Assembly: GCA_964578845.1 (NCBI GenBank)
Contig: CAZOEF010000001.1
Coordinates: 276,820-340,819, forward strand
Direction of reading: 5' to 3'
Source: Candidatus Woesearchaeota archaeon
Lineage (GTDB): Archaea; Nanobdellota; Nanobdellia; Pacearchaeales; GW2011-AR1
DNA length: 64,000 nucleotides
Shown: positions 1 through 64,000 of the stretch, in pieces
How positions within the stretch are numbered: position 1 is the first letter of the stretch
Layout of the letters: the number at the start of each line of letters is the position of its first letter
Made by a program: the position numbers and the translations under genes
Notes under the pieces: model-generated
Told to the model about the DNA's origin: nothing
Database searches by the model: none
Seen by the model: only the letters and a program-made list of their open reading frames with translations

Positions 1-414
1 CTGCTGTTCGGCAGGGCGATTATCAAAATTGTAGTGGACTTCATCAATCGCTTTTCTTAACCTATCTTCTGTATAAGGGCGGCCATGCTGATCAACAGCA
101 TTCCTTAAAATCAAATTGATCACCTGCTTTACTTTAGCCTCTCTTTCTGCATCCCTATATTCCTGGGGCTTCTGCACTTCGCCGTCTTTGATTATTTTCT
201 CTGCGATCACATAAATATCAGTTGTCCCAAAAGCCGCCTCAAGATCGTAATTAGCAGCAGCTGTACCTTTCTTGATATCGTAATAAATAGCGTTAGAATT
301 CAATGCCGCAGAGATATTCCCTTCTCCTTTTCTGACTTTTAAGGCCTCATCTATGTCCACAGAGATTTCATATTGTTTTCCTTTTACTTTAATCCTGGCT
401 TCAACATTTGGCAT
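1..414 (-). CDS. sdo1: SBDS/Sdo1-family ribosome maturation protein, N-terminal 138 codons (gene runs off the left edge)
   Basis: Not in the ORF track because it is edge-truncated. My translation from the ATG at 414-412 reads MPNVEARIKVKGKQYEISVDIDEALKVRKGEGNISAALNSNAIYYDIKKGTAAANYDLEAAFGTTDIYVIAEKIIKDGEVQ..., which fits the SBDS N-terminal domain pattern. Its position beside psmA matches the archaeal exosome/proteasome superoperon. Confidence 0.7.
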   Translation of the reverse strand, partial: MPNVEARIKVKGKQYEISVDIDEALKVRKGEGNISAALNSNAIYYDIKKGTAAANYDLEAAFGTTDIYVIAEKIIKDGEVQKPQEYRDAEREAKVKQVINLILRNAVDQHGRPYTEDRLRKAIDEVHYNFDNRPAEQQ

Positions 415-500
415 GTTAACAGGAAAAGAATTAGTTATATAAAGATTTGCTTAGCAAACCTTAGTACCCTCGCTCATCTTTGCACTCACTAGTTTAAGCA

Positions 501-794
501 TTATTTTCCTCTTCCTAATTGCACAACATAAGAATTTCCATTCAATGAGATATGGGCAGATTCAATAGTTATCCTGTAAAGGGAAGCGCCGGGGTTGTCA
601 TTAGCTCTTGCGAGAACATTGACTTCTTCTATAGAATGGTGTATGCTTGCAGGCCTGACGTAAGTTATTCCTCCCTCTTCCTCAAGAATTATGTCATCTC
701 CCTTAATAGAAAAGTGATCGCTAAGTTCATTATATCTTCTCTTAAGAGATATCAATTCTCTCTTATTCCTGACAACGAATTTAGCTCTTGCCAT
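501..794 (-). CDS. hypothetical 97-aa protein between psmA and sdo1
   Basis: ORF track. Co-directional and tightly packed between two conserved genes. No motif recognised. Confidence 0.4.
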   Translation of the reverse strand: MARAKFVVRNKRELISLKRRYNELSDHFSIKGDDIILEEEGGITYVRPASIHHSIEEVNVLARANDNPGASLYRITIESAHISLNGNSYVVQLGRGK

Positions 795-840
795 AAAAAG
801 ACAAAAGTATCAAACTTAAAATTAGATAGCAGTAGAAATT

Positions 841-1566
841 TTACTTCGTATACTTCTTAAGCGCATCACCGTGCAATCTCACGAGCTTAGGATTATCTAA
901 TTTGACATAACCTACATCAAACCTACTTAAATCAAAGTTCTTCTGCATCATTTCCTTGAATATCTTTAATGAGAATTTTATGCCTTCATCGATAGTCATA
1001 TTGGTATTGAAGTCCCTTCTCAATATCTCCTTGATCTGCTCGTCATTCTCTCCGATTGCATTTGCCCGATAAGCATAATAATTTCCTGCTACATCAGATG
1101 TATAAAGATGGCACTTATTCTTGCTCACTCCTGCGACCATCACTGAAGCTGCAAATGGCCTGACTCCTCCGTATTGAGTAGCTACCTGTTTCTTGTCAGC
1201 TATCATCTTTATGACGCTGATAACATCGATGGGAGAATTATAGCTTACCCTGTGCTGCTGTGATGTCAATTGCGCCTCATCAATAAGTATTCTTGCATCA
1301 GACAAAATTCCAGAAGCTGCTGCAACAATATGCTCATCTATCTCCTGGACCTTGTTCGCTGATTCAGGGGCAATCAAGTTATCCCTTATTCTTCTGTCAG
1401 CTATTATAACAACTCCATCTTTGCATACTAAACCTATACTGGCGCTTCCTAGCCTGATAGTCTTCTCTGCATATTCCACCTGAAGCAAATGACCGTCGGG
1501 GGAGAACATAGTCGCTGCTCTATCATAACCCATTGCCTGGTGCTGCATTTCTGTTGGCATTTCCAT
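841..1566 (-). CDS. psmA: proteasome subunit alpha
   Basis: The N-terminus GYDRAATMFSPDGHLLQVEYAEKTI is the classic 20S alpha signature. The length of about 240 aa also fits. Confidence 0.95.
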   Translation of the reverse strand: MEMPTEMQHQAMGYDRAATMFSPDGHLLQVEYAEKTIRLGSASIGLVCKDGVVIIADRRIRDNLIAPESANKVQEIDEHIVAAASGILSDARILIDEAQLTSQQHRVSYNSPIDVISVIKMIADKKQVATQYGGVRPFAASVMVAGVSKNKCHLYTSDVAGNYYAYRANAIGENDEQIKEILRRDFNTNMTIDEGIKFSLKIFKEMMQKNFDLSRFDVGYVKLDNPKLVRLHGDALKKYTK

Positions 1567-1642
1567 ATTCTTTTTAACTCCTTCAAAGATTGAGATACCA
1601 CTCCTTAAATATTTGTCTATTTAAGTTTTATGTTAATAGGGT

Positions 1643-2152
1643 TTACTTCGGGCACTCTCCTGTGGTCCAGTAGAGAACGTCTTCATTTAGGCAAGAGAAA
1701 CAGCTATTGCTGAATGTCTGGGCGCAGGGATATCTTATGCATTGCACTTTATCAGCATCAAACCAGCCGCAGACAGGCTGATATATCTCTATGCAAGCAT
1801 CAGCGTTCCTGCTTTCAGCAGTGCAGAAATGCTCGCTTGAACTAGAATCGATGGCTTCACAGCCGCACCCTGCCTCGTCAAAAAAGGGTGCTGTTCCAGA
1901 GGCACATAGGAAATTGATAACTTTACATTGGTCAACATCTGTGCTAATATATCTTTTCGAATCGTTTTCTACAGGAGGGCACGGATCGAACTCGCAACTG
2001 TTTGAGGAATTTCTTCCGACAGCACTTCCGTCAGGGCATATTTTAGCCTCCAATGTGCACGCAACTCCGCCAGGAGGATTAAGATAAAAGATTATAACTA
2101 ATATCAGTGCCAAAGATGCCAGCAAGGCTGCTAAAAATATTGACTTATTCAT
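1643..2152 (-). CDS. membrane-anchored/secreted Cys-rich protein with a C-terminal Kazal-like inhibitor domain
   Basis: N-terminal hydrophobic helix and 16 Cys. The C-terminus FCTAESRNADACIEIYQPVCG...TFSNSCFSCLNEDVLYWTTGEC follows the Kazal pattern C-x-C-x-Y-x-P-V-C-G...N-x-C-x2-C...G-x-C. ATGA start/stop overlap with pop5. Confidence 0.7.
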   Translation of the reverse strand: MNKSIFLAALLASLALILVIIFYLNPPGGVACTLEAKICPDGSAVGRNSSNSCEFDPCPPVENDSKRYISTDVDQCKVINFLCASGTAPFFDEAGCGCEAIDSSSSEHFCTAESRNADACIEIYQPVCGWFDADKVQCIRYPCAQTFSNSCFSCLNEDVLYWTTGECPK

Positions 2153-2418
2153 TTTTGTAGGCCTTTAAGAGTGCCTGATACTTTTAAAACTTTTATCTCG
2201 TCGGAAGTTATTGCGAAGGCACCCCTTATTTTATCTATTTCCTTCCTGTTCACTGCCAATATATAATTAGATTTGGACTTTTTTACAAAGAATGGATTAG
2301 CTTTCGTCCAGCCAAGTATTCCTATATAGTCAAGAATAGCTTTTTCTATCTTGTCTTTTTCTCCTTTCAAAAGCAGATATCTTTTGCTTTCCCTTGCGGA
2401 TGGCTTTAATTTCAACAT
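2149..2418 (-). CDS. rnp2: RNase P protein component 2 (Pop5 homologue)
   Basis: LKPSARESKRYLLL..., GILGWTKANPFFVK... and LKVSGTLKGLQK align by eye with archaeal Pop5 (PTLRxxKRYIAF ... GVSGTIKRLK). Location upstream of psmA is as in other archaea. Confidence 0.85.
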   Translation of the reverse strand: MLKLKPSARESKRYLLLKGEKDKIEKAILDYIGILGWTKANPFFVKKSKSNYILAVNRKEIDKIRGAFAITSDEIKVLKVSGTLKGLQK

Positions 2419-2419
2419 C

Positions 2420-3292
2420 TTAGATCAATTCTTTTTGTATTATCGAATTGATGATTTCCTTGATGACTCTGCTCTCTAGAGCGAATCCAAGGCTTTCAGC
2501 ATTGCCTACTTTGAAGTTGTTGATCCCTATGACTTTTCCGTCTGTATTTATTAATGGCCCTCCTGAGTTTCCAGGATTGAGTGTGACATCAGTCTGTATG
2601 TAGGCATTCATCCCGTTCGGGCCCTGCCTGTCAGTTGCAGAGACAATGCCTTCTGTCACAGTGAAAGATAACCCTAATGGATTCCCTATTGCTATCACTT
2701 TCTCACCTATTGTGACATCATTAGATTCAGCCAGCTCTAATGGAATGAATGATGCCTCAACCTTGAGCAAAGCCAGGTCAGTTGTAGGATCAGAGCCTAT
2801 CACCTGTGCATCATAAATGCTTCCGTCGAACACCTGTACGCGGACAAATTCTGCATTTGCAATAACATGATAATTAGTAACTATATATCCGTCGGAAGTT
2901 ATTGCGAAACCAGTTCCTCCGGACCTGTCAGTTGTAATGCTAACCACTCCACGAATCACATTTTCAATAACTCCTGAGAAGTCCTGCTTGCTCGCCTTCA
3001 AAAGATCTATCTGTGATTGAATAGTATTCTCCTGTTGGGCAAGCTGTCTTGTAATAGTATTTATGCTGAACTGGGTTTCCTGTCTGGTGTCACTTAAGTC
3101 CCCTCTGATCAATGTTATCTGGCCACCTAAAGCGTCTTCAAGCGCGTCCTGCTGCAAAGTCAGGCGAGTTATCTGTGAAGATACTGAAATAAATGTGACA
3201 ATCTGCAAGATAAGGAGCAACATGACTATTGCATAAAGGACCTTCCTATGGTTCTTTAGCTTTTTGATATGGTAATGGGGATCGTGATCCAT
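2420..3292 (-). CDS. membrane-anchored trypsin-like (S1C/HtrA-like) serine protease without a PDZ domain
   Basis: N-terminal TM helix plus coiled coil. Catalytic triad contexts are TNYHVI, DLALLKV and GNSGGPLIN. Confidence 0.85.
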   Translation of the reverse strand: MDHDPHYHIKKLKNHRKVLYAIVMLLLILQIVTFISVSSQITRLTLQQDALEDALGGQITLIRGDLSDTRQETQFSINTITRQLAQQENTIQSQIDLLKASKQDFSGVIENVIRGVVSITTDRSGGTGFAITSDGYIVTNYHVIANAEFVRVQVFDGSIYDAQVIGSDPTTDLALLKVEASFIPLELAESNDVTIGEKVIAIGNPLGLSFTVTEGIVSATDRQGPNGMNAYIQTDVTLNPGNSGGPLINTDGKVIGINNFKVGNAESLGFALESRVIKEIINSIIQKELI

Positions 3293-3362
3293 TAGTAGAA
3301 TTAAGAAACTCCATATTTATAGTTTGCTAACTTATTTAAATTGATATTTCCTGTAAAACAAA

Positions 3363-4703
3363 ATGTTAAACATACATACTATTGGCGGTTATGATGAAGT
3401 AGGAAAGAATATGACTGCCATAGATACTGGTGATGATGTAATCCTATTCGACGCCGGACTGTATTTGCCTGCTATAGTCGGAGTACAGGAAAGGGAAAAA
3501 ATACCTACAGAGAAAGGAATGCGGGGATTAGGAGCATTACCTAATGATTTGTACCTGGACCAAAAAGGGCTAAGGGATAAAGTAAGGGCGATATTGGTAA
3601 GCCATGCGCACCTTGACCACGTTGGAGCTATACAATATTTGGGGAATCGATATAAGAAAGCAGATGTGGCAGGAACTCCTTTCACTATGGAAGTTCTCAA
3701 AAAATTGATTGAAGACAATAATGCCGGCATCCCTAATAAAATAGTCCCTATCAACCCTAACGGCACTTACACGATTAAAGGAAAACAGAATTACAAAGTA
3801 GAGTTCATCAACATGACCCACTCTACTATACAATCGACAATGGTGGCAGTGCATACAAAAGACGGAATTATCCTTTATGCTAATGACTACAAATTCGATA
3901 ATTCTCCAGTTCTTGGAGAAAGGCCTAATTATAAACGCCTTAAGGAGCTTTCAAAGATTGGAATAAAGGCTTTAGTTGCGGACTGCCTTTATGCCCCTGA
4001 CGACAGGAAAACTCCCTCTGAGAAAATTGCAAGAGGATTATTGGAAGACGTTTTGTTCACGACTGAGAACCATAATTCAGGTTTAGTGATAACTACTTTT
4101 TCTTCGCATATTGCAAGACTGAAATCAATAACTGAATTCGGCAACAGGCTTGGAAGAAAAGTAGTCTTTGTCGGGAGAAGCCTGAACAAATACACTCAGG
4201 CAGCGATAAAAGTCGGACAGGCCCCTTTCAAGGACCAGATCTACATAGCTTCATACAGAAAACAGATGGAGAAGATCCTGAAAAAGGCAAGTGCTAATAA
4301 GAAAGATTACCTCATCGTCTGCACAGGCCACCAAGGAGAGCCAGGATCAATATTAGACAGGATATCCAGAAGGCAATTACCCTATAGACTAGAACAGAAT
4401 GACCATATAATATTTTCTTCCAAAACAATTCCTACCCCTGAGAATTTCAAGTCAAGAGCAGAACTTGAAGTAAGGCTTAAGAAATTCAAGCCTCGAATAT
4501 TCGATAATGTACACGTCTCAGGACATGGAGGAAGAGAGGATTTAAGGGATTTATTAAGCCTGACGCAGCCAGAACATTTCATTCCTTCCCATGGCGAATT
4601 TGAGAAGAGAAAGGCTGGAGAGGACTTAGCTATAGAGATGGGCTACAAAAAGAATTATAATGTTCATATGCTTGGCAATGGAAAGAAACTGGTGCTGAAA
4701 TGA
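3363..4703 (+). CDS. rnj: archaeal RNase J (metallo-beta-lactamase/beta-CASP ribonuclease)
   Basis: N-terminus IHTIGGYDEVGKNMTAIDTGDDVILFDAGL, the HAHLDHVGA motif, and about 446 aa with no KH domains. Confidence 0.8.
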   Translation: MLNIHTIGGYDEVGKNMTAIDTGDDVILFDAGLYLPAIVGVQEREKIPTEKGMRGLGALPNDLYLDQKGLRDKVRAILVSHAHLDHVGAIQYLGNRYKKADVAGTPFTMEVLKKLIEDNNAGIPNKIVPINPNGTYTIKGKQNYKVEFINMTHSTIQSTMVAVHTKDGIILYANDYKFDNSPVLGERPNYKRLKELSKIGIKALVADCLYAPDDRKTPSEKIARGLLEDVLFTTENHNSGLVITTFSSHIARLKSITEFGNRLGRKVVFVGRSLNKYTQAAIKVGQAPFKDQIYIASYRKQMEKILKKASANKKDYLIVCTGHQGEPGSILDRISRRQLPYRLEQNDHIIFSSKTIPTPENFKSRAELEVRLKKFKPRIFDNVHVSGHGGREDLRDLLSLTQPEHFIPSHGEFEKRKAGEDLAIEMGYKKNYNVHMLGNGKKLVLK

Positions 4704-5077
4704 GGGATGATATTATCGGCGGGCTGAAAAATGCCATTGAAAGAGGAGAGTCCATAGAAAACGCTATCCAGAGCTTTATTTCTGCAGGCTATCCTGAGAA
4801 TGAAGTAAGGCAGGCAGCAAGAGGGCTGACTGTAGATAGCGCATTATCTGATGCTGGACAGAGCTCTAAACCAGTAGATAATGTTCCTGCCGCACCTAAA
4901 TCCCCTGAAACAGGAATTGGACAAATACAGAAGCTTCCAAAGCCTAAGCTAGTGCAGGAACAGAAGCAAGGAGTAGGAGCAAAAACAATAATTATATTTT
5001 CAGCAATTTTAGTTGCATTAGTAATATTGCTTGTGTTGACAATAGTATTCAGAGAGAAAATAGCAGGATTGTTCTAA
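4700..5077 (+). CDS. hypothetical tail-anchored membrane protein
   Basis: ATGA overlap with rnj. Small helical N-domain, Pro/Lys-rich linker, single C-terminal TM helix (IIIFSAILVALVILLVLTIVF). Confidence 0.55.
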   Translation: MRDDIIGGLKNAIERGESIENAIQSFISAGYPENEVRQAARGLTVDSALSDAGQSSKPVDNVPAAPKSPETGIGQIQKLPKPKLVQEQKQGVGAKTIIIFSAILVALVILLVLTIVFREKIAGLF

Positions 5078-5604
5078 TGATATATGAACCAGCAGAAGAT
5101 TCTTATCTTCTGGAAAAAGAAGTGGAAAGATTTTCCAAAGGAAAATCGTTCCTAGATATGGGGAGCGGATCAGGCATACAGTCCTTGGCCGCAAAAAAAG
5201 CAGGGGCTAAATCAATATTGGCAGTTGATGTGAATCCAGAGGTTATTTCATACTTAAAGAAAAATAAAATCCCTTGCCAGCAATCAGATTTATTTGAAAA
5301 AATCAATGGGGAATTTGATTTAATCGCGTTTAATCCTCCTTACCTTCCTGAAGATGAGAGAGAAGACTCAGAGTCTAGGATTATAACTTCTGGCGGGAAA
5401 AAAGGAGACGAAATAATATTAAGATTTTTAGAACAGGCTGTTAAACATCTGGAGAAAAATGGAATAATATTATTGCTTGTTTCTTCCTTGACTCCTCAAA
5501 AAAAGATAGGCGCCTTATTGAAGAAACTGAGACTAAGGAAAAAGATTATTGCAGAAGAAAAATTATTTATGGAAGAGCTGGAAGTGTGGAAGATCTCAGG
5601 ATGA
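5077..5604 (+). CDS. HemK-related / Mtq2-like N5-glutamine methyltransferase
   Basis: YEPAEDSYLL N-terminus, SAM-binding DMGSGSG motif, NPPY motif (FNPPYLP). Confidence 0.8.
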   Translation: MIYEPAEDSYLLEKEVERFSKGKSFLDMGSGSGIQSLAAKKAGAKSILAVDVNPEVISYLKKNKIPCQQSDLFEKINGEFDLIAFNPPYLPEDEREDSESRIITSGGKKGDEIILRFLEQAVKHLEKNGIILLLVSSLTPQKKIGALLKKLRLRKKIIAEEKLFMEELEVWKISG

Positions 5605-5673
5605 GAACGTTTAATCCTTTCCCTAAACAAAACCACAACAATCTATATATAACTGAGAGAAACTTTTCTCTTT

Positions 5674-6837
5674 ATGAAATTCGCTCATCTTGGCGACTGC
5701 CATCTTGGGGGCTGGAGGCAGCCGGAGCTGCAGGCTTTGAATCTTGAATCTTTCAGATACGCTGTCCAGACCTGCATAAAGGAGAAGGTTGACTTTATAC
5801 TAATAGCAGGAGATCTATTTGACTCAGCCTACCCTCCAATAGACACGATAAAAGAGACTTTCAATGAATTCAGGAAGATAAAGGAGGCAGGAATCCCTGT
5901 CTTTCTGATAGCAGGAAGCCATGATTATTCTGTTTCAGGAAAAAGTTTTTTAGATGTTTTAGACAAAGCAGGCTTTGCAAAGAATGTTTTCCAGTCTGAA
6001 GAGAAAAATGATGAGATCATCCTATACCCTACTGTCTATAGAGGAGTCGCTATTTACGGATATCCTGGAAGAAAATCTGGCCTTGAAGTGGCTGATGTAG
6101 AAAGAATAAAAATACAGGATGCGCCAGGGCTATTCAAGATATTGATGCTTCATACGACAATGAGGGATGCAATAGGAAATCTTCCGATTCCTGCTGTGAA
6201 CCAGGACAGGCTTCCTAAAGTAGACTATGTTGCACTAGCCCACCTGCACTTAAGATATCAAAAAGAGAACAGGATTTATTGCGGCCCTACATTCCCTAAT
6301 AACCTTTCAGAACTTGAAGACTTGCAGGGAGGGTCATTCTACATAATAGACACTGCTGAGAAAGCCAAGAAATATGAGATAAATCTCAAGGAATTAGTTA
6401 CATTAGATCTTGAAATAATCGACTCACATAATGCTGTTGATAATATAATTGAAGAATTAAAGAAATATTCATTAAGAGATAAGATACTCATACTTAAACT
6501 CAAGGGAATATTAGAAACAGGCAAGATTTCGGATATAGATTTCAACAAAGTGGAAAATTTTGCAAAAGAGCAAGGAGCGTATGTTTTCCTGAAAAACACT
6601 TCCAGGCTGCAATCCCCAGAGCCTGAGATGAAACTGGAACTGAAATCTGACAATGTTGAAGAAGAAATAATTGAAAAATTCCAAAGGGATAACCCTAGCA
6701 GATTCAATCATTTGATACCTCATCTTTTCTCAAGCCTGCAGATGGAAAAGAAAGAGGACGAAGTTTCAAAGATATTCGAGGAGAGATTGATATCAGAATC
6801 AAACAAGGTGATTGAAAATGCGATTGAAGCGAATTAA
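5674..6837 (+). CDS. mre11: DNA double-strand break repair nuclease Mre11
   Basis: Phosphoesterase motifs HLGDCHLG, AGDLFD, AGSHD and LAHLH. Overlaps rad50 by 26 nt. Confidence 0.9.
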   Translation: MKFAHLGDCHLGGWRQPELQALNLESFRYAVQTCIKEKVDFILIAGDLFDSAYPPIDTIKETFNEFRKIKEAGIPVFLIAGSHDYSVSGKSFLDVLDKAGFAKNVFQSEEKNDEIILYPTVYRGVAIYGYPGRKSGLEVADVERIKIQDAPGLFKILMLHTTMRDAIGNLPIPAVNQDRLPKVDYVALAHLHLRYQKENRIYCGPTFPNNLSELEDLQGGSFYIIDTAEKAKKYEINLKELVTLDLEIIDSHNAVDNIIEELKKYSLRDKILILKLKGILETGKISDIDFNKVENFAKEQGAYVFLKNTSRLQSPEPEMKLELKSDNVEEEIIEKFQRDNPSRFNHLIPHLFSSLQMEKKEDEVSKIFEERLISESNKVIENAIEAN

Positions 6838-8899
6838 GCTGAAGAATATAAGGAGCTATGAGGAACAGGAAATAAACTTTCCAGATGGATCGATCTTATT
6901 ATCAGGGGATATAGGCTCAGGAAAAACATCCATACTTTTAGCTGTGGAATATGCATTGTTCGGGCTGCAGCCAGGGCAAAGGGGAGCATCGCTGCTGTCA
7001 AATGGAAAGGACAATGGTGAAGTTGTGCTGGACTTTGAAATAGATGGCAGGAATGTTAGTGTTGAAAGAGGGCTAAAAAGAAATAGCGCTTCTATAAATC
7101 AGGATTATGCAGCGATAACTATAGACGGGGAGAGGATAGAGTCATCAGTCACTGAGATAAAGACTAGGATACTGGAATTATTGAACTATCCTCCTGAATT
7201 CATCAAAAAGACAAACCTTCTTTACAGGTATACAGTCTATACTCCGCAAGAGCTTATGAAACAGATAATCCTTGAGGATTCGGAATCGAGGCTGAATATC
7301 CTAAGGCATATCTTTGGGATAGAGAAATACAAGAGGATAAAAGAGAACCTTTCAGTCATAACACTTAAGCTTAGAGAGAAGTCAAAGCTGCTTCAGGTAG
7401 AGATAAGGGATCTTGATGAGTCTAAGAACAACCTTCAGTCAAGCATCAAGTTCGTGGAATTGCTGGCAGAAAAAATAGAATCAAAGTCCAAAGATATCTG
7501 CAAGCTTAAAGAAGAAAGGAAGAAAGTTGAAGAGGACATAAACGAAATAGAGCAACGTGTTAAAGAAAAGGACAATTTCTCAAAAGAAATAGAAAAGACA
7601 AAGATAATGCTGGTCAACAAAGTAGAGAGGCTTTCATCTGAAGACCACTCAATAAAGGAGATTGAAAAGAATCTTGAGAATTTCAAGGATAATTTTGATG
7701 AAAATGAAATTAAAGATCTTGAAACCTCAATAAAACATAAAGAAATAGGCATAGAGGAGCTGAACAATAATTACATCTCGATATCATCAAGGATAAACTC
7801 TATAAACTTGCTAAAGCAAGAAGACCTTGAGAGAAAAAATAGAATTTTCAAGATAGATATCTGTCCTGTATGCCTGCAGAATGTTTCTGATAATCATAAG
7901 CATAATATCCTGAATGCTGCGGAAACTACCATAAAAAGGCTTGAAAGAGAGGAAAAAGATCTTGCGGAACAATTGGGTGAGATAATCAAATTGCTCAACA
8001 GGGAAAAATCAGAAATGTCTGAATTGAAAAAAAGGAAATCATCTATGGAGATATTGAAGATCAGGACAGATGAATTAGCTTACCAGAAAGAAAAATTAAA
8101 CATGTTAAACAAGTCCAAAGAAAGCCTTGTGAAGGACATTGAATTCCTTGAAAAGCACATTGACTCCCTGAAACAATCCACTCTTGAGTTCACTAAATAT
8201 GATAACATAATGAGAATAAAACAGGACGAACTGAAAAAAGCCTTTGTCAACGAAAAAAACGCTGAGATAGAATTGGCAGAACTCAAGAAAGAAGCAGAGC
8301 TTACAGAAAAAGAGATTGTACAGATTGAAAACAAGGTAAACAAGATTGAGAGGACGCGCGAGCAGCTTATCAGGATAATAGAGATTGAAAGATGGCTATC
8401 TAATGATTTCCTGAACTTAGTGAATTTCACAGAGAATAATATATTATTGACCTTGAGAAATGAGTTCTCCAAACTTTTCAATAAGTGGTTCTCTATGCTC
8501 ACGACAGACTCCTTCCACGTCAGGCTCGACGAGAATTTCACTCCCATAATAAACCAGGGAGAATTCGAAATAGATTATTCATTCCTGTCTGGGGGGGAAA
8601 GGACTGCTGTGGCTTTAGCCTATAGACTAGCGCTTAACCAAATACTCAATTCAATGCTGAGCAAGATAAAAACACAGGATCTAGTGATCTTAGACGAGCC
8701 TACTGATGGTTTTTCTGACCAGCAATTAGACAAAGTAAGGGATATATTGCAGGAGCTTAATGTGAAGCAGCTGATCTTAGTCTCACATGAGCAAAAAATA
8801 GAGGGTTTTGTCGAGAACGTGATCAAACTGAAGAAAGAAGCGAGCTCTTCCAGAATACAAGAGAATCATATTGAGAAAGTCAACCAGGTTCATAAATAA
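6812..8899 (+). CDS. rad50: DNA double-strand break repair ATPase Rad50 (short, 695 aa)
   Basis: Walker A GDIGSGKTS, long K/E coiled coils, mid-molecule zinc hook CPVC, signature LSGGERTAVALA, Walker B LVILDEPT. Confidence 0.9.
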   Translation: MKMRLKRIKLKNIRSYEEQEINFPDGSILLSGDIGSGKTSILLAVEYALFGLQPGQRGASLLSNGKDNGEVVLDFEIDGRNVSVERGLKRNSASINQDYAAITIDGERIESSVTEIKTRILELLNYPPEFIKKTNLLYRYTVYTPQELMKQIILEDSESRLNILRHIFGIEKYKRIKENLSVITLKLREKSKLLQVEIRDLDESKNNLQSSIKFVELLAEKIESKSKDICKLKEERKKVEEDINEIEQRVKEKDNFSKEIEKTKIMLVNKVERLSSEDHSIKEIEKNLENFKDNFDENEIKDLETSIKHKEIGIEELNNNYISISSRINSINLLKQEDLERKNRIFKIDICPVCLQNVSDNHKHNILNAAETTIKRLEREEKDLAEQLGEIIKLLNREKSEMSELKKRKSSMEILKIRTDELAYQKEKLNMLNKSKESLVKDIEFLEKHIDSLKQSTLEFTKYDNIMRIKQDELKKAFVNEKNAEIELAELKKEAELTEKEIVQIENKVNKIERTREQLIRIIEIERWLSNDFLNLVNFTENNILLTLRNEFSKLFNKWFSMLTTDSFHVRLDENFTPIINQGEFEIDYSFLSGGERTAVALAYRLALNQILNSMLSKIKTQDLVILDEPTDGFSDQQLDKVRDILQELNVKQLILVSHEQKIEGFVENVIKLKKEASSSRIQENHIEKVNQVHK

Positions 8900-9341
8900 G
8901 GAGTTTGATGATGAGGGCAGGCCTTTTTGCTTAATACCTAGCTGCAAAGAGGTCTGTAAACAATATAAAAACGGGAATTACCAGAATTATTGCGCTAATC
9001 ATACTTGGAGGCAGATGAAGCAGCATACTAGTTGGAGGGTGCTGAGGAATAAGGTTTTACGAAGGGACAAATATCAGTGTATTAAATGCGGAGATAACCG
9101 GAAAAAGATAATGGTTCCTGTCAAAGCAAAAGAAGCTGAGTACATCTTGCCAGGCAGCTTCGGAAGAGTGAAATATAAAGTCAGCAGGAAAAGGAGACTT
9201 ATAACCAATCTTGAGGCAGACCATATAAAAGAAATCTCTGATGGCGGAGACCAATGGAATATTGATAATATCCAGACTCTCTGTTATAAGTGCCATAAAG
9301 AGAAGACTGTATTATTCAATAGTCGGCCACGCAACAACTAA
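8871..9341 (+). CDS. HNH endonuclease with a Cys-rich N-terminal region
   Basis: EADHIKEISDGGDQWNIDNIQTLCYKCHKEKT is an HNH motif. The start lies 29 nt inside the rad50 3' end. Confidence 0.8.
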   Translation: MRKSTRFINKEFDDEGRPFCLIPSCKEVCKQYKNGNYQNYCANHTWRQMKQHTSWRVLRNKVLRRDKYQCIKCGDNRKKIMVPVKAKEAEYILPGSFGRVKYKVSRKRRLITNLEADHIKEISDGGDQWNIDNIQTLCYKCHKEKTVLFNSRPRNN

Positions 9342-9400
9342 ATATAGAAAAACTTAAAAACTCCTCTAAATAAGAAAATGTAGAGGTTCTTACTTCTAAA

Positions 9401-10060
9401 ATGAATCCTGATAATGAATTGAGCAGAAACGTGATGAAATCCGGAACTAGCATAGTCGGAATAGTATGTAAAGACGGAATAGTTATGGGTGGAGACAGAA
9501 GAGCTACGGCTGGAAATCTTATAATGGCCAAGAAGGAAAAGAAGGTTGTCCAGATAAATGATTACATCGTAGTCTCTGGAACAGGTGTCGCTTCGGATAT
9601 ATCATTAGCCCGAAGAGTATTTGCAGCTGAGTTAAAACTGAAGGAATTAAAAACAAAATCAAGACCTACAGTCAAGGAAGCTGCTGCTTTATTCGGAATG
9701 CTTACATATAGGAATATCAGATCACCTTCCATGATCCCGAGCATTGTGGGAATGCTTGTAGCAGGAGTTAATGAAGATGGGACAACAGAACTATACACAG
9801 TTGAGCCTGCCGGAGGAGTGTATTTAGTTGAAGATTATGACGCTAACTTCTCTTCTGGAATGCCTTTCATTCTAGGATTACTGGAAAGGCAATGGAGGCC
9901 TGATATGAATATCGAAGAAGGTGTTGAGCTTGCGTCAGAATCATTGAAATCCTCAACGCAGAGAGATAATGCTTCAGGAAATGGAATAGATGTTTTCACA
10001 TTGACTAAAGATGGAATAAAGCACGTGGTCTCACAGGAGATCACGCCAGTATTCAAGTAA
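9401..10060 (+). CDS. psmB: proteasome subunit beta
   Basis: Propeptide followed by G|TSIVGIVCKDGIVMGGDRRAT (Thr1 context). About 219 aa. Confidence 0.95.
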   Translation: MNPDNELSRNVMKSGTSIVGIVCKDGIVMGGDRRATAGNLIMAKKEKKVVQINDYIVVSGTGVASDISLARRVFAAELKLKELKTKSRPTVKEAAALFGMLTYRNIRSPSMIPSIVGMLVAGVNEDGTTELYTVEPAGGVYLVEDYDANFSSGMPFILGLLERQWRPDMNIEEGVELASESLKSSTQRDNASGNGIDVFTLTKDGIKHVVSQEITPVFK

Positions 10061-10070
10061 TTTTAATAAA

Positions 10071-11963
10071 ATGCCAGATATCTTAAAGAATATAAAAGAT
10101 GAATTACCTAATGTAATCAGCGATGCAATCTTTGAAGCAGCTAATATAGTCCTTTATACAAATGATAAGGATTTCTTCAAGAATGGCGAAGATAAAATAA
10201 AGGAAGTTGTTAATAAAATAAAAAAAAGGATTGAGCTGAGAGCTGATTCTAAAATACTTATCTCAGAAGAAGATACTGAAAAGACCATCCGTGAATTAGT
10301 CCCGGAAGAGGCCGAGATAACAAATATAATTTTTGATCCTCAGAGAAGCGTTGTCATCATCGAGGCTAAAAAACCAGGCTTAGTGATAGGAAAAGGCGGA
10401 TCCATACTTAACTCAATAAGGAATTCCACAATGTGGCTTGCGCAAGTACAGAGAAGCCCAGCACTACAGTCAAGGATAACTGAAAAGATAAGATCAGTAC
10501 TTTATGCGAATAATACTTACAGAAAGAAATTTATGAACCAGATCGGGGAGAAGATCTACAAGGACTGGAGCCCTGAAAAAATGGACATGTGGGTGAGGCT
10601 GACTTATTTAGGAAGCGGCAGGCAGGTCGGAAGATCGTGTTTGTTATTACAGACTCCTAACTCCAAAATATTATTAGATTGCGGAATAAATCCTGGAATC
10701 GCTGACGGACCTGAAAGGTTTCCTTACCTGAATGTTCCTGAAGTCGGTGATTTGAATACTATTGACGCGATCATTTTATCTCACGCCCATACTGATCATT
10801 CTGGATTAATACCTTACTTATATAAAATGGGCTACAAGGGCCCTGTCTATATGACTCCTCCAACAAGAGATATAGCTTCGCTATTATCTTTGGATTTTGT
10901 GGGAGTTGCTTACAAACAAGCTTCAGCACCGTTATTCAAGGCTGAAGATGTCAAAGAAATGGTAAGGCACTCTATTTGCTTAAACTACGGTGAAGTGTCT
11001 GATATAACTCCGGATATAAGGATAACAATGTATAATGCAGGGCATGTTTTAGGAAGTGCAGTAGTGCATATCAATATAGGAAACGGATTGCATAATTTTG
11101 TATATTCAGCAGACACGAATTATCGAAGGACAAGATTACTAGACCCTGCAGTGAACCAGTTCCCTAGAGTGGAGACTTTGACCTTAGAATCAACTTACGG
11201 ATCTAAAGACGACGTCCTGCCTCCGAGAAGAGAGACTGAAGACCAATTCATAGAATTAGCTAATAAAGTCATAAACAGAAAAGGGAAGATATTGCTTCCT
11301 GAACTAGGTTTAGGGCACGCGCAGGAAACAGTGCTTAGAGTCGAAGAGGCAATAAGAACTGGTAAACTACCTAATATTCCTGTTTATTTAGATGGAATGC
11401 TCTGGGATATTACTGCTATCCACACAGCTTACCCTGACTTTTTGTCTAGCGCTGTAAGAAACCAGATATTTCAAGATAATAACCCTTTCACTTCTGAGAC
11501 ATTCAGAAGGGTAGGGTCTCCTGCTGAAAGGAAGGAAGTAATTGAGGGAGGGCCTTGCATAGTCATAGCAACTTCGGGAATGTTGGTCGGTGGAGCATCA
11601 GTGGAATATTTCAAACAATGGGCTGATGATCCGAGAAATTTGATAGTTTTCGGATGTTATCAAGCTCCGAGCTCTCTAGGAAGGGCTGTACAGGAAGGAA
11701 ACAAGATAGTACAGATAGATAAGAATTACGGCGGGGAGACTGTCGAAGTAAAAATGGAAGTGAAAACACTTAATGGACTATCTGCACACTCAGGAAGAGG
11801 TGACCTGATGCAATATGTCAGCAGGATGAATCCTAAACCTAAGAGAATCATATTAAATCACGGGGAACAGTCCAAGTGTTTGGATTTAGCCTCAAGCATC
11901 TACAAGCAAAATAGGGTCGAGACAACAGTGCCAAGAAATCTTGAGACAATAAGGCTGAAGTAG
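10071..11963 (+). CDS. aCPSF1/FttA-type KH + beta-CASP ribonuclease (transcription termination factor)
   Basis: N-terminal KH motif VIGKGGSILNSIR, MBL motif SHAHTDHSG, 630 aa. The psmB-aCPSF1 adjacency is conserved in archaea. Confidence 0.9.
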   Translation: MPDILKNIKDELPNVISDAIFEAANIVLYTNDKDFFKNGEDKIKEVVNKIKKRIELRADSKILISEEDTEKTIRELVPEEAEITNIIFDPQRSVVIIEAKKPGLVIGKGGSILNSIRNSTMWLAQVQRSPALQSRITEKIRSVLYANNTYRKKFMNQIGEKIYKDWSPEKMDMWVRLTYLGSGRQVGRSCLLLQTPNSKILLDCGINPGIADGPERFPYLNVPEVGDLNTIDAIILSHAHTDHSGLIPYLYKMGYKGPVYMTPPTRDIASLLSLDFVGVAYKQASAPLFKAEDVKEMVRHSICLNYGEVSDITPDIRITMYNAGHVLGSAVVHINIGNGLHNFVYSADTNYRRTRLLDPAVNQFPRVETLTLESTYGSKDDVLPPRRETEDQFIELANKVINRKGKILLPELGLGHAQETVLRVEEAIRTGKLPNIPVYLDGMLWDITAIHTAYPDFLSSAVRNQIFQDNNPFTSETFRRVGSPAERKEVIEGGPCIVIATSGMLVGGASVEYFKQWADDPRNLIVFGCYQAPSSLGRAVQEGNKIVQIDKNYGGETVEVKMEVKTLNGLSAHSGRGDLMQYVSRMNPKPKRIILNHGEQSKCLDLASSIYKQNRVETTVPRNLETIRLK

Positions 11964-12001
11964 CTAACAATTAAAAACCCCTTTTCACTTATTTCCTGAT
12001 A

Positions 12002-12940
12002 ATGAAACATACTGTTAAAATCACATTAATACTTATATCAATGTTCTTTGTAGCGCAGTTGATAGGAATATTTGTTGCTAATGCTTATTCTCCTGAGGTG
12101 AAGCAGGTAGTCAATGAGACAACAGGAGAAGTGACTAATATCACTCAATATGACCTGCCTTATGGATTAGAACCGCCACAGGACGTGACACCCCAGACTT
12201 CAATATTCTCTATATTAATAGCATTGTTTATTGCTGTTGTGCTGATGCTTACTTTGATGAAATTAAAAGCAGAAACATTCCTTAGGCTATGGTTTTTAGT
12301 TGTAGTCACGCTAGGAATAGCCATAGCTATAAATGCTCTACTTATCGGAATCAAATATTCAGCAATAGTAGCTTTGATAATTGCAGTTCCTTTAGGAATA
12401 ATAAAGATATTCCAGAGAAATATCTATGTGCATAATGCGACTGAGTTATTGATATATCCTGGAATAGCTACAGTATTCATTCCATTATTGAATGTCTGGA
12501 CTGTTGTGATATTATTGTTCCTGATTTCAATTTACGATATGTATGCTGTATGGCACGCAGGATTCATGCAGAAGATGGCTAAATACCAGATTGAAAAAGT
12601 AAGAGTATTTTCAGGATTTTTTGTTCCTTACCTAGGGCCAAAGGAAAAACAAAAAATAAAGAAGATGAAATTAAGTAAATCTAAGAAAGGGAAAGACCAG
12701 AAGGTTGGAGTCAATGTAGCGATATTAGGCGGAGGAGATGTAGTATTCCCTATATTATTGTCAGGAGTTGTACTGAATGCATGGGGAGTAATACCTGCAT
12801 TGATCATAGCTGTCGGAGCAACAGTAGCTTTAGCAGGATTATTCTATATCTCAAAGAAAGGCAAGTTCTATCCTGCAATGCCGTTTATTTCTGCGGGATG
12901 TTTGGTAGCTTTGGGGATCGCTTATTTAGTCCAATTTTAA
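12002..12940 (+). CDS. presenilin/signal-peptide-peptidase family (A22, GxGD) intramembrane aspartyl protease
   Basis: Polytopic membrane protein with YD (SIYDMYAVW), GxGD (LGGGDVVFP) and PAL (VIPALII) motifs in the canonical order. Confidence 0.75.
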   Translation: MKHTVKITLILISMFFVAQLIGIFVANAYSPEVKQVVNETTGEVTNITQYDLPYGLEPPQDVTPQTSIFSILIALFIAVVLMLTLMKLKAETFLRLWFLVVVTLGIAIAINALLIGIKYSAIVALIIAVPLGIIKIFQRNIYVHNATELLIYPGIATVFIPLLNVWTVVILLFLISIYDMYAVWHAGFMQKMAKYQIEKVRVFSGFFVPYLGPKEKQKIKKMKLSKSKKGKDQKVGVNVAILGGGDVVFPILLSGVVLNAWGVIPALIIAVGATVALAGLFYISKKGKFYPAMPFISAGCLVALGIAYLVQF

Positions 12941-13101
12941 TATTGGGACAATTATACCACTAGTTAAATTTCTTATCGCATCTTCAGGAATTGGCCTCAT
13001 GGCTGCAGACCGCTGATAAGGAACAATAATTGGAACAGATTCTCCATTATTTAAATTTATTCTTTAAATTACCCTTCTTTAGTTACAACATTATAGAAAG
13101 G

Positions 13102-13109
13102 TTTATATA
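13102..13109 (+). promoter_or_regulatory. TATA box (TTTATATA) about 26 nt upstream of the trmB-like ATG; implies a leaderless mRNA
   Basis: aaaggTTTATATAgtg is centred about 26 nt before the ATG at 13132. No SD sequence lies between them. Confidence 0.45.
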
Positions 13110-13131
13110 GTGATATTTTTGTTACTTTCGT

Positions 13132-13905
13132 ATGATAATAAAGTCTGAACTTGTCAAAAGGATCAAGGATTATTTTGGCCTGAATATTTATGAGACAAAG
13201 GTATGGCTAGCTTTGCTTTCCAAAGGAGTGGTCTCTGCTGGAGAAACAGCTGAATTATCAGGAGTGCCAAGATCTAGAACCTATGACGTATTAGAATCAC
13301 TAGCAAAAAGAGGCTTTGCAATAGTAAAAGTAGGAAAGCCTGTAAAATACATCGCAGTTGATCCACAGACAGTCATAGAAAAGATGAAGACTCAGACACT
13401 TAGTGAAGCTCAGGAAAAAGTAGATAGATTAGTAAATCTCAAAGACACAGCAGAATATGAGGAATTAGAGCAATTGCATAAGACTGGAATAACTCCTGTC
13501 AAGCCTGAAGACTTATCAGGACATGTTAAAGGAAGAGCTAATGTGTTATCAAAATTAAGAGAATTGACCGGAAAGACAGAAAAAGAGCTGAACATCTGCA
13601 CATCAGCCACAGATTTTGAGGATAAATCAAGAGTATTATTGCCTGCATTAGATAAGCTAAATAAGCAGAATGTTAAGGTCAAAATAGCTTTATCAGGAGA
13701 TCTTGACAGGATAAAAAGGCTATTAATGAAAAACAACCTGAAAGTAAAGCCTACAAACAACACAGGAAGATTTTTTGTATCTGACAGGAAAGAAGCATTG
13801 TTTATGATAAATTCTGAAAATGCAGATGAAGAAGCAGGAATCTGGCTTACTTCCCAAAATTTTGCAGGATCATTATCTATAATGTTTGATGCCCATATCA
13901 AGTAA
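13132..13905 (+). CDS. TrmB-family transcriptional regulator
   Basis: The N-terminal wHTH ETKVWLALLSKGVVSAGETAELSGVPRSRTYDVLESLAKRGF is typical of TrmB. Confidence 0.8.
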   Translation: MIIKSELVKRIKDYFGLNIYETKVWLALLSKGVVSAGETAELSGVPRSRTYDVLESLAKRGFAIVKVGKPVKYIAVDPQTVIEKMKTQTLSEAQEKVDRLVNLKDTAEYEELEQLHKTGITPVKPEDLSGHVKGRANVLSKLRELTGKTEKELNICTSATDFEDKSRVLLPALDKLNKQNVKVKIALSGDLDRIKRLLMKNNLKVKPTNNTGRFFVSDRKEALFMINSENADEEAGIWLTSQNFAGSLSIMFDAHIK

Positions 13906-13971
13906 TCTCATTTTTTAGACCGTACTATTTTCGGGACTCTGATTAAAATATAATCTTTAGTGAATTAACTC

Positions 13972-15279
13972 ATGGTTTCACTTGAAGATTTGATTATAGA
14001 AACAGATCTTTTGGCAAATATTCCTGAAAAGGAGCAAAATACCCTTAGAATAAAATATCCCATAAAGGACAGGATTCTTCTTGATTTTTTAGCAGGAAAG
14101 TCTTTGCAAGATTATAATAGGGCAATTAATGGAAAAGATCACTTAGAGCTATTGAGCCATAATTGCATGGACTCATTTAATGAAGTACAGCTAATGACTC
14201 CTATGAAACAGTTATCAATGCTGGCTTATCAGACCCTGATATGCTCAAAGGAGGTAAGGAGTATGCTTCCTTCAAAAGCCTCGCAAGAAACTAAAAAAAG
14301 AGCATTGCTCCTGGATAGCTTATTAAATGAATTAACAGAAGAGAGAAAGGCAAAAGCATTATGCAATGATGTTAATGAATCAGTAAAAGAAGCTTGCCTA
14401 TTATATATAATCCAAAAAACCTGCTTAAGAATAGGGAATGAAAATTCAGATATAGATAATTTCAACAAAAATCTTGGAAAGCTTGATATTCCCGATGGAA
14501 TTAAAAAATATAGCCAATACCTGCAAGACTCCCCTCCACAAATAGAATTAAGCATGGACCTAGAAGCTTCTCGGCTTTTAGAAATAAGGAAACAACTGCT
14601 TGATTCAAGCAGGGAATTATTGATTGAAAAAGTTAGAAATGAATATGGAGTGTATAGAAAAGAGTGTGAAAATATAGAAAAATTTGCAGAAAGATTACTA
14701 AAACCATCCCCTCAGCGGCAAGATATAAATGAACTAAAAAAAGTGATGGCCAGAGTAAATAGCATCTCAAAGGCTGAGAAAAAAATGAGAAGTGCAATCA
14801 ATTCTATTAGATTAGATGTCCCTGACCCTTGTATCCCTGAATATCTGGAAAGATTAGGTAAGACAATTACAAAGCTCAATGATGAATGCGATGAATATGT
14901 TTCCAAAAGCCCAAAAATACGCAGGATGATAAGAGAATTGCCCCGCATCAAAACAGAGTTCATAGGGTATTTGCAAAAAAATAGATTTTCCCGCTGCAAA
15001 AGAATAATCACAGATATTGAGTCAAGAGAAACCAAAACGAGCGATAATATGTATCTCGCTCCTATTTTGGAAGAAACGAATTACTTGTTAGATGACTTCT
15101 CAAAGGCAGCAATTGAAAATATGTCAAAGAAAGATGAGAAAATTTCACTGGAAATAGAAAGTTTTAGGTTGAAAAGAAATGGTTTTCTTGAAAGATTGAG
15201 CTCTTATATGGGAATTAGAGCGCTTGAGAAGCAAAGAAAAAATCTAATAGAATTAAGCAGAATGGTTACTTCTTTTTGA
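13972..15279 (+). CDS. hypothetical 435-aa helical protein
   Basis: Long ORF rich in K/E/L and helical in character. No TM helix and no recognisable catalytic motif. Its 3' end overlaps the convergent gene by 14 nt. Confidence 0.6.
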   Translation: MVSLEDLIIETDLLANIPEKEQNTLRIKYPIKDRILLDFLAGKSLQDYNRAINGKDHLELLSHNCMDSFNEVQLMTPMKQLSMLAYQTLICSKEVRSMLPSKASQETKKRALLLDSLLNELTEERKAKALCNDVNESVKEACLLYIIQKTCLRIGNENSDIDNFNKNLGKLDIPDGIKKYSQYLQDSPPQIELSMDLEASRLLEIRKQLLDSSRELLIEKVRNEYGVYRKECENIEKFAERLLKPSPQRQDINELKKVMARVNSISKAEKKMRSAINSIRLDVPDPCIPEYLERLGKTITKLNDECDEYVSKSPKIRRMIRELPRIKTEFIGYLQKNRFSRCKRIITDIESRETKTSDNMYLAPILEETNYLLDDFSKAAIENMSKKDEKISLEIESFRLKRNGFLERLSSYMGIRALEKQRKNLIELSRMVTSF

Positions 15280-16768
15280 CTTCTATCTTGAATCCGTCTT
15301 TTGCTCCCTCTAGCCCTACCCAATTAACAGCAGGGCCGCAATCACCTAATGCCCTGCAGACGTCTTTTCTCTCTTTTTCCCAGGTATCATCTAAGCATTC
15401 ACAATTATCCTTGCAAGACTCTCCACCGAATAATCCTTTTTCGAATGTGACTACACAGAGAGCATTTCCCTGGGCGCAGATCTGCTGGGCTTCAGTTCCT
15501 TCCCAGAAGTTTAATCCTGGAGGGTTCTTAGGCAAGCAGGCTCCATTAGCTGTTGAATTCCCTAATGTGACTCCCTCTTTCCAGATGCAGTCCCTTCTAT
15601 CAGTATTCTCGCAATCCTGCTGGTCTGTCTGGGCTACGCAATCCTGCCATCTGTTTACTCTGCAGGCTGCCTGAGAGAAACCATTTATGTCATCCTGAAT
15701 GCACTCTTCTGCACGGAAATCTGAGCAAGCTTCGACAACTTCTTCCCCATTTATGCAGATATGTTTGTAGAACCTGCTTCCAACTGAATTCTCTCCCACT
15801 CCTGTCTCTCCTGCATCATCATATACACACCAGCTCTCGCCGTGCTTGTAGTTATTGCCATTTGAGGTGTCTTCACAATTCAGGTCAGCGCAAATGAAAT
15901 CTCCGTAAGTAGGATTTCCTCCTGCAACTTCCTCGGACCTGCAGAAGCTTCCTTCAAGATAATTACAATTACCGCATGACGCGCTTCCGGCGTTAGCACT
16001 TCCTGGAGAGCAGCTTTCATCCTTAGACTTTACATTTGTCCAATATTCCTGGTCGTTCACTTTGGAAGCATCATAAATATTAGCAGGATTCCCGCATGTA
16101 TCTACGAAATAAACTTCATCTTTTCCGGGCATGCAAATTGTTTGCGTTGATGGGCCGCAGTTAGTGCCGAGCTCTTCTGCTGAACATAATTTATCCTTGA
16201 AGAAAGTTCCTGAACTTATTGTCCCGTTAGCTGTTGAAGATGAACCCTCACATTCTGCCCTCGTTGAGAATTTGCAGGTCCTCTCAAATTCAAATTCATA
16301 GACGCAGGCCCCTTTATCCTGATTCTGAACAGAAGCTATGCAGGACAATTCGTCATTTATGCCAGTATCATAATTTGTTTCAAGGCCTAAGGAAGCTGAT
16401 AATTTCTTACATCTGACTAAAGAGACAAAGGCAGCCTGATCCCCTAACATGCAGCAGCCTAGTTCGCATTGAGGAGGGGATTCTTCGCTCCAGACTCCTC
16501 CGTTCTCATTGCATACCAACTGAGGAGTATTATCTAAACAAGTCCCTTCGGTAGAATCATAACAAGTTCCCACCTTACAGAAACTAGTTGAATCACAACT
16601 TGTCGGCACTTGCCTTGAACCTGGAGCGCATTCATTGGCAGGAACATCCTGACAGTATGCACCAGTATTTGTCTGCTCGCAGCAAACAGTGCTCTGCTGG
16701 GCTGAGACTAGAGATATTGCGAATAAGAAAACTATTGCGGTCAATATTGAAAATATTCTTTTATTCAT
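15266..16768 (-). CDS. secreted Cys-rich protein, paralogue of the N-terminal ectodomain of the 1231-aa protein
   Basis: Signal peptide MNKRIFSILTAIVFLFAISLVSAQQ. Collinear with residues of about 100-560 of ORF 18210-21926 (GTCYDSTEGTCLDNTP/GTCIDPTEGTCLANTP; GKDEVYFVDTCGN/GKDEVYWVDSCGN; HGESWCVYD/QGESWCVYE). Confidence 0.85.
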   Translation of the reverse strand: MNKRIFSILTAIVFLFAISLVSAQQSTVCCEQTNTGAYCQDVPANECAPGSRQVPTSCDSTSFCKVGTCYDSTEGTCLDNTPQLVCNENGGVWSEESPPQCELGCCMLGDQAAFVSLVRCKKLSASLGLETNYDTGINDELSCIASVQNQDKGACVYEFEFERTCKFSTRAECEGSSSTANGTISSGTFFKDKLCSAEELGTNCGPSTQTICMPGKDEVYFVDTCGNPANIYDASKVNDQEYWTNVKSKDESCSPGSANAGSASCGNCNYLEGSFCRSEEVAGGNPTYGDFICADLNCEDTSNGNNYKHGESWCVYDDAGETGVGENSVGSRFYKHICINGEEVVEACSDFRAEECIQDDINGFSQAACRVNRWQDCVAQTDQQDCENTDRRDCIWKEGVTLGNSTANGACLPKNPPGLNFWEGTEAQQICAQGNALCVVTFEKGLFGGESCKDNCECLDDTWEKERKDVCRALGDCGPAVNWVGLEGAKDGFKIEVKKK

Positions 16769-17052
16769 GCTGCCTCACCTCTTAGGTATTTTATCTTCTT
16801 GTCAACCCATCTAGAATGCTCGTTATCTAAAGCAACCTTGAGAACATAAGCCAAGTCTTTAAAATCAGAAGGCATCTCTGCACGGCCAATCTTTTTTTCC
16901 ATAATCCTAACCTGTTTTGAAGCTCTATGATATAATCTTTCATATATCTGATTTTCATTTGGATTAATAGGATTAGAACTATCACAAAGAGTTCCTAATT
17001 CTCTAATATCTCTAGCAATTGCACGATAGGAGATCATGTTTCTTGTACTCAT
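16765..17052 (-). CDS. hypothetical soluble 95-aa helical protein (operon member)
   Basis: 4-nt overlaps on both sides. No TM helix. Shares an ERLYH motif with the upstream 122-aa product. Confidence 0.6.
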   Translation of the reverse strand: MSTRNMISYRAIARDIRELGTLCDSSNPINPNENQIYERLYHRASKQVRIMEKKIGRAEMPSDFKDLAYVLKVALDNEHSRWVDKKIKYLRGEAA

Positions 17053-17417
17053 GCTGCCCTCCTAAACATACCTGCTCTCTGATGATATAACCTCTCAAGT
17101 TCATGAGATTCTTCTCTTAATGTTTTAAGCAATTCCCTTTCATCACCTGTGGAGTCATAATGATCTAAAAGTTTCTGCGAGATATCATAATTAATATATA
17201 GCATATGAAGAGCAGCACCCACATCAGAAATTCGGCTTATACACTCCACTACAGGCCCTACCTCATTAAATGTTTTTTGATCTGCAATTTGGAAGGAATC
17301 ACCTAAGGGAGCTAATGGTTTGCTCAACGGATTGAAGATCACATTAGAAATGAATTCTCTAGCCTCATCAATTTTCTCGCTTATCCTTTCAAAATCTTCT
17401 ATAGTATTTCCTATCAT
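17049..17417 (-). CDS. hypothetical soluble 122-aa helical protein (operon member)
   Basis: 4-nt overlaps on both sides. No TM helix. C-terminal LERLYHQRA motif. Confidence 0.6.
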   Translation of the reverse strand: MIGNTIEDFERISEKIDEAREFISNVIFNPLSKPLAPLGDSFQIADQKTFNEVGPVVECISRISDVGAALHMLYINYDISQKLLDHYDSTGDERELLKTLREESHELERLYHQRAGMFRRAA

Positions 17418-18217
17418 GCTTCCTCCAGGCCGTAACCTTGCGGCCAGACCAAGCTTCGCGATGCGAAAGTAAAACTATCCTGCGTCACTACATTGCTTAG
17501 CTTGTAAATAGTATCTCCATCCCTTTTTATCTTTTCTATTTTCAGGTCTGGATAATATTGCAAGTATAAAGTTGTTTCTGAATCGCCTAAAACAGATTCA
17601 AATTGGATAATGCTTACAGCAGTCATGAGCAAATCATAAAGCTCGCTGTCTATTCCTACAGCAAACTTCTCAAATCTTTGAGTGCTTTCCTTAGTTATTG
17701 CTGTAGGGGAAAGGAATTCAACTGATATTTTTCCAGTGTCGACATCAACATTGATTTCTCCTGGAGTTGATTGTACTGTGAAACCCCTAGATTCATAATC
17801 ATCTATCAAGTTGTTCATGCAATCCCTTGCTTTAGGCTCTACATAAGATTTTATTTCATTCTCTATGTGATTAACTAGTAAAGGCTGCTGGACTTTACAA
17901 GTCTGGTAATTCTGTGAAGTGTAGCAGAGATATTGTATCTTTTCTCCTTCGTATAGGACGAAGTTATTAGGATTTGTATATCCTCCTTGTTTGGCTAATA
18001 CATCAACTACAGTGTTTATTTCAGGCTCTATGCAATCCCTTAAGTAAGAGGCAGGATCTGTCTCCTGGCCGATATTGACTGATACAGGGCTGTTAGGCAA
18101 AAGGAAAAATATCACAACTACTGCAACTATTACAATAGCAATAATAATGAAAATAGCTACCTGACCTCTTTTATCCATTGCCAGAAAAGCCTGATTTTCT
18201 TTATAATCCTTACGCAT
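17414..18217 (-). CDS. class-III-signal (prepilin-like) protein, paralogue of ORF 21902-22675
   Basis: MDKRGQVAIFIIIAIVIVAVVVIFFLL matches the [KR]-G|Q + hydrophobic helix pattern of archaeal type IV pilins. GGAGG lies 4 nt before the ATG at 18217 (alternative start 18178). The globular part aligns with the 257-aa paralogue (QGGYTNPNNFVLY / QGGLVNPKDFVFY). Confidence 0.75.
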   Translation of the reverse strand: MRKDYKENQAFLAMDKRGQVAIFIIIAIVIVAVVVIFFLLPNSPVSVNIGQETDPASYLRDCIEPEINTVVDVLAKQGGYTNPNNFVLYEGEKIQYLCYTSQNYQTCKVQQPLLVNHIENEIKSYVEPKARDCMNNLIDDYESRGFTVQSTPGEINVDVDTGKISVEFLSPTAITKESTQRFEKFAVGIDSELYDLLMTAVSIIQFESVLGDSETTLYLQYYPDLKIEKIKRDGDTIYKLSNVVTQDSFTFASRSLVWPQGYGLEEA

Positions 18218-21200
18218 TATAACCTCCTGTTATTGCCAAGCATTCTCCTGGATTGCCAAAGCCATCTTTGCACTTGACATAATAATTAAGCCCTGTTTCA
18301 AATCCTGAAGTGTGGACTAGACCTTCTCCTGACATTAATGAACCATTCTCAAAATTGAATGAACAGCTATCATGAGAGTAGGCACACATTGCAGGACTAT
18401 CAGTCACTATGGTTAAGCCGTTTTGATTATATGCCCTTGTTATTAATGGGCCTTTATTATCAACCTCAATTGTGAACTGCGAATTTCCTGTGGCAATATT
18501 GCCTGCTGTATCTTCACAGCGGATCGCTATATTGTAATCCCTTGCTTGCCAAAGGCTTACATCCCTTTGTTTGTGGGTATTAGTTCCTGTTTCTAAAAAT
18601 TGGAAATAATTTCCACTTCCATCATGATCGTAAGAACATTCCCTAAGCGTATCTTCTGCCCCTCCAGAGGTTTGTACTTCTAACTGTATCTTAACAGGAA
18701 GGCCTGCAGAATAAATCGTCTCATTGTTTGGAGAGATAGATATTATCTCTAAAGGATTCTCAGTCCTTTTTAGAGTGTATTTAACACTTTCAGAATTTTT
18801 GTTCCGTTCCTTATTATCAGGATTGCTGACTTCTAGCCATGGCTGGTCCTTGCACCTGAAATTATATTCGCTTGTTTCATTATTTATTGGCAGAGTAGTT
18901 TCACAAAGCCATCCGAACGGTGTTGATTCCTCAAAAATTTGGCTGCAGTTCACTTCGTTAGCCATGACATCAAAGTCTGTATCTTGCTTATCCCAGCGGC
19001 ATTCAGAAGGCTCATTTGTATAGAAACTTATATCTGCTTCTGTTGCATTAAGCGCTACATGGCCATTTGACTGCGGATCAAATCTGGAGATTATCGGAGG
19101 TGTCAAATCATCCTCAGGAGAAATACAGAAGCTGACAGTATAATCTCTCTTGTTTGTGTTCCCAGTTTTATCACTGCAGCTTATATACATATTAAAGTCA
19201 GCCCTTTCATCAGGCTCTACTATGTCATCAGCACCTAATAATCCCAAAGAAGGAAGTCTATCCTGTATTAAGTGATTAGTTTTGTAAGAGTTTGAGCCTC
19301 CGATGAATCCTTCCATCTCTTCAAATGGCACCCTTAATTCAGAAGCTTTGCACTGGGCAGCTTCATCGACCTCTATTCCGAAAGATACTAATGAATAGGC
19401 AGGCAAACATCCATCGCTTGTTGAGCCTTCTACCCTAAAGCCTGAATCAGATACTTGTGAATAACTTAGACCATCGGATAACGCATCTTCGTCGGGAGAA
19501 ATTGCTGGAGCAGTCACATCATCCGGAGCTACATTAACACAAGCTTGATCAGAAGTTCCTTCATTGATAAATTCACATGTTTGGCCCAGGCTTTCACACT
19601 TGTATTTATTGCAAGGTAAACCATTATCTCCACATTGTCCACACATCTCCCCTCCCTTAGGGGGCTGCCACGGCAGGCATTGGAAAGAGATAAGCTTTGT
19701 CTTTTTCTTTCCCCATCCTAAAAGCCATCCTATACCTATGAATGCGAGAGTCGCTGCTGCTAAAATCCATCCTACAATTGGTATCCATACAGAAACTTGC
19801 ACTGCAACTAAAGAAAACCCTATAAGTGCTCCTGCTGCGGCCCCTGCAATTATTAATGCATACTGCCATTCTTCTGATAATCCTCCCCCTATTCCTGAGA
19901 ATTTTATGAGCATTGAGGTTATTGCTGCTCCGATCAATGCCCCTGCAACTACCCCTCCTGCTGCTCCTAAACCGGGCTGGACTGGACCAACAAAATCTGC
20001 TGGTAGGAATGCTGTACTTCCTAACAAAGTACCTTGTAGTACGCCTGCAGACCCTGCATAGGCCAAAGCTACTCCTGCGAAACCAGTTACTCCTGAAATA
20101 ACATCAAGAGCTAATTCCTCAGGATTATAGTTAGGATCAGTGATATCAAAACCGAACAATGCTGCAATTTCATCTTCGCTCAATGGAGAGGCGACTTTTC
20201 CAGGAATAGGGTCTTTTAATTCTTGCAGTCCTGAAAGATATTTTTCCCCTAGTTCAGGAGCATTTTTAATTGAATATCCATCTGTAGTATATTCTCCTAA
20301 AATGTTGACTTGTACTCCGCAGTCCCCCAAACTCATGCACAAATTGTTTAAGGTCTCTGTAAAATCAGCATCATCGCATCTTGCGTTTATTTTTGTTGAA
20401 TCTCCGAATGCTTCTTTGATAGTGATCTTTTTGCAGTTCAAACTAGCTAAAGCGCACTGAGTTTCTTTAGCAGAACCTCCTATCTCTGTGTTTAGATTAA
20501 AACCTGGCGGATATTTAGGAACACATAAATCAAATTCAAAAGTATCCTTGCTGCTTTGGGCCATATCTACATGCATGATCTTGCAATCTGTATTCTCTTC
20601 GCATTTTGCTAAATCATCTGGATCTTCATTTGCCTTAAGGCACAATGCCCATTGATTTGCCCTGCAGTCTGCTGTTGAAAAATCATTAGTGTTGGACTCT
20701 GTGCAAATTTCCCTCCTGCCCGGTGCACAGGATTCCAAAATGACTTCTCCATCCCTGCAAGTTGAAATATAGTGGCTGCTTCCAGGGACATCAACAGACC
20801 GTTGATTATTTCCTGTTCCTTCAACTCCGATAGCACTCTCATAAACGCACCAGCTTTCCCCTTGGCTTCTTTCGTTTCCTTGCTCGTCTATGCAAGCAAG
20901 ATCCCTGCAAACAAAATCTCCATCAACTGGGGCTTCATCCTGCTCGCGGGGAGTGCCGCAAACACTTCCTGCAGGATAGAAACAATTTCCGCAAGTCGAT
21001 TGCTTTCCTAAAGGATCGTTACCTTGCGTGAGAGTGCAGCTTTCTGACTTAGGCAAGACTAAACCATTGTTCCAGCTTCTTGCTTTATTAGAATCATAAA
21101 TGTTCTCTCTATTTCCGCATGAATCAACCCAATAAACTTCATCTTTTCCTTCAAAACATTGTGTAGAGACCTGCTTTTCACAAATTGTGTTTAATCCGAT

Positions 21201-21905
21201 ATTTGAGCATAATAATCCTTCATTGAATTCACCGCCTATTGCAGAGCATTCTCCTTTTGTAGTGAATTTGCAATCATTTTTACTTTCTCCCGGCACTTCG
21301 CCCAATACGCAAGCCCCTTCTGCCTGCTGATTGCCTAATGCCAAGCATTCTAACTCATTAGAAACTTGCCTGAACTCATTTTCTATTCCAGTTCGTTGGC
21401 TTAAAATGGAACATGTGCTTTCAGTTATATATTGAGCATTATCCCCAATAAGACAGCATCCTGGACGGCATTCTGAAAGCTCTGATACTGCTCTTTCGTT
21501 CCACTCTCCTCCAGATTCATCGCAAAGAACTTTAGGAGTGTTAGCTAAACAAGTCCCTTCTGTTGGATCAATGCAAGTCCCTAATGTGCATTCAGCAAAA
21601 TCATCTCTTTTCCCAGGAAAACAATTATCTGAACAATAATCGTTGCATTCACTTGATAGATATTCCTGACATTTTGTTCCATTCTTATTCTCTAAACATG
21701 TCCATACACTGAGGTCATCAACTTGTGCTGAAACTAACCCTGAAGAAAGCCAATCCAGAAGATGAGCTCTTGCGAATCTGATGAATTTACTCTCGGTGTC
21801 ATCAGCAGCTGCAACATATGAATTTCCCTGTGCTATAATGAATGCTATTGATATGCTCATTGTCACTAATAGGAACATCTCAAAAAAAGCTATTTTCTTC
21901 CTCAT
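18210..21905 (-). CDS. giant (1231 aa) Cys-rich surface protein with a central glycine-zipper multi-TM region and C-terminal beta-sandwich-like repeats
   Basis: The start is set at the ATG of MRKKIAFFEMFLLVTMSISIAFIIAQG, which forms an ATGA overlap with the upstream stop; the ORF-track start is 21926. It has a Cys-rich ectodomain, a Gly/Ala-rich hydrophobic block (about nt 19712-20105) and four repeats with a C-[RKAS]-[WY]-[SD] ... C-x-D-x2-GN pattern. Confidence 0.85.
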   Translation of the reverse strand: MRKKIAFFEMFLLVTMSISIAFIIAQGNSYVAAADDTESKFIRFARAHLLDWLSSGLVSAQVDDLSVWTCLENKNGTKCQEYLSSECNDYCSDNCFPGKRDDFAECTLGTCIDPTEGTCLANTPKVLCDESGGEWNERAVSELSECRPGCCLIGDNAQYITESTCSILSQRTGIENEFRQVSNELECLALGNQQAEGACVLGEVPGESKNDCKFTTKGECSAIGGEFNEGLLCSNIGLNTICEKQVSTQCFEGKDEVYWVDSCGNRENIYDSNKARSWNNGLVLPKSESCTLTQGNDPLGKQSTCGNCFYPAGSVCGTPREQDEAPVDGDFVCRDLACIDEQGNERSQGESWCVYESAIGVEGTGNNQRSVDVPGSSHYISTCRDGEVILESCAPGRREICTESNTNDFSTADCRANQWALCLKANEDPDDLAKCEENTDCKIMHVDMAQSSKDTFEFDLCVPKYPPGFNLNTEIGGSAKETQCALASLNCKKITIKEAFGDSTKINARCDDADFTETLNNLCMSLGDCGVQVNILGEYTTDGYSIKNAPELGEKYLSGLQELKDPIPGKVASPLSEDEIAALFGFDITDPNYNPEELALDVISGVTGFAGVALAYAGSAGVLQGTLLGSTAFLPADFVGPVQPGLGAAGGVVAGALIGAAITSMLIKFSGIGGGLSEEWQYALIIAGAAAGALIGFSLVAVQVSVWIPIVGWILAAATLAFIGIGWLLGWGKKKTKLISFQCLPWQPPKGGEMCGQCGDNGLPCNKYKCESLGQTCEFINEGTSDQACVNVAPDDVTAPAISPDEDALSDGLSYSQVSDSGFRVEGSTSDGCLPAYSLVSFGIEVDEAAQCKASELRVPFEEMEGFIGGSNSYKTNHLIQDRLPSLGLLGADDIVEPDERADFNMYISCSDKTGNTNKRDYTVSFCISPEDDLTPPIISRFDPQSNGHVALNATEADISFYTNEPSECRWDKQDTDFDVMANEVNCSQIFEESTPFGWLCETTLPINNETSEYNFRCKDQPWLEVSNPDNKERNKNSESVKYTLKRTENPLEIISISPNNETIYSAGLPVKIQLEVQTSGGAEDTLRECSYDHDGSGNYFQFLETGTNTHKQRDVSLWQARDYNIAIRCEDTAGNIATGNSQFTIEVDNKGPLITRAYNQNGLTIVTDSPAMCAYSHDSCSFNFENGSLMSGEGLVHTSGFETGLNYYVKCKDGFGNPGECLAITGGYNA

Positions 21906-22675
21906 AATCCTGCAGGTATCACACACCCCCTTATTGCAATATTCATCTCTGTCTGAGTAGGCTTATCTTTAATAGTATATATTTTTGTTGAATCTGAAAG
22001 AGTCCACTTCCTGATATCGAACTGTGGATAAAGTATACTATAACCATTGCTGCTGAAATAACAGAACTGGGCTTCCTGCCTTGTGATCTCATTTGCTACA
22101 TAGCCTAGATCGTAAAGCGGGCTATCCAGATTAACACTGAAAGAGTCAAAGCTCTGTGTCTGGCCATTCTTAGTTATAGCCATATCCCTTAGAAGATTTA
22201 TTTCAACTATTCCTGGCTTAAGGACAATATCTGTAGTGAAATCTCCTCCAGAGACTTCGTAATTCTTAGACTCTAAGTCATCTTCCAATGCGATAAAGCA
22301 TTGCTCTATGTCATCCCGCATATTAGCGCTCAATTCTTCCTGCAAATGGGTTATATATCTAGGGTATTGCGTCACACATGGCTCGTAATTATTTATGTTC
22401 TTGCAAACATATGTAACTTTGATATCATTATAGAAGACAAAATCCTTTGGATTTACTAAGCCTCCTTGAGGGATCATCAAATCAATTTTTTCCCTCGCAC
22501 TTTCCCTTAAGCAGGTCCTGAGAAATGCATCCGGACTTTCATCATTTCCAGTTATAGATAGCTCACCATCTTTAGCAAACATATAGATAAGAATTATAGT
22601 TCCGACTAAGGCTATGGCTATTATAATAAATATCACCATCTGGCCTTTTTTATTCATTGGGCACCTCTTTCTCAT
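21902..22675 (-). CDS. class-III-signal (prepilin-like) protein
   Basis: MNKKGQMVIFIIIAIALVGTIILIY. GAGGTG lies 4 nt before the internal ATG at 22657, which is the likely true start. Paralogue of ORF 17414-18217. Confidence 0.75.
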   Translation of the reverse strand: MRKRCPMNKKGQMVIFIIIAIALVGTIILIYMFAKDGELSITGNDESPDAFLRTCLRESAREKIDLMIPQGGLVNPKDFVFYNDIKVTYVCKNINNYEPCVTQYPRYITHLQEELSANMRDDIEQCFIALEDDLESKNYEVSGGDFTTDIVLKPGIVEINLLRDMAITKNGQTQSFDSFSVNLDSPLYDLGYVANEITRQEAQFCYFSSNGYSILYPQFDIRKWTLSDSTKIYTIKDKPTQTEMNIAIRGCVIPAGL

Positions 22676-22799
22676 ATAATAGTTTAATAGCCTCTTCGAT
22701 TGCGTGGGATTTGTTCCTATATCTGCCGATCTTTAAGATTCTATCTAGAAGCTTCGCTGTTTTCTCCTCTACTGTTGCCGATAACCTCTCTTTTCCCAT
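22650..22799 (-). CDS. ribbon-helix-helix (CopG/Arc-like) small DNA-binding protein, 49 aa
   Basis: Below the ORF-track cutoff. My translation is MGKERLSATVEEKTAKLLDRILKIGRYRNKSHAIEEAIKLLYEKEVPNE, which shows a beta-strand plus two-helix RHH pattern. Its 3' end overlaps the next gene. Confidence 0.6.
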   Translation of the reverse strand: MGKERLSATVEEKTAKLLDRILKIGRYRNKSHAIEEAIKLLYEKEVPNE

Positions 22800-22807
22800 G
22801 AAGTACC

Positions 22808-22843
22808 TTAGTAATATTTAGTAATACTTTTTAATATAAAGTA
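22808..22843 (-). promoter_or_regulatory. putative promoter (TATA TTTATATT, 22833-22840) plus two perfect 9-bp direct repeats (TTAGTAATA at 22808-22816 and 22818-22826) as a candidate RHH operator
   Basis: The repeats are spaced exactly 10 bp apart. They lie between the TATA-like box and the RHH start codon at 22799. Confidence 0.4.
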
Positions 22844-22887
22844 TACTTTATAATATTTAATATGATATATAAATATATTGATTTAGA

Positions 22888-22924
22888 AGCAATAGAATAT
22901 CTTGTACTTTTTCCTCGTCCTGTT
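22888..22924. repeat. decayed duplicate of the last ~37 nt (incl. stop) of the COG2865-like gene; direct repeat of 22994-23030
   Basis: aagcaatagaatatcttgtactttttcctcgtcctgt versus aagcaatagaatatcttgtaccttttccttgtcctgt (2 mismatches), with the copies offset by 106 bp (start to start). Confidence 0.8.
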
Positions 22925-22940
22925 CATCTTAATGTTTATG

Positions 22941-22993
22941 ATTGTGGAACATTGTGGGACATTGCGGGACATTGCGGGACATTGCGGGACATT
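22941..22993. repeat. 10-bp tandem repeat, 5.3 copies (ATTGYGGRAC; three perfect ATTGCGGGAC)
   Basis: Read directly: attgtggaac attgtgggac attgcgggac attgcgggac attgcgggac att. It abuts the stop codon of the gene at 22992. Confidence 0.9.
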
Positions 22994-24395
22994 AAGCAAT
23001 AGAATATCTTGTACCTTTTCCTTGTCCTGTCTGTTTCAAAAATCCTTGTTGAACAAGCCCCTTTAAATCCCTTGTTGCTGTCTTTTCTGGAACACCTAGC
23101 AGTTTGCAATATTCTGCCCTATTTACACTCCCATTTGGTTTTAGATGTTTTAAAACCTTGACTTGCCTATCGTTTAGTAAACTGGAATCTCTGACCCTTT
23201 TGTAGGGAGAATCTACTATTTTAGAAACATCTTCTGGACCATATAGAATTATCTTGAAAGTGTTTTGTGTTGTGTGTATTGCGGGATCTCTGAGACCGTG
23301 TTTTTTCATTGCATTCTTTATCCTTTTTATACCATGTCCTTCCTGCTCCATGAGACTCATTTTTTCAAAGAAAAGGGCCAATACAGGATTCCTTCTTAAT
23401 GACAATCCATTGTCTTCAATTTCATCCCAAGAATAACCTGCAAAGGGAAAACCTCCAGGATTAACAATCTCTATTCTATCCTTAAATATTTTAACAAAAA
23501 TTTCTGTGCCTTCAATAAAATAGTCTCTATGAACAATTGCGTTTATAATGGCCTCCCGTATTGCCTCTGGAGGATATTCTGAAACATCTATCCTTTCAGT
23601 CCCTCTTACCAAGGAATAATTTCTAACATTTCTTAATATCTCAATATGAGTCTTTCTGAATAAGCTCTCCAAGTCTCCCGTGACCTCGCTTTTTATAAAT
23701 TCATTTGAAACATCACTAGTGGGAAATATGGAAATACTAATTTTGTTCTGAGGAATGAATTGAGAAGGATTTTTTCCAAACAACAATATTGCCGCATTCC
23801 TTACCTTTCCTGATCCATTAACAGATAATTCATGATTCGTCAAGAACTGCTTAACATCTAAAGTATCTTTACTCATATAGATTCCCTTATGCTTTTTTAA
23901 AAAATTAATAACAAGATCGTGATTAATATCATTGATTAATGCTGGACGATCAAAGCTCTTAGCAGGCATTTGATCAAAATGAATTTTTTTAGCTCTTTTC
24001 TCTCTTTCAATTATTTCATCTGGAGTTAGGGGGTGATTAACGCCTTCTCTTCTTTCATAAGAGACATTCTTATATGAGTAAATCGAACCGTTGCCTTGGG
24101 GAATCTTAACACAAATTATAAACTTCTCATTATCATGTTTAATCTTATTTATATCTATATTGACTGGGGGAGAGCAAACTCTTGAAACTTGTGTTATTCT
24201 ATCCTTTAATTTTTGATTATAAAATATTCCTTCAGGATCACCATTATCCTTTACTCCTAAGAATATAGTTCCCCCCTTCTTTGTGGAGAAAGCAGCCATT
24301 GTTCGGCCAAATTCTTCCTCTTTAAAAGAAGACTTGCATTCTACAGATTCGGATTCAAAATCCTTTAAATGCTCAAGAAGTTCGTGATAGTTCAT
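22992..24395 (-). CDS. COG2865-type protein: Schlafen/AlbA_2 DNA-binding domain + ATPase-like domain + C-terminal wHTH
   Basis: The N-terminal ESESVECKSS...GGTIFLGV pattern is typical of the AlbA_2 domain. The C-terminal wHTH is NRAEYCKLLGVPEKTATRDLKGLVQQGFL. About 467 aa. Confidence 0.7.
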   Translation of the reverse strand: MNYHELLEHLKDFESESVECKSSFKEEEFGRTMAAFSTKKGGTIFLGVKDNGDPEGIFYNQKLKDRITQVSRVCSPPVNIDINKIKHDNEKFIICVKIPQGNGSIYSYKNVSYERREGVNHPLTPDEIIEREKRAKKIHFDQMPAKSFDRPALINDINHDLVINFLKKHKGIYMSKDTLDVKQFLTNHELSVNGSGKVRNAAILLFGKNPSQFIPQNKISISIFPTSDVSNEFIKSEVTGDLESLFRKTHIEILRNVRNYSLVRGTERIDVSEYPPEAIREAIINAIVHRDYFIEGTEIFVKIFKDRIEIVNPGGFPFAGYSWDEIEDNGLSLRRNPVLALFFEKMSLMEQEGHGIKRIKNAMKKHGLRDPAIHTTQNTFKIILYGPEDVSKIVDSPYKRVRDSSLLNDRQVKVLKHLKPNGSVNRAEYCKLLGVPEKTATRDLKGLVQQGFLKQTGQGKGTRYSIA

Positions 24396-24443
24396 ATTTT
24401 TTATGATTTAATATAATATAAAAACATAGTCATTCATCCATAT

Positions 24444-25172
24444 TTAATCTTCCTGCTCTACTCTAGGCGCAAGGACAAAAGAAAGCATTATCTTTCCTGA
24501 AGGAAAATTTATCCTCATAGGATGGTTATCAGAGAAATTCAATTCAACATTATTAGCTACTTTTGACCCTTTTATGAACTTACTAAGGTACTCTAAGGAG
24601 AATCTTGCAGAGCTTGAATCAGAGAAGATCTGGACTTCATCGCTTGAAAACTCTGTCCTTGCTGAATGCAATCCCCTTGCCTCAATTATAAACCTGCTTG
24701 GCTCGGCGATGAATGTGCAAGCATCTGAAACAACCAGGCAGTCTTCAATTGCATCAACAAATGACTGTGCATCCATTTTGATCACACTCTTGAACTCCCA
24801 CTGAGGCATTTCCCTTTCCTCACCTTCAACATCGATCAAGGCCAGAGTAAAATCCCTCTTTATTTTGTCCTGGATGCTAAGCCTCAAAAAATTATCTTCT
24901 GTTTCCATTATCAGAGAGCTTCCAAGGCCGCACCTTCTTAAAATGGACTTAAGATTATCTAAGTTTACACCTAATACTTCCTGGTTGCCGACTTCATATT
25001 GGGCGAATAATTCAGCAGGAATATTGAAATAAACCATTGCAACGCTCGCAGGATCTATAGCTGTAAGGTGCATCCCTTTGTCATCAACCTTGATCCTTAC
25101 TTCGATGACTAATTCTGAGATAACACTCACCAGATTCGACAGAATCCTTGGGTCTTCCATCTTTATTTTCAT
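24444..25172 (-). CDS. pcn: DNA polymerase sliding clamp PCNA
   Basis: 242 aa with a two-domain pattern. LTAIDPASVAMVYFNIP and the acidic C-terminus are typical of archaeal PCNA. Confidence 0.85.
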   Translation of the reverse strand: MKIKMEDPRILSNLVSVISELVIEVRIKVDDKGMHLTAIDPASVAMVYFNIPAELFAQYEVGNQEVLGVNLDNLKSILRRCGLGSSLIMETEDNFLRLSIQDKIKRDFTLALIDVEGEEREMPQWEFKSVIKMDAQSFVDAIEDCLVVSDACTFIAEPSRFIIEARGLHSARTEFSSDEVQIFSDSSSARFSLEYLSKFIKGSKVANNVELNFSDNHPMRINFPSGKIMLSFVLAPRVEQED

Positions 25173-25259
25173 ATTTTTATGGATGATTATCTGCTTTTAA
25201 GCATTATTGTGATGTGAAGACAACAAACAATATAAAAAAGCGAGCGTAAGATTTTATGA

Positions 25260-26825
25260 ATGGCAAACGAAAGAGTAAAGTCGATAACCAAAATATATTA
25301 TTCTAATCCCAAAATACAGGAAGCGATATTCAATTTTGCTAAAGACAGGGAAACTGTGCCAAGATATGTTGAAGCTTTTGGAAAAAGGCCTGATGCCCTT
25401 CAATATCCGTCTGATGTAATGGGTTTAGTAAACAAGGGGGCGACATCATTCCACGCTTCAGAAGAGTTATGGAAAAATCCCTTGAACCTAAATTCTGATA
25501 TGTCATTATCTGATTTAGCTGAACTGAGAAAATCATGGGATCTTCTTATTGATATTGACTCGCCGTACTTAGACTATTCGAAGATTGCGGCTGAATTGAT
25601 AATTGAAGAGCTGGAAAAGCATGGGATAAATAATTACGGGATAAAATTTTCAGGAAGCAAAGGATTCCATATAATAGTCCCTGCTATAGCATTCCCTGAA
25701 AAATTTGAAGGGGTGGAAACGAGCAAGATGTTTCCTGAATGGCCCAGGGCGATCTCAGAATACTTAATGTATAAAATTAGGTCTAAGTACAATAAGACAA
25801 TTTCCCAGGACAAAATAAACTTTAAGGCTTTAAAAGAGAGGACCAATTTGTCAGAAGAGGACATTACTACAACAGTCTGCCCGAACTGCGGAGGAGAGTC
25901 AAAAAAAGGAGTGCTCGTCACATTTCAATGTGATAGGTGCAAGACAACTATCGAAAGGCCAAATCCTCGATTGACAAAAAGAAAACTGAAATGTTTCGAT
26001 GATACATGTCCAGGATTTTTGGATATTATTTCAGAAAAAGAGCTCTTCTTTTGCGAGAACTGCAAGACTTCTAACCTGAACAAAAAAATGGATTCAGGCA
26101 AAAAAGTGACTTATACTACAGAGGCGAAAAAATCAGCGTATTCTGATGAGTTCAAGCAGGAAACAATGGGCGAAAAAATAGCTTCCCTGGATCTGGTGCT
26201 AGTCGCATCAAGGCACTTGTTCAGGATGCCTTACTCATTGCACGAAAAAACCGCTTTAGCTAGTGTAGTCATAAATAAAGAGGACCTAAAGAATTTCTCT
26301 CCAAAAGACGCTAACCCCCTGAAAATAACTGTAAAGGATTTCTATCCTACATCAGAAAAAAATGAAGCACTCAGGCTGCTAGAGTCTGCACTAAGCTGGA
26401 AAAAAATAAATCAGTCAGAAGAAGAGACAATTAACAAGAAAAAGTATGAGAATTACGGAGACATTGACCTCAAGGGAGTTCCTGAAGAATTATTCCCTAA
26501 GCCCATAAAAATATTATTGAAGGGGCTGAAGGAAGGAAGGAAGAGGGGGCTTTTTGTTTTATTGACTTTCCTAAAGTCTTTGAACTTCCCAGCCCAATAT
26601 ATAAATGACAAAGTCAGGGAATGGAACAAGCTGAACGAACCGCCGCTTAAAGAAGGATATATTAAAAGCCAGATTGAGTGGCACTTGAAACAAAAGAAGA
26701 AGATCCTCCCTCCAAATTATAAGAATGACAATTTTTACAAAGACCTGAAATTGATAGAGACTTATCCTCAGGATAAGAATCCGATTTCTGAAGTCCTCAG
26801 ACAAGCAAGAAAATTACAAGGATAA
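25260..26825 (+). CDS. priS: archaeo-eukaryotic primase catalytic subunit PriS with Zn-ribbon insertion and extra C-terminal helical domain
   Basis: The DxD motif LLIDIDSP and FSGSKGFHIIVP are AEP motifs. CPNCGG...CDRCKT and CFDDTCPG...CENCKT are Cys4 clusters. About 150 extra C-terminal residues. Confidence 0.8.
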   Translation: MANERVKSITKIYYSNPKIQEAIFNFAKDRETVPRYVEAFGKRPDALQYPSDVMGLVNKGATSFHASEELWKNPLNLNSDMSLSDLAELRKSWDLLIDIDSPYLDYSKIAAELIIEELEKHGINNYGIKFSGSKGFHIIVPAIAFPEKFEGVETSKMFPEWPRAISEYLMYKIRSKYNKTISQDKINFKALKERTNLSEEDITTTVCPNCGGESKKGVLVTFQCDRCKTTIERPNPRLTKRKLKCFDDTCPGFLDIISEKELFFCENCKTSNLNKKMDSGKKVTYTTEAKKSAYSDEFKQETMGEKIASLDLVLVASRHLFRMPYSLHEKTALASVVINKEDLKNFSPKDANPLKITVKDFYPTSEKNEALRLLESALSWKKINQSEEETINKKKYENYGDIDLKGVPEELFPKPIKILLKGLKEGRKRGLFVLLTFLKSLNFPAQYINDKVREWNKLNEPPLKEGYIKSQIEWHLKQKKKILPPNYKNDNFYKDLKLIETYPQDKNPISEVLRQARKLQG

Positions 26826-26867
26826 GTCTCCACAAATCTTTTTAAACATCTTCTCATTATAAAAGGC

Positions 26868-28721
26868 ATGAAAAAGGCAGGTGTAGTGATACTTTTGATA
26901 GTGCTTCTATCAGTGCTGGTTTTTGCGCAGAGCAATATAACTAATTCCACTTCTGGTTCGACAACGAGCAGCGGAGAGAGCAAAGGATATCAGTGCTTAG
27001 AGAACATAATTGATGAAAAGGAGCAGGCAGACATTTCATTACAGGAAGCGATATTCTCGACTCTTGCATTAGGATTTGACCAGAAACTGCATGACATTAT
27101 AGAAGATGAAAAAGGAAATAATTGCTGGCCTGGCGATTCTTGCACAGTAAAAGAAACTTCTCAAGTGCTTTTGGCATATGATAGAGAAAAGAGACAGACT
27201 GATAACATAGAAAATTGGCTGCTTACAAAAAACCAGACTGCTACTGAACTGACTTGGTATTTGCAGATCGATATACAGAACCATATTGCTTCACAATGCA
27301 CATTAAGTTATCAGGATTCAGAAAGAACTGTTTCGGTCAATGAAGATATGACTTTATCAGGAAATCCGGGATCGTGCTTTGCAATATCTGATTCTGGATT
27401 CTGGCTAGAGGTAAAGGATAATTGCATTGGAGAGGAATTCAGCATTTCCTGCGACCAGGATTTCGTGACTAGCTTATTATATGAAAGCAGCAGCGCAGAT
27501 ACTATTTTTGTTTCCCCTAATACTAATTCACAATCAAGCCTTGGAACAACAACTGAAAAAGTCAATTCCCAATGCTTTAGTACTGGAGGGGCTTGTGATT
27601 ATGAAGGGACTCTTTGGGCAGCCTTAGCACTAGACAAGGCAGGGCATGAAATAAATTCTTACATGCCTTATTTATTAGCATTAGCAGAAGACAATGCTAA
27701 CCTCATTCCGAGTTCATTCTTATATAAATTAACCAAGAGCGATGACCAATATAACAATTTAATACAGGCACAGCAGCAAGATAAATACTGGCAGGCCGCA
27801 AGCTCGAGATATAATAGATTTTATGACACTTCCCTGGCAATGCTTGCCCTTTATGGAAGCAATGCTGCTGAGTTAACTAATGCCAAGAATTATCTATTAA
27901 GCATTCAGACTCCTGAAGGATGCTGGAACAATAATAACATTAGGGATACGGCATTTATTTTGTATTCAGGGTGGCCAAGAGGAGTTTCAATATCGACTGA
28001 ACCAGGAGGAACAGGAGGAGGGCAGTCCTGTGAATCTGCCAGAAATTATTGTGTAAGCAGCATCATTGCTTGCGCTAACGCAGGAGGAATAAGATCCACG
28101 CAAAGCTGTGACATCGGAATATGCTGCACTGCGGATGTTGCATTGCAATCCTGTTCTGCCCAGAACGGAGTAATATGCTCAGCAGGCCAGACCTGCCAGG
28201 GATCTAATGTTGATTCTCTTGAAGGAAGCTGCTGTATCGGGACATGCTCTGCAGCGACACCTGACGTGACTGAATGCGAATTAGATGGAGGAAATTGTTA
28301 TGCAAGCTGCAATACTAACGAGGAATTAGTAGCTTCAAGTTGCGGTCTTGATTCAGGCGCTGTGTGCTGCAAGCCAAAAACTGTAGAGACTAGTGATTCA
28401 GGAAGTTCATTATGGGTATGGATATTAGTGTTAGTAATATTGATAGGATTAGTTGTTCTTGGAATAGTATATAGGAATAAGCTTCAGCTTATGTTCTTCA
28501 AATGGAAGAGCAAAGGAAAAGGGTCAAGCACACCTGCTAGAGGACCACCACCAGGATATCCTCCAAGAGGGATGCCTCCTAAGCCTATTCAACAAAGGCC
28601 TATGCAAAGGCCTATGCAACCTATGGGAAGGCCTCCACAAATGCCGCCAAGAAGACCAGCTTCACCTGCTGACAAAGAGCTTGATGAGACTCTCAAGAAA
28701 TTAAGGGATATGGGGAAATAA
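26868..28721 (+). CDS. surface protein: alpha/alpha-toroid (prenyltransferase/terpene-cyclase-like repeat) ectodomain, Cys-rich stalk, TM anchor, Pro-rich cytoplasmic tail
   Basis: Signal peptide. Repeats such as NYLLSIQTPEGCWNNNNIRDTAFILYSGW. CCIGTC module, TM helix LWVWILVLVILIGLVVLGIVY and tail PPPGYPPRGMPPKPIQQRPMQRPMQPMGRPPQMPPRRP. Confidence 0.7.
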   Translation: MKKAGVVILLIVLLSVLVFAQSNITNSTSGSTTSSGESKGYQCLENIIDEKEQADISLQEAIFSTLALGFDQKLHDIIEDEKGNNCWPGDSCTVKETSQVLLAYDREKRQTDNIENWLLTKNQTATELTWYLQIDIQNHIASQCTLSYQDSERTVSVNEDMTLSGNPGSCFAISDSGFWLEVKDNCIGEEFSISCDQDFVTSLLYESSSADTIFVSPNTNSQSSLGTTTEKVNSQCFSTGGACDYEGTLWAALALDKAGHEINSYMPYLLALAEDNANLIPSSFLYKLTKSDDQYNNLIQAQQQDKYWQAASSRYNRFYDTSLAMLALYGSNAAELTNAKNYLLSIQTPEGCWNNNNIRDTAFILYSGWPRGVSISTEPGGTGGGQSCESARNYCVSSIIACANAGGIRSTQSCDIGICCTADVALQSCSAQNGVICSAGQTCQGSNVDSLEGSCCIGTCSAATPDVTECELDGGNCYASCNTNEELVASSCGLDSGAVCCKPKTVETSDSGSSLWVWILVLVILIGLVVLGIVYRNKLQLMFFKWKSKGKGSSTPARGPPPGYPPRGMPPKPIQQRPMQRPMQPMGRPPQMPPRRPASPADKELDETLKKLRDMGK

Positions 28722-28844
28722 ATGGAAAGAAGAGAAATTTAATTGTTTGAAAAAATATAAAAAAGACTTAGGTGGTTGATGTTCTGGGTAATATTTTGGG
28801 CTTGGGAATTTCGTCTGGATTAGATAATTTGGTTAGCTAATCTG

Positions 28845-29198
28845 CTATTTCCCGAAAACAATCATTTCTTTCTCTATTATTTTATGTCCTAAGTCGACTG
28901 TAAGAGGAATAGAAATCTCCTTTTGTTTGCCATTGAATTTGGCTTTCAGAATTATATGGATGTAATTCGGCTTGTAGATGACCGACATTGATGCCTGCCC
29001 TATATTCTCCAACAGATTAGTATCAATATTCAGATTCTCACTTACGTTTAGAATTTCCATTCCAGTAATATAACCCCTATTATCTACATCGATTATAAAA
29101 TCTCCAATCTCTATAGATGCTCTCGAGGGTTTTCCTTTCCAAAGATACAAGATATCTGTATCCTTATAGTATTTTATTTCAGTGTTGTTTTCTGCCAT
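28845..29198 (-). CDS. DUF2283-like small protein (candidate antitoxin)
   Basis: YYKDTDILYLW...IIDVDNRGYITGMEILNVSE matches the DUF2283 (YuzE-like) pattern. Confidence 0.6.
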   Translation of the reverse strand: MAENNTEIKYYKDTDILYLWKGKPSRASIEIGDFIIDVDNRGYITGMEILNVSENLNIDTNLLENIGQASMSVIYKPNYIHIILKAKFNGKQKEISIPLTVDLGHKIIEKEMIVFGK

Positions 29199-29485
29199 TT
29201 TCTATCTGTACTCCAAGCCGTGATTATATATAAATGTTCATTATGTATTTCCAAAATAATAACTAAGACGTACTTCCTGCTTAATTTTATTCCTAACCTA
29301 TATCTAATAACTTTCTTGACTTCCTCAATCTGGAAGTCTTTGTAATCATCGTATCTCTTTAAAGCTGAGATTACTAGCCTGTGATTGAGATAGGGTCTCC
29401 TTTTGAAATTATCGCGGAAGTGCCAGTTGAACTTTATTTTATTTATCCGCCTTATTATTTCCTTCTTTAGATCATCTAAATCCAT
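29174..29485 (-). CDS. DUF4258-like small protein (candidate toxin)
   Basis: Overlaps the DUF2283-like gene by 25 nt. FNWHFRDNFKRR...LYIITAWS resembles the DUF4258 H..R..R ... TvY layout. This is a weak call. Confidence 0.4.
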   Translation of the reverse strand: MDLDDLKKEIIRRINKIKFNWHFRDNFKRRPYLNHRLVISALKRYDDYKDFQIEEVKKVIRYRLGIKLSRKYVLVIILEIHNEHLYIITAWSTDRKWQKTTLK

Positions 29486-29585
29486 GAACTAGAATCCTTG
29501 TTTAAGTTAATTAATCAGATTCCCTGAAATGGGATTATCTCAAAAAAATAATCAAATTTATATAACTCTCCTCCTAGAATAAATA

Positions 29586-30779
29586 ATGAAAAAGAGCGGT
29601 TTGATATTATTATTTTTGCTGATCCCATTTGTGTCTGCTATTTCAACTGATATGAAAGAAACTTATCAGCCTGGCGAGACAATGATAATTGAAATAACTG
29701 GAAATATTCTTTCTCCAATTGCTCCTGAAGACATTGAACTAAAGAGGAACAATGTGCAAGTCCCTTTTGTATATGATGTGAAAAGGCTGGCAGATAAGTA
29801 TTTCCTCTACGGGATATTGCCTCAAAATGAAAATAATTATACTCTTTACATCCATGACCTATCTACGACTGAGAATGGAGCAACAGAAGAAATAGATTTT
29901 AACCAAAGCTTTCAGATAGCTGGAAACCTGACTGCTTATTCAATCAATCCTGGATTCATTTCTGCTGAAGATGAAGCTGAAGCTGAATTTAAGATCTTCC
30001 TAAACAGGGATGTTCCAGAAGAAATAACTATTGACTTGCCTAGTGAGTGGACATTTGTTTTGCAGCCTGGAGAAAATACCATAACTATTCCACTTGGTGA
30101 AATTCCTGGAGGGCTTAATTTCATAAATATAGGAACTTATCGAGTGCCTGTTCTTGTTGAAAACAGTAGAGAAGTAGACTCTACAGATATAGGATATATA
30201 GCATTCTATCCGAGAAATATCCAAAGGACTGTCTTAAAGGGAGATGCTGTAAGCTATCCTTTCAGGATAACCAATGAAGGCGATGAGGATAGGGAGATAA
30301 CAATTGAATACGATGATGATATATTTAGGATACAGCCTGAAACCCCGAAAATAATTCCTGCAGGGGAAGATGCTGAGTTCACCCTTGAAGTAATCCATGG
30401 CGACGTTGATATTGATAAGATAATCACTGTTAACTCTGGAGATGAAGCTTATGAATTTGAGGTCGATATAACTTATACAGAAAACGAAAGCGATATCATC
30501 AATCCTAGCTTAAATAACAGCGGAAATTCTGGATATTACTGTTCTGAACTTGGAGGCAATGTGTGTGCTGGAGAAGAGAGCTGCAATGGGGAAGTGCTTC
30601 CATCAATAGATGCACCTAGCTGCTGCATTGGAACATGTGTGCAGGCTGAAAAGACAAGTTATTCATGGATAGGATACCTTATAGCTGCAGTAGTCTTGAT
30701 AATACTAGTCGTTGTCGGCGGAAGATACATGAAGACCAGAAACAACAAAGTAAACCCCTTATCTAAGATTTCTTCTTAG
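29586..30779 (+). CDS. surface protein with CARDB/COG1361-like beta-sandwich domains, CCIGTC stalk module and C-terminal TM anchor
   Basis: Signal peptide MKKSGLILLFLLIPFVSA. FRITNEGDEDREITIEY...AGEDAEFTLEV. APSCCIGTC followed by the TM helix IGYLIAAVVLIILVVVGG. Confidence 0.7.
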   Translation: MKKSGLILLFLLIPFVSAISTDMKETYQPGETMIIEITGNILSPIAPEDIELKRNNVQVPFVYDVKRLADKYFLYGILPQNENNYTLYIHDLSTTENGATEEIDFNQSFQIAGNLTAYSINPGFISAEDEAEAEFKIFLNRDVPEEITIDLPSEWTFVLQPGENTITIPLGEIPGGLNFINIGTYRVPVLVENSREVDSTDIGYIAFYPRNIQRTVLKGDAVSYPFRITNEGDEDREITIEYDDDIFRIQPETPKIIPAGEDAEFTLEVIHGDVDIDKIITVNSGDEAYEFEVDITYTENESDIINPSLNNSGNSGYYCSELGGNVCAGEESCNGEVLPSIDAPSCCIGTCVQAEKTSYSWIGYLIAAVVLIILVVVGGRYMKTRNNKVNPLSKISS

Positions 30780-31293
30780 GTTTAGCCTTTTTAGGTTTTT
30801 CTTTAGGCGCTTTTTGCTCCATAGCTTTCTTTTGCGCTTCAGCTGCCCTCTGATTAATCTTCATTAAATCCTCAAACTTTCCGCCATTTTTCAGGAAGTT
30901 CATCTGCCTTAGAAGAATATCCCTCTCCGCCAAAGCCCCCTTGGCCATCTCATCATACTTGTGAAGTTTTGAGACTAAATAATTCGCAAGTGAATTTATC
31001 TGGTGCGTGTCCAATTTATGCTTTTCAGGCTCATAGACTTCAACGTGAGAAGGCATATATCCCATAATGATATTAAACATATGCTCAATAGTCTCAAATT
31101 CCACATTTACCTCTGCAAAACAAGTGAAGAGATTTGGGACATTCTCTACTTGGGCAGGGTCATGGTACTTCTTATCCAAAAGCTTCACTCCTTTTTCTGA
31201 TCCCATCCTAATGATAAGAGTATTCAATGTTTCCTTCAGATGCTCAGGCGGCCTGCCCATTATTTCTATGATAAGACTAGCTTTTATTTCCAT
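30763..31293 (-). CDS. hypothetical 176-aa protein with Lys-rich C-terminal tail
   Basis: ORF track. No TM helix. C-terminus KAPKEKPKKAKPKKKS. No family recognised. Confidence 0.5.
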   Translation of the reverse strand: MEIKASLIIEIMGRPPEHLKETLNTLIIRMGSEKGVKLLDKKYHDPAQVENVPNLFTCFAEVNVEFETIEHMFNIIMGYMPSHVEVYEPEKHKLDTHQINSLANYLVSKLHKYDEMAKGALAERDILLRQMNFLKNGGKFEDLMKINQRAAEAQKKAMEQKAPKEKPKKAKPKKKS

Positions 31294-31364
31294 TGGAGTC
31301 CTAATAAGAAAGGCGTTTTAAACTTTTGGGATTAGATATTTAAGCATAAAAATTTTATAATTGT

Positions 31365-32468
31365 ATGCAGACAAATACTAAGATAGTGATATTCTCAGGC
31401 ATAGGTTTGTTTATTATGGCAGTAATCGTATTTATCCTATTGCCTTTAAGGGCAAGCCAGTCTCCTCCTATGGATAACCTTGAGGTTTGCAAGACACTTG
31501 AATATAATGGAGAAGGCAAAATAAACATAATGTATTTTGCTGAAGAAAGTGAGGCAAGAGAGTACACTGATTTTTTCCTAAGCACCAACCCATTTAGTGA
31601 ACATAGGGAGGATTTCAATTTTTACTATATTGACGATTACGAACCTGAGTGCGGTACTTACAACGGGATAGCTGTTTTCTGTTATTCCAAAACAATTATC
31701 TCGAAGGCATCTTCCTGCCCTAATGATTATATTGTTGCACTCGATGACCAGAAATCCTCGATAAGAAGCTCTGCATTCCAGAATGTGATGAGCCTTAACT
31801 CAAGGCATAGTTATAGCGTTTTCATTCATGAATTCGGCCATGTTTTTGCAAATCTTGCAGAGGAGTACATCAACAATCAGAGGCCTCAAAGAGGGTCTGA
31901 GAACTGCGTTACTTCATGCGAGGATTTCGGAGAAAATAAAGACGGGTGTTTTGACGGCTGCTCTGATACCTCTTACCTTAGGTCAATTGATGAAGGAGTG
32001 ATGAGGACTTTAAGCACTTCTGATTATGGATTATTTAATTCCCTGTTTATTGAAAGCCTTATTGAAAAGAGAGTTGCTGCAAAATCACCCATAACAGGCA
32101 ACCAAATATCTGAACAGGCATTGTGTGAAGAACAAAAATATAATCTGATTGAATATAATGTAAATGAAGGCGTAAAGGATATTACAGAAGAGACAGGATG
32201 TGCTAGCGGGAGTTACCCTGCCCTAGATGGCCAGTACAGTTATGAGATAACGCAAGACGGGGAAATAATTGAAAGCAGCGGATTAAACATGAAAATAAAT
32301 ACAGATGTCCAAGAGGGTGAAAGCCTGACTGGGGAAGTTTATGATGGAGAGACTGTCTTTATTACAACCACTACAGGGGGAGATACACTTAACATCAAAG
32401 ATGAAGAAGGAAACATTAAGTATTCACAAGATGTCAGGGAGGTCGGAGCTACTCCATGCAGAATATGA
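31365..32468 (+). CDS. exported M64 (IgA-peptidase)-like zinc metallopeptidase
   Basis: N-terminal TM/signal helix. HEFGHVFANLAEEY matches the M64 HEFGHxFxxLxDEY motif. Confidence 0.65.
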   Translation: MQTNTKIVIFSGIGLFIMAVIVFILLPLRASQSPPMDNLEVCKTLEYNGEGKINIMYFAEESEAREYTDFFLSTNPFSEHREDFNFYYIDDYEPECGTYNGIAVFCYSKTIISKASSCPNDYIVALDDQKSSIRSSAFQNVMSLNSRHSYSVFIHEFGHVFANLAEEYINNQRPQRGSENCVTSCEDFGENKDGCFDGCSDTSYLRSIDEGVMRTLSTSDYGLFNSLFIESLIEKRVAAKSPITGNQISEQALCEEQKYNLIEYNVNEGVKDITEETGCASGSYPALDGQYSYEITQDGEIIESSGLNMKINTDVQEGESLTGEVYDGETVFITTTTGGDTLNIKDEEGNIKYSQDVREVGATPCRI

Positions 32469-32920
32469 ATAATAAAGGGCTATCAGATATTGTTGCAGCA
32501 GTTCTACTGATAATGATAGGGGTAGCTGCAGTGTTTATGGTTTATGTTTTTGTCAAGGATAATGTTTCTGATCTAAATTCTCAGTTATCTCCGATAGTTT
32601 CCTGCCTGGAGCTGCAGGAAAACCCGTTTGAGATACTGGATGCTGTTTACCTTGAGGATGAAGGAAAAATAGAAGCGACTATTAGGAGGCCATCTACAGA
32701 CCAATATGTGGAATCCATTGAGTTTTCATTCTCGGGCGATGGAGATGATATTAATTATATGTGCGGCCCAACATGCGGAGGAGCATGCAATATCCAGGAG
32801 GCAGGGCAAGTGAAGACATTCTATTTTAAACTGCAACCTGGAGATACTATTCCTGAAAGAATGACTTTACTGGTCAACAGGAACTGTGAAGTTGACTCTG
32901 AGCTTATGTCTAAGAAATAA
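32456..32920 (+). CDS. archaeal type IV pilin-like protein (class III signal peptide)
   Basis: MNNKGLSDIVAAVLLIMIGVAAVFMVYVF (likely start 32465). Overlaps the peptidase gene. Confidence 0.7.
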   Translation: MQNMNNKGLSDIVAAVLLIMIGVAAVFMVYVFVKDNVSDLNSQLSPIVSCLELQENPFEILDAVYLEDEGKIEATIRRPSTDQYVESIEFSFSGDGDDINYMCGPTCGGACNIQEAGQVKTFYFKLQPGDTIPERMTLLVNRNCEVDSELMSKK

Positions 32921-33676
32921 TACTGCTATAAGGGCAATAGCTACAAATACAAATGCAAAGAATGAATAAACCATCCAATTTCTTAATATTGATTCGTTGC
33001 TTTCAAAAACAGGCTCATTATTTTCTGGAACAGGATGTTCAGGCGGTTCGCTAAGAACTATCGGCGTAGGCTTTTCCTCTATAACAGGTTTAGGCATTCT
33101 GATAGGCTCAGGCTCGTCAGAATCTATTTCTACAGGATCGCTGTCTGAGAGAGGTTCATTAGATGGAGAATTATCTACATTATCTAAATTATGAATACTT
33201 ATATTTTCAATCTCAACAGTGTTATTAGCCGGCTCTGTATTGTTTGTAATATTCTCTATTATTGGCTGAAGAGTTTCGCAGATGTTTTCTTCTCCTTTTG
33301 ACGAATTTCCTATTGACCATGCATCAATACATTTTCCCCATGTTTTTTCGTCATTATCCGGATCCTCCATCACTGGAGTTTCAGCTATTGTTTCATTTTG
33401 GCTTCTAAGGATTATTTTCTCATCCGAGTTATCAAGCCATTGACCTTCCAAATCTATTGCAAGATATCCTGAGAAGACCTCGCTTAAATTATAAACATCT
33501 CCGTCATTATTCTCAAAATAATATCCTGAGAGGTTTACCTCATCTTCTGAAAATAATTCAACCCACTCCCCTCCTGAGTCAGATCCTGCAGGATTTAGCT
33601 CTGCCTCAGTTATCTCTAAAGCGCTTATTAAACTAATAGCCATAAGAATCATAAAAAATAAGGAGGCCGTTTTCAT
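32867..33676 (-). CDS. exported lamin-tail-domain (LTD) protein with C-terminal TM anchor
   Basis: Start chosen at MKTASLFFMILMAISLISA, since the longer ORF-track start overlaps the upstream gene. ITEAELNPAGSDSGGEWVELFS...LSGYYFENNDGD is the LTD signature. C-terminal TM helix VYSFFAFVFVAIALIAVLF. Confidence 0.7.
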   Translation of the reverse strand: MKTASLFFMILMAISLISALEITEAELNPAGSDSGGEWVELFSEDEVNLSGYYFENNDGDVYNLSEVFSGYLAIDLEGQWLDNSDEKIILRSQNETIAETPVMEDPDNDEKTWGKCIDAWSIGNSSKGEENICETLQPIIENITNNTEPANNTVEIENISIHNLDNVDNSPSNEPLSDSDPVEIDSDEPEPIRMPKPVIEEKPTPIVLSEPPEHPVPENNEPVFESNESILRNWMVYSFFAFVFVAIALIAVLFLRHKLRVNFTVPVDQ

Positions 33677-34364
33677 CCATGATGAATATTGAATCCTTGT
33701 CATTATTCCAGACATTCCCTGCCCCCCAATAGACTGCAGTGCTAGTGTCTGTCCCTTTTTCTGAATAGAGCGTGAATTTTTGGGGCATGTCCTTATTAAA
33801 GGTGTAATCTTTTGTGCTTTCATCTTTTACTCTCCATCCTTCTATATCTATATCGCAGTTCTTTTCCAGCAGGAGATACTCTTCTTTTTCCTCCATCTCT
33901 GCTGTTAAACAACCGTAGTATTCTGATTTTTGCCATATTCCTTTTCCACTATTCCTTGCTAATCCTTCCTGCTTCCTGAATTCTTTCAACTCAGCGTCAT
34001 CAACAAGATAAGTATGAGCTAAACCAAGTGAAACTATGCGGAGATTTAAATAAGCCCCCTGAAAATACAACCGTCCCAAAATCCTATCATATACATCTAT
34101 GCCTACAGTCTCTAATTCGACAGACTGATTTAAAAACTGAGAGAGGAAATCCGCAGCTTCTGAAGATTTAGGCCTGTTTTTTTCCGGAGCATTTATATTT
34201 AGCATCCTGACATGCCTCCCATCCTGAAGCTCCACTGTATCTCCATCAAGAACTCTTGTTATTGTTACTGTCTCAAATTCATGAGAAGATGTTAAGAAAA
34301 AATAGATTGCTGCGAATATGATAGTTACAAATAAGGATATTAGAAATGCGTTTCGTTTTTGCAT
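33633..34364 (-). CDS. exported staphylococcal-nuclease (SNase/thermonuclease)-like nuclease fused to an LTD domain
   Basis: N-terminal TM/signal helix. VLDGDTVEL, RMLNINAPE and LGLAHTY are SNase motifs. The C-terminal EGWRVKDES...IFIMDENGLLI is LTD-like. Confidence 0.75.
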   Translation of the reverse strand: MQKRNAFLISLFVTIIFAAIYFFLTSSHEFETVTITRVLDGDTVELQDGRHVRMLNINAPEKNRPKSSEAADFLSQFLNQSVELETVGIDVYDRILGRLYFQGAYLNLRIVSLGLAHTYLVDDAELKEFRKQEGLARNSGKGIWQKSEYYGCLTAEMEEKEEYLLLEKNCDIDIEGWRVKDESTKDYTFNKDMPQKFTLYSEKGTDTSTAVYWGAGNVWNNDKDSIFIMDENGLLIFYDSYGY

Positions 34365-34367
34365 TTT

Positions 34368-34592
34368 TTATCTTTTATCTGAATAAGCTCTATGCGGTGT
34401 GTTCATCAAATCAATTAAGGCCGGAGAATAATGCCCTGAATCACCGTCAAACATCCTTTCCTCATTGACACGTCCCTCATTTACCAAATCCTGTAGAGGG
34501 GAGTTTCCAAATGCAAGCTCACTAGCCTCCACATGACGGTATAAAACTCCATCTGTAGACACATCGTCATATCCAAGATTTTGTGTAGCCAT
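34368..34592 (-). CDS. hypothetical 74-aa protein
   Basis: ORF track only. Co-directional with its neighbours. Confidence 0.35.
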   Translation of the reverse strand: MATQNLGYDDVSTDGVLYRHVEASELAFGNSPLQDLVNEGRVNEERMFDGDSGHYSPALIDLMNTPHRAYSDKR

Positions 34593-34612
34593 TTTGTTAT
34601 TATCTGCATTAC

Positions 34613-35071
34613 CTATTTAAACTTTACTTCATCGCCCTGGGAGATTCCCAGTTTTGCGACTGTCCCGCTATTCACTTCAAATACATAAAGAGCTTCTGCC
34701 GTCGGTGTGATCGAGGGGCAAGGATCTGCCTCGCAAGGCAAAGCATTCTCTTTAATGGAAACTATATGCATATCTTCATTTATCCAGATCATATCTAAAG
34801 GAATAAGTGTATTTTTCATCCAGAAAGAATAAATCCCAGATTCATCGAATATAAACAGCATTCCTGAGTCTTCATCAAGATGCTGCCTGAACATCAGGCC
34901 TCTCTGCCTATCTGCCGGCTTAGAGACAACTTCTGCATTGAAGCAGTTATTTTCTATACAAACTTTGTCTGCCTCATTAGAATCCATTAAATCCCTGATA
35001 AAAACAAATAATAATATGGCTAGTAGCAATACTATGAACAATATTGTCTTTTGCTTTTTTGAGTATTTCAT
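34613..35071 (-). CDS. DUF192 (COG1430) family protein, membrane-anchored
   Basis: RQRGLMFRQHLDEDSGMLFIF...FWMKNTLIPLDMIWI is the DUF192 pattern. Confidence 0.75.
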   Translation of the reverse strand: MKYSKKQKTILFIVLLLAILLFVFIRDLMDSNEADKVCIENNCFNAEVVSKPADRQRGLMFRQHLDEDSGMLFIFDESGIYSFWMKNTLIPLDMIWINEDMHIVSIKENALPCEADPCPSITPTAEALYVFEVNSGTVAKLGISQGDEVKFK

Positions 35072-35544
35072 TAAACCTCTAATATCCCTTTCTCAATATT
35101 TAGTGAGTTATAAAACTTCTCAAGGTTTTCGTGGTCTAAAACTAAAGTAGAAGTGTTTAGGTTAGGGTGAAAACCTATTTTATCCGCTTCCCAAACTTCC
35201 TTGTCTATGACTAGCGTTACATTACTTGAGTTTATTATCCCGAATATACTGACGCTTCCTGGAACAAGATTAACTTTCTCTTTCAGTTCTTCTGAAGAAG
35301 CGAACTGTAATTTTTTTAGATTGAAGTGTTTCCTTAATTTCAGTACATTTAATCTCTTGTCAGCCTTCATTCCAATAAGATAAAACTTTCCAGTCTCATC
35401 CTTCATAAACAATGTCTTGCAGTGCATTCCAGGAATCTGTTTTTTTAGCTCCTTAGATTCTTCTACTGTAAAAACAGCTGAATGAGGATATTCAATGAAC
35501 TCTATATTGTATCTCTTGAGATAATCCGAAAGTTTTTTGTCCAT
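35071..35544 (-). CDS. YbaK/ProX-type aminoacyl-tRNA deacylase (editing domain)
   Basis: Start set at MDKKLSDYLKRYNIEF. CKTLFMKD, YLIGMKADKRLN and LVPGSVSIFG are YbaK-like. The upstream 73 codons of the ORF-track ORF overlap the glutaredoxin gene on the other strand. Confidence 0.7.
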   Translation of the reverse strand: MDKKLSDYLKRYNIEFIEYPHSAVFTVEESKELKKQIPGMHCKTLFMKDETGKFYLIGMKADKRLNVLKLRKHFNLKKLQFASSEELKEKVNLVPGSVSIFGIINSSNVTLVIDKEVWEADKIGFHPNLNTSTLVLDHENLEKFYNSLNIEKGILEV

Positions 35545-35607
35545 AATTAAATCCTTGATCTCATTTATAAAAAGCTTTATATAATTGCCAGTATTATTTT
35601 TATTAAG

Positions 35608-35847
35608 ATGGTGAGCAAAGTTACTGTTTATGGAACAACACATTGTCCGTGGTGCCACAGGACACGCGAATTTCTTAAGAAGCATAAAATAAAGTTCAAG
35701 GATGTAAACATAGAAAAAGATGAAAAATATGTCAAATATATAATAGAGAAATCCGGGCAGCAAGGAGTTCCTGTTATAGAGATTGATGATAAAGTGATAG
35801 TTGGATTTGATGAAAAAGAGCTGAAGAAAGCTTTGAAGATAAAATAA
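35608..35847 (+). CDS. glutaredoxin-like (NrdH/Grx) small redox protein
   Basis: VTVYGTTHCPWCHRTREFL (CPWC active site) ... GVPVIEIDDKVIVGFD. Confidence 0.85.
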   Translation: MVSKVTVYGTTHCPWCHRTREFLKKHKIKFKDVNIEKDEKYVKYIIEKSGQQGVPVIEIDDKVIVGFDEKELKKALKIK

Positions 35848-35916
35848 TCCTGTTTATGAGACTATTCCAAAAATGAAATTTTGATTTAAATATAATTTAT
35901 ATTAGGAAACTTAGAT

Positions 35917-35987
35917 GGGCCGGTCGTCTAATAGTAAGACGCTAGACCTTCAATCTCGATATCCGGGTACAAATCCCGGCCGGTCTA
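35917..35987 (+). tRNA. tRNA-like element with several non-canonical positions (possible degenerate tRNA-Glu-like gene or relic)
   Basis: A 71-nt cloverleaf can be drawn: acceptor GGGCCGG/CCGGTCT (2 G-U pairs), D arm GTCT/AGAC, T arm CCGGG-TACAAAT-CCCGG. The anticodon arm has a mismatch and its loop is CCTTCAA, which lacks U33. The D-loop lacks GG. Confidence 0.4.
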
Positions 35988-36085
35988 TCTAATGATAAAT
36001 TAAGATGTATAAAATATTTAAATGTTTCTTCTGAAGATAAAATAATAATCAAATAATTTATAAATCAACTTCTCTAGAATTATTT

Positions 36086-37033
36086 ATGGCAAAAAAAGAG
36101 TATGACTTTATCATTCTTGGCGCTGGAGGAAGCGGGCTTGCTGCTGCTATGTATGGAGCGAGATTAGGACTTAAGACTTTAGTCTTGGGATATTCGCACG
36201 GCACTGAATTCCCTGTTGGAGGGGTCATTACAACAACTAATGTAGTTGAGAACTATCCTGGTTTCATCAAACTGACTGGCGAGGAAATAGCAAAGAATAT
36301 TGAAGACCATACCAGATCATATGATTTGGTTGAAATAAAAGAGGAGAAAGCTGAAAAAGTGGAGAAAACAAAACAAGGGTTCTCTGTTAAGACGAATGAA
36401 GGGGTTTACACCGGAAAAACCATATTATTCGCAACAGGAACTAAATGGAGAAAGCTTGATGTCCCAGGATCTAAGGAATTCGAGAACAAGGGCGTGGCTT
36501 ACTGTGCGTTGTGCGATTCACCTTTATTCAAAGGGAAGATCACTGCTATCGTAGGAGGCTCTGATTCTGCTGCTAAAGATGCATTAGTTTTGGCAGAGCA
36601 TGCGAAAAAAGTCTACATAATCTATAGAGGAGAGCAAGTGCGCGCTGAACCAATAAACTTGCAAAGATTAAAGGCCAAGAAGAATATTGAGATAATCAAC
36701 AACACGAATGTGCTGGAAATAAGAGGAGATAAATTTGTAGAGAAGGTTATTTTAGACAAGGCTTACAAAGGAAAGAAGGAATTAGAGTTACAAGGATTAT
36801 TTGTGGCAATAGGGCACATAATACTATCTGATTTAGCTAAAGACCTGGGAGTCAAATTGAACAAGAAGGGCGAGATAGTAATCAACCATATGGATTCTTC
36901 AACAAACATTCCAGGAGTCTTTGCTGCAGGGGATGTAGCAGATAAGCCGTTCAAACAATTGATAACTGGTGTGGCTGAAGGATGCACTGCAGCCCATTCA
37001 GCATATGAGTATCTGAATGCTAAGAGTGTTTAG
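36086..37033 (+). CDS. trxB: thioredoxin-disulfide reductase
   Basis: FAD motif ILGAGGSGLAAA, redox CALC, NADPH motif GGSDSAAKDA, and FAAGDV. Confidence 0.9.
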   Translation: MAKKEYDFIILGAGGSGLAAAMYGARLGLKTLVLGYSHGTEFPVGGVITTTNVVENYPGFIKLTGEEIAKNIEDHTRSYDLVEIKEEKAEKVEKTKQGFSVKTNEGVYTGKTILFATGTKWRKLDVPGSKEFENKGVAYCALCDSPLFKGKITAIVGGSDSAAKDALVLAEHAKKVYIIYRGEQVRAEPINLQRLKAKKNIEIINNTNVLEIRGDKFVEKVILDKAYKGKKELELQGLFVAIGHIILSDLAKDLGVKLNKKGEIVINHMDSSTNIPGVFAAGDVADKPFKQLITGVAEGCTAAHSAYEYLNAKSV

Positions 37034-37670
37034 CACTCAGCTTATTCTCTATTAATGAGATATAATCAGTTTCCTGATCCTTTGTCTTTGAGGCAATATA
37101 ACCAATGTGGTCCTGAGTTATTCCATTGTATACAGAAGAGAACTCAAACGCCAATCTTCTGTCTATGATTCCTACTTTTTTATCTACTCCTTCAATCTTC
37201 ACTAATTCCACTTTAGAGAATTTTTTGCCGAGAATTTTTTGGTCTAATTCAGGAATGATTATCTTTGCATTCTCTTTCATAGAGTACTTGAGCATGAAAA
37301 GAATGAGCCATTTCTCGCTTCTGAGAATTAATTGTGAGAATCTTGAGCTGAATAGATTCCTATAATTCCTTAGATAGATTTTTTCAAGATAGTCTACGAT
37401 TTTTTGGTCAGTTTCATCTGTATGCAGGAAAGTAGGGGGCAAGGCTATGTAATTATACACGTCCTTATCTTCAAGCTTCAATTTTGCAACTGCGCAGGAA
37501 TTGAATAGGTTTTTCAGAACCCTGTATTTTTTGCTGTAGCTGAACTCCCTACTTAACCCTTCATAATCCTTATGCAACAATAGATAATAAGTTGTGCCTT
37601 CGTCATGGCCGAGTGCTTCGCAAAGGCATTGCTTTGCCGCCTTATCCATAAGATTATTATTCTGTGTCAT
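37020..37670 (-). CDS. hypothetical 216-aa protein
   Basis: Start set at MTQNNN, preceded by GGAGGA 7 nt upstream. No family recognised. Confidence 0.5.
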   Translation of the reverse strand: MTQNNNLMDKAAKQCLCEALGHDEGTTYYLLLHKDYEGLSREFSYSKKYRVLKNLFNSCAVAKLKLEDKDVYNYIALPPTFLHTDETDQKIVDYLEKIYLRNYRNLFSSRFSQLILRSEKWLILFMLKYSMKENAKIIIPELDQKILGKKFSKVELVKIEGVDKKVGIIDRRLAFEFSSVYNGITQDHIGYIASKTKDQETDYISLIENKLSAKHS

Positions 37671-37851
37671 TTTCAATCCTCCTAAACTCTTTATGGCCTG
37701 TTTCATTACGGTGTTTACCGCATTCACCGGGCAAAATTTCTTCCCCACAATCTTCACATCTGAAAGTATTGGTTTGCATGCCCCACATAATATCGGATTC
37801 TACATATATTTAATGGATATATTTTTATATCGGTATATACCACATATACTT

Positions 37852-38814
37852 ATGGAGAAAAGGAATCTGGTCAAGTCTGGAAACACTAGCTATACCCTCA
37901 GCTTGCCTATTGACTGGATAAGGAAGAATAAGCTTGAAAGAGGAAGCCCTGTCAACGTTTTCGAGAATGAATCAGGAGAAGTAGTAATCTCTGCAGAGAA
38001 GAAAGAAGACTTTCTCCAAACCCAAGAATACAAAACTATCGAAATTGATGGAAAGAGTGTGCAAAACATACGTTCAGAATTACTTGATGCATATTTGCAT
38101 GATTTCTCAACAATTATCCTTGAAGGAAAAGAAATAAGGACCAAGACAGAACCCTTGCTTTCATTACTCAATTATTTTATCGGCCTTGATTCTATTGAGC
38201 AGACGACTAACAGCATTGTAATAAAGAACTTCTCATCATTAGATAAGGAGACCTCTTCACATTCCCTTATAAGAAAGCTGGATATGGGAATAAGGACAAT
38301 GGTGGAGCTGCTCGGAGAATTTTTCAGCAAAGGGTTCAAAAAAGAAGACCTGTTTGAGCTTAAAAAACAACACGAACATAATGAAAGGATCTATATTTTA
38401 GCAAGGAAGATCATTCTGAAAATAACAGAAAATCCTGCACTAATGAGGAATTTTCAGACTTCCTATCATCAGCTTTCTAAAGACAAGATAGTGGTATCAT
38501 CTATGAAACAGATATCTTTTATATTATTATCCTGTGGAAAAGTCCTTCTTTATTTAGATAAATCCAAGAAGGAAACAAAAATGCTTCAGGAAGTCTTCAA
38601 TACAATCAGGGAAGAATACATCACTGTACTGGATGCGTTAAAACACAGGAAACTAGATGATGCTTATAAATTCCTGAATCAATCCAGCAGCTATAACGAA
38701 AAACTTGAATCATATCTGAAAGAGGCTAAGAATCCCCTCATAGCAGAATTGATCAATTATGCAATTTTCATAAACACTACCCTGAATCAGCTTGCTTTTG
38801 AGGCTGTCGAGTAA
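37852..38814 (+). CDS. AbrB/SpoVT-domain + PhoU-domain regulator (archaeal PhoU-like)
   Basis: Start set at MEKRNLVKSGNTSYTLSLPIDWIRKNKLERGSPVNV (AbrB-like swapped hairpin). The helical PhoU-like remainder follows. The upstream part of the ORF-track ORF is antisense to the neighbouring gene. Confidence 0.65.
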   Translation: MEKRNLVKSGNTSYTLSLPIDWIRKNKLERGSPVNVFENESGEVVISAEKKEDFLQTQEYKTIEIDGKSVQNIRSELLDAYLHDFSTIILEGKEIRTKTEPLLSLLNYFIGLDSIEQTTNSIVIKNFSSLDKETSSHSLIRKLDMGIRTMVELLGEFFSKGFKKEDLFELKKQHEHNERIYILARKIILKITENPALMRNFQTSYHQLSKDKIVVSSMKQISFILLSCGKVLLYLDKSKKETKMLQEVFNTIREEYITVLDALKHRKLDDAYKFLNQSSSYNEKLESYLKEAKNPLIAELINYAIFINTTLNQLAFEAVE

Positions 38815-39859
38815 GACTTTTAAGTGCGACTTTTAAATAAGGGGACTTTGTCTTGCCTGTATTCACTATTAATATCTTTTTGTCTTTAGGGACCTTATCT
38901 GCTATCTGTAGAAGCATACCTAGGCCTGCAATTCCAGAAGGCTCGCATTCAATTCCCTGGCTACTAGCTATCTCCATAGCCTTGTCTATGAATCTTTCCT
39001 GGACGATAAAAACATTTGATTCTGAACCACAGGAACCCTCAAGGCCAAAAACCCTTAACCATTGCTCATCGAAAATAGTAAATGGACGATGGGCCGCATA
39101 TAATTTGTCTGCCTTAGACTTTGGATCATTGACTGTCGCACCAATAAAATTGCAGTCCTTTAATTTATCAACATCTCCTGTAAATCTTGGATCGTGTATA
39201 GCAGATAATACTTCTTTTTTATTGATATTGAGTACATTCTCATAGAGTGTTCCGCTTCCAAATGGCATAAAGCAATAATCGGGTGAGTGATTAAGTATCT
39301 CGTAGCTCATCCAGTCGTAAAATCTTGTTGCAGGGTCCAGGCCCTCACTTGAAGTCACATCTATGCCGTTAATGTTGTTTGTCAGTTCCAGAATCTCTTT
39401 CCAATGAAGAGGCTTTCTTGATAAATCAGTCCTATAAACCTCGCAGCCTGCAGCTTCCATTGCCCTTACTATTTTTTCATCAAGATCGATATCGACTAAA
39501 CATTTTAGATTTGGCAGATTATATTTAGATAAGTAAGTCTGTATAGCCATTCCCGCTGAACCAGAAGTTATTATAGACATATGCGGCAATTTATCCTTGA
39601 ATAATCCGTCTTTTTTAGCTAATAAGAAGTCCCTGTATGTTACGACCATTTCCCAGGCCATCCTGTCTTTATGCGTACCAGTCATATTATGGCTCTCGTC
39701 TTTCATCCATACATTGGTAAAGCCAGGAACTTTGATAGGGTAGACTGGCGTGGCTGGAAATTTAGGATTATCTGGGGGGAATTCTGGCCTCGAAGGATCA
39801 TTCTCAGAACCTATCCGAATGGAGTACAATATCTTGCTTTCTTTAGCAGTTAAGGACAT
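38777..39859 (-). CDS. PLP-dependent enzyme, fold type II (Trp-synthase-beta/threonine-synthase-like)
   Basis: NMTGTHKDRMAW (PLP lysine context, cf. TGSFKDR). SGSAGMAI. About 360 aa. Confidence 0.6.
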   Translation of the reverse strand: MSLTAKESKILYSIRIGSENDPSRPEFPPDNPKFPATPVYPIKVPGFTNVWMKDESHNMTGTHKDRMAWEMVVTYRDFLLAKKDGLFKDKLPHMSIITSGSAGMAIQTYLSKYNLPNLKCLVDIDLDEKIVRAMEAAGCEVYRTDLSRKPLHWKEILELTNNINGIDVTSSEGLDPATRFYDWMSYEILNHSPDYCFMPFGSGTLYENVLNINKKEVLSAIHDPRFTGDVDKLKDCNFIGATVNDPKSKADKLYAAHRPFTIFDEQWLRVFGLEGSCGSESNVFIVQERFIDKAMEIASSQGIECEPSGIAGLGMLLQIADKVPKDKKILIVNTGKTKSPYLKVALKSLTRQPQKQADSG

Positions 39860-39972
39860 TTTGTTATAATTTTATAGTAATCCTATTTTATATATTTGTG
39901 CAATATATTTTTTATACTTGTATATAGATAATGTATCTTAATATTTAAGTATATATTTGAATATATTTATAA

Positions 39973-40566
39973 TTACCTTGAGACAGAAAATGGATTAGGA
40001 TCTGAAAAAGTAATTCTGGGCGTTTTATCATAAACAACTTCTTCATCCACTCCGTATTTCTTATTATACATGTAGTCTACAGAATTAAATATCGCATCCT
40101 TCCAATCAAATCCAAGCTTTTCCGCTATTTCCTTGATAGACTTTTCATCTTTACCCTCTATCTCAATAAAAGGCTCTAAATAAGGCCACTCATCTATTAT
40201 TATTTCAACCTCTCCTATTCTCCAGATTTCCCTCTTATTCTCTTGAAAGGCTTTCTTTACACAACCTAGAGTTTCAAGAAATTTTTCGGCCTTGCTGAAA
40301 TCATCGACTGTCAGGCAAATTTCTTTTTTATTTTCAATCTTATTTCCGTCAACTGATTTTACACTGAGGGTTGTTTTGTCAGCTTCCTGTCTCACTCTAG
40401 CCCATCCTCCTTGGATTTCGTGCCCCTTGGGCAAGTGGAAAGCTGTCCTTTTCTGAAGATATTCCTTCTGTCCGAGGATTGCTCCTGAATTCTTTAGTTT
40501 ATTCCGTATTTCATCCTTATCGACAGGAAAAAATGTAGCCTCATATTCTATTTCCATTAAAAACAA
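39973..40566 (-). CDS. CYTH-domain protein (class IV adenylate cyclase / triphosphatase family)
   Basis: The N-terminal EIEYEATF (ExExK-like) and the beta-barrel-like alternation fit CYTH. About 195 aa. Confidence 0.6.
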   Translation of the reverse strand: MFLMEIEYEATFFPVDKDEIRNKLKNSGAILGQKEYLQKRTAFHLPKGHEIQGGWARVRQEADKTTLSVKSVDGNKIENKKEICLTVDDFSKAEKFLETLGCVKKAFQENKREIWRIGEVEIIIDEWPYLEPFIEIEGKDEKSIKEIAEKLGFDWKDAIFNSVDYMYNKKYGVDEEVVYDKTPRITFSDPNPFSVSR

Positions 40567-40633
40567 AGATATAATTGGTTTTTAGATTTTTCCAAAAGAA
40601 AACATTTAATTATCAAATTTCCTCAGTGATTAT

Positions 40634-41104
40634 ATGAATAAAAGAGGAATAGAGCTATCCTTCAGCTTCATCTTCGCTGTGATATTGATTGGCGCTATAG
40701 TAGGAATATCTTTCTATGTGATAAACCATTTTTTAGTCCTTGGTAAATGCGCTGATGTTGGTTTATTCTATAAGGATTTTCAGGATGAAGTTGATGATGC
40801 CTGGAGGGCCGAGATATCGAGAAAGACCTTTGAAGGAACATTGCCAAATGGAATAGATGAAGTATGTATAGGCAATATAGGCCAGTGCAGCGGGGAAGAT
40901 TGCAATGAATTAAGAAAGTATACTATTTCCACTCCGAGGGCGAATATATTCCTCCTTCCTCCTGATAAGGCTTGCGATGCTCCTGCAGTAGAGATAGAGC
41001 ATGTTGAATACACAGGTTTTGAATGTATTGATGTTATAGACAACAAAGTTAATATCAGGCTGGAGAAGACAAGCACAGACAGTTTGGTAAAGGTAGGAAG
41101 ATGA
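40634..41104 (+). CDS. class-III-signal (type IV pilin-like) protein
   Basis: MNKRGIELSFSFIFAVILIGAIVGISFYVI. Cys-containing globular part. Confidence 0.7.
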   Translation: MNKRGIELSFSFIFAVILIGAIVGISFYVINHFLVLGKCADVGLFYKDFQDEVDDAWRAEISRKTFEGTLPNGIDEVCIGNIGQCSGEDCNELRKYTISTPRANIFLLPPDKACDAPAVEIEHVEYTGFECIDVIDNKVNIRLEKTSTDSLVKVGR

Positions 41105-41703
41105 TTCCTGAAGTAGAGTTTAGGTATTCTTGGGTGTATGATGATAAATTCAGAGTTAACCCCAAAATTCAAGATTTTCTAAAGAAAAACAGCAAAGATT
41201 ATCCTTCACATTTAGAAATTAAAAGGTATATAAAATCATTACAGAAAATCTGGTCAAAACAAGGCAATGAAATAATGAAGTCAATTTCTAAACATATTGG
41301 CCTTAAATGGAAGGAAAAAAAGATTATTGTCTATGTCATAGGGGCCGGTAGGCCATTTTCCGACCCTTTGACAGTCAGACTTTATGATAACAAAAATGAT
41401 TTTATCGACTCTCTATCCCATGAGTTGATTCATCAAATTCAATTTCAGAATGAAGAGACGATGAGTCTGTGGTTCAAATATATTTATAAAAAACATGAAA
41501 GTGAACAAAGAACTGTTAAGAACCATATATTAATTCACGCAATACATTCCAAGGTGATTCTGGAGATATTTAATAAAAATAGATTAAAAAGAGAAATTGA
41601 AATCTCCAAAGATTCTCCAGATTATGCTAGATCGTGGGAGATTGTGCAGGAAGAAGGAGCGGACAATATAATAAAGAAATTCAAGGAGTTGATCAAAAAA
41701 TGA
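41101..41703 (+). CDS. hypothetical cytosolic protein with an HExxH motif
   Basis: ATGA overlaps on both sides. SHELIHQ motif. No TM helix. Confidence 0.6.
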   Translation: MIPEVEFRYSWVYDDKFRVNPKIQDFLKKNSKDYPSHLEIKRYIKSLQKIWSKQGNEIMKSISKHIGLKWKEKKIIVYVIGAGRPFSDPLTVRLYDNKNDFIDSLSHELIHQIQFQNEETMSLWFKYIYKKHESEQRTVKNHILIHAIHSKVILEIFNKNRLKREIEISKDSPDYARSWEIVQEEGADNIIKKFKELIKK

Positions 41704-42632
41704 ACAAAAAAGGATTTGAATTCAGCTTCACATGGCTATTTGCGATAATCGTCGGGGCAGTAGTTATATTCATAGCAATATATGCTGCAGTCAGATTTGT
41801 AGATTTTGAGCAGACTGATATAAATGCTCAAGCTGGAGAACAACTAGGAATATTATTGAACCCTATTGAAACAAGTTTGGAGGATGGCAAATATTCTGTG
41901 ATAACCTTCCCTGATGAAACAAGGATAAGGAACAGATGCCTTGAACAAGGAACTTTCGGCCAGCAAGCAATATCTACAAGCATCAGAAGCGATATCGGGG
42001 AAGAATGGGTAGATTCAAGTGTTGATAATTTTTTCTACAATAAATACTTGTTCTCCAAATCTACTGAGCAGGGAGAGAAACTCCATATAATATCTAAATC
42101 ATTTGAAATGCCCTATAAAATTGCCAGCCTTATCTTTGCAACTAGCGAGGATTATTGTTTTATCGATCCCTCAAGTGAGATAGAAGATGAGCTGGAAGGA
42201 TTAGCTCCTGGAAACATAGAAGTAGTTAATGAGAAATCCCAATGCAAAAGAGGATCTATAACAGTATGCTTCAACCAAAGAAACTGCGATATTGAGGTGG
42301 ATACAAATAGCAAAAGCGTCTTCAAGGATGGACAGACAGTATATTATGAAGGCAGCTTAATCTATGGAGCAATATTCGCTGACAGTGGAATCTATGAATG
42401 CCAGGTAAACAGGCTGATGAAAAGGAGCGCTGAATTAGCTAGTTTGTATGCCCAGAAATCTGATTTCTTATCGTCAAAGGGATGCTCGAGCAACCTAGGA
42501 AATGAACTAAGGGATTTCGCGTCTATTACTGTAATAGGCCCTGAAGAAAATTCATTAAAACTGAAGAATATTTATTCCACATCTGAAAACTTGAGGAGGA
42601 AAAATGAACTTTTATCATGTGAGCTTTTCTAG
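41700..42632 (+). CDS. class-III-signal (type IV pilin-like) protein, 310 aa
   Basis: Start set at MNKKGFEFSFTWLFAIIVGAVVIFIAIY, which forms an ATGA overlap with the upstream stop. Confidence 0.7.
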   Translation: MNKKGFEFSFTWLFAIIVGAVVIFIAIYAAVRFVDFEQTDINAQAGEQLGILLNPIETSLEDGKYSVITFPDETRIRNRCLEQGTFGQQAISTSIRSDIGEEWVDSSVDNFFYNKYLFSKSTEQGEKLHIISKSFEMPYKIASLIFATSEDYCFIDPSSEIEDELEGLAPGNIEVVNEKSQCKRGSITVCFNQRNCDIEVDTNSKSVFKDGQTVYYEGSLIYGAIFADSGIYECQVNRLMKRSAELASLYAQKSDFLSSKGCSSNLGNELRDFASITVIGPEENSLKLKNIYSTSENLRRKNELLSCELF

Positions 42633-43122
42633 AGGTCAATTGAAAATACAGCAGATGGCTTTTGTATTAGTAGCGATGATGATATTTTTTTCAATAGCTT
42701 TACTATTTTATTTTTCTATAAGATATTCAAGCCTAGAAGGCAGTGCTGAAGACCTTAGGGCTTATGAAACAATACAGACCATCAGAAAAATGTCTTCCAC
42801 GCCTGAATTCTCCTGGACGGTCGAAGATTGCAGTTCCTGCATAGATTTAGACAAAGTCATGATGCTAAAAGAGAAAGACTCATATGACGGATTCTGGAAA
42901 AACACTGCTTTGTTAAAAGTTGAAAGGGTCTATCCGAAATATTCTGATGTTGAATGCACAAGAAATAATTATCCTGAGTGCAACTCTATAAGCCTGATAG
43001 ACACGAATAAAGATCTAGAAGGATATTCAGCTTTTGTTTCACTCTGTAGATTTGAAGGTTCTGAAGAATATAATAAATGTGAGCTAGGTAAAATAACCAT
43101 GGCTTTTGAGACAATACCATGA
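42604..43122 (+). CDS. class-III-signal (type IV pilin-like) protein
   Basis: MNFYHVSFSRGQLKIQQMAFVLVAMMIFFSIALLFYF. Confidence 0.65.
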   Translation: MNFYHVSFSRGQLKIQQMAFVLVAMMIFFSIALLFYFSIRYSSLEGSAEDLRAYETIQTIRKMSSTPEFSWTVEDCSSCIDLDKVMMLKEKDSYDGFWKNTALLKVERVYPKYSDVECTRNNYPECNSISLIDTNKDLEGYSAFVSLCRFEGSEEYNKCELGKITMAFETIP

Positions 43123-43613
43123 AAAGAGGACAGGAAGAGATAGTAGGGTTTGTAGTGATTATGGTGATAGTGGCTATAGTCTTCCTGATTTTCCTAGGGA
43201 TTTCAATCAGGACAGACACTGGAAGTGTTAGCGAAAACCCTCAAGTAAGGGATTTTCTGGAAAGCTCTATGGAATATACTACTGATTGCGCGACAAGATT
43301 CGCCCCTGACTATTCAACTATAGGCGAACTATTTGAAGAGTGCCATTCGGGCAGCAGATGCCTTGACGGAAAGGACTCTTGTGAAGCATTGAACTTAACA
43401 CTTTCAAGTTTGTTTGACTCTGCATGGCACATTGACAATAGGACTGCTATTAAAGGATATGAATTCAATTCTATATATAGATCATCTGATTCAGCAAGTG
43501 AAGCAATAATATCATTAAACAGAGGTGTATGTACAGGATCTATAAGAGGGAATACTTATCTCATTCCTGCATTTCCTGGAGACATCCAAAACACTCTGGA
43601 AATATGCTATTAG
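43119..43613 (+). CDS. class-III-signal (type IV pilin-like) protein
   Basis: MKRGQEEIVGFVVIMVIVAIVFLIFLGI. ATGA overlap with the upstream gene. Confidence 0.7.
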   Translation: MKRGQEEIVGFVVIMVIVAIVFLIFLGISIRTDTGSVSENPQVRDFLESSMEYTTDCATRFAPDYSTIGELFEECHSGSRCLDGKDSCEALNLTLSSLFDSAWHIDNRTAIKGYEFNSIYRSSDSASEAIISLNRGVCTGSIRGNTYLIPAFPGDIQNTLEICY

Positions 43614-43963
43614 ATCCTGACTTCTATGTTTAGAGTGTCCACTGAGATTACTGGTTTCAGTCTAGCCCGTTTCCCAGTCTTTTCCTCAACTAAGTCCAGG
43701 AAGCCGAACCTTTGGAGCAGCTTGACATCATCGCTTACAGATTTGAAATCCCTTCCAAGAATCTTAGCAAGATCATATATGGACTTAGGGGATTTTGTTT
43801 TGATTATATGAAGCATTCTTGCCTTTTCATTAGATAGAAGGTTCCGCAGTGCTGAAAGCCCTTCGAAGTCATAGCTATCACCTGAAAAACGCTTGAATAA
43901 CGACGAGAAAGTACCTTTCTCGTTTATTAAGGTGATCTGCCTGGTTTTAGTTTTCTTTGCCAT
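43610..43963 (-). CDS. winged-helix transcriptional regulator
   Basis: RMLHIIKTKSPKSIYDLAKILGRDFKSVSDDVKLLQRFGFLDL is a wHTH pattern. Confidence 0.6.
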   Translation of the reverse strand: MAKKTKTRQITLINEKGTFSSLFKRFSGDSYDFEGLSALRNLLSNEKARMLHIIKTKSPKSIYDLAKILGRDFKSVSDDVKLLQRFGFLDLVEEKTGKRARLKPVISVDTLNIEVRI

Positions 43964-44366
43964 TGGGTTATATGAGTTATTTTAATTAATATATTTATGA
44001 AGGATATTTAGTATTTATATGTTTTTCTATTATATATATGGTCAAATATAACATATATGTGAAATTGGAGCATTTTTTGAAGATAATAATTTCATTATTA
44101 ATGCAATAGTGATACCATAAGCTTTATAAATAAACATTATCCTAATGAAGAGAATTTAATCGCTCATCCGGGCGAAAACGAAACGTTTTTAAAGTGATTT
44201 TGGATTAGTTAATTACTCCGTTGTGGAGTACTGTAAAAAATGGTATCCCAAAATAATGAAAGGAAGTTATTGAAAGGTACTATTGACGAGTTGTTAAAAC
44301 AACTTCCTCTAAGAGGGGCCTTGCGGGGCCGAACACAGTACAAAGCTGAAAGGAGGTTAATAATAA

Positions 44367-46709
44367 ATGAGATTTAATTTTAGAAAGATTGCATCTGCTT
44401 TAGCATCAACTGCAATGGTTGGCGCTACTATAGGTCTTGCTGCTGCAGCTAGTTTCCCAGCACCATTCGTAGATAACGGAAGTGCTGATGTTGCTATCGT
44501 TTACGGTAGTAACCTGGATTTATCTGCTGTAGGAGAAATATCAAGCTCCTTAAGCTCTGCTTTGGCTAGCCAAGGCGGAAGCTCAACCACTGTAACTGGT
44601 GACTTTGTTCCTGTTGAAAAATCTAATGATAAATTCACATTAGGTGATAATGCGGGCCAATTTAATGCCAATTATGATGGCGATGATCTTGAGATCCTAG
44701 CAGACGGAGTCTATGAGAACGATGATAATGATGATTTCGATTACACCCAGGAAGTAACTCTTGGTTCATCACTTGTCTTGGATCATATCCAGGATAATGA
44801 CTTCAACAATGAAGAACCTTTCATAGGATTTGCTGTTGAAGACGGAGATGAGATCATGAACTATACTGTTGAGTTTTCACCTGACGCTGAAGGTGGAGAT
44901 GACTGGGAACTTTTCGAGTCAACATCCCTAGAGATTATGGGCAAGGAGTATTACATACTCTCTGCAACTAATGCTAGTGGAGGTACATTGGAACTTTTAG
45001 ATTCTGCTAACACTGTAGTCCTTAATGAAGGTGAGACTGTAACTGTTCAGGCTGGAAGTAACAGCTATGACGTTTCTATCAGCTTCATCGACGCAGAAGT
45101 CAAATTAGTAGTAAATGGAGAAGTAACTCCTGCTCTTGAAGAAGACGATACTTACAAACTTGACAGTGGGGATTACATTGGAATCAAGGAAATCTTGTCC
45201 CAAGATTATCAGGGAGGTATAAAGCAAGTAGAATTCAGTATTGGTTCAGGTAAAATCGAACTTACTGATGGCCAAGAAGTAGAAGTAAATGGTGAGAAGA
45301 TCAGTGATGATACTGATCATGTTCTTACTGCTTACTTTGGTACGTCTGGAAGTAATCTACAGGACTTAACTATCCAATGGACAGCTGATGAAGATATGTG
45401 GCTAGGATTTGATACTGATACAACAGAATTAGTCATGCCATTATTTGAATCAGTTAAGCTAAGCCTTGGAGAATTCGCTCCTGATGCAGCTGAAGAAGTA
45501 ACTAATGTTGCTCCTGATGGGGATGATAAATTCAGTTTAGATGTACCTGTTAGCGACGGAGATGTTAATTTTAACTTCTTATTTGCCAATAGTTCAGGAA
45601 CTGGATTTGAAGGCATAGGCGCAGATACTGATGAATTGTTATTGACAGGCGACGGCACTGCCGACCCTACTTTAACTTGGAATGAGAATTCATCATATTT
45701 TGTAGCAACATGGATATCTGGAGACGATCACGAATCCTATGTCCTAGAAGTTACAGATATTGCTGATGAGGATGATAACAATGAGACTACTATAAGAAGC
45801 ATTGCTTCTGGTGGTGAAGAGATTACAATTGAAAGCGGAGAGACTGAGGTTTTTGGAGACCATATTTCATTAACAGTGACAGCTGATAGCGATGCTCAGA
45901 CTGCAACTATTGTATTAGGCGATAGTCAAAGCGACACTTATGCAGATAAAATAGTGACTGATGAAGGTCTACAGATCCAATTGCCTTACGATAGCCTTAC
46001 TTCTACTGGAAGTGGAGCTATGAACTTCACTGCAGGAGATGTAGCTGCTCCATTTGTGATGAATTTCACAGAGGAAAATGAAGATGGAGACGTGGCTAGG
46101 GGCTCTTCATTCACTGCAAACCTTGGATTGCCAAGTCAAGAGACAAGTGTTCAATCTGTTTCACCTGATACCTTTGAAACATCAGATAATTCTGATGATT
46201 TTGAAGGATATGTTGATTCTGAACTTGCAACTAAAGTCTTGTTAAAGACTGGCGGAGACCAGGATGAGTTAGAAATAACTTATCACGGTGACGAAGCTTA
46301 CGCTGAAGTATTCCTTGCGGAATCCGGCGCTGCTACAGACAGCTCATCAAACCTAGGTAACGTTAATGTTATGGCTGATGAACTTGCTGATTCAGGAATG
46401 CAATCTAAGAATCTGATCATCGTTGGTGGAAGTTGCGTAAACTCTGCTGCAGCCTCAGTGTTAGGACTAACAAGTCCTTCATGTGGTTCTGCATGGGAGA
46501 GCGCTACTGGCGCTGGTGAAGGTGAATGGATTATCCAATCCTTTGCTAACCCATGGTCAAGCTCTAAGGTAGCTACACTTGTTGCTGGTTACTCCCAGAG
46601 TGATACTGTTAATGCAGCTACTGCATTGACAACTCAGGAGATCGACACAACAGCAGGCATGAAGTATACAGGTACAACTGGTACTAGTGCTACACCTGTA
46701 GTCAACTAA
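44367..46709 (+). CDS. S-layer protein (Methanococcales-type S_layer_N/S_layer_C-like termini), acidic, 780 aa
   Basis: Strong RBS aaaGGAGGt. Signal peptide ending GLAAAASF. N-terminal VAIVYGSNLDLSAVGEISSSL and C-terminal NLIIVGGSCVNSAAASVL resemble euryarchaeal S-layer termini. Confidence 0.7.
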   Translation: MRFNFRKIASALASTAMVGATIGLAAAASFPAPFVDNGSADVAIVYGSNLDLSAVGEISSSLSSALASQGGSSTTVTGDFVPVEKSNDKFTLGDNAGQFNANYDGDDLEILADGVYENDDNDDFDYTQEVTLGSSLVLDHIQDNDFNNEEPFIGFAVEDGDEIMNYTVEFSPDAEGGDDWELFESTSLEIMGKEYYILSATNASGGTLELLDSANTVVLNEGETVTVQAGSNSYDVSISFIDAEVKLVVNGEVTPALEEDDTYKLDSGDYIGIKEILSQDYQGGIKQVEFSIGSGKIELTDGQEVEVNGEKISDDTDHVLTAYFGTSGSNLQDLTIQWTADEDMWLGFDTDTTELVMPLFESVKLSLGEFAPDAAEEVTNVAPDGDDKFSLDVPVSDGDVNFNFLFANSSGTGFEGIGADTDELLLTGDGTADPTLTWNENSSYFVATWISGDDHESYVLEVTDIADEDDNNETTIRSIASGGEEITIESGETEVFGDHISLTVTADSDAQTATIVLGDSQSDTYADKIVTDEGLQIQLPYDSLTSTGSGAMNFTAGDVAAPFVMNFTEENEDGDVARGSSFTANLGLPSQETSVQSVSPDTFETSDNSDDFEGYVDSELATKVLLKTGGDQDELEITYHGDEAYAEVFLAESGAATDSSSNLGNVNVMADELADSGMQSKNLIIVGGSCVNSAAASVLGLTSPSCGSAWESATGAGEGEWIIQSFANPWSSSKVATLVAGYSQSDTVNAATALTTQEIDTTAGMKYTGTTGTSATPVVN

Positions 46710-46718
46710 ATTTGCTTA

Positions 46719-46750
46719 GTTTTATTTTTCTTTTTTCATTTCTTTTTTTA
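46719..46750 (+). terminator. oligo-T terminator region after the S-layer gene
   Basis: gttttatttttcttttttcatttcttttttta contains several T5-T7 runs within 45 nt of the stop codon. Confidence 0.5.
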
Positions 46751-46811
46751 TTCACTTAAGGTCGGAAGACCCGAACTTAACATTTTTATACTCAAAAAGA
46801 GAGGATAATGT

Positions 46812-47363
46812 ATGAGAAGCATAACCTCAAGGGAGCAGATAGAAAAAAAACAAAAAAGGAATAAAGCAATCCTTGGAATAATAATAATATTCTTAATGGT
46901 GTTTAGTACTGCAGGATTTGCCATTTATCAGACAAGCGGAACAACCAGTACGCCCGACTCTACAGAACCTGATGACGGCCTTAATTTTAATGGGCAATAT
47001 TGGGTATATAATGTGAGCGGACAACCATTTTATTTCACTAATCTTCAGTCGCTCACAGAAGACATTCCAGTCGCTACAACTATTTCCCTGCAGGAATACT
47101 CAGGACAGGCATTATATATAGATTCAGAAGACCAGCTAGTCCTGAATGAAATAGGGGTTAATCTTGGAAGGTTCTCCAGCAGAATCCAGGAAGCATGTTA
47201 TGAGGAATGCGATAAAGATTTGCCCCGTAAACAATGTGATCAAAACCTGATCGTATATAGAGAATCTGAAGAAAATAAGGTTTATCAGGATCAAAAATGT
47301 GTATTTATCGAGGGAGATATCAAGGCCCTGGACGCATTTCTTTATCATTTGCTAGGCCTATAA
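46812..47363 (+). CDS. hypothetical N-terminally anchored exported protein
   Basis: Basic N-terminus plus TM helix ILGIIIIFLMVFSTAGFAIY. No family recognised. Confidence 0.55.
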   Translation: MRSITSREQIEKKQKRNKAILGIIIIFLMVFSTAGFAIYQTSGTTSTPDSTEPDDGLNFNGQYWVYNVSGQPFYFTNLQSLTEDIPVATTISLQEYSGQALYIDSEDQLVLNEIGVNLGRFSSRIQEACYEECDKDLPRKQCDQNLIVYRESEENKVYQDQKCVFIEGDIKALDAFLYHLLGL

Positions 47364-47407
47364 GATTGGACAGAAATCTTTAAAACACTATAAGATAAGT
47401 AAATTAA

Positions 47408-48061
47408 ATGGCTAAGAAGAAAATCTCTAAGGAAAGAAAGCTTGAGAAGGAATTACTGTTTATTCTCGGGTTTTTTGCAGCGCTTGTGCTGATATTCATA
47501 ACAGCTATGTTCATCTTTAGAAACCTCAATACTTTTGAATACGAAGGATTGACATTTACCAAGAAGAAGATATCAGGCATAGACTTCTATCATTACTACT
47601 ACTATTATCTTGGAGAGCAGGACAACCTTGTGAGATATAATCTTTATCTAAGAACCGACCCGAGGGAGAATCTTGTTCCTATCTATGGAGATATAGAATT
47701 CGAGGACAGCCAGACCAATTATTTAGCAATTGATGTATCTAACCTTAGGGAATGCCGCCAGAGTGTCCTGGCTGTAAGCGCTTTAAGCAGTTTCCTGATT
47801 GACAATAATATCCAGATAGAAGAGACTGGTGATACTGACTTCTGGAGCGCAGGGCATGACAATAATGAATGGATTACCTGCCAGAATAAGCCTAATGATA
47901 AGGTAGTGGAAGTAATATCAGGAAATGAGACCAGGATAGACTTAGATGGAAATTGTTACAGGATAACTGTTAGTGAATGCAATATACTGGAAGCAGTTGA
48001 AAAATTCCAGGTTCAAACAATCCTTGACGCCAAAGAAGCAAGAGGCGGAACAATAAACTAA
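47408..48061 (+). CDS. hypothetical N-terminally anchored exported protein
   Basis: Basic N-terminus plus TM helix LLFILGFFAALVLIFITAMFIF. No family recognised. Confidence 0.55.
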   Translation: MAKKKISKERKLEKELLFILGFFAALVLIFITAMFIFRNLNTFEYEGLTFTKKKISGIDFYHYYYYYLGEQDNLVRYNLYLRTDPRENLVPIYGDIEFEDSQTNYLAIDVSNLRECRQSVLAVSALSSFLIDNNIQIEETGDTDFWSAGHDNNEWITCQNKPNDKVVEVISGNETRIDLDGNCYRITVSECNILEAVEKFQVQTILDAKEARGGTIN

Positions 48062-48684
48062 TCAGATTTTCTTTTAAGAATAAGCACATAAGCTGCGACT
48101 AAGATTATCACCATGGCTAAAGTGATTATCGTTATGATGGAAAGATTATCAGTAATTAATTGTGTATTTCCGCCGTAAATATATCCTAAATAGACAAGGA
48201 TAAATGACCAAATCCCTGCCCCTAAAGAAGTGAACAGGATAAACCTTGGCAGATTCATTCTGGCAAAGCCGGCTGGAAGGGATATCCATTGCCTTATTCC
48301 AGGGATCAGCCTGCCGACAAAAGTAGTCATCTCGCCGTGCTTATCAAAGAAATCATCTGCTTTCTTAAGATGCTTTTTCTTGATAAAGATAATTTTTCCA
48401 TATTTTTCTATCAGGGTTTCTATCAGAGTTCTACCAAGGAACAAAGCAAGCACATAATTTATCAAGGCTCCTGTAATGCTGCCTAATATTCCTAGAATCA
48501 AGACTAGCAGAAAGGACATTTCGCCTCTTGCAACAAGAACTCCTGCAGGAGGAAGTATTAATTCACTTGGGAATGGGAAGAATGAGCTTTCTATGGTCAT
48601 TCCCAAATAGACCCCTAGATAGCCTAGTGAGCCCATTATCTTGACCAAATATTCTATTAGATCAGTTATTATCAATATGTCCAT
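48058..48684 (-). CDS. DedA/SNARE-associated family membrane protein
   Basis: YLGVYLGMTIESSFFPFPSELILPPAG and GRLIPGIRQWISLPAG are DedA hallmarks. Confidence 0.8.
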   Translation of the reverse strand: MDILIITDLIEYLVKIMGSLGYLGVYLGMTIESSFFPFPSELILPPAGVLVARGEMSFLLVLILGILGSITGALINYVLALFLGRTLIETLIEKYGKIIFIKKKHLKKADDFFDKHGEMTTFVGRLIPGIRQWISLPAGFARMNLPRFILFTSLGAGIWSFILVYLGYIYGGNTQLITDNLSIITIITLAMVIILVAAYVLILKRKSD

Positions 48685-49207
48685 CGGATTTTATATCAGA
48701 ATATATTCTTCTTATATCAGTAAAAACAGGGACATCATTAATATCAAAGATACGGACATTAACAAACCATATTATCACAACAAAGACTGTGCTCCCTAAG
48801 TACCAGACTGCAGCGTGCGTGAGGTCAAAATATTGGAAGCCTATTGTTATTAAACTTGCGAAAATAAATATCCTGATTATGTTTATCAATAGGAAAGAGC
48901 TGAACAGGAAAAGAAGGCTGTACAACCTTTTCCTGTTCGATAAAGGTGTAGACAGATTCAATATAGTTAACAGATAATATGCTGCCCCTCCTACACAAGC
49001 AGGAATAATGCTGGCGAGATATCCTTTACTGAAAGAGATCACATTTCCATCTAGAATCCTTGCTCCGTAAAATAACTTTATCAGCCAAAAACTAGGATAA
49101 ACTGTAAGGGGCGTGAATATTAGATAAAATAAGTAAAGATTGAACAGCCCGAGGATTATTAGAATAAGATACCTTATTGATATATTTATTACCTCTTTCT
49201 TATCCAT
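48662..49207 (-). CDS. minimal exosortase/archaeosortase-family membrane protein (181 aa)
   Basis: Polytopic. Candidate catalytic Cys in IIPACVGGAAY (cf. CSG), Arg in LINIIRIF (N-x2-R) and His in DLTHAAVWYLG, in the order expected for exo-/archaeosortases. Confidence 0.6.
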   Translation of the reverse strand: MDKKEVINISIRYLILIILGLFNLYLFYLIFTPLTVYPSFWLIKLFYGARILDGNVISFSKGYLASIIPACVGGAAYYLLTILNLSTPLSNRKRLYSLLFLFSSFLLINIIRIFIFASLITIGFQYFDLTHAAVWYLGSTVFVVIIWFVNVRIFDINDVPVFTDIRRIYSDIKSDGHIDNN

Positions 49208-49237
49208 TTGATTAAAAGAAAATAATAACTTAAAAAC

Positions 49238-50860
49238 TTATCTTCTTGAAAGCCTTACTGCGACTACTATGATCAGGATTATCAAGATGATATTGACTAT
49301 TGCGATTACCCATATTAAGGCGCTTCCATCAAGATCAAATCTTAGGCCTGATTGTCCTTCTTCGAATTCTACAGCTACTTGCTGAGTCACTAGATTGCCA
49401 TTTGAATTAGCTTCGATTGTGAAGGATTGCTCGCCTTCAGTATCATCGTTTACTGCTAGAGTGAATGTTGCTGATCTTGTTTCTCCGGCACCAAGATTCA
49501 ATACCTGTGGTGAAATTGATACTAACCTGCTCCATGAATTGAAGTCTCTTGCATCAAGCAGCACTGTCATAGCTTGCGTTCCTGTATTGGTGAAAGTCGC
49601 CTCAACTACTAGATCTTCTCCAGAGGTAGCTTCAGAAGTAAGTGAAGCATCAACTTCCAGGGGCAAACCATTTCCAGGTGTTGGATTAACTGGAGATCCA
49701 CAGTTTATGACGTTAAGGAAGCCCACAAAAGTATCCTCTGATCTTTCCTTATACACTCCATCATCATAATCATAGTATGATCTAAATTCGATATTGTAGT
49801 TGCCTTCACTTATTCCTTCAGGCACCCTGAAAGTGAATGAAAAGTCTTCTTCATCCCCTTCATCGAGATTGGTTGTCTCGAACTCTTCATCTAAATCTAA
49901 ATCTTCGTTGATCATTGTGATTTTTACTCTGTCCTGATCATCTTCACCTATATTAAAGACAGTGAAGTCTCCTGATACTGTCTCGCCACATATTGCCTGA
50001 TCGTCAATTGCAATATCGTCAACAATGACAAATCTTTCTTCTTCGCCCTCTTGATCAACTTTTGTTGAGAAATCCTCTTCAGCACAAAGAATATTCTCAT
50101 CTCCATCGGAGTAAGCTTTCGCTATAAGAGTATAACTTTCTGTATTAAAATCAGGCGGAACTCTGAAGGTAAAGGTAGCTGTTTCTTCATCGCCGTCCCT
50201 TATGTCTCCTAGATCCTGCTCCTCATCGTCATCGCTTATGAAATCAAGCTCATCAGCAATATTGTTTCCATCTGAATCGAATAAGCCTAGTTCAACTATT
50301 ATGTCATCTATGTCCTCATCGTGGTTTCTATTTTTTACTTCTACTTCTACTTCTACAACATCACCTAAAACCCACAAGTCATCATCACTATCTTCTGAGT
50401 CTCCCATGTTATTAACATCTAGCTTAATAGAAACATTAGCCAAGCCCTGCTCGCCTGCCTCACAAAAGCCTTTATCAAATTCCAAGCTTAATGTATCGCT
50501 TACAGCATTTCCGCCTGCTGAAGGAATAGCGTTGATATCTAAAGTTGCGCTGTCTGAGTTGAAATTATCTAAATTTCCGTTTAACTCTACATTGATCCTG
50601 ACTGAACTGCCATTTTGTATGTTAGTTAATGAATCTGTAGTATCGAATGAATAAGTAACGCCTGATCCCCTTGAAATATCATTAAATGAAGAAGTTATGT
50701 TCATTGGTTCGTTGCCTGTATTTTCTATATCAAAGAATGCAGTAGTATCTGAAGCTGTGAAAGTCAAAGTTGAAGGATTAATATTGATATCTACGGCTGC
50801 AAGTGCTAAACTAGAAAATAATATTGTAAAAAATACCAATGATAACAATTTGGTTTTCAT
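49238..50860 (-). CDS. acidic secreted CARDB/COG1361-like multi-domain protein with C-terminal TM + basic tail (candidate archaeosortase substrate)
   Basis: Signal peptide MKTKLLSLVFFTILFSSLALAAV. Repeated F..N.G patterns. The C-terminus is ...GSALIWVIAIVNIILIILIIVVAVRLSRR. Confidence 0.7.
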   Translation of the reverse strand: MKTKLLSLVFFTILFSSLALAAVDININPSTLTFTASDTTAFFDIENTGNEPMNITSSFNDISRGSGVTYSFDTTDSLTNIQNGSSVRINVELNGNLDNFNSDSATLDINAIPSAGGNAVSDTLSLEFDKGFCEAGEQGLANVSIKLDVNNMGDSEDSDDDLWVLGDVVEVEVEVKNRNHDEDIDDIIVELGLFDSDGNNIADELDFISDDDEEQDLGDIRDGDEETATFTFRVPPDFNTESYTLIAKAYSDGDENILCAEEDFSTKVDQEGEEERFVIVDDIAIDDQAICGETVSGDFTVFNIGEDDQDRVKITMINEDLDLDEEFETTNLDEGDEEDFSFTFRVPEGISEGNYNIEFRSYYDYDDGVYKERSEDTFVGFLNVINCGSPVNPTPGNGLPLEVDASLTSEATSGEDLVVEATFTNTGTQAMTVLLDARDFNSWSRLVSISPQVLNLGAGETRSATFTLAVNDDTEGEQSFTIEANSNGNLVTQQVAVEFEEGQSGLRFDLDGSALIWVIAIVNIILIILIIVVAVRLSRR

Positions 50861-50962
50861 ATTCTGTTGTAACTTGCTAATTACAGCCTTTTATAAAGTT
50901 TTCGCTTCTTGAGAATATATGTGGGAACAAACTTATTTAAATTATGATTTATAGATAGAGTA

Positions 50963-51343
50963 ATGGTGATACAGGCTAAGGAGAATCTGCTGGGTGCCAG
51001 GGCGTTCCTGTTTGGTGTTGTAATGGCTCTCCTTGTAGGAGTCCTTAGCTCAAGCCTGGGAGACTTAAATGAGATTATTCTGGTGGTTCTGGTAATTATA
51101 GGATTTGTAGTAGGATTTAGTTTTATGAATATATCTAATAAAGAGGTCAACTCATTCCTTGTTGCATCAGTATCCTTAGTAATAGTGAGTTTTGCAGGTG
51201 CACAGGGGATACAGGACATTAGTTTTTTGAGAATAGACATTGGCCAGATAATCTCTTCAACACTGAAGGCGTTACTAGTCATGTTAGTGCCTGCAACGAT
51301 TATTGTATCAATAAAGAGCATGTTTAGTGCAGCGCAGAAATAA
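50963..51343 (+). CDS. hypothetical polytopic membrane protein
   Basis: Four hydrophobic helices. Preferred over the antisense ORF 50881-51321, whose composition looks like a shadow frame. Confidence 0.5.
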   Translation: MVIQAKENLLGARAFLFGVVMALLVGVLSSSLGDLNEIILVVLVIIGFVVGFSFMNISNKEVNSFLVASVSLVIVSFAGAQGIQDISFLRIDIGQIISSTLKALLVMLVPATIIVSIKSMFSAAQK

Positions 51344-51754
51344 TCACGCTTTAGATGAACTAATCAATGAGGAAGAGGATTGTATTTTTTCTCCAAGGCC
51401 GTGAACTATCTTTATGCCTAGTTTTTTGCAGGTTTCTGCTTCAGGGATCTCATAGGAAAACCTGTCCCCTCCTTTTGCAAAAATATCCGGCCTTAATGAT
51501 TCTAAAGACTTACAAACGCTTTTGTCTTTATCTATACTGATAAATACATCATCTACATACCTGATTGCCTTAAGGATTGCCTGCCTTTCCTCCAGAGGCA
51601 TAAAAGACTTGCCTTTCTTTAACTCTGCCTGAAAGTCATTGTTTAGAATAACTATCAACTTATCCCCTAACTTTTTTGATAACTTAAGATATTCAATATG
51701 GCCTATATGAATAGGATCAAAATATCCGCTTACTGCAACTATGGTTTCCTTCAT
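51344..51754 (-). CDS. cytidylyltransferase-like nucleotidyltransferase (HxGH family)
   Basis: VAVSGYFDPIHIGHIEYL (G-x-F-D-x2-H-x-G-H). 136 aa. Confidence 0.75.
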   Translation of the reverse strand: MKETIVAVSGYFDPIHIGHIEYLKLSKKLGDKLIVILNNDFQAELKKGKSFMPLEERQAILKAIRYVDDVFISIDKDKSVCKSLESLRPDIFAKGGDRFSYEIPEAETCKKLGIKIVHGLGEKIQSSSSLISSSKA

Positions 51755-51776
51755 TTTTTAAAAGAATGATCTTTAA

Positions 51777-52166
51777 TTAATAAAAGCCTAGATCAGATTT
51801 CTTTTCCTGCTTTGCCTGTTGTTGAACATGATGGACTTCTGCAAATTCAGGAGTGGCCAAGATTGTATGCTCGCCGAAACCTGCGATAGATCCTTCAAGG
51901 GCATCGACAGTCTTCTTGATCTTTGATACGGCACGCTTCAACTCAATAACATCTTTAGTCTTCAAAGGCTTGATATCTATAACTGCAATAGTATAGCCTT
52001 CCCTTAAAGAATTCAGGATCTCATTGACATCATCATAAGTCCTCAATGTGAACGGCCTTACTTTTATCTTTTCCTTTCTTGCTTTAGCCTGATTCAGGTC
52101 GATCTCAACATAATCTTCTGTTGATGCGTCCTGTTTGTTAAACACCTTTTTGAAATTGAATGCCAT
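51777..52166 (-). CDS. sepF: SepF-like cell division protein (DUF552)
   Basis: The core VRPFTLRTYDDVNEILNSLREGYTIAVIDIKPL...LEGSIAGFGEHTILATP matches the SepF pattern. Confidence 0.75.
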   Translation of the reverse strand: MAFNFKKVFNKQDASTEDYVEIDLNQAKARKEKIKVRPFTLRTYDDVNEILNSLREGYTIAVIDIKPLKTKDVIELKRAVSKIKKTVDALEGSIAGFGEHTILATPEFAEVHHVQQQAKQEKKSDLGFY

Positions 52167-52221
52167 TGACTAATTTTAAGTGTTTCAGTTTATAAAGATT
52201 GTTGTGCTATCCTGTGTAAAA

Positions 52222-52560
52222 TCAGTTATTATTCTTGAAGGATTTTCTAGCCTCTTCCTGAAGCTCCTTGGCTTTTGATTCAAACAGCTTTTCCTGCTTC
52301 TCTATGGAACTCATCCTCATCTGCAGAACATCTTTCTTTTCGCTAAGCTCTTCATGGATCTTTTTCTTGTCGCCTTTGACCATTATAGATCCAACCATCT
52401 TGTAGATAGCCTCATCAGTGTTCTTGATCTCTTCTAGGGCATTCAAAGTCTCATTCAACTCTAACTGGAATGCCTGTTTTTGCATCAAAAGATTATTAAG
52501 GTTGTGCTCTAGAATCTGAAGTTCTTGGATTGTCTTTTGAGTCTCTTTATCTATATTCAT
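52222..52560 (-). CDS. pfdB: prefoldin subunit beta
   Basis: 112 aa with a coiled-coil, beta-hairpin (YKMVGSIMVK), coiled-coil layout. Downstream of rpoP as in other archaea. Confidence 0.8.
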   Translation of the reverse strand: MNIDKETQKTIQELQILEHNLNNLLMQKQAFQLELNETLNALEEIKNTDEAIYKMVGSIMVKGDKKKIHEELSEKKDVLQMRMSSIEKQEKLFESKAKELQEEARKSFKNNN

Positions 52561-52694
52561 ACTGCTTTTATTTTTACTATGTGTTTTCTTGGCTTGAAGA
52601 ATATTTTAGAATTGCATGCAGGGCATACGAATCTCTTCTCAAGCTGTTTGCTAGTTATAGCTTTTCCACATTTGAAACATTTGTATTGTGCCAT
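52557..52694 (-). CDS. rpoP: DNA-directed RNA polymerase subunit P (Rpo12)
   Basis: Below the ORF-track cutoff. My translation is MAQYKCFKCGKAITSKQLEKRFVCPACNSKIFFKPRKHIVKIKAV, a Zn-ribbon CxxC...CxxC as in RpoP. Its TGA overlaps the pfdB ATG. Confidence 0.85.
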   Translation of the reverse strand: MAQYKCFKCGKAITSKQLEKRFVCPACNSKIFFKPRKHIVKIKAV

Positions 52695-52762
52695 TCTATA
52701 ATCTCCAGCAGGCCATAGCAACCACGCCAGTTATTGAATATGATTTTTGATAGTTTTTAAGA

Positions 52763-52987
52763 TTATGCCTTTGCTAAAGCATAAGCGTTTGATGCGAATT
52801 TCTTGCCACATTTTCCGCAGTCCCATATTCCCATTGCGACCCTTTTAACGCCTGGCTTATTGCAATGAGGACAGACCTGTCTCTTTCTTTGGTGTGACTC
52901 TATTTCATTGAGCTTTTTTCTGACTCTTGTTCCGTACCCAGCTCCGAATCTGCCTGATGCCCTGATTTTTTTTGTTTTAGTTGCCAT
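52763..52987 (-). CDS. rpl37ae: 50S ribosomal protein L37Ae (eL43)
   Basis: RASGRFGAGYGTRVRKK...CPHC...WDCGKCGKKFA. Confidence 0.95.
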   Translation of the reverse strand: MATKTKKIRASGRFGAGYGTRVRKKLNEIESHQRKRQVCPHCNKPGVKRVAMGIWDCGKCGKKFASNAYALAKA

Positions 52988-53092
52988 CTTCTATTATATA
53001 ATACCGCAAATTTGGGTTTTTAAAGTTTTACTATGAATCTATAAATCTGGTTAAATTTAATTTTGACTTGCTCTTGCCTTTGGGAAGCAGAA

Positions 53093-53166
53093 TGGGGTTG
53101 CCCGGATTTGAACCGGGGCCACGAGGTCCCAAACCTCGGATCATAACCAAGCTAGACTACAACCCC
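53093..53166 (-). tRNA. tRNA-Pro (anticodon UGG)
   Basis: The reverse complement is GGGGTTGTAGTCTAGCTTGGTTATGATCCGAGGTTTGGGACCTCGTGGCCCCGGTTCAAATCCGGGCAACCCCA. The acceptor is 7 bp, the anticodon arm is CGAGG-TTTGGGA-CCTCG (UGG, G37) and the T arm is canonical (CCCGG-TTCAAAT-CCGGG). Confidence 0.9.
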
Positions 53167-53215
53167 AATAGTGAAATTGTGTGATAATGGGTATTTAAAG
53201 GTTGCAGAAAATAGA

Positions 53216-53713
53216 TTATGCTGCGTTCCGCATTAAATTATCGATATCTACTGCCTGGTCATAAGGGCCTAGCTCAAAAAACGTTTCTCCTATTGTTCTA
53301 ACTGCATGACCTGCTCGATAATCAGGGTTAGGCTTTTCTATCAAATCTTGCCCGGTTGAGGTGAATGTCTTGAACAAAGAAGCATCATTATCTAATTCAC
53401 TGATTAGAACTTTTCCTAAATAAGAGAATCCTGTTGACGCCAAAATATCTTCATCATTCGGAACCCTCAATCTTCCTCCGGTGAAATCAGATCCCCTTCT
53501 TAATACTAAATGTCTCCATCCAACACAATACGAAGGGATGAGATCGGGGATCTCTAAGATTTCTTTTACTCGAACTGTCAGGTCTTCAATCGCCCTTAAT
53601 CCAGTGAATGGCCATGCTTCTCGGCCTGTCGGAGGGTCAGTTTCACGATTTAATAAATAATGTATCCAGTAATTAGAAAATGTCCTTCGCATTAAAACCG
53701 ATAAAGGTCTCAA
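53216..53713 (-). CDS. hypothetical 165-aa protein (orphan; no family recognised)
   Basis: ORF track, possibly starting at MRRTFSNYW (53692). Its composition looks slightly more GC/Arg-rich than its neighbours by eye. Confidence 0.5.
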   Translation of the reverse strand: MRPLSVLMRRTFSNYWIHYLLNRETDPPTGREAWPFTGLRAIEDLTVRVKEILEIPDLIPSYCVGWRHLVLRRGSDFTGGRLRVPNDEDILASTGFSYLGKVLISELDNDASLFKTFTSTGQDLIEKPNPDYRAGHAVRTIGETFFELGPYDQAVDIDNLMRNAA

Positions 53714-53743
53714 CTTATAAATATTTATGAAATAGACGAGACC

Positions 53744-54427
53744 TTACTTCTTCTTAGCTTCAGGTTTCTTTGCATCTTTAGCGCTAGCAGGTGCAGCAGT
53801 CGCAGGAGCAGCCGCGGCAGCCTCAGCTTTAGCAGCATCTTCAGCAGCTTTCGCCTCAAGGGCAGCTTTCGCAGCAGCCTGCTGTTTATTGCTAAGATCC
53901 TTAAAGAAGTTGTCAAGCTCTGCTAATTTCTCTGGAGAAGCTTCTGTTTTCTCATTCTTAATCTCGTCATCATATCTTCCAGCATTTACTTCCTCAGTTA
54001 CTTTCTGAGGTAATTTGCTTTCTACCAGTATCCCTAATGATACGCATGAACCTAGAGTAAGATTGACGGCAGCTTTCAAATCCTTAGCCAACATATTAGG
54101 CATCTTTGTCCTTGCTATTCCTATAATCTGTTCGATCGCAAGATTTCCTACTTTTGTCTTTCCTGCGTCGCCTGCGGCCTTTTCCAATTTTAATTCCTTT
54201 TTCAGCATCTCTGAAACTGGAGGTGATGAAACTGAAATAGCATAATTCTTTGTTTTAGGATCAACATCTAGTTCAACAGGGACTTTCATTCCCTTGAATC
54301 CGGAAGTTGCCTTATTTACATCTTCAATTACCTTTCCAAGATTTATTCCCATAGGGCCTAATTGCTGAGCTACAGCTGGTCCTGGCTTCATGCTTCCCCC
54401 CTCAACTATTAATTTAATAACCGGCAT
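53744..54427 (-). CDS. rpl11: 50S ribosomal protein L11 (uL11) with a ~65-aa Ala/Lys-rich C-terminal extension
   Basis: The N-terminus IKLIVEGGSMKPGPAVAQQLGPMGINLGKVIEDVNKAT is classic uL11. The tail is ...QQAAAKAALEAKAAEDAAKAEAAAAAPATAAPASAKDAKKPEAKKK. Confidence 0.9.
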   Translation of the reverse strand: MPVIKLIVEGGSMKPGPAVAQQLGPMGINLGKVIEDVNKATSGFKGMKVPVELDVDPKTKNYAISVSSPPVSEMLKKELKLEKAAGDAGKTKVGNLAIEQIIGIARTKMPNMLAKDLKAAVNLTLGSCVSLGILVESKLPQKVTEEVNAGRYDDEIKNEKTEASPEKLAELDNFFKDLSNKQQAAAKAALEAKAAEDAAKAEAAAAAPATAAPASAKDAKKPEAKKK

Positions 54428-54914
54428 CGTCTAAATCGTCCTCGTATTTATCCTTGTCTTCATCCTCTTCTGCTTCTTCCTCTCTCCTTATAACTCTTAC
54501 GTTGTCAATCTTGACTGTTACAGGGATAGGGACTGCTGCTCCGAGCAAGGACACTACAACTTCTCCTTTCTTCTTGTCTATTCTTATAACTTTCGCTTTT
54601 TCCTTCTTGAACTGGTCTGCAATCATCTCGACAATATCTCCAACTTCGATGTTGAAGTCCTCTACTTCAGGCTGAAGCATATTCTTTATCTCGTCGTAAG
54701 TTACAGTCTTTCCGACAATACCTTTCACATAGGGCAAGTTGAATGCTGATTCTTCAGCGGACTCTTTGTCTGCTGCTTCTAATATGATGTAGCCTCTAAG
54801 GCCGTGCGGTTTTACAACTGAGTAGACAGGAAGCTGTTTTTTTCCAGCTCGATCTATGATCATCTCCATCGCCCTGGCTTCCTTGTTTGTTGTGACTTTT
54901 ATTATAAAGATCAT
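54414..54914 (-). CDS. spt5: transcription elongation factor Spt5 (NusG homologue) with acidic C-terminal tail
   Basis: NGN domain MIFIIKVTTNKE..., KOW domain GDIVEMIADQFKKEKAKVIRIDKKKGEVVVSL, and tail EEEAEEDEDKDKYEDDLDDAGY. Confidence 0.9.
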   Translation of the reverse strand: MIFIIKVTTNKEARAMEMIIDRAGKKQLPVYSVVKPHGLRGYIILEAADKESAEESAFNLPYVKGIVGKTVTYDEIKNMLQPEVEDFNIEVGDIVEMIADQFKKEKAKVIRIDKKKGEVVVSLLGAAVPIPVTVKIDNVRVIRREEEAEEDEDKDKYEDDLDDAGY

Positions 54915-54988
54915 TGGCTTTCAGCTACCTCAAGATTTACTAGAAGTAGTAATTTTAAACATTTTGCAGGGTATATAAAGATTACGAT

Positions 54989-55111
54989 TCAAGAGTATGA
55001 ATTCTCTTTATCCCAGTCCTTCAGGCACTCGATTGAACAGAAGGCAAAATTTTCCTCTTCGGCATTTATTTGGAGATGTGCGGGACAGTCACATAATTCA
55101 CAAGACTTCAT
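54989..55111 (-). CDS. possible 40-aa TRASH/zf-FCS-like small zinc-binding protein
   Basis: My translation is MKSCELCDCPAHLQINAEEENFAFCSIECLKDWDKENSYS. The C-x2-C ... FCS-x2-C layout resembles TRASH/YHS-type domains. It fills the gap between secE and spt5. Confidence 0.35.
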   Translation of the reverse strand: MKSCELCDCPAHLQINAEEENFAFCSIECLKDWDKENSYS

Positions 55112-55162
55112 CTTCTAACCTCATTTTAATAGAATTAATTTGTGGATTATATAAAATCTTGC

Positions 55163-55336
55163 CTAACCGAGAAAAGTGTTCATTATTATTGAAATAAGAA
55201 ATCCGACTAGACCGAGTGCTAAAATTCCTAATGCTGACACTTTGGAGACAGTCTTAAATTCTGTTGAAGACGGCTTTTTCAATATCTTCCATACCCTTAT
55301 GGATTGTGTTATGAAAGATTTCAATTTTTTATGCAT
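55163..55336 (-). CDS. secE: protein translocase subunit SecE / Sec61-gamma
   Basis: Below the ORF-track cutoff. My translation is MHKKLKSFITQSIRVWKILKKPSSTEFKTVSKVSALGILALGLVGFLISIIMNTFLG. This is the typical KP-x2-EF plus single TM helix, and it sits upstream of spt5 as in the conserved cluster. Confidence 0.8.
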   Translation of the reverse strand: MHKKLKSFITQSIRVWKILKKPSSTEFKTVSKVSALGILALGLVGFLISIIMNTFLG

Positions 55337-55366
55337 GATGATAATATCAATAAGGAGTTTTTAAAA

Positions 55367-55786
55367 TTAGTGATTGGTTTGATTTAATATTCCATAGACT
55401 AGCGGAAGATTATTTATGATATCCTCATAATGCAGCACTTCAAGTCCCTTTTCTTCGAACCATTGCTTCTCTTTATTGCAGCCACTCGATTTTTCCCAGC
55501 CAGGAGCTAAAATAATCCCCTTGAAATCGGTCTTATCAAAAAACATCCTATCAAGCTTCATCCATAATTCATATTCCTTATTCTCCATAAATTCTGAATC
55601 ATTAACGTGAATAGGATGGGTATGTATTATAGGACAGCAAACCATCACTCCTCTTTTTATCAATTCGGCAGACCTTTTAATAGAAAGTTCAAAATTATTT
55701 TTCTCTCCTTCTGGATCGATATTTCCCTCTGGGTCTTTAGAAGTGTAAGGGTGAGCAAAGTAGTACAAAGCACCTAAGTCAATCAT
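55367..55786 (-). CDS. DUF1937/DUF4406-like protein (nucleoside 2-deoxyribosyltransferase-like fold)
   Basis: LYYFAHPYTS...ELIKRGVMVCCPIIHTHP...GIILAPGWEKSSGCNKEKQW resembles that family. Call made from memory only. Confidence 0.45.
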   Translation of the reverse strand: MIDLGALYYFAHPYTSKDPEGNIDPEGEKNNFELSIKRSAELIKRGVMVCCPIIHTHPIHVNDSEFMENKEYELWMKLDRMFFDKTDFKGIILAPGWEKSSGCNKEKQWFEEKGLEVLHYEDIINNLPLVYGILNQTNH

Positions 55787-55820
55787 TAATTAATCATATA
55801 AGGACTATTTTTAAAATTAC

Positions 55821-56909
55821 TCATTCCAGAAAGCTGATTCCAAGCTCATCCTCTAATTGAGCCTCTTTAGATTTTTTCAGGCTGAAATCACTTCCTAAAA
55901 TCTGGTTGCTCTGAACGCCTGTGACTATCAGCATCACCTTGATCGATTTTTCCATATCATCAGATATTTTAGCGCCAGAGATAATCTTTGCATCCTGAGA
56001 AATCTTGCTTCCGATAGTTTCCATTACTACTTTGTATTCTTCTAAAGACATATCTGGCCCGCCAATGACATTAACTAAAGCGCCTTTGGCATTCTTGATG
56101 TCGACATCTAGCAATGGATTATTTATTGCCCTATTTACTGCTTCCATAGCCCTGTTCTGTGCGTTATCGGCTTCCCCTATTCCGATCAAAGAAGCGCCTC
56201 CATTTGACATAACTGCCTTTACGTCTGCGAAATCCAAGTTCACTAAACCTGATGAAGTTATGAGTTCTGCAATTCCCTTTACTGCATTAGTCAATATCTC
56301 ATCAGCGACCTTGAATGCTGTATGTAGTGGCAATTCAGGAGCTAATTCTAATAACTTATCATTGGGTATTACAATCAAAGTATCTGCTATAGCTTCCATT
56401 CTTTCCAGGCCGTATTGTGCGTTTTCTATTCTTTTCTGGCCTTCAACAGTGAATGGCAATGTGACTACTCCGATTGTCAAAGCTCCTTGCTTTTTAGCTA
56501 GCTCTGCTACTACTGGGGCACAGCCTGTTCCTGTTCCTCCACCTAGACCGCAAGTGATAAAGACCATGTCAGAATTAGCTAGTTTCTTCCTTATTTCCTG
56601 CTCTGATTCCCTTGCAGCTTCCTCTCCTATTTTTGGATTGGAACCTGCTCCTAAGCCGTGAGTCAATTCTCTTCCTATCAATATTTTATGGTCAACATTA
56701 GTGTACAATAAATCCTGTGCATCAGTGTTCATCGCTATGACTTCACAGCCTTTTATTCCGATTTCCCTCATTCTTGAGACAGAGTTTCCGCCTCCTCCGC
56801 CGCATCCTACGACTTTTATCCTTGTTGATTGGGTCTGAAGCAAACTCTCTAATTCTTGATCGATAGAAGCAGTACTACTAGCCCCTTTTTCAAAAGATAT
56901 ATCTACCAT
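55821..56909 (-). CDS. ftsZ: cell division GTPase FtsZ
   Basis: Tubulin signature GGGTGTGCAPV. NTDAQDL. 362 aa. Confidence 0.95.
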   Translation of the reverse strand: MVDISFEKGASSTASIDQELESLLQTQSTRIKVVGCGGGGGNSVSRMREIGIKGCEVIAMNTDAQDLLYTNVDHKILIGRELTHGLGAGSNPKIGEEAARESEQEIRKKLANSDMVFITCGLGGGTGTGCAPVVAELAKKQGALTIGVVTLPFTVEGQKRIENAQYGLERMEAIADTLIVIPNDKLLELAPELPLHTAFKVADEILTNAVKGIAELITSSGLVNLDFADVKAVMSNGGASLIGIGEADNAQNRAMEAVNRAINNPLLDVDIKNAKGALVNVIGGPDMSLEEYKVVMETIGSKISQDAKIISGAKISDDMEKSIKVMLIVTGVQSNQILGSDFSLKKSKEAQLEDELGISFLE

Positions 56910-56929
56910 TGATTAAACAATTGTGACGC

Positions 56930-56937
56930 ATTTATAA
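56930..56937 (-). promoter_or_regulatory. TATA box (TTATAAAT on the minus strand) about 26 nt upstream of the ftsZ ATG; implies a leaderless mRNA
   Basis: The minus strand reads TTCTTATAAATGCGTCACAATTGTTTAATC-ATG. The box partly overlaps the first unit of the 101-bp tandem repeat (which starts at 56934). Confidence 0.45.
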
Positions 56938-57262
56938 GAATTGCTGTAGTGATATAGCGAAGATTTCTATTGGGGAAAAATGATACTTTTTGAGTCAATT
57001 CTTAAACCGCTCGCTTCTCACGAAGCTTCAGATTATAAGAATTGCTGTAGTGATATAGCGAAGATTTCAGTTGTAAAAAAATAAGACTTTTATGGCTCAA
57101 TTCTTAAACCGCTCTCTTCTCACGAAGCTTCGGATTATAAGAATTGCTGTAGTGATATAGCGAAGATTTCTATTGGGGAAAAATGATACTTTTTGAGTCA
57201 ATTCTTAAACCGCTCGCTTCTCACGAAGCTTCAGATTATAAGAATTGCTGTAGTGATATAGA
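56934..57262. repeat. tandem repeat of a 101-102-bp unit, 3.3 copies, between ftsZ start and the FKBP gene stop
   Basis: Units lie at 56934-57034, 57035-57136 and 57137-57237, with a partial unit from 57238. Units 1 and 3 are identical. Unit 2 differs mainly in a ~30-bp core. Each unit carries the hairpin GCTTC-TCAC-GAAGC and a TTCTTATAA box on the minus strand. Confidence 0.95.
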
Positions 57263-57268
57263 AGAGAT

Positions 57269-57931
57269 TTAATTAGTAGAATTCTCTTGTGTCTCTTTCT
57301 TCTCTTCAACCTCTTTAAAACCTAGCTCAGCTCCAACTAATTTCTTGAATTGCTCCTTGAAAGCATTGACTAGGCCTTCAAATGGCTTAGGGCCTTTAAT
57401 CAAAACCTTATCGCCCTCGACTTCTAATTCAGGAACGTGCCTTAATGTCGCCTGGAAGAAAGCCTCTGATTTTTCCTTCAGGTCTGTGACTATCCTGATT
57501 ATTTTGAACTTATATTCGATATCTTTTCCTGCAAGAGGATTATTGAAATCTGTTATGACTCTAGCTCCAGAGACAGTGATGACTTTAGCTAAATGATTAT
57601 CCAGCAACAATGAAACTCCCGGACGAGGATTTATTTTTTGAGATGTGAAAACCTTAAGAGGTATTGTTTTTACTAAATCTCTCTTCCTTTCCCCGAATCC
57701 TTCTTTGTAAGTCAATGATATTTTATATTCCTGGTTCAATTCTTTATCTTCCAAGGCCTTGTCTAAGCCCGGGACAACCATCTTCTCACCGATAACTATT
57801 ATATTCTTCTCAGGTGCAGCCTTAGGATCTAATTGCTTAAGGTCTTCAGCTATATTTGAATCGAAGACTTTTCCGTCATAGTATCCTGTGAATTCTATCT
57901 CAACAAAATCGCCTTTTTTTGTTTTTATCAT
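57269..57931 (-). CDS. FKBP-type peptidyl-prolyl cis-trans isomerase (SlyD-like, long archaeal form)
   Basis: KGDFVEIEFTGYYDGKVFDSN..., an IF-insert and a C-terminal domain. 220 aa. Confidence 0.85.
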   Translation of the reverse strand: MIKTKKGDFVEIEFTGYYDGKVFDSNIAEDLKQLDPKAAPEKNIIVIGEKMVVPGLDKALEDKELNQEYKISLTYKEGFGERKRDLVKTIPLKVFTSQKINPRPGVSLLLDNHLAKVITVSGARVITDFNNPLAGKDIEYKFKIIRIVTDLKEKSEAFFQATLRHVPELEVEGDKVLIKGPKPFEGLVNAFKEQFKKLVGAELGFKEVEEKKETQENSTN

Positions 57932-57982
57932 CCAAACCCTCGGATGAGAAGTTTTATAAACGTTTTTAATTTGTCTGCATTA

Positions 57983-58372
57983 ATGGTTTTGAAATTAATC
58001 AGCGCAACAGCAGCCAAACCCGGCACTACAATACTATGGGAAAACGTTCCATGCACTGTCAAGTCTAATGACATCAGCAAGACAGGAAAACATGGCCATG
58101 CTAAATGCCGAATGGAAGTTGTAGGCGTATTCGACGGAAAAAAGCGAATCGGAGTGGTCCCTGGAGAGGAAAAAATAGAAGTCCCAATGGTTGAGAAGAG
58201 AAAGGCCCAAGTATTGAGCGTTTCAGAAACCACTGCAAGTGTAATGGACCTAGAGAGCTTTGAGACAATAGATTTAGCATTTGATGAAAGCGTCAAGGAT
58301 CAGTTAGCAGAGGAAAAGCAGGTCGAATACTGGGATATTGAAGGAACTAAATGTATAATGAGAGTATTATAA
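57983..58372 (+). CDS. eif5a: translation initiation factor 5A (aIF5A)
   Basis: Hypusine loop SKTGKHGHAKCR. Start set at MVLKLISATAAKPG to match the usual length of about 130 aa. Confidence 0.9.
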   Translation: MVLKLISATAAKPGTTILWENVPCTVKSNDISKTGKHGHAKCRMEVVGVFDGKKRIGVVPGEEKIEVPMVEKRKAQVLSVSETTASVMDLESFETIDLAFDESVKDQLAEEKQVEYWDIEGTKCIMRVL

Positions 58373-58373
58373 G

Positions 58374-58544
58374 ATGGCAACACAAATACCTGCCGCTAAA
58401 ACCAGACTGTTCAAGAATGTCTTTGTCTGTAAGAATTGCGGCCAGAAGATGAGGACAGATTCACTGAAAGTTATAGCGAAGACTGTGAAATGCAGAAGAT
58501 GCCAGAAAAAGAGTTTTAGACCTATCAAGTCTAAGAAGAAGTAA
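58374..58544 (+). CDS. rpl40e: 50S ribosomal protein L40e (eL40)
   Basis: Below the ORF-track cutoff. My translation is MATQIPAAKTRLFKNVFVCKNCGQKMRTDSLKVIAKTVKCRRCQKKSFRPIKSKKK, a CxxC...CxxC zinc ribbon typical of L40e. Confidence 0.8.
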   Translation: MATQIPAAKTRLFKNVFVCKNCGQKMRTDSLKVIAKTVKCRRCQKKSFRPIKSKKK

Positions 58545-59954
58545 ATGGTTAGTTTTATTGTGTATGACTTAATATTTATGGCTTTATTCGCGTTAATGGC
58601 GATTTTCTTGTTGCATAAACATCGAAAGAACCTCAAGAGGCAGGGATGGATATTTCTTTACCATAGCAAATTCGGACTGAAATTCATCGACTGGACTGCA
58701 AAGAAATTCGAGAAAATACTAAAGCCATTACAGTACCTGATAATCACTTCAGGTTATATATTGATGATCTCAATCTTATACGTGATGATATTATCTGTTT
58801 ATAGGTATATCACTTCCCCGATACCAAAGGAACTCCAGAGTGTCCCGCCTATAGCACCATTGATACCTTATTTCCCTGCAATATTCAATCTAGAGTCTAT
58901 TTTCCCTCCATTATACTTCACTTATTTCTTAGTAGCTCTAGCTATCGTCGCAGTATCGCATGAATTTTCGCATGGGATAATTGCAAGGCTGAACAAGATA
59001 AAAGTGAAGACAACAGGATTAGCATTCTTTGGCCCGTTCTTTGGGGCTTTTGTTGAACCTGATGAGAAGCAGATGAATAAGTCAAAGAAATTCGTACAAT
59101 TAAGCATTTTAGCTGCAGGAACATTCGCAAATGTGTTGATGACGGTCTTATTCGGATTATTATTATGGGGATTCTTTGCTATGGCATTTGCTCCTGTTGG
59201 AGTGAATTTCAATGCATATCCGCAGGCAGAGATAAGCACTAATTTCATAACTCATGTAGATGGTGTTCCAATCGACGAAATCGCAAATATATCTGAACTT
59301 GGGGATGACCTTGTCAAGATAACTGCGGGCAACGAGACTTTCTTCGCCCCTGGAAGTTTATTGGTCAGGGCTGCGCAGATGGATGCGGAAAAGATAATTG
59401 TTTTTGAGGACGCTCCTGCTGTAAGGAACCAGTTGCGCGGACCGATAAGCGAGATAAATGGAGAGAAAATGACTTCGGTCGAAGAGTTAAGAACCACTAT
59501 AAGCAGTTTTGAACCAGGGGAAACAATAGAGATAGTCTCACTAGGAGAGGATGATGAAAGAATCACTAAAGAAATTACACTGGACGACAGAGATGGAACT
59601 GCTTATTTAGGAATAGGATTCCTGGAGCCAAGAAGAGGGGTTGTTAGCGGAATACTTTATTCAGCTATATCTAGTGTGAAGGATCCATTAGTACATTACG
59701 AGCCAGTTCTCGACGGAGATTTTGTAATGTTCATCTATGACCTATTGTGGTGGATAGTTGTGATAAACATATTAGTAGCATTATTCAATATGCTTCCTGT
59801 CTCAGTGCTTGATGGAGGAAGATTCTTCTACCTGACAATTTTAGGGATAACAGGAAAGGAAAAATTCGCCAAGAAAGCGTTCTCGTTCATGACGTGGTTT
59901 ATTATTGGATTGCTTGTGTTAATGATGGTCCGATGGATATTTGTTTTCTTCTAA
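58545..59954 (+). CDS. site-2 protease family (M50) intramembrane zinc metalloprotease with PDZ insert
   Basis: HEFSHGIIA (HExxH) and FNMLPVSVLDGG (NxxPxxxLDG) lie in TM segments. A PDZ-like region sits between them. Confidence 0.85.
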   Translation: MVSFIVYDLIFMALFALMAIFLLHKHRKNLKRQGWIFLYHSKFGLKFIDWTAKKFEKILKPLQYLIITSGYILMISILYVMILSVYRYITSPIPKELQSVPPIAPLIPYFPAIFNLESIFPPLYFTYFLVALAIVAVSHEFSHGIIARLNKIKVKTTGLAFFGPFFGAFVEPDEKQMNKSKKFVQLSILAAGTFANVLMTVLFGLLLWGFFAMAFAPVGVNFNAYPQAEISTNFITHVDGVPIDEIANISELGDDLVKITAGNETFFAPGSLLVRAAQMDAEKIIVFEDAPAVRNQLRGPISEINGEKMTSVEELRTTISSFEPGETIEIVSLGEDDERITKEITLDDRDGTAYLGIGFLEPRRGVVSGILYSAISSVKDPLVHYEPVLDGDFVMFIYDLLWWIVVINILVALFNMLPVSVLDGGRFFYLTILGITGKEKFAKKAFSFMTWFIIGLLVLMMVRWIFVFF

Positions 59955-60116
59955 TTGAAAATCAGGCAGCTTTGCAGTGACTTTTACTACTTTCGCAAAT
60001 CTGAGGTGTATTAAATCCTGCTCAGATATATCCTTCAGAATTATCTTAATTGTATTATGATCATCACCCTGCTTTTCAATGACTTTGCCAAAGAACCTTT
60101 TCACTTTCAGCTTCAC
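59919..60116 (-). CDS. hypothetical 65-aa protein
   Basis: ORF track only. Its 3' end overlaps the convergent S2P gene. Confidence 0.3.
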   Translation of the reverse strand: MKLKVKRFFGKVIEKQGDDHNTIKIILKDISEQDLIHLRFAKVVKVTAKLPDFQLEENKYPSDHH

Positions 60117-60211
60117 TAAATATGAAATTTGGCTAAGTATTTAATATTTGTTATAGATTGATTATAAATATAGAGTAAGCTTATTATTGATACATTGTTG
60201 TTCTGCACTTC

Positions 60212-60469
60212 ATGAAAGAAGAGCTGAAGAAAGTATCCTGGGTAAAGAGAGGGAAACAACGCAGGGAAATAATAGCTCATATGAAAGGCACACAGACACC
60301 AACTGAAATAGCGAAAAAATCAGGGTATTCATTAAACCATACTTCAAGAGTCTTGCGAGATTTTAAGAAAGAGGGGCTTGTGAAATTACATAATCCTAAA
60401 GACAAGACTGGAAGGCTATATGAGCTTACGCAGAAAGGGAAATATGTCAGGGACAAACTGGACGATTAA
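60212..60469 (+). CDS. small winged-helix (ArsR/MarR-like) DNA-binding protein
   Basis: RREIIAHMKGTQTPTEIAKKSGYSLNHTSRVLRDFKKEGLV...GRLYELTQKG. Confidence 0.65.
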   Translation: MKEELKKVSWVKRGKQRREIIAHMKGTQTPTEIAKKSGYSLNHTSRVLRDFKKEGLVKLHNPKDKTGRLYELTQKGKYVRDKLDD

Positions 60470-61137
60470 ATCAAACCGCTTTCCCTGAAGCTGAAATATT
60501 TTTTATCACCTATGATAATATGGTCAAGAAAATCTATTTCCAATAAATTTGATGCTCCTATAAGCTGCTTTGTTATTTCTAAGTCTTCGTCGCTAGGAGA
60601 AGGATCGCCTGATGGGTGATTATGAATAATTATTATCCCTGCTGCCCTTTCAGTTATCGCACTAGCCAATAATTCCCTAGGATGTATGACGGAGGAATTA
60701 AGGCTTCCGACAAAAATAGTCTGCTCTGAAATTATCCTTTTTCTGCTGTCAAGGTAGACAGCTTTTATATGCTCCTGCTGTAATGTTGACATTTCAGGAG
60801 AGAACAATTTTAGGATATCCTCTGGTGCATTAATCAGCTTCCTTTTTTCTTTTGTGAATGAAGAAAGCCTTCTTGCAAGCTCAAAGCAAGCTATTATCTG
60901 GCTGGCCTTTACATTTCCGATGCCATTAATATTTTCCAGTTCAGCCAATGACTTTCTTGATATTGACTTCAAGTCATATCTGCTTAATAATTTATTGGCT
61001 AAATCTATCACATTATTGTTTTTTGATCCCTGTCTTAAAATTAGCGCTAGAAGCTCTGAGTTGCTCAATGATTTTGGACCATACGCCTTCAGCCTTTCCC
61101 TGGGGCGATCCTCCTCTGAAAAGTCCTTTATCCTCAT
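60466..61137 (-). CDS. radC: RadC-like JAB/MPN domain protein
   Basis: N-terminal HhH region (ELLALILRQGS...LENINGIGNVKA). JAMM motif HNHPSGDPSPSDED. Confidence 0.9.
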   Translation of the reverse strand: MRIKDFSEEDRPRERLKAYGPKSLSNSELLALILRQGSKNNNVIDLANKLLSRYDLKSISRKSLAELENINGIGNVKASQIIACFELARRLSSFTKEKRKLINAPEDILKLFSPEMSTLQQEHIKAVYLDSRKRIISEQTIFVGSLNSSVIHPRELLASAITERAAGIIIIHNHPSGDPSPSDEDLEITKQLIGASNLLEIDFLDHIIIGDKKYFSFRESGLI

Positions 61138-61491
61138 TTAATTTATGAATTCAACGCCGTTCTTTGTGAAGACAACTAATCTTATACCTACAGGAACACT
61201 AAGCAATGCTGATATTAATGCCATATGCTCCTTTCCTGTGCCTGAAGCTATTGAGAGATTTGCGTCGAAGCCGGAGAATTTATTTTTTATTTTTTGCAGT
61301 AACTCGTTCTTTACCTCTGTAAGAGGTTTAGTGGTATCGATTATGATTGATTCAGCTGGTTTAGGCGAGGCATAAGTTGTTGAGTCCTGTGTTTTGACCA
61401 GGATTATCTTTTCCCACTCGCCTTTATTGATTAAACCGGTGACCTGTCCCCAGTTTTCCTTGTCCGATCCTAAGAATGCCACTAATTCCAT
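61138..61491 (-). CDS. hypothetical 117-aa alpha/beta protein immediately upstream of radC
   Basis: Zero-gap junction with radC. Alternating beta/alpha pattern with a SGTGKEHMAL loop. No secure family assignment. Confidence 0.5.
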   Translation of the reverse strand: MELVAFLGSDKENWGQVTGLINKGEWEKIILVKTQDSTTYASPKPAESIIIDTTKPLTEVKNELLQKIKNKFSGFDANLSIASGTGKEHMALISALLSVPVGIRLVVFTKNGVEFIN

Positions 61492-61541
61492 AACGAGGAA
61501 TAAATAATTAGATTTATAATGATTGTTGTTCTTTTTTACGT

Positions 61542-61988
61542 ATGGTTAGAGACGTTCCCTTAAGTGAGATCACCCTAAGAAAATATGAAAGGCCTTATGA
61601 TTCTTCGAAGAGGGAGCTTGTGAGAAAGGTTTGTTTAAGCCTTGGTTTATTGCAGCCAGGGGATTCAAGGGATGTGATAGTTGATATTTTGCTCGCTTTA
61701 GAGGAAGCAAGAAAGGAAAGGAAAGAGATAACTTCTGTCGAGGTGCAGGAGCTTGTGAAAAAAATAAGGAAAGATAGCTCTCTGGACGAGAAAGGGTTGG
61801 CAGAAAGCAATGTCCGCAGGCAATTGAAAAGATTAAGGGATCTTATGCTTGTCGAGAAGAAGAATAATCTTTATCGGTTAAGCGAATTCGAGCCTCTATC
61901 TGTGATTTTTCAGGAAAGGATTGAACAATTCCTTATTCCACAGACGATAGAAAGAATTAAAGATTATTTGAATAAACTAGAACAGTAA
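61542..61988 (+). CDS. hypothetical protein with probable wHTH
   Basis: ORF track. DSRDVIVDILLALEEA...VRRQLKRLRDLMLVEKKNNLYRL resembles a winged helix. Confidence 0.5.
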   Translation: MVRDVPLSEITLRKYERPYDSSKRELVRKVCLSLGLLQPGDSRDVIVDILLALEEARKERKEITSVEVQELVKKIRKDSSLDEKGLAESNVRRQLKRLRDLMLVEKKNNLYRLSEFEPLSVIFQERIEQFLIPQTIERIKDYLNKLEQ

Positions 61989-62012
61989 AAATATTGAATT
62001 TAGGAAAATCAG

Positions 62013-62291
62013 ATGAGTATTAGAACAAAATTGCAATATATGGGTTCTGGCTTGGCTATCTTTGCTTTGGGCTCTATGGGGATTATTGCTACAGCGAATA
62101 TAGCTTCATACCTTGACAATAAAAATAAATTGAGGGATCTTGATGACGCTAGTCAAACCGCCAGAGATTGCCTCTGTGAATATAGGGATGGCGATTTTAT
62201 ATATAAGTTAGCAAATAAGGGGAAAGAAATTGCTGCCAGGGAGTATCTTGAATACTCTGAAATGAACACTAGAGAAAAGATTTATAAATGA
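62013..62291 (+). CDS. hypothetical small membrane-anchored protein
   Basis: N-terminal TM helix GSGLAIFALGSMGIIATANIA. 92 aa. Confidence 0.45.
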   Translation: MSIRTKLQYMGSGLAIFALGSMGIIATANIASYLDNKNKLRDLDDASQTARDCLCEYRDGDFIYKLANKGKEIAAREYLEYSEMNTREKIYK

Positions 62292-62322
62292 GGATTTTAA
62301 CAGATTATAATCGTAACTACTT

Positions 62323-62352
62323 CCCTTGACGATAGATTCTATGCGTCGAGGG
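62323..62352 (+). promoter_or_regulatory. stem-loop in the rpl1 5' leader (CCCTTGACG ... CGTCGAGGG, extended by ATAG/CTAT)
   Basis: A 9-bp stem (one G-U pair) plus an inner 4-bp extension. It ends 22 nt before the rpl1 ATG and just upstream of the GGAG ribosome binding site. Confidence 0.45.
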
Positions 62353-62374
62353 TGTTAAGTAGGAGATTGGAAAG

Positions 62375-62995
62375 ATGGAACTCAAACAAGCCTTAGAGCA
62401 ATTGAAGAACGCTGATAAGAAAAGAAAGTTCGACCAGACAGTAGACTTAATTGTAAATCTTAAAGGAGTTGACTTGAGAAAAGACAATATTGCCGCTGTG
62501 ATAACTATTCCTCATAAAGTAAAAGAAAAGAAAGTGTGTGGATTTCTTACTGAGAAAAACGATCTTGTCAAAACAATAACCAAACCTGAGTTCCAGAAAT
62601 TCAAGGAAAAGGCTGCATTACGACATTTGGTGGAAGAATATGACTTTTTCATTGCACATGCTTCATTAATGCCGTTAGTCGCTAGCACCTTCGGTAAAGC
62701 ATTGGGTCCTGCTGGAAAGATGCCATCTCCCCAATTAGGGATCATAACTCAGGAAACTCCTGAAGTAATAAAACCGCTGCTTGAAAGGATCTCTAAATCT
62801 GTCAAGATGAGAGCTAAAGAGCCTAGCATCAAGATATCAGTTGGAAAAGAATCAATGAAGGATGAGGATCTTATGCAGAATATCAATGCCATCTATAAAG
62901 GAATAGTTGAATCACTCCCTACAAAGAGAGAGAATGTGAAGAATGTCATGATCAAACTAACTATGACTAAACCTATCGAGGTGGATGTCAAATGA
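62375..62995 (+). CDS. rpl1: 50S ribosomal protein L1 (uL1)
   Basis: FDQTVDLIVNLKGVDLRK..., IAHASLMPLV and GKALGPAGKMP are typical of uL1. Confidence 0.95.
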   Translation: MELKQALEQLKNADKKRKFDQTVDLIVNLKGVDLRKDNIAAVITIPHKVKEKKVCGFLTEKNDLVKTITKPEFQKFKEKAALRHLVEEYDFFIAHASLMPLVASTFGKALGPAGKMPSPQLGIITQETPEVIKPLLERISKSVKMRAKEPSIKISVGKESMKDEDLMQNINAIYKGIVESLPTKRENVKNVMIKLTMTKPIEVDVK

Positions 62996-63930
62996 CTTCC
63001 CAAAAGCAAGTCCCTAGAGGAAAACCCTTGCCTGAAGGCAAAGTCAAGACAGTTGCAGAATTGACTAATAAGATGAATGAAAGCAGGACTGTTTTAATAG
63101 CTTCATGCAGGGGCTTGCCAGGCAGGCAATTTCATGATATCAAGAAAAAATTAAGGTCTAGAGCAGATATGAGGGCTGCCAAGAAGAGCTCTATTCTAAG
63201 GGCAATAGACAACGTTGAGAAAGGCGCTATAAAAAACCTAAAGAAAAATGTTGATGCTGATATTGTTGTGCTTTTTTCTGACCTTGATGCTTTTGAATTA
63301 TCTGGAATACTGACAGAAAGCCAGAGCTCAAGGAAAGCAAAGGCAGGGGATATAGCTCCTGAAGATATAGTCATTGAGCCAGGGCCAACTGACTTGCCTC
63401 CTGGACCAGCAATCTCTGAGCTTAGCGGAGTAGGACTTAAGGTAGCAGTCAAAGAAGGGAAGCTTGAGATAATGCAAGGAGCAACAGTCACAAAAAAAGG
63501 CAATGCAATAGATGAAAAAGTGGCTAGTGTTTTAGGAAAGCTTAATATTTCACCTATGAAGGTCGGATTTATTCCTGTTGCAGCTTATGACAGAGAATCT
63601 GACGCAGTATATGAGAATATTGTAATAGATAAGAAAGGAACTCTTGAAAACATGAGAAGCATGATAGGCAAGGCATTAGGATTTGCTGTAGGAATAAGAT
63701 TCCCAGTGAAGGAGACAATCAGTTTCTTAATCTCTAAAGCAGCTATTGAAGAGAAAGCAATTGCTAAGATTGTTAATGAGAAATCTGATGCTCCCGCTCC
63801 AGCAGAACAACCTGCTGAAGAAGCAAGTGAAGAGCAGACAGAGACAAAAACAGAAGCTGCTGAATCTAATGGAGAGGAAAAAATAGAAGAGTCAAATGAT
63901 CAAACAGGTACAAAGGAGGAAGGACAATAA
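62992..63930 (+). CDS. rplP0: 50S ribosomal protein L10 / acidic ribosomal protein P0 (uL10)
   Basis: Position between rpl1 and rpl12, 312 aa, acidic Glu-rich C-terminus. ATGA overlap with rpl1. Confidence 0.9.
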   Translation: MTSQKQVPRGKPLPEGKVKTVAELTNKMNESRTVLIASCRGLPGRQFHDIKKKLRSRADMRAAKKSSILRAIDNVEKGAIKNLKKNVDADIVVLFSDLDAFELSGILTESQSSRKAKAGDIAPEDIVIEPGPTDLPPGPAISELSGVGLKVAVKEGKLEIMQGATVTKKGNAIDEKVASVLGKLNISPMKVGFIPVAAYDRESDAVYENIVIDKKGTLENMRSMIGKALGFAVGIRFPVKETISFLISKAAIEEKAIAKIVNEKSDAPAPAEQPAEEASEEQTETKTEAAESNGEEKIEESNDQTGTKEEGQ

Positions 63931-64000
63931 TGGAATACATTTACGCAGCTTTGCTTTTGCATAAAGTAGGCCAGCCGGTGAATGAAGAGAACATGAAGAA
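63930..64000 (+). CDS. rpl12: 50S ribosomal protein L12 / P1 stalk protein, first 23 codons (runs off the right edge)
   Basis: TAATG overlap with rplP0. MEYIYAALLLHKVGQPVNEENMK is the canonical archaeal L12 N-terminus. Confidence 0.85.
   Translation, partial: MEYIYAALLLHKVGQPVNEENMK

What the first reader, a model, noticed from the sequence alone, without database searches (positions are those of the whole stretch)
15266..22799. Seven-gene translationally coupled operon of prepilin-like, giant Cys-rich and small helical proteins under an RHH regulator; no described system recognised
Seven minus-strand ORFs run from 22799 to 15266, and every junction overlaps. There are ATGA overlaps at 21902/21905, 17414/17417, 17049/17052 and 16765/16768, an 8-nt overlap at 18210/18217, and an 8-26 nt overlap at the RHH junction.

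Gene order:
1. RHH protein (49 aa, missed by the ORF track).
2. 257-aa protein with a class-III-like signal (MNKKGQ plus hydrophobic helix).
3. 1231-aa Cys-rich membrane giant.
4. 267-aa paralogue of the 257-aa protein (MDKRGQ...).
5. 122-aa soluble helical protein.
6. 95-aa soluble helical protein.
7. 500-aa secreted paralogue of the giant's ectodomain.

Beyond the RHH fold and the prepilin-like N-termini I recognise no named family. No pilus ATPase, platform protein or prepilin peptidase occurs in the 64 kb. The composition suggests a dedicated cell-surface or contact apparatus, which would be plausible for a host-dependent DPANN-type archaeon.
Basis: partly seen in the sequence, partly recalled or inferred. 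Interest (0 to 1): 0.85.

Follow-up and report, generated by a model that had tools for sequence, protein, structure and literature searches.

The report
Conserved DPANN pilin-like surface-protein locus
This operon is the first half of an uncharacterised gene cluster found in hundreds of tiny, probably host-dependent Pacearchaeota-type archaea; it encodes pilin-like and cysteine-rich cell-surface proteins and usually sits next to the surface-layer (S-layer) gene, so it probably builds part of the cell surface, but its function is unknown.

Summary
Seven overlapping minus-strand ORFs run from 22799 to 15266, and both claimed paralogies are real: 257 vs 267 aa, E 3e-33; giant ectodomain vs 500 aa, E 7e-77.

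The conserved unit is not these seven genes.
- In 83 related loci, all DPANN (Pacearchaeota, Woesearchaeota or Nanoarchaeota MAGs), the core is a small DNA-binding gene, pilin-like 250 aa, giant, pilin-like 250 aa and Cys-rich 500 aa.
- This core is usually followed by a split paralogue of the giant's membrane and Ig-like half, four small pilin-like genes, a wHTH gene and the S-layer gene.
- In the window that second half lies at 40634-46709.
- The 122-aa and 95-aa ORFs are strain-specific inserts. The 122-aa protein is an ORFan.

Only RHH_1 and weak Big_13 Ig-like matches were found. A confident AlphaFold model of the 257-aa protein (pLDDT 91) has no Foldseek relative in PDB or BFVD. All six pilin-like families keep a [KR]-G-Q/F motif plus a hydrophobic helix. 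No pilus ATPase, platform protein or prepilin peptidase lies in the window, and no pilus-type ATPase Walker-A motif occurs in ORFs of the 83 loci.

Best reading: a lineage-specific, pilin-anchored surface assembly. Function is inferred, not shown.

The parts
22650..22799 (-). 49-aa ribbon-helix-helix DNA-binding protein, first gene of the operon. Its 3' end overlaps the next gene's start by 8 or 26 nt.
   Evidence: Pfam RHH_1, E 1e-5, 25.7 bits against a cut-off of 20.5. A homologue sits in the same position in 26 of 61 related loci. A ~62-aa wHTH protein takes its place in 22 of 61.
22800..22883 (-). AT-rich upstream region with a TATA-like TTTATATT about 40 nt before the RHH start codon; likely promoter (inferred).
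   Evidence: Sequence read. A 41-nt stretch (22843-22883) recurs at 78% identity upstream of the inserted gene, at 24394-24434. No transcript data.
21902..22657 (-). Pilin-like protein A: 251 aa from MNKKGQ (257 aa from the upstream ATG at 22675). It has a K-G-Q motif, a roughly 25-residue hydrophobic helix, a variable linker and a novel alpha/beta globular domain with conserved Cys.
   Evidence: 115 homologues, all without Pfam domains. 6679 cluster representatives at E<=1e-3. AlphaFold pLDDT 91.4. No Foldseek match in PDB or BFVD. N-terminal motif conserved in 54 of 58 orthologues.
18210..21905 (-). Giant, 1231 aa, 62 Cys. It has a signal-like N-terminus, a Cys-rich ectodomain (about 57-547), a glycine-rich hydrophobic cluster (about 598-732, probably 4 helices), a Cys knot and tandem Ig-like domains (735-1231).
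   Evidence: ATGA overlap with the upstream gene. Hydrophobic segments and Cys counts. Big_13 in 26 of 30 aligned C-terminal halves, best E 6.8e-9; DUF4625 in 23 of 30. Conserved glycine-rich membrane region.
17414..18217 (-). Pilin-like protein B (267 aa, or 254 aa from MDKRGQ at 18178), paralogue of pilin-like protein A.
   Evidence: 31% identity to A, E 3e-33. hhalign 100%. [KR]-G/A/S plus hydrophobic helix in 68 of 68 orthologues. Present next to the 500-aa gene in essentially every locus.
17049..17417 (-). 122-aa soluble protein. Strain-specific insert, not a conserved component.
   Evidence: No homologue in 83 loci. Only itself was found among 5.8 billion clusters. No Pfam, NCBIfam or PADLOC hit.
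16765..17052 (-). 95-aa soluble protein. Strain-specific insert, not a conserved component.
   Evidence: No homologue in 83 loci. In about 12 loci this junction instead carries unrelated small genes, including HEPN-like and nucleotidyltransferase-like ones.
15266..16768 (-). Secreted 500-aa Cys-rich protein (43 Cys), paralogue of the giant's N-terminal ectodomain and the best-conserved component.
   Evidence: 37% identity to the giant, E 7e-77. 1418 homologues. 34 invariant Cys in alignment A3. Median 63% identity to the loci, against 72% for PCNA. Relatives in 314 genome stretches.
40634..41104 (+). Small pilin-like protein (156 aa, MNKRG-IELSF plus hydrophobic helix, 6 Cys), first of the quartet that follows the Cys-rich genes in related genomes.
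   Evidence: The N-terminal 56 residues are homologous to those of the 311-aa protein (hhalign 96.8%).
41697..42632 (+). Pilin-like protein (311 aa, MNKKG-FEFSF plus hydrophobic helix, 8 Cys).
   Evidence: No Pfam or NCBIfam family.
42604..43122 (+). Pilin-like protein (172 aa, SRG-QLKIQQ plus hydrophobic helix, 6 Cys).
   Evidence: Motif in 23 of 23 orthologues.
43119..43613 (+). Pilin-like protein (164 aa, MKRG-QEEIVGF plus hydrophobic helix, 6 Cys).
   Evidence: Motif in 23 of 23 orthologues. N-terminal 45-53 residues align to pilin-like A and B (hhalign 88% and 82%).
43610..43963 (-). Divergent winged-helix regulator of the HVO_A0114 family, conserved between the pilin quartet and the S-layer gene.
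   Evidence: Pfam HVO_A0114, E 1.3e-16. Conserved position.
44367..46709 (+). S-layer protein (780 aa), conserved neighbour of the locus.
   Evidence: Pfam S_layer_C, E 1.8e-5, 24.9 bits against a cut-off of 23.9. In the same position in L001, L003 and 17 of 49 loci with enough flank.
46812..47363 (+). 183-aa N-terminally anchored protein with 4 Cys, conserved after the S-layer gene.

Best explanation
**What it is.** The finding is the first half of a conserved cell-envelope locus of Pacearchaeota-type DPANN archaea. It encodes a surface assembly anchored by type-IV-pilin-like proteins.

**Gene logic (shown).** A small DNA-binding protein leads the operon; here it is an RHH. Two paralogous modules follow. 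Each module is a ~250-aa pilin-like protein whose gene overlaps the start of a gene for a Cys-rich ectodomain.
- In module 1 the ectodomain is fused to a glycine-rich membrane bundle and a stalk of Ig-like domains. This is the giant.
- In module 2 the ectodomain is a free secreted 500-aa protein. In most relatives a separate gene (giant2) supplies the membrane bundle and Ig stalk.

**Proposed mechanism (inferred).**
- The proteins are exported.
- The six pilin-like proteins (two here, four at 40634-43613) are cleaved after the conserved Gly by a class III signal peptidase encoded elsewhere.
- Their hydrophobic N-terminal helices then root a short fibre or membrane-tethered cluster.
- This structure holds the disulfide-rich ectodomains and Ig stalks in or under the S-layer.
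- The role is envelope architecture, attachment to the host cell, or both.

**Not core.** The 122-aa and 95-aa genes are strain-specific passengers.
For: **Conserved order.**
- pilA-giant-pilB lies directly upstream of the 500-aa gene in 56 of 62 loci.
- giant2 lies downstream in 40 of 49 loci.
- The pilin quartet, wHTH gene and S-layer gene follow wherever the flank reaches.

**Fusion and fission.** The giant's N-terminal half matches cys500, and its half from about residue 610 to 1231 matches giant2.

**Pilin hallmark.**
- [KR]-[GA]-[Q/F] followed by 12 or more hydrophobic residues is conserved across orthologues of all six families.
- The families are alike only over the first 25-56 residues.

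**Surface location.** Signal-like or anchor N-termini, 34 invariant Cys in the 500-aa family, and extracellular-type Ig domains such as Big_13 and DUF4625.

**Coupling.** The junctions overlap.

**Core gene rather than accessory.**
- cys500 is 63% identical across the loci, against 72% for PCNA and 39.5% for the S-layer protein.
- The surrounding genes are housekeeping genes.

**Literature.**
- Archaeal type IV pilus loci often include S-layer-like, adhesin-like and Cys-rich components (PMC4858521).
- Pacearchaeota appear strongly host-attached (10.1101/2020.05.14.094862).
Against: - No assembly ATPase, platform protein or A24 peptidase lies in the 64 kb.
- No pilus-type ATPase Walker-A motif (G..G[SA]GK[ST]T) occurs near the cluster in the 83 loci; the single match is an unexamined 384-aa ORF in L045.
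- One paper states that type IV pilus components are missing from DPANN genomes (10.1101/2020.05.14.094862). A 2026 preprint finds such systems in some DPANN (10.64898/2026.04.22.720090).
- No curated pilin N-terminal model matches any of the six proteins.
- In the AlphaFold model the N-terminal helix (residues 3-27) is separated from the globular domain by a low-confidence linker. This looks more like a membrane tether than a fibre-forming pilin helix.
- A Lys-rich patch follows the last membrane helix of the giant. By the positive-inside rule this would place the Ig half in the cytoplasm.
- The high conservation of cys500 argues against a fast-evolving, host-specific adhesin.
- There are no expression, localisation or processing data.
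Confidence: 0.45

Rival explanations
1. S-layer anchoring or biogenesis scaffold. The membrane-embedded giant and giant2, the secreted Cys-rich protein and the N-terminally anchored pilin-like proteins would form the pillars that tie the anchorless S-layer protein to the membrane. There would be no fibre and no host-binding role.
For: - The locus abuts the S-layer gene and its wHTH regulator in related genomes.
- No C-terminal hydrophobic anchor segment was found in the S-layer protein.
- cys500 is conserved almost like a housekeeping protein (63% against 72% for PCNA).
- Relatives of cys500 were confirmed in 314 stretches of species-representative genomes.
- The helix-linker-globule model of the 257-aa protein suits a tether.
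- Membrane proteins with 2-4 TMs and extracellular Ig-like domains have been proposed as S-layer-associated proteins in other archaea (arCOG02884, PMC5898192).
Against: - It does not explain why six different proteins keep a class III-type cleavage motif.
- In the window and in several other genomes the S-layer gene is not adjacent to the core.
- There is no sequence link to known anchors. PF07760 was not matched.
Confidence: 0.27
2. Membrane conduit. The glycine-zipper helices of the giant and giant2 would oligomerise into a pore. The ectodomains would form an extracellular vestibule, serving uptake of host metabolites or lipids or an intercellular bridge.
For: - GxxxGxxxG runs in the membrane helices are visible in the window's sequence, and the region is Gly-rich across giant and giant2.
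- Pacearchaeota have minimal metabolism and appear host-attached (10.1101/2020.05.14.094862).
- The molecular basis of DPANN-host exchange is unknown (PMC11329633).
Against: - No transporter or channel family was matched.
- Glycine-rich helices also occur in simple packing interfaces.
- In the only resolved case, the nanotubes came from the host (PMC11329633).
- The window's genome lacks giant2 within the 64 kb.
Confidence: 0.1
3. Not one system. These would be unrelated surface-protein genes that stay together only through shared regulation or weak rearrangement in a small genome. The pilin-like N-termini would be plain uncleaved signal anchors.
For: - No known family ties the parts together.
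- The locus breaks after cys500 in the window and in several genomes.
- Foreign genes insert at its junctions.
Against: - The order pilin-like/Cys-rich is repeated as two paralogous modules with overlapping genes.
- It persists across loci whose proteins are only 40% identical.
- The fusion/fission pattern between the giant and cys500 plus giant2 implies a functional link.
Confidence: 0.1
4. Integrated virus or mobile element encoding envelope or fusogen-like glycoproteins.
For: - The large Cys-rich ectodomain with a membrane anchor superficially recalls viral or eukaryotic surface glycoproteins.
- The best, non-significant Foldseek hits were to an Entamoeba lectin and Plasmodium Pfs25.
Against: - The locus sits in the same chromosomal position next to PCNA and primase wherever the flanks reach (23 of the 83 loci).
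- GC content is the same as in the flanks.
- No integrase or capsid genes were seen.
- No fusogen fold match was found.
Confidence: 0.02

Closest known systems
Archaeal type IV filament (pilus) loci with minor-pilin sets, adhesins and S-layer-like proteins (Makarova et al. 2016, PMC4858521; 2026 preprint 10.64898/2026.04.22.720090)
   Same: - Several small secreted proteins share only a class III-type N-terminus.
- They are encoded with large Cys-rich and Ig-like surface proteins and next to S-layer-type genes.
- A quartet of small pilin-like genes resembles a minor-pilin set.
   Different: - No ATPase, platform protein or prepilin peptidase lies in the window, and no pilus-type ATPase motif was seen in the related loci.
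- No pilin profile matches.
- No obvious major pilin.
- The modelled N-terminal helix is short and followed by a flexible linker.
- All globular domains belong to unnamed families.
[quoted passage not shown]
   Same: Globular extracellular proteins carry pilin-type N-termini, which may serve as membrane or assembly anchors within the S-layer region.
   Different: - The bindosome proteins are recognisable solute-binding proteins and have a dedicated ATPase and platform pair.
- Neither is seen here. Foldseek found no binding-protein fold.
arCOG02884 / COG4743 (pfam07760): membrane-associated S-layer-like proteins with 2-4 TMs and an extracellular Ig-like domain, in the predicted arCOG01314 secretion complex (PMC5898192)
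   Same: Same general architecture as the giant's C-terminal half: a small membrane bundle plus extracellular Ig-like domains, close to S-layer genes.
   Different: - PF07760 is not matched.
- The partner genes of that system (MoxR ATPase, vWA protein, DUF4350 protein) are absent from the window.
Bacterial minor-pilin plus PilY1-type tip complexes (own knowledge)
   Same: About four minor pilins plus a large non-pilin adhesin encoded together. The adhesin is displayed by the pilin complex.
   Different: - Different domain of life.
- No sequence or fold similarity was detected.
- Here the large proteins carry their own membrane anchors.

Membership tests
Archaeal type IV filament system | Subunits with a class III signal peptide: a short charged n-region, [KR]-[GA] at -2/-1, then a ~20-residue hydrophobic helix. 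| tested here: inconclusive
   The motif is present and conserved in six families, and homology among them is limited to the N-terminus. No curated pilin or archaellin N-terminal model matches. FlaFind-type prediction and cleavage could not be tested.
Archaeal type IV filament system | Assembly ATPase of the PilB/ArlI/VirB11 family | tested here: not met
   None among 57 window ORFs scanned with Pfam. In the 83 loci only one ORF of 350 aa or more matches the Walker-A pattern G..G[SA]GK[ST]T, a 384-aa ORF in L045 that was not examined further. The rest of each genome could not be searched.
Archaeal type IV filament system | Platform protein (TadC/ArlJ/PilC) | tested here: not met
   No such Pfam hit in the window. 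Not searched in the related loci or elsewhere in the genomes.
Archaeal type IV filament system | Class III signal peptidase (Peptidase_A24: PibD/FlaK/EppA) | tested here: not met
   Not in the window. The only GxGD-type protease is a presenilin-type PSH at 12002-12940 (PF06550, E 5e-12; NF041679). A G[GAMSL]GD[VIAFLM][KR] motif scan of the 83 loci gave three matches, none a plausible peptidase: one lies within a giant and the other two flanking sequences are not hydrophobic. Genome-wide presence is not testable here.
RHH_1 / CopG ribbon-helix-helix DNA-binding proteins | Match to the Pfam RHH_1 profile above the gathering score | tested here: met
   25.7 bits against a cut-off of 20.5, E 1e-5, covering profile positions 1-39 of 39.
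Bacterial Ig-like domains (Big_13 and relatives) in the giant's C-terminal half | Profile match to Ig-like domain families | tested here: inconclusive
   The window protein is below the cut-off (17.1 bits against 27). However, 26 of 30 aligned homologous halves match Big_13 at E<=0.1 (best 6.8e-9), 23 of 30 match DUF4625 and 12 of 30 match Y_Y_Y.
arCOG01314-associated predicted secretion complex (PMC5898192) | DUF4350 membrane protein, MoxR-type AAA+ ATPase, vWA protein and PF07760 proteins in one neighbourhood | tested here: not met
   None of these Pfam families was found in the operon products or in the other window ORFs scanned.
Toxin-antitoxin module (for the 122-aa/95-aa pair) | Match to a known toxin or antitoxin family | tested here: not met
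   No Pfam, NCBIfam or PADLOC hit. The 122-aa protein has no homologue at all. Other genomes do carry HEPN-like, nucleotidyltransferase-like or PemK genes at the operon's junctions.
Class II fusogens (fusexin/HAP2) or viral glycoproteins | Three-domain beta-rich ectodomain fold detectable by structure comparison | tested here: inconclusive
   Foldseek of the 500-aa model against PDB gave no hit with E<=0.001 or TM above 0.1. The model has only pLDDT 69.7.

The most novel reading that the evidence does not exclude
Pacearchaeota-type DPANN archaea carry a lineage-defining envelope apparatus of a kind not yet described. Six pilin-like proteins would be used without a dedicated pilus motor. Together with glycine-zipper membrane giants and a highly conserved disulfide-rich protein, they would form the structure that attaches the cell to its host and possibly exchanges material with it.
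Probability: 0.15. Interest if true: 0.85.

Novelty: new variant of a known kind. Interest (0 to 1): 0.6.

Why it matters
- **Poorly understood organisms.** Pacearchaeota and their relatives are among the most abundant and least understood archaea in groundwater and lakes. None is cultivated, and their metabolism is minimal. One size-fractionation study suggests they are tightly host-attached (10.1101/2020.05.14.094862). How DPANN cells recognise, hold and exploit hosts is an open question (PMC11329633).
- **A defined candidate set.** This locus is conserved, sits among core-genome genes and is made almost entirely of unnamed surface-protein families. One component is conserved nearly as well as PCNA. 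It therefore gives a concrete gene set for the envelope or contact machinery of this lineage.
- **Large unnamed families.** The pilin-like 250-aa family has 6679 cluster representatives and the Cys-rich family has 1418 homologues. Both deserve curated models.
- **Possible implication for pilins.** If the genomes really lack pilus assembly genes, this would be a case of pilin-type proteins working without a pilus motor.

Tried and rejected
- **Profile searches.** Pfam and NCBIfam on all seven products and on the second gene set gave only RHH_1, HVO_A0114, S_layer_C and weak Ig hits.
- **PDB sequence searches.** Profiles of the 257-aa family, the 500-aa family, the giant and its C-terminal half returned nothing significant.
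- **Structure searches.** AlphaFold plus Foldseek returned no relative: 257-aa model against PDB and BFVD, 500-aa model against PDB.
- **Toxin-antitoxin or defence idea for the 122/95-aa pair.** No hits. The last homology search, spent on the 122-aa protein, showed an ORFan.
- **Pilus machinery.** Motif scans for a pilus ATPase and a GxGD peptidase in the 83 loci found nothing convincing. These scans are crude, and whole genomes could not be searched.
- **giant2 in the window.** It was sought by tblastn and is absent.
- **Bacterial-type promoter and terminator scan.** Matches were at chance level and do not apply to archaea.
- **Literature.** Six searches found no description of this cluster. 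The nearest lead is the DPANN-specific family cls.004306/NEQ255, described as "secreted protein next to S-layer-like proteins" (PMC6393860). It could not be compared because no sequence was available.
- **Virus or mobile-element origin.** Rejected on conserved chromosomal position and uniform composition.

Full report
**1. The observation**

The ORF list for 13000-25000 shows the seven minus-strand ORFs exactly as described:

| ORF | Coordinates | Note |
|---|---|---|
| RHH | 22650-22799 | 49 aa |
| 257 aa | 21902-22675 | second ATG at 22657 gives MNKKGQ |
| giant | 18210-21905 | 1231 aa from ATG; a GTG at 21926 would give 1238 aa |
| 267 aa | 17414-18217 | MDKRGQ at 18178 |
| 122 aa | 17049-17417 | |
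| 95 aa | 16765-17052 | |
| 500 aa | 15266-16768 | |

- The coordinates give 4-nt overlaps at four junctions, 8 nt at the giant/267 junction, and 8 or 26 nt at the RHH junction.
- The RHH is a bona fide RHH_1 match (25.7 bits against a cut-off of 20.5).
- Both paralogies are real. The 257- and 267-aa proteins share 31% identity (E 3e-33). Giant residues 57-547 and the 500-aa protein share 37% identity (E 7e-77).
- A hydrophobicity and Cys count gives 62 Cys in the giant and 43 in the 500-aa protein. All conserved products other than the RHH have an N-terminal hydrophobic segment, and the giant has a central hydrophobic cluster at about 598-732.
- The 122- and 95-aa proteins have no hydrophobic segment.

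**2. Where it comes from**

- The window is ordinary archaeal chromosome. It carries PCNA, primase, Mre11/Rad50, proteasome subunits, FttA, RNase J, FtsZ and ribosomal proteins L1, L10 and L11. GC content is uniform at 35-41%.
- Homologues of the 257-aa and 500-aa proteins that carry a source name are called Pacearchaeota or Nanoarchaeota.
- A scan of species-representative genomes confirmed relatives of the 500-aa protein in 314 stretches. All 80 listed loci are DPANN-type or unclassified archaeal MAGs: Pacearchaeota, Woesearchaeota, Nanoarchaeota, Nanoarchaeia, Parvarchaeum or "archaeon".

**3. The conserved unit is larger than the finding and differs from it**

Context look-ups and a synteny script over 83 loci give one recurring order:

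(617-aa Cys-rich surface protein, primase, PCNA) - small DNA-binding gene - pilin-like A - giant - pilin-like B - Cys-rich 500 - variable lipoprotein-like ORFs - giant2 - four small pilin-like genes - divergent HVO_A0114 wHTH - S-layer protein - 183-aa anchored protein.

- pilA-giant-pilB lies directly upstream of the 500-aa gene in 56 of 62 loci with enough flank.
- giant2 lies downstream in 40 of 49 loci.
- The quartet lies within 10 kb in 19 of 49 loci.
- giant2 (about 700-880 aa) aligns to giant residues of about 610-1231. The giant therefore equals cys500 plus giant2 as a fusion.

In the window:
- The quartet, wHTH gene, S-layer gene and 183-aa gene are at 40634-47363 on the plus strand.
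- giant2 is absent from the 64 kb.
- A single inversion of roughly 15266-40633 would restore the order seen in L001, L052 and L055, where cys500 is followed directly by the quartet. This is an inference.

Three ORFs have no homologue in any locus: the 122-aa ORF, the 95-aa ORF and a 200-aa ORF inside the quartet.
- The 122-aa protein has no homologue at all among 5.8 billion clusters.
- In most genomes pilin-like B abuts or overlaps cys500. In about 12 loci this junction carries unrelated small genes, including HEPN-like and nucleotidyltransferase-like ones.
- The two small proteins are therefore passengers at an insertion hot spot.

The leading regulator is also exchangeable. Of 61 loci, 26 have the RHH, 22 have a ~62-aa wHTH protein and 13 have neither. 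One locus has a PemK toxin pair there.

**4. What the parts are**

*Pilin-like proteins*
- The 257/267-aa family is large: 6679 cluster representatives at E<=1e-3, and the top 150 are all about 250-330 aa.
- It has no Pfam or NCBIfam model and no PDB relative by sequence.
- Its AlphaFold model is confident (pLDDT 91.4). It shows helix 3-27, a low-confidence linker, then an alpha/beta domain. No Foldseek match appears in PDB or BFVD, with TM below 0.25.
- Across orthologues, all six pilin-like families keep [KR]-[GA]-[Q/F...] followed by a long hydrophobic run. The motif is found in 68/68, 54/58, 23/23, 23/23, 19/21 and 19/24 orthologues.
- Profile-profile comparison shows that the families resemble each other only over the first 25-56 residues. 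That pattern is typical of type IV pilins.

*Cys-rich 500-aa protein*
- It has 34 invariant Cys.
- Its model is of moderate quality (pLDDT 69.7) and has no structural relative.

*The giant's C-terminal half*
- It is a run of bacterial-type Ig-like domains. Big_13 matches 26 of 30 homologous halves (best 6.8e-9), DUF4625 matches 23 of 30 and Y_Y_Y matches 12 of 30.
- A conserved Cys knot precedes the Ig-like domains.
- A glycine-rich membrane cluster, followed by a Lys-rich patch, comes before the Cys knot.

*Relative conservation, window against loci*

| Protein | Median identity |
|---|---|
| PCNA | 72% |
| cys500 | 63% |
| wHTH | 63% |
| primase | 59% |
| RHH | 57% |
| pilin-like B | 51% |
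| pilin-like A | 40% |
| giant | 39% |
| S-layer protein | 39.5% |

**5. What is missing**

- No pilus ATPase, platform protein or A24 peptidase was found among the 57 window ORFs scanned.
- The only GxGD protease is a presenilin-type PSH at 12002-12940.
- Motif scans of the 83 loci found no pilus-type ATPase or peptidase next to the cluster.
- Whole genomes could not be searched.
- The literature is divided. One study says type IV pilus components are missing in DPANN (10.1101/2020.05.14.094862). A 2026 preprint finds several filament systems in some DPANN (10.64898/2026.04.22.720090).

**6. Interpretation**

Shown:
- a conserved, duplicated module logic (pilin-like protein plus Cys-rich ectodomain, with or without a membrane and Ig stalk);
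- export signals and extracellular-type domains;
- linkage to the S-layer gene and to small transcription factors.

Inferred:
- The pilin-like N-termini are processed and root a short fibre or tethered cluster that holds the Cys-rich and Ig proteins in the envelope.
- I give this about 0.45.
- The main rival is an S-layer anchoring scaffold with no fibre (about 0.27). The near-housekeeping conservation of cys500 and the helix-linker-globule model favour it.
- A pore or conduit role (0.1), a non-system (0.1) and a viral origin (0.02) are less likely.

**7. Comparison with known systems**

- The closest described kind is the archaeal type IV filament locus with minor pilins, adhesins and S-layer-like proteins (PMC4858521). 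Three of its four defining parts were looked for here and not found, so membership is not claimed.
- The arCOG01314-linked predicted secretion complex has Ig-bearing 2-4-TM proteins (PMC5898192). It shares the architecture of one component but none of the partner families.
- Six literature searches found no description of this cluster.
- The DPANN family cls.004306/NEQ255, "secreted protein next to S-layer-like proteins" (PMC6393860), may overlap with it. This could not be tested.

**8. Verdict**

- This is a real, strongly conserved, uncharacterised surface-protein locus of a major uncultivated archaeal lineage.
- Function remains inferential.
- Interest is 0.6, and I class it as a new variant of a known kind.

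Noticed in passing
window 22992-24395 (-), with repeats at 22887-23030: A 467-aa gene (Schlafen AlbA_2, HATPase_c_4 and HTH domains; weak PADLOC hits to pAgo/SIR2-associated proteins) sits between PCNA and the RHH only in this genome. Its 3' end is duplicated as a 37-nt direct repeat (22887-22923 and 22994-23030, 95% identical). The repeat copies flank five copies of a 10-nt tandem repeat (22941-22990). A promoter-like 41-mer upstream of the RHH recurs upstream of this gene. It looks like an insertion scar.
   Followed up: partly
L-loci upstream of pilin-like A (e.g. L060 838-1026, L049 1387-1572, L071 974-1141, L086 4629-5200): The small DNA-binding gene that leads the operon is exchangeable: RHH in 26 of 61 loci, a ~62-aa wHTH with an SWNTA motif in 22 of 61, and neither in 13 of 61. 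One locus has an AbrB-like protein there and one has a PemK toxin pair.
   Followed up: yes
window 41101-41703 (+): A 200-aa ORF with an HELIH (HExxH) motif interrupts the pilin-like quartet only in this genome. It has no homologue in the 83 loci and no Pfam, NCBIfam or PADLOC hit.
   Followed up: partly
window 12002-12940 (+): A presenilin-type intramembrane aspartyl protease (PSH; PF06550, E 5e-12; NF041679) lies 2.3 kb from the operon's end. It belongs to the same GxGD protease class as prepilin peptidases but to a different family.
   Followed up: partly
window 26868-28721 (+) and 29586-30779 (+): Two further surface proteins. The first is a 617-aa protein with 28 Cys, a C-terminal membrane anchor and a Pro-rich tail; it is conserved next to primase and PCNA in related genomes. 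The second is a 397-aa protein with a similar Cys-rich stalk and anchor. Neither matches a Pfam or NCBIfam family.
   Followed up: partly
window 15266-15279: The 500-aa gene and the convergent 435-aa gene (13972-15279, +) overlap by 14 nt at their 3' ends. This point coincides with the break in synteny where other genomes continue with giant2 or the pilin quartet. An inversion of about 15266-40633 would restore the ancestral order.
   Followed up: partly
L043 11567-12187, L017 12455-13096, L082 3896-4582 and similar: Fast-evolving lipoprotein-like ORFs (lipobox-type LGGC, LTGC or LSGC) commonly lie between the 500-aa gene and giant2 in related genomes. None is present in the window.
   Followed up: partly
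window 35917-35987 (+): Rfam finds a second tRNA here (50.9 bits) that ARAGORN did not report. ARAGORN reported only tRNA-Pro at 53092-53167.
   Followed up: no

What the first reader, a model, noticed from the sequence alone, without database searches (positions are those of the whole stretch)
18210..21905. 1231-aa protein: disulfide-rich ectodomain, glycine-zipper four-helix membrane core, second Cys module and four beta-sandwich-like repeats
The protein reads as a series of regions:
- A signal peptide.
- About 560 aa with dozens of Cys.
- A Gly/Ala-rich hydrophobic block (about nt 19712-20105; e.g. GAAGGVVAGALIGAAI, IIAGAAAGALIGFSL, IVGWILAAATLAFIGIGWLLGW), which I read as about four TM helices full of GxxxG/GxxxA zippers.
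- A basic stop-transfer sequence, KKKTK.
- A CxxC-rich module (CGQCGDNGLPCNKYKCESLGQTC).
- Four repeats sharing E-x-x-C-[RKAS]-[WY]-[SD] and Y-x-[IVF]-x-C-x-D-x2-GN.

An even number of TM helices would put both Cys-rich halves outside the cell. Glycine-zipper helices are typical of oligomeric channels and pore-formers. This makes the protein a candidate intercellular pore or anchor.
Basis: inference. Interest (0 to 1): 0.65.

Follow-up and report, generated by a model that had tools for sequence, protein, structure and literature searches.

The report
Undescribed DPANN archaeal surface-protein operon
The 1231-residue protein is real and is the large subunit of a conserved, so far unannotated five-gene cell-surface system found in hundreds of Woesearchaeota/Pacearchaeota-type (DPANN) genomes; it looks like a membrane-anchored surface scaffold, not a demonstrated pore.

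Summary
The ORF (minus strand, 18210-21905) and all listed regions are present. The family is large: 2,642 clusters at 50% identity and at least 581 loci in GTDB species-representative genomes. All named hits are Nano-, Woese- or Pacearchaeota. There is no Pfam, NCBIfam or PDB sequence match. AlphaFold models the Cys-rich N-domain confidently (pLDDT 92.8), yet Foldseek finds no significant PDB match. The four C-terminal domains are homologous Ig-like (Big_13/HYR-type) sandwiches.

The gene sits in a fixed operon: RHH regulator, pilin-like A, Big, pilin-like B, then a secreted copy of the N-domain. Often a membrane-anchored copy of the C-half follows. This is a tandem duplication of [pilin-like + Big] in which the second Big is usually split.

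Both halves are most likely outside the cell. Several natural variants lack any hydrophobic block, Cys 833 and 927 in the C-half are gained and lost together, and the composition is secreted-like. The "four-helix core" is not supported: three helices are conserved, only the last is strongly hydrophobic, and the first segment is weak and absent from the paralogue.

Because the block is dispensable, I read it as an anchor, not a pore. Function remains inferred.

The parts
22650..22799 (-). 49-aa ribbon-helix-helix-like ORF that opens the operon and overlaps the start of pilin-like A
   Evidence: Translation. Homologous small ORFs (RVSATID...YRNKSH.IE.AI) lie directly upstream of A, on the same strand, in at least 24 of 76 loci.
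21902..22675 (-). Pilin-like protein A: [KR]-G-Q followed by about 20 hydrophobic residues, then a globular part of about 210 aa with 6 Cys
   Evidence: It is 31% identical to protein B (E 2e-43). It lies upstream of Big in 76 of 80 loci; the other four lack upstream flank. No Pfam, NCBIfam or PDB match.
18210..21905 (-). Big: the 1231-aa protein of the finding
21816..21905 (-). aa 1-30: basic N-terminus plus a hydrophobic signal peptide or anchor with a conserved FE[IM]xLL...AFxY motif
   Evidence: The same motif occurs in the C-only paralogues and in unsplit second copies.
20271..21725 (-). aa 61-545: disulfide-rich N-ectodomain with 41 Cys, including three weakly related modules of about 40 aa at aa 102-236
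   Evidence: AlphaFold pLDDT 92.8 and pTM 0.71. No PDB fold match at E<=0.001; the best is 0.66. No Pfam match. Variable Cys come and go in pairs: 87/95, 69/100, 110/141, 504/508. Module similarity is E 6e-5 to 1e-3.
19977..20270 (-). aa 546-643: poorly conserved linker, weakly hydrophobic seg 1 (aa 598-626) and a variable Gly/Ala/Ser insert
   Evidence: pLDDT below 50. Median insertion energy +4.2, never below 0. Mean pairwise identity 0.26 and 36% gaps.
19707..19976 (-). aa 644-733: conserved three-helix Gly-zipper hydrophobic block (seg 2, seg 3, seg 4)
   Evidence: AlphaFold helices at aa 650-670, 678-700 and 707-728. Median insertion energies +2.2, +2.3 and -2.9. Aligns to helices a, b, c of the C-only paralogue. 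Absent in 6-7 homologues.
19491..19706 (-). aa 734-805: juxtamembrane strand plus the 7-Cys module (C743, 755, 758, 765, 770, 777, 789). Together with parts of the N-domain, this is the most conserved region.
   Evidence: All seven Cys are invariant. Mean pairwise identity 0.50. pLDDT 91-95.
18213..19490 (-). aa 806-1231: four homologous Ig-like beta-sandwich repeats (D1-D4), each with a conserved Cys pair
   Evidence: HHalign between repeats, E 2.5e-5 to 4.6e-13. Foldseek matches tandem Ig/FN3/cadherin arrays, E down to 2e-13. Weak Big_13 and DUF4625 matches. Precomputed PF19077 or PF15418 in five homologues.
17414..18217 (-). Pilin-like protein B, the paralogue of A, with 4 Cys
16765..17417 (-). 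Two small ORFs (122 aa and 95 aa) wedged between B and N-only, joined by 4-bp overlaps. They were not seen at this position in the other loci inspected and are probably not core parts.
   Evidence: Neighbouring genes in other loci.
15266..16768 (-). N-only: a secreted 500-aa paralogue of the N-ectodomain, with an ordinary signal peptide ending in LVSAQ, 43 Cys and no TM segment
   Evidence: 37% identity to Big aa 57-547, E 7e-77. Present after B in nearly all loci with enough flank.

Best explanation
Big is the large subunit of an operon-encoded, disulfide-stabilised cell-surface complex. The complex is specific to Woesearchaeota/Pacearchaeota-type DPANN archaea.

Shown:
- The gene is real and widely conserved.
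- It sits in a fixed, translationally coupled operon: RHH regulator, pilin-like A, Big, pilin-like B, N-only, and in many genomes C-only.
- The operon is a tandem duplication of a two-gene unit [pilin-like + Big]. The second Big is usually split into a secreted N-domain copy and a membrane-anchored C-half copy.

Inferred:
- After export through the signal peptide, both the Cys-rich N-domain and the C-terminal Cys module with its four Ig-like repeats lie outside the cell.
- The mid-chain Gly-zipper block is a hairpin-type membrane anchor with an even number of spans, most likely two of the three conserved helices. It is not a channel.
- The two pilin-like proteins stay in the membrane through their N-terminal helices after class-III signal processing, and pack against this anchor.
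- The N-type and C-type modules each carry an odd number of conserved Cys. I therefore propose one N-to-C disulfide, formed in cis within Big and in trans between N-only and C-only. That bond would tether the secreted copy to the cell.

The assembled two-half complex would act as a rigid surface scaffold or contact structure. Its role would be attachment to a partner cell or to the cell's own envelope.
For: Family size and range:
- 629 full-length homologues at 37-55% identity.
- 2,642 clusters at 50% identity with E<=1e-3.
- At least 581 loci in GTDB species-representative genomes. The best 80 are all Nano-, Woese- or Pacearchaeota or unnamed archaea.
- No relative in viral contigs.

Operon:
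- The order A-Big-B-N(-C) holds in 64 of 80 loci. Most of the rest are cut by contig ends.
- Two loci carry an unsplit second Big.
- Gene starts and stops overlap.
- The operon lies next to PCNA and primase in about half of the loci.

Both halves on the same side:
- Six or seven homologues have no hydrophobic connector at all. One is in the canonical slot between A and B.
- Cys 833 and 927 co-vary.
- The polar/charged residue ratio is 2.3 for the C-half. It is 2.3-3.4 for two signal-peptide proteins of this window and 0.86-1.74 for eight cytoplasmic proteins. A composition classifier agrees.
- The sandwich repeats are weakly homologous to those of a sequon-dense surface glycoprotein with a C-terminal anchor.

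Anchor, not four-helix core.

Cys parity: the N-half is odd (41, 43 or 45). The C-half has 21 Cys in 148 of 185 homologues. N-only is odd in 84% of cases, C-only is odd in 86%, and the Big total is even in 71%.

Pilin-like signal: [KR]-[GAS]-Q followed by about 20 hydrophobic residues in essentially all A and B proteins, with Q invariant.

Conservation is uniform along the chain (0.34-0.50), with no hypervariable tip.

A separate S_layer_C-type protein exists in the window, so Big is not the S-layer protein itself.
Against: - No functional data exist. Every step from "surface complex" to "scaffold or contact" is inference.
- Hydrophobicity and AlphaFold favour one strong plus two marginal helices, an odd number. 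Basic residues follow the last helix in most members. Taken alone, this would put the C-half in the cytoplasm.
- I could not inspect model coordinates. No disulfide pairing, N-C contact or helix packing was checked.
- The Cys-parity argument has another reading: N-to-N' and C-to-C' intermolecular bonds.
- Apparent sequon coupling at N877 and N1187 is no stronger than control couplings for other residue types. It does not count as evidence.
- One TM-less example, P0119, sits on a low-coverage contig with a duplicated segment and may be an assembly artefact.
- A and B match no pilin family model.
- No prepilin peptidase, assembly ATPase or platform gene was found in the neighbourhoods.
Confidence: 0.5

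Rival explanations
1. Pore or fusogen. The Gly-zipper helices oligomerise into a channel, or they act like fusion peptides that insert into a host membrane. Either way they would create the cytoplasmic bridge through which the DPANN cell feeds.
For: - Seg 2 and seg 3 keep a GxxxGxxxG consensus.
- GxxxG spacing is enriched.
- Marginal hydrophobicity, median about +2.2 to +2.3, resembles that of viral fusion peptides. That comparison rests on my own knowledge.
- The ectodomains are conserved along their whole length and are not hypervariable. This would suit a target common to many hosts, such as a lipid bilayer.
- The organism is a DPANN archaeon, a group generally inferred to depend on hosts (Castelle et al. 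2021, PMC8204110).
Against: - The hydrophobic block is missing from at least six homologues that keep both ectodomains, one of them in the same operon slot. It is therefore not essential to the family's core function.
- There are no heptad repeats and no class I, II or III fusogen fold. Foldseek against PDB and BFVD returns only generic Ig arrays.
- No oligomer model could be run.
Confidence: 0.1
2. Odd-pass receptor or scaffold. Three helices, or one, span the membrane. The C-terminal Cys module and the Ig-like repeats are then cytoplasmic, with Zn-bound or reduced Cys. They would couple an extracellular sensor domain to an intracellular structure.
For: - AlphaFold gives three helices of 21-23 residues and a disordered seg 1.
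- Only seg 4 is strongly hydrophobic.
- A basic cluster follows the last helix: mean K+R is 2.7 against D+E 1.6.
- The conserved core shared with the C-only paralogue is three helices.
Against: - TM-less variants fuse the secreted N-domain directly to the C-half.
- Cys 833 and 927 are gained and lost as a pair.
- The composition is that of secreted proteins.
- The module has a single CxxC, so it does not look like a zinc ribbon.
- The juxtamembrane stretch is acidic or mixed in several paralogues.
- The basic motif persists without any TM segment.
Confidence: 0.12
3. Type IV filament accessory complex. A and B are minor pilins that prime or cap a pilus and present Big as its adhesin. The analogy is the bacterial minor-pilin/PilY1 operon.
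For: - A and B carry a [KR]-[GAS]-Q class-III-like signal with an invariant Gln at +1.
- A large non-pilin protein flanked by two pilin-like genes recalls the fimU-pilVWXY1 operon (my own knowledge) and the PilY-like adhesin described for archaeal TFF subsystem 4A (bioRxiv 10.64898/2026.04.22.720090).
Against: - Big has its own membrane anchor and no pilin-like N-terminus.
- No ATPase, platform or peptidase gene lies in the operon or its conserved neighbourhood.
- The globular parts of A and B, about 210 aa, match no pilin model.
- The TFF survey preprint does not list such a cassette in the passages read.
Confidence: 0.1
4. Envelope structural element. The complex links the cytoplasmic membrane to the S-layer or forms part of the wall. 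It would be a housekeeping role with no part in host contact.
For: - The operon is single-copy, appears vertically inherited, and lies beside PCNA and primase.
- Conservation is moderate and uniform along the whole chain.
- A separate S_layer_C-type protein in the window could be its partner.
Against: - The operon's own RHH regulator suggests conditional expression.
- There is no similarity to known S-layer anchors.
- This rival overlaps with the best explanation and differs only in the binding partner.
Confidence: 0.18

Closest known systems
Archaeal class III signal peptide (type IV pilin-like) proteins. These include non-filament uses such as the Sulfolobus surface-anchored binding proteins ("bindosome") and the Q(+1) pilins of Methanococcus processed by EppA.
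   Same: A and B have a short basic N-terminus, then G/A/S at -1, Gln at +1 and about 20 hydrophobic residues. This is conserved in essentially all orthologues.
   Different: There is no match to Pilin_N or any pilin family; only 1 of 34 members hits, at E 0.043. The globular domains are about 210 aa with 4 or 6 Cys and have no relatives. No assembly genes lie nearby. Big itself is not a pilin.
Glycine-zipper membrane helices (the GxxxGxxxG packing motif of Kim et al. 2005) and the Pfam Gly-zipper or GlsB/YeaQ-type small membrane proteins
   Same: Seg 2 and seg 3 keep the motif at family-consensus level. The block has three short Gly/Ala-rich helices.
   Different: There is no sequence match to any Gly-zipper family. 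Here the block lies in the middle of a 1231-aa protein between two ectodomains. It is dispensable in some homologues.
Ig-like repeat surface proteins and adhesins of prokaryotes (Big_13, DUF4625 and HYR-type domains)
   Same: There are four tandem beta-sandwiches with a C-x-D-x2-G-N type motif. Fold matches to tandem Ig/FN3/cadherin arrays reach E 2e-13. Some homologues carry precomputed PF19077 or PF15418.
   Different: The query is below Pfam's cut-off (17.1 bits against 27). Each repeat carries a conserved Cys pair. The repeats follow a 7-Cys module and a mid-chain anchor, not a C-terminal anchor.
Fusexin/HAP2 and viral fusion glycoproteins
   Same: A disulfide-rich ectodomain and Gly/Ala-rich, marginally hydrophobic segments, in a lineage thought to bridge to host cells.
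   Different: No fold match to any fusogen in PDB or BFVD. There are no heptad repeats and no C-terminal TM segment. The hydrophobic block is optional.
Module 98 of Castelle et al. 2021 (PMC8204110): 51 protein families widespread in Pacearchaeota and Woesearchaeota, mostly of unknown function
   Same: The same taxonomic restriction and the same lack of annotation.
   Different: Membership could not be checked, because the family table is not in the held supplement. That paper does not describe this operon.

Membership tests
Type IV pilin-like / class III signal peptide proteins (flanking proteins A and B) | Basic N-terminus, small residue (G/A/S) at -1, then a hydrophobic helix of about 20 residues | tested here: met
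   [KR]-[GAS]-Q plus a hydrophobic stretch in essentially all A and B orthologues. Q is invariant and G is at least 90% conserved.
Type IV pilin-like / class III signal peptide proteins (flanking proteins A and B) | Match to a curated pilin or class III signal model | tested here: not met
   Pfam gives 0 families for the window proteins. Only 1 of 34 aligned members hits Pilin_N, at E 0.043. NCBIfam gives nothing relevant.
Type IV pilin-like / class III signal peptide proteins (flanking proteins A and B) | Prepilin peptidase and assembly ATPase/platform present | tested here: inconclusive
   None was found among the ORFs of the 64-kb window that I scanned against Pfam (about 36) or in the conserved neighbourhood of 80 loci. 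The rest of the genome could not be searched.
Glycine-zipper oligomeric channel | (G/A/S)xxxGxxxG motif in membrane helices | tested here: met
   The family consensus shows GGAxAGAAIGAA in seg 2 and GAxxGAxxG in seg 3. GxxxG count is 9 against 4.7 +/- 1.8 in shuffles.
Glycine-zipper oligomeric channel | Homo-oligomeric pore formed by these helices | not testable with these tools
   No multimer prediction was available and model coordinates could not be read. Indirect evidence against: the block is absent in 6-7 of 171 homologues.
   Seg 1 has median insertion energy +4.2, never below 0. Its pLDDT is below 50. It has no counterpart in the C-only paralogue.
Big_13 / HYR-type Ig-like domains | Sequence match above the family threshold | tested here: inconclusive
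   The query scores E 0.0078 and 17.1 bits against a cut-off of 27. Five homologues carry precomputed PF19077 or PF15418. The beta-sandwich fold is confirmed.
Archaeal S-layer proteins | Match to S-layer domain families | tested here: not met
   No hit for Big. A different ORF, 44367-46709, carries S_layer_C.
Fusexin/HAP2 or viral class I-III fusogens | Characteristic ectodomain fold, or heptad repeats plus a C-terminal TM segment | tested here: not met
   Foldseek of the full model and of the N-domain returns no fusogen. The secondary structure after the block is all beta-strand, and there is no C-terminal TM segment.

The most novel reading that the evidence does not exclude
The operon encodes the conserved machine by which Woesearchaeota/Pacearchaeota cells dock onto partner cells and open a membrane connection to them. 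In this reading the two paralogous half-complexes grip the partner surface. The Gly/Ala-rich, marginally hydrophobic helices switch from self-anchoring to insertion into the partner membrane, producing a fusion pore or bridge.
Probability: 0.1. Interest if true: 0.9.

Novelty: new variant of a known kind. Interest (0 to 1): 0.6.

Why it matters
Woesearchaeota and Pacearchaeota are among the most widespread uncultured archaea. How they build their envelope or hold on to partner cells is unknown.

This work defines a lineage-wide, tightly organised gene set of five or six genes. All of its proteins are currently labelled "hypothetical". It contains a confidently modelled 490-residue disulfide-rich domain with no solved structural relative. 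Its duplication-and-fission history predicts which pieces bind each other.

That yields concrete hypotheses to test:
- the topology of Big;
- the N-to-C disulfide;
- class-III processing of A and B;
- localisation at contact sites.

It also provides specific targets for cryo-ET, proteomics and heterologous expression. If the complex proves to be the host-contact apparatus, it would open the mechanism of DPANN symbiosis to experiment. If it is an envelope scaffold, it would still define a new archaeal cell-surface architecture.

Tried and rejected
1. Sequence families. Pfam, NCBIfam and PDB sequence searches gave nothing above threshold. I ran them on the whole protein, on its three parts, on the family profile and on the A/B profile.
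2. Fold search with the full model. It returned only generic Ig/FN3/cadherin arrays. Spending the second fold search on the full model against BFVD added little.
3. Viral origin. No relative was found in IMG/VR contigs.
4. N-glycosylation sequons as evidence that the C-half is outside. N877 and N1187 looked coupled to S/T at +2. Controls with other residues gave equally strong couplings, so I dropped this.
5. Homology of the 7-Cys module to the end of the N-domain (shared C-x-S-L-G motif). HHalign aligned only 6 columns at E 0.09. Rejected.
6. Cys parity as proof of an N-C disulfide. The secreted N-only copy is also odd, so other pairings remain possible. I keep it as a hypothesis only.
7. The positive-inside rule as an arbiter of topology. 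It is weakened because the basic motif survives in variants without a TM segment and is acidic in some paralogues.
8. P0119 as a clean TM-less example. Its contig carries a duplicated connector at 3x coverage, so I do not rely on it.
9. Literature. Five searches and six papers were read in part. None describes the family or the operon.
10. Big as the S-layer protein. Rejected, because a separate S_layer_C protein is present in the window.

Full report
**1. The observation**

The window is archaeal. It encodes PCNA, FttA, proteasome subunits, TrmB, Rad50, FtsZ and ribosomal protein L10, at about 38% G+C.

The ORF lies on the minus strand, from the ATG at 21905 to the stop at 18210-18212, and gives 1231 aa.
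- an N-terminal hydrophobic helix;
- 41 Cys between aa 70 and 529;
- a Gly/Ala-rich hydrophobic block at aa 598-733 that contains the three quoted strings;
- KKKTK;
- the CGQCGDNGLPCNKYKCESLGQTC module;
- a C-terminal region with 14 further Cys.

The four C-terminal repeats are truly homologous to one another (HHalign E 2.5e-5 to 4.6e-13). AlphaFold models them as beta-sandwiches.

**2. Size and range of the family**

- The word-indexed search found 629 full-length homologues at 37-55% identity. Nearly all are called "hypothetical" and come from Nanoarchaeota or Pacearchaeota.
- The exhaustive search found 2,642 cluster representatives at 50% identity with E<=1e-3, of which 1,503 have E<=1e-30.
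- A scan of GTDB species-representative genomes found at least 581 loci. The best 80 are all Nano-, Woese- or Pacearchaeota or unnamed archaea.
- Viral contigs hold none.
- Nearly all Cys are invariant.
- Nothing matches in Pfam, NCBIfam or PDB sequences, either with single sequences or with the family profile.

**3. Structure**

The mature protein (aa 32-1231) was modelled with 56 sequences at mean pLDDT 82.7 and pTM 0.64. The N-domain alone (aa 56-570) reached pLDDT 92.8 and pTM 0.71.

Foldseek with the N-domain against the PDB gave no match at E<=0.001. The best hits were fibronectin F1-type modules at E 0.66-1.1 and probability at most 0.16. The fold therefore has no solved relative.

The N-domain contains three weakly related modules of about 40 aa, each a hairpin followed by a helix.

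The full model matched only generic tandem Ig/FN3/cadherin arrays through the C-half. Disulfide pairs and domain contacts were therefore not checked.

**4. Operon**

Big is flanked by two paralogous proteins of about 255-270 aa (31% identity, E 2e-43). Their N-termini read [KR]-[GAS]-Q followed by about 20 hydrophobic residues. That is the pattern of archaeal class III (prepilin-type) signals with Gln at +1.

Further downstream lies a 500-aa secreted paralogue of the N-domain, N-only (37% identity, E 7e-77). A 49-aa RHH-like ORF opens the operon here and in at least 24 of 76 other loci. Gene starts and stops overlap by 4-8 bp.

Across 80 loci the order A-Big-B-N is essentially invariant. In 34 or more loci a third paralogue, C-only, follows. 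It consists of a signal helix with the same FEIxLL...AF motif, a Cys-free G/S/T/P linker, three hydrophobic helices, the 7-Cys module and four sandwiches, with 21 Cys in total.

Two loci (L084 and L063) have an unsplit second Big in place of N-only and C-only. Its N-part scores like N-only, not like Big.

The simplest history is a tandem duplication of [pilin-like + Big], followed by fission of the second Big. This predicts that N-only and C-only work together in the way the two halves of Big do.

The operon lies beside PCNA and a primase-like gene in about half of the loci. No other neighbour is conserved.

**5. Topology**

Arguments for an odd number of spans, which would put the C-half inside:
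- Only seg 4 is strongly hydrophobic (median -2.9 kcal/mol). Seg 2 and seg 3 are marginal (+2.2 and +2.3). Seg 1 is poor (+4.2, never below 0).
- AlphaFold gives three helices of 21-23 residues and a disordered seg 1.
- The C-only block aligns to segs 2-4 only.
- Basic residues follow seg 4.

Arguments against:
- Six or seven of 171 homologues have a connector of 106-152 aa with no hydrophobic segment at all between the N-domain and the Cys module. They keep the signal peptide, 41-47 N-side Cys and 21 C-side Cys.
- One of these, P0255, sits between A and B next to PCNA. Another, P0119, is on a doubtful contig.
- Homologous domains do not change compartment, so the C-half belongs outside with the secreted N-domain.
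- The variable Cys 833 and 927 in repeat D1 appear and disappear together (r about 1.0). The same is true of four pairs in the N-domain. This is the behaviour expected of disulfide partners.
- The polar/charged ratio of the C-half is 2.3. Two signal-peptide proteins of the same window give 2.3-3.4, and eight cytoplasmic proteins give 0.86-1.74. A Cys-blind composition classifier agrees. That classifier was trained on few families.
- The repeats are weakly homologous (E 3.5e-9) to those of a sequon-dense glycoprotein with a C-terminal anchor.
- The G-x-G-K/basic motif persists in variants without a TM segment. It is acidic or mixed in some C-only proteins. It is therefore part of the C-half fold, not a stop-transfer signal.

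I conclude, at about 85% confidence, that both halves are outside. The block then makes an even number of passes. This is most simply two of the three conserved helices, with the third helix and seg 1 lying at the membrane interface. Which two helices span is open.

**6. Cys parity**

- The N-half is odd (41, 43 or 45).
- The C-half has 21 Cys in 148 of 185 homologues.
- N-only is odd in 84% of cases.
- C-only is odd in 86%.
- The Big total is even in 71%.

One N-to-C disulfide, in cis in Big and in trans for the split pair, would explain all four observations. It would also tether the secreted copy to the cell. N-to-N' plus C-to-C' bonds would fit equally well. This remains a hypothesis.

**7. 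Function**

Conservation is moderate and even along the chain (mean pairwise identity 0.34-0.50). Only the linker and seg 1 region is poorly conserved (0.26), and there is no hypervariable tip. This pattern is unlike fast-evolving host-specific adhesins. It suggests conserved partners, such as the other subunits, the cell's own envelope, or a feature common to many hosts.

A separate S_layer_C-type protein is encoded at 44367-46709, so Big is not the S-layer protein.

The hydrophobic block is optional in the family, so a channel or fusion role for it is unlikely to be the core function.

My best reading is a hetero-oligomeric, disulfide-stabilised surface scaffold or contact complex anchored by the Gly-zipper hairpin and by the pilin-like helices. 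The rivals are a pore or fusogen, an odd-pass receptor, a pilus-tip complex and a purely structural envelope element. They are listed with their tests.

**8. Comparison with what is known**

The pieces resemble known things: class III signals, glycine zippers and Big_13/HYR-type repeats. No family membership is met for Big, A, B or N-only.

I found no description of the family or the operon in the literature available to me. Castelle et al. 2021 reported a module of 51 Pace/Woese-specific families, mostly of unknown function (PMC8204110). This operon probably belongs to it, but I could not check.

I rate the finding a new variant of a known kind, namely multi-subunit archaeal surface proteins. 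It has a novel ectodomain fold and a novel operon logic. Interest is 0.6.

Noticed in passing
window 22941-22993: A 10-bp tandem repeat, ATTGCGGGAC, in 5.3 copies at 95% match. It overlaps the stop codon (22992-22994) of the AlbA_2/Schlafen-type gene and lies about 140 bp upstream of the RHH ORF that opens the operon. It may be an array of regulator-binding sites. An AT-rich 10/19-bp repeat lies at 22808-22859.
   Followed up: partly
window 16765-17417 (-): Two small ORFs (122 aa and 95 aa) are inserted between pilin-like B and N-only, joined by 4-bp overlaps. They have no family match and were not seen at this position in the other loci inspected. They may be a small mobile two-gene module.
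   Followed up: partly
window 22992-24395 (-): A 467-aa protein with Schlafen AlbA_2, HATPase_c_4 and HTH domains sits between PCNA and the operon. In several other genomes PCNA directly adjoins the operon, so this looks like an insertion.
   Followed up: no
window 44367-46709 (+) and 49238-50860 (-): Two signal-peptide surface proteins. One is 780 aa with a marginal S_layer_C match (E 1.8e-5). The other is 540 aa with CARDB, NEW3 and DUF4352 domains. I used them as secreted-protein composition references.
   Followed up: partly
L006:12625-14778, L061:12835-14964 and 33 other loci: The C-only paralogue: a signal helix with the same FEIxLL...AF motif as Big, a Cys-free low-complexity linker, three hydrophobic helices, the 7-Cys module and four sandwiches. 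It has 21 Cys in 17 of 21 complete copies. It was not found in the 64-kb window.
   Followed up: yes
L084:10670-14659; L063:6538-9873: Unsplit second Big copies (N'-TM-C') occupy the position that N-only and C-only hold elsewhere. This documents the gene fission. L062 and L075 carry extra tandem copies of A-Big or of Big.
   Followed up: yes
L023:471-2636: A protein very dense in sequons, with HYR-like repeats (SCWY...YANDxxGN), a Gly-rich linker and a C-terminal TM segment followed by a basic tail. It is weakly homologous to Big's sandwich repeats (E 3.5e-9) and is probably a surface glycoprotein of the same lineage.
   Followed up: partly
L085:2746-9725: Two adjacent Big-like genes share an identical connector without a TM segment, on a contig with 3x coverage. 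This is probably an assembly duplication, so P0119 should not be trusted as a TM-less variant.
   Followed up: partly
window 12002-12940 (+): A presenilin-type signal-peptide peptidase (PF06550, E 5e-12) lies about 2 kb from the 3' end of the operon (the N-only gene). It is not conserved next to the operon in other genomes.
   Followed up: no
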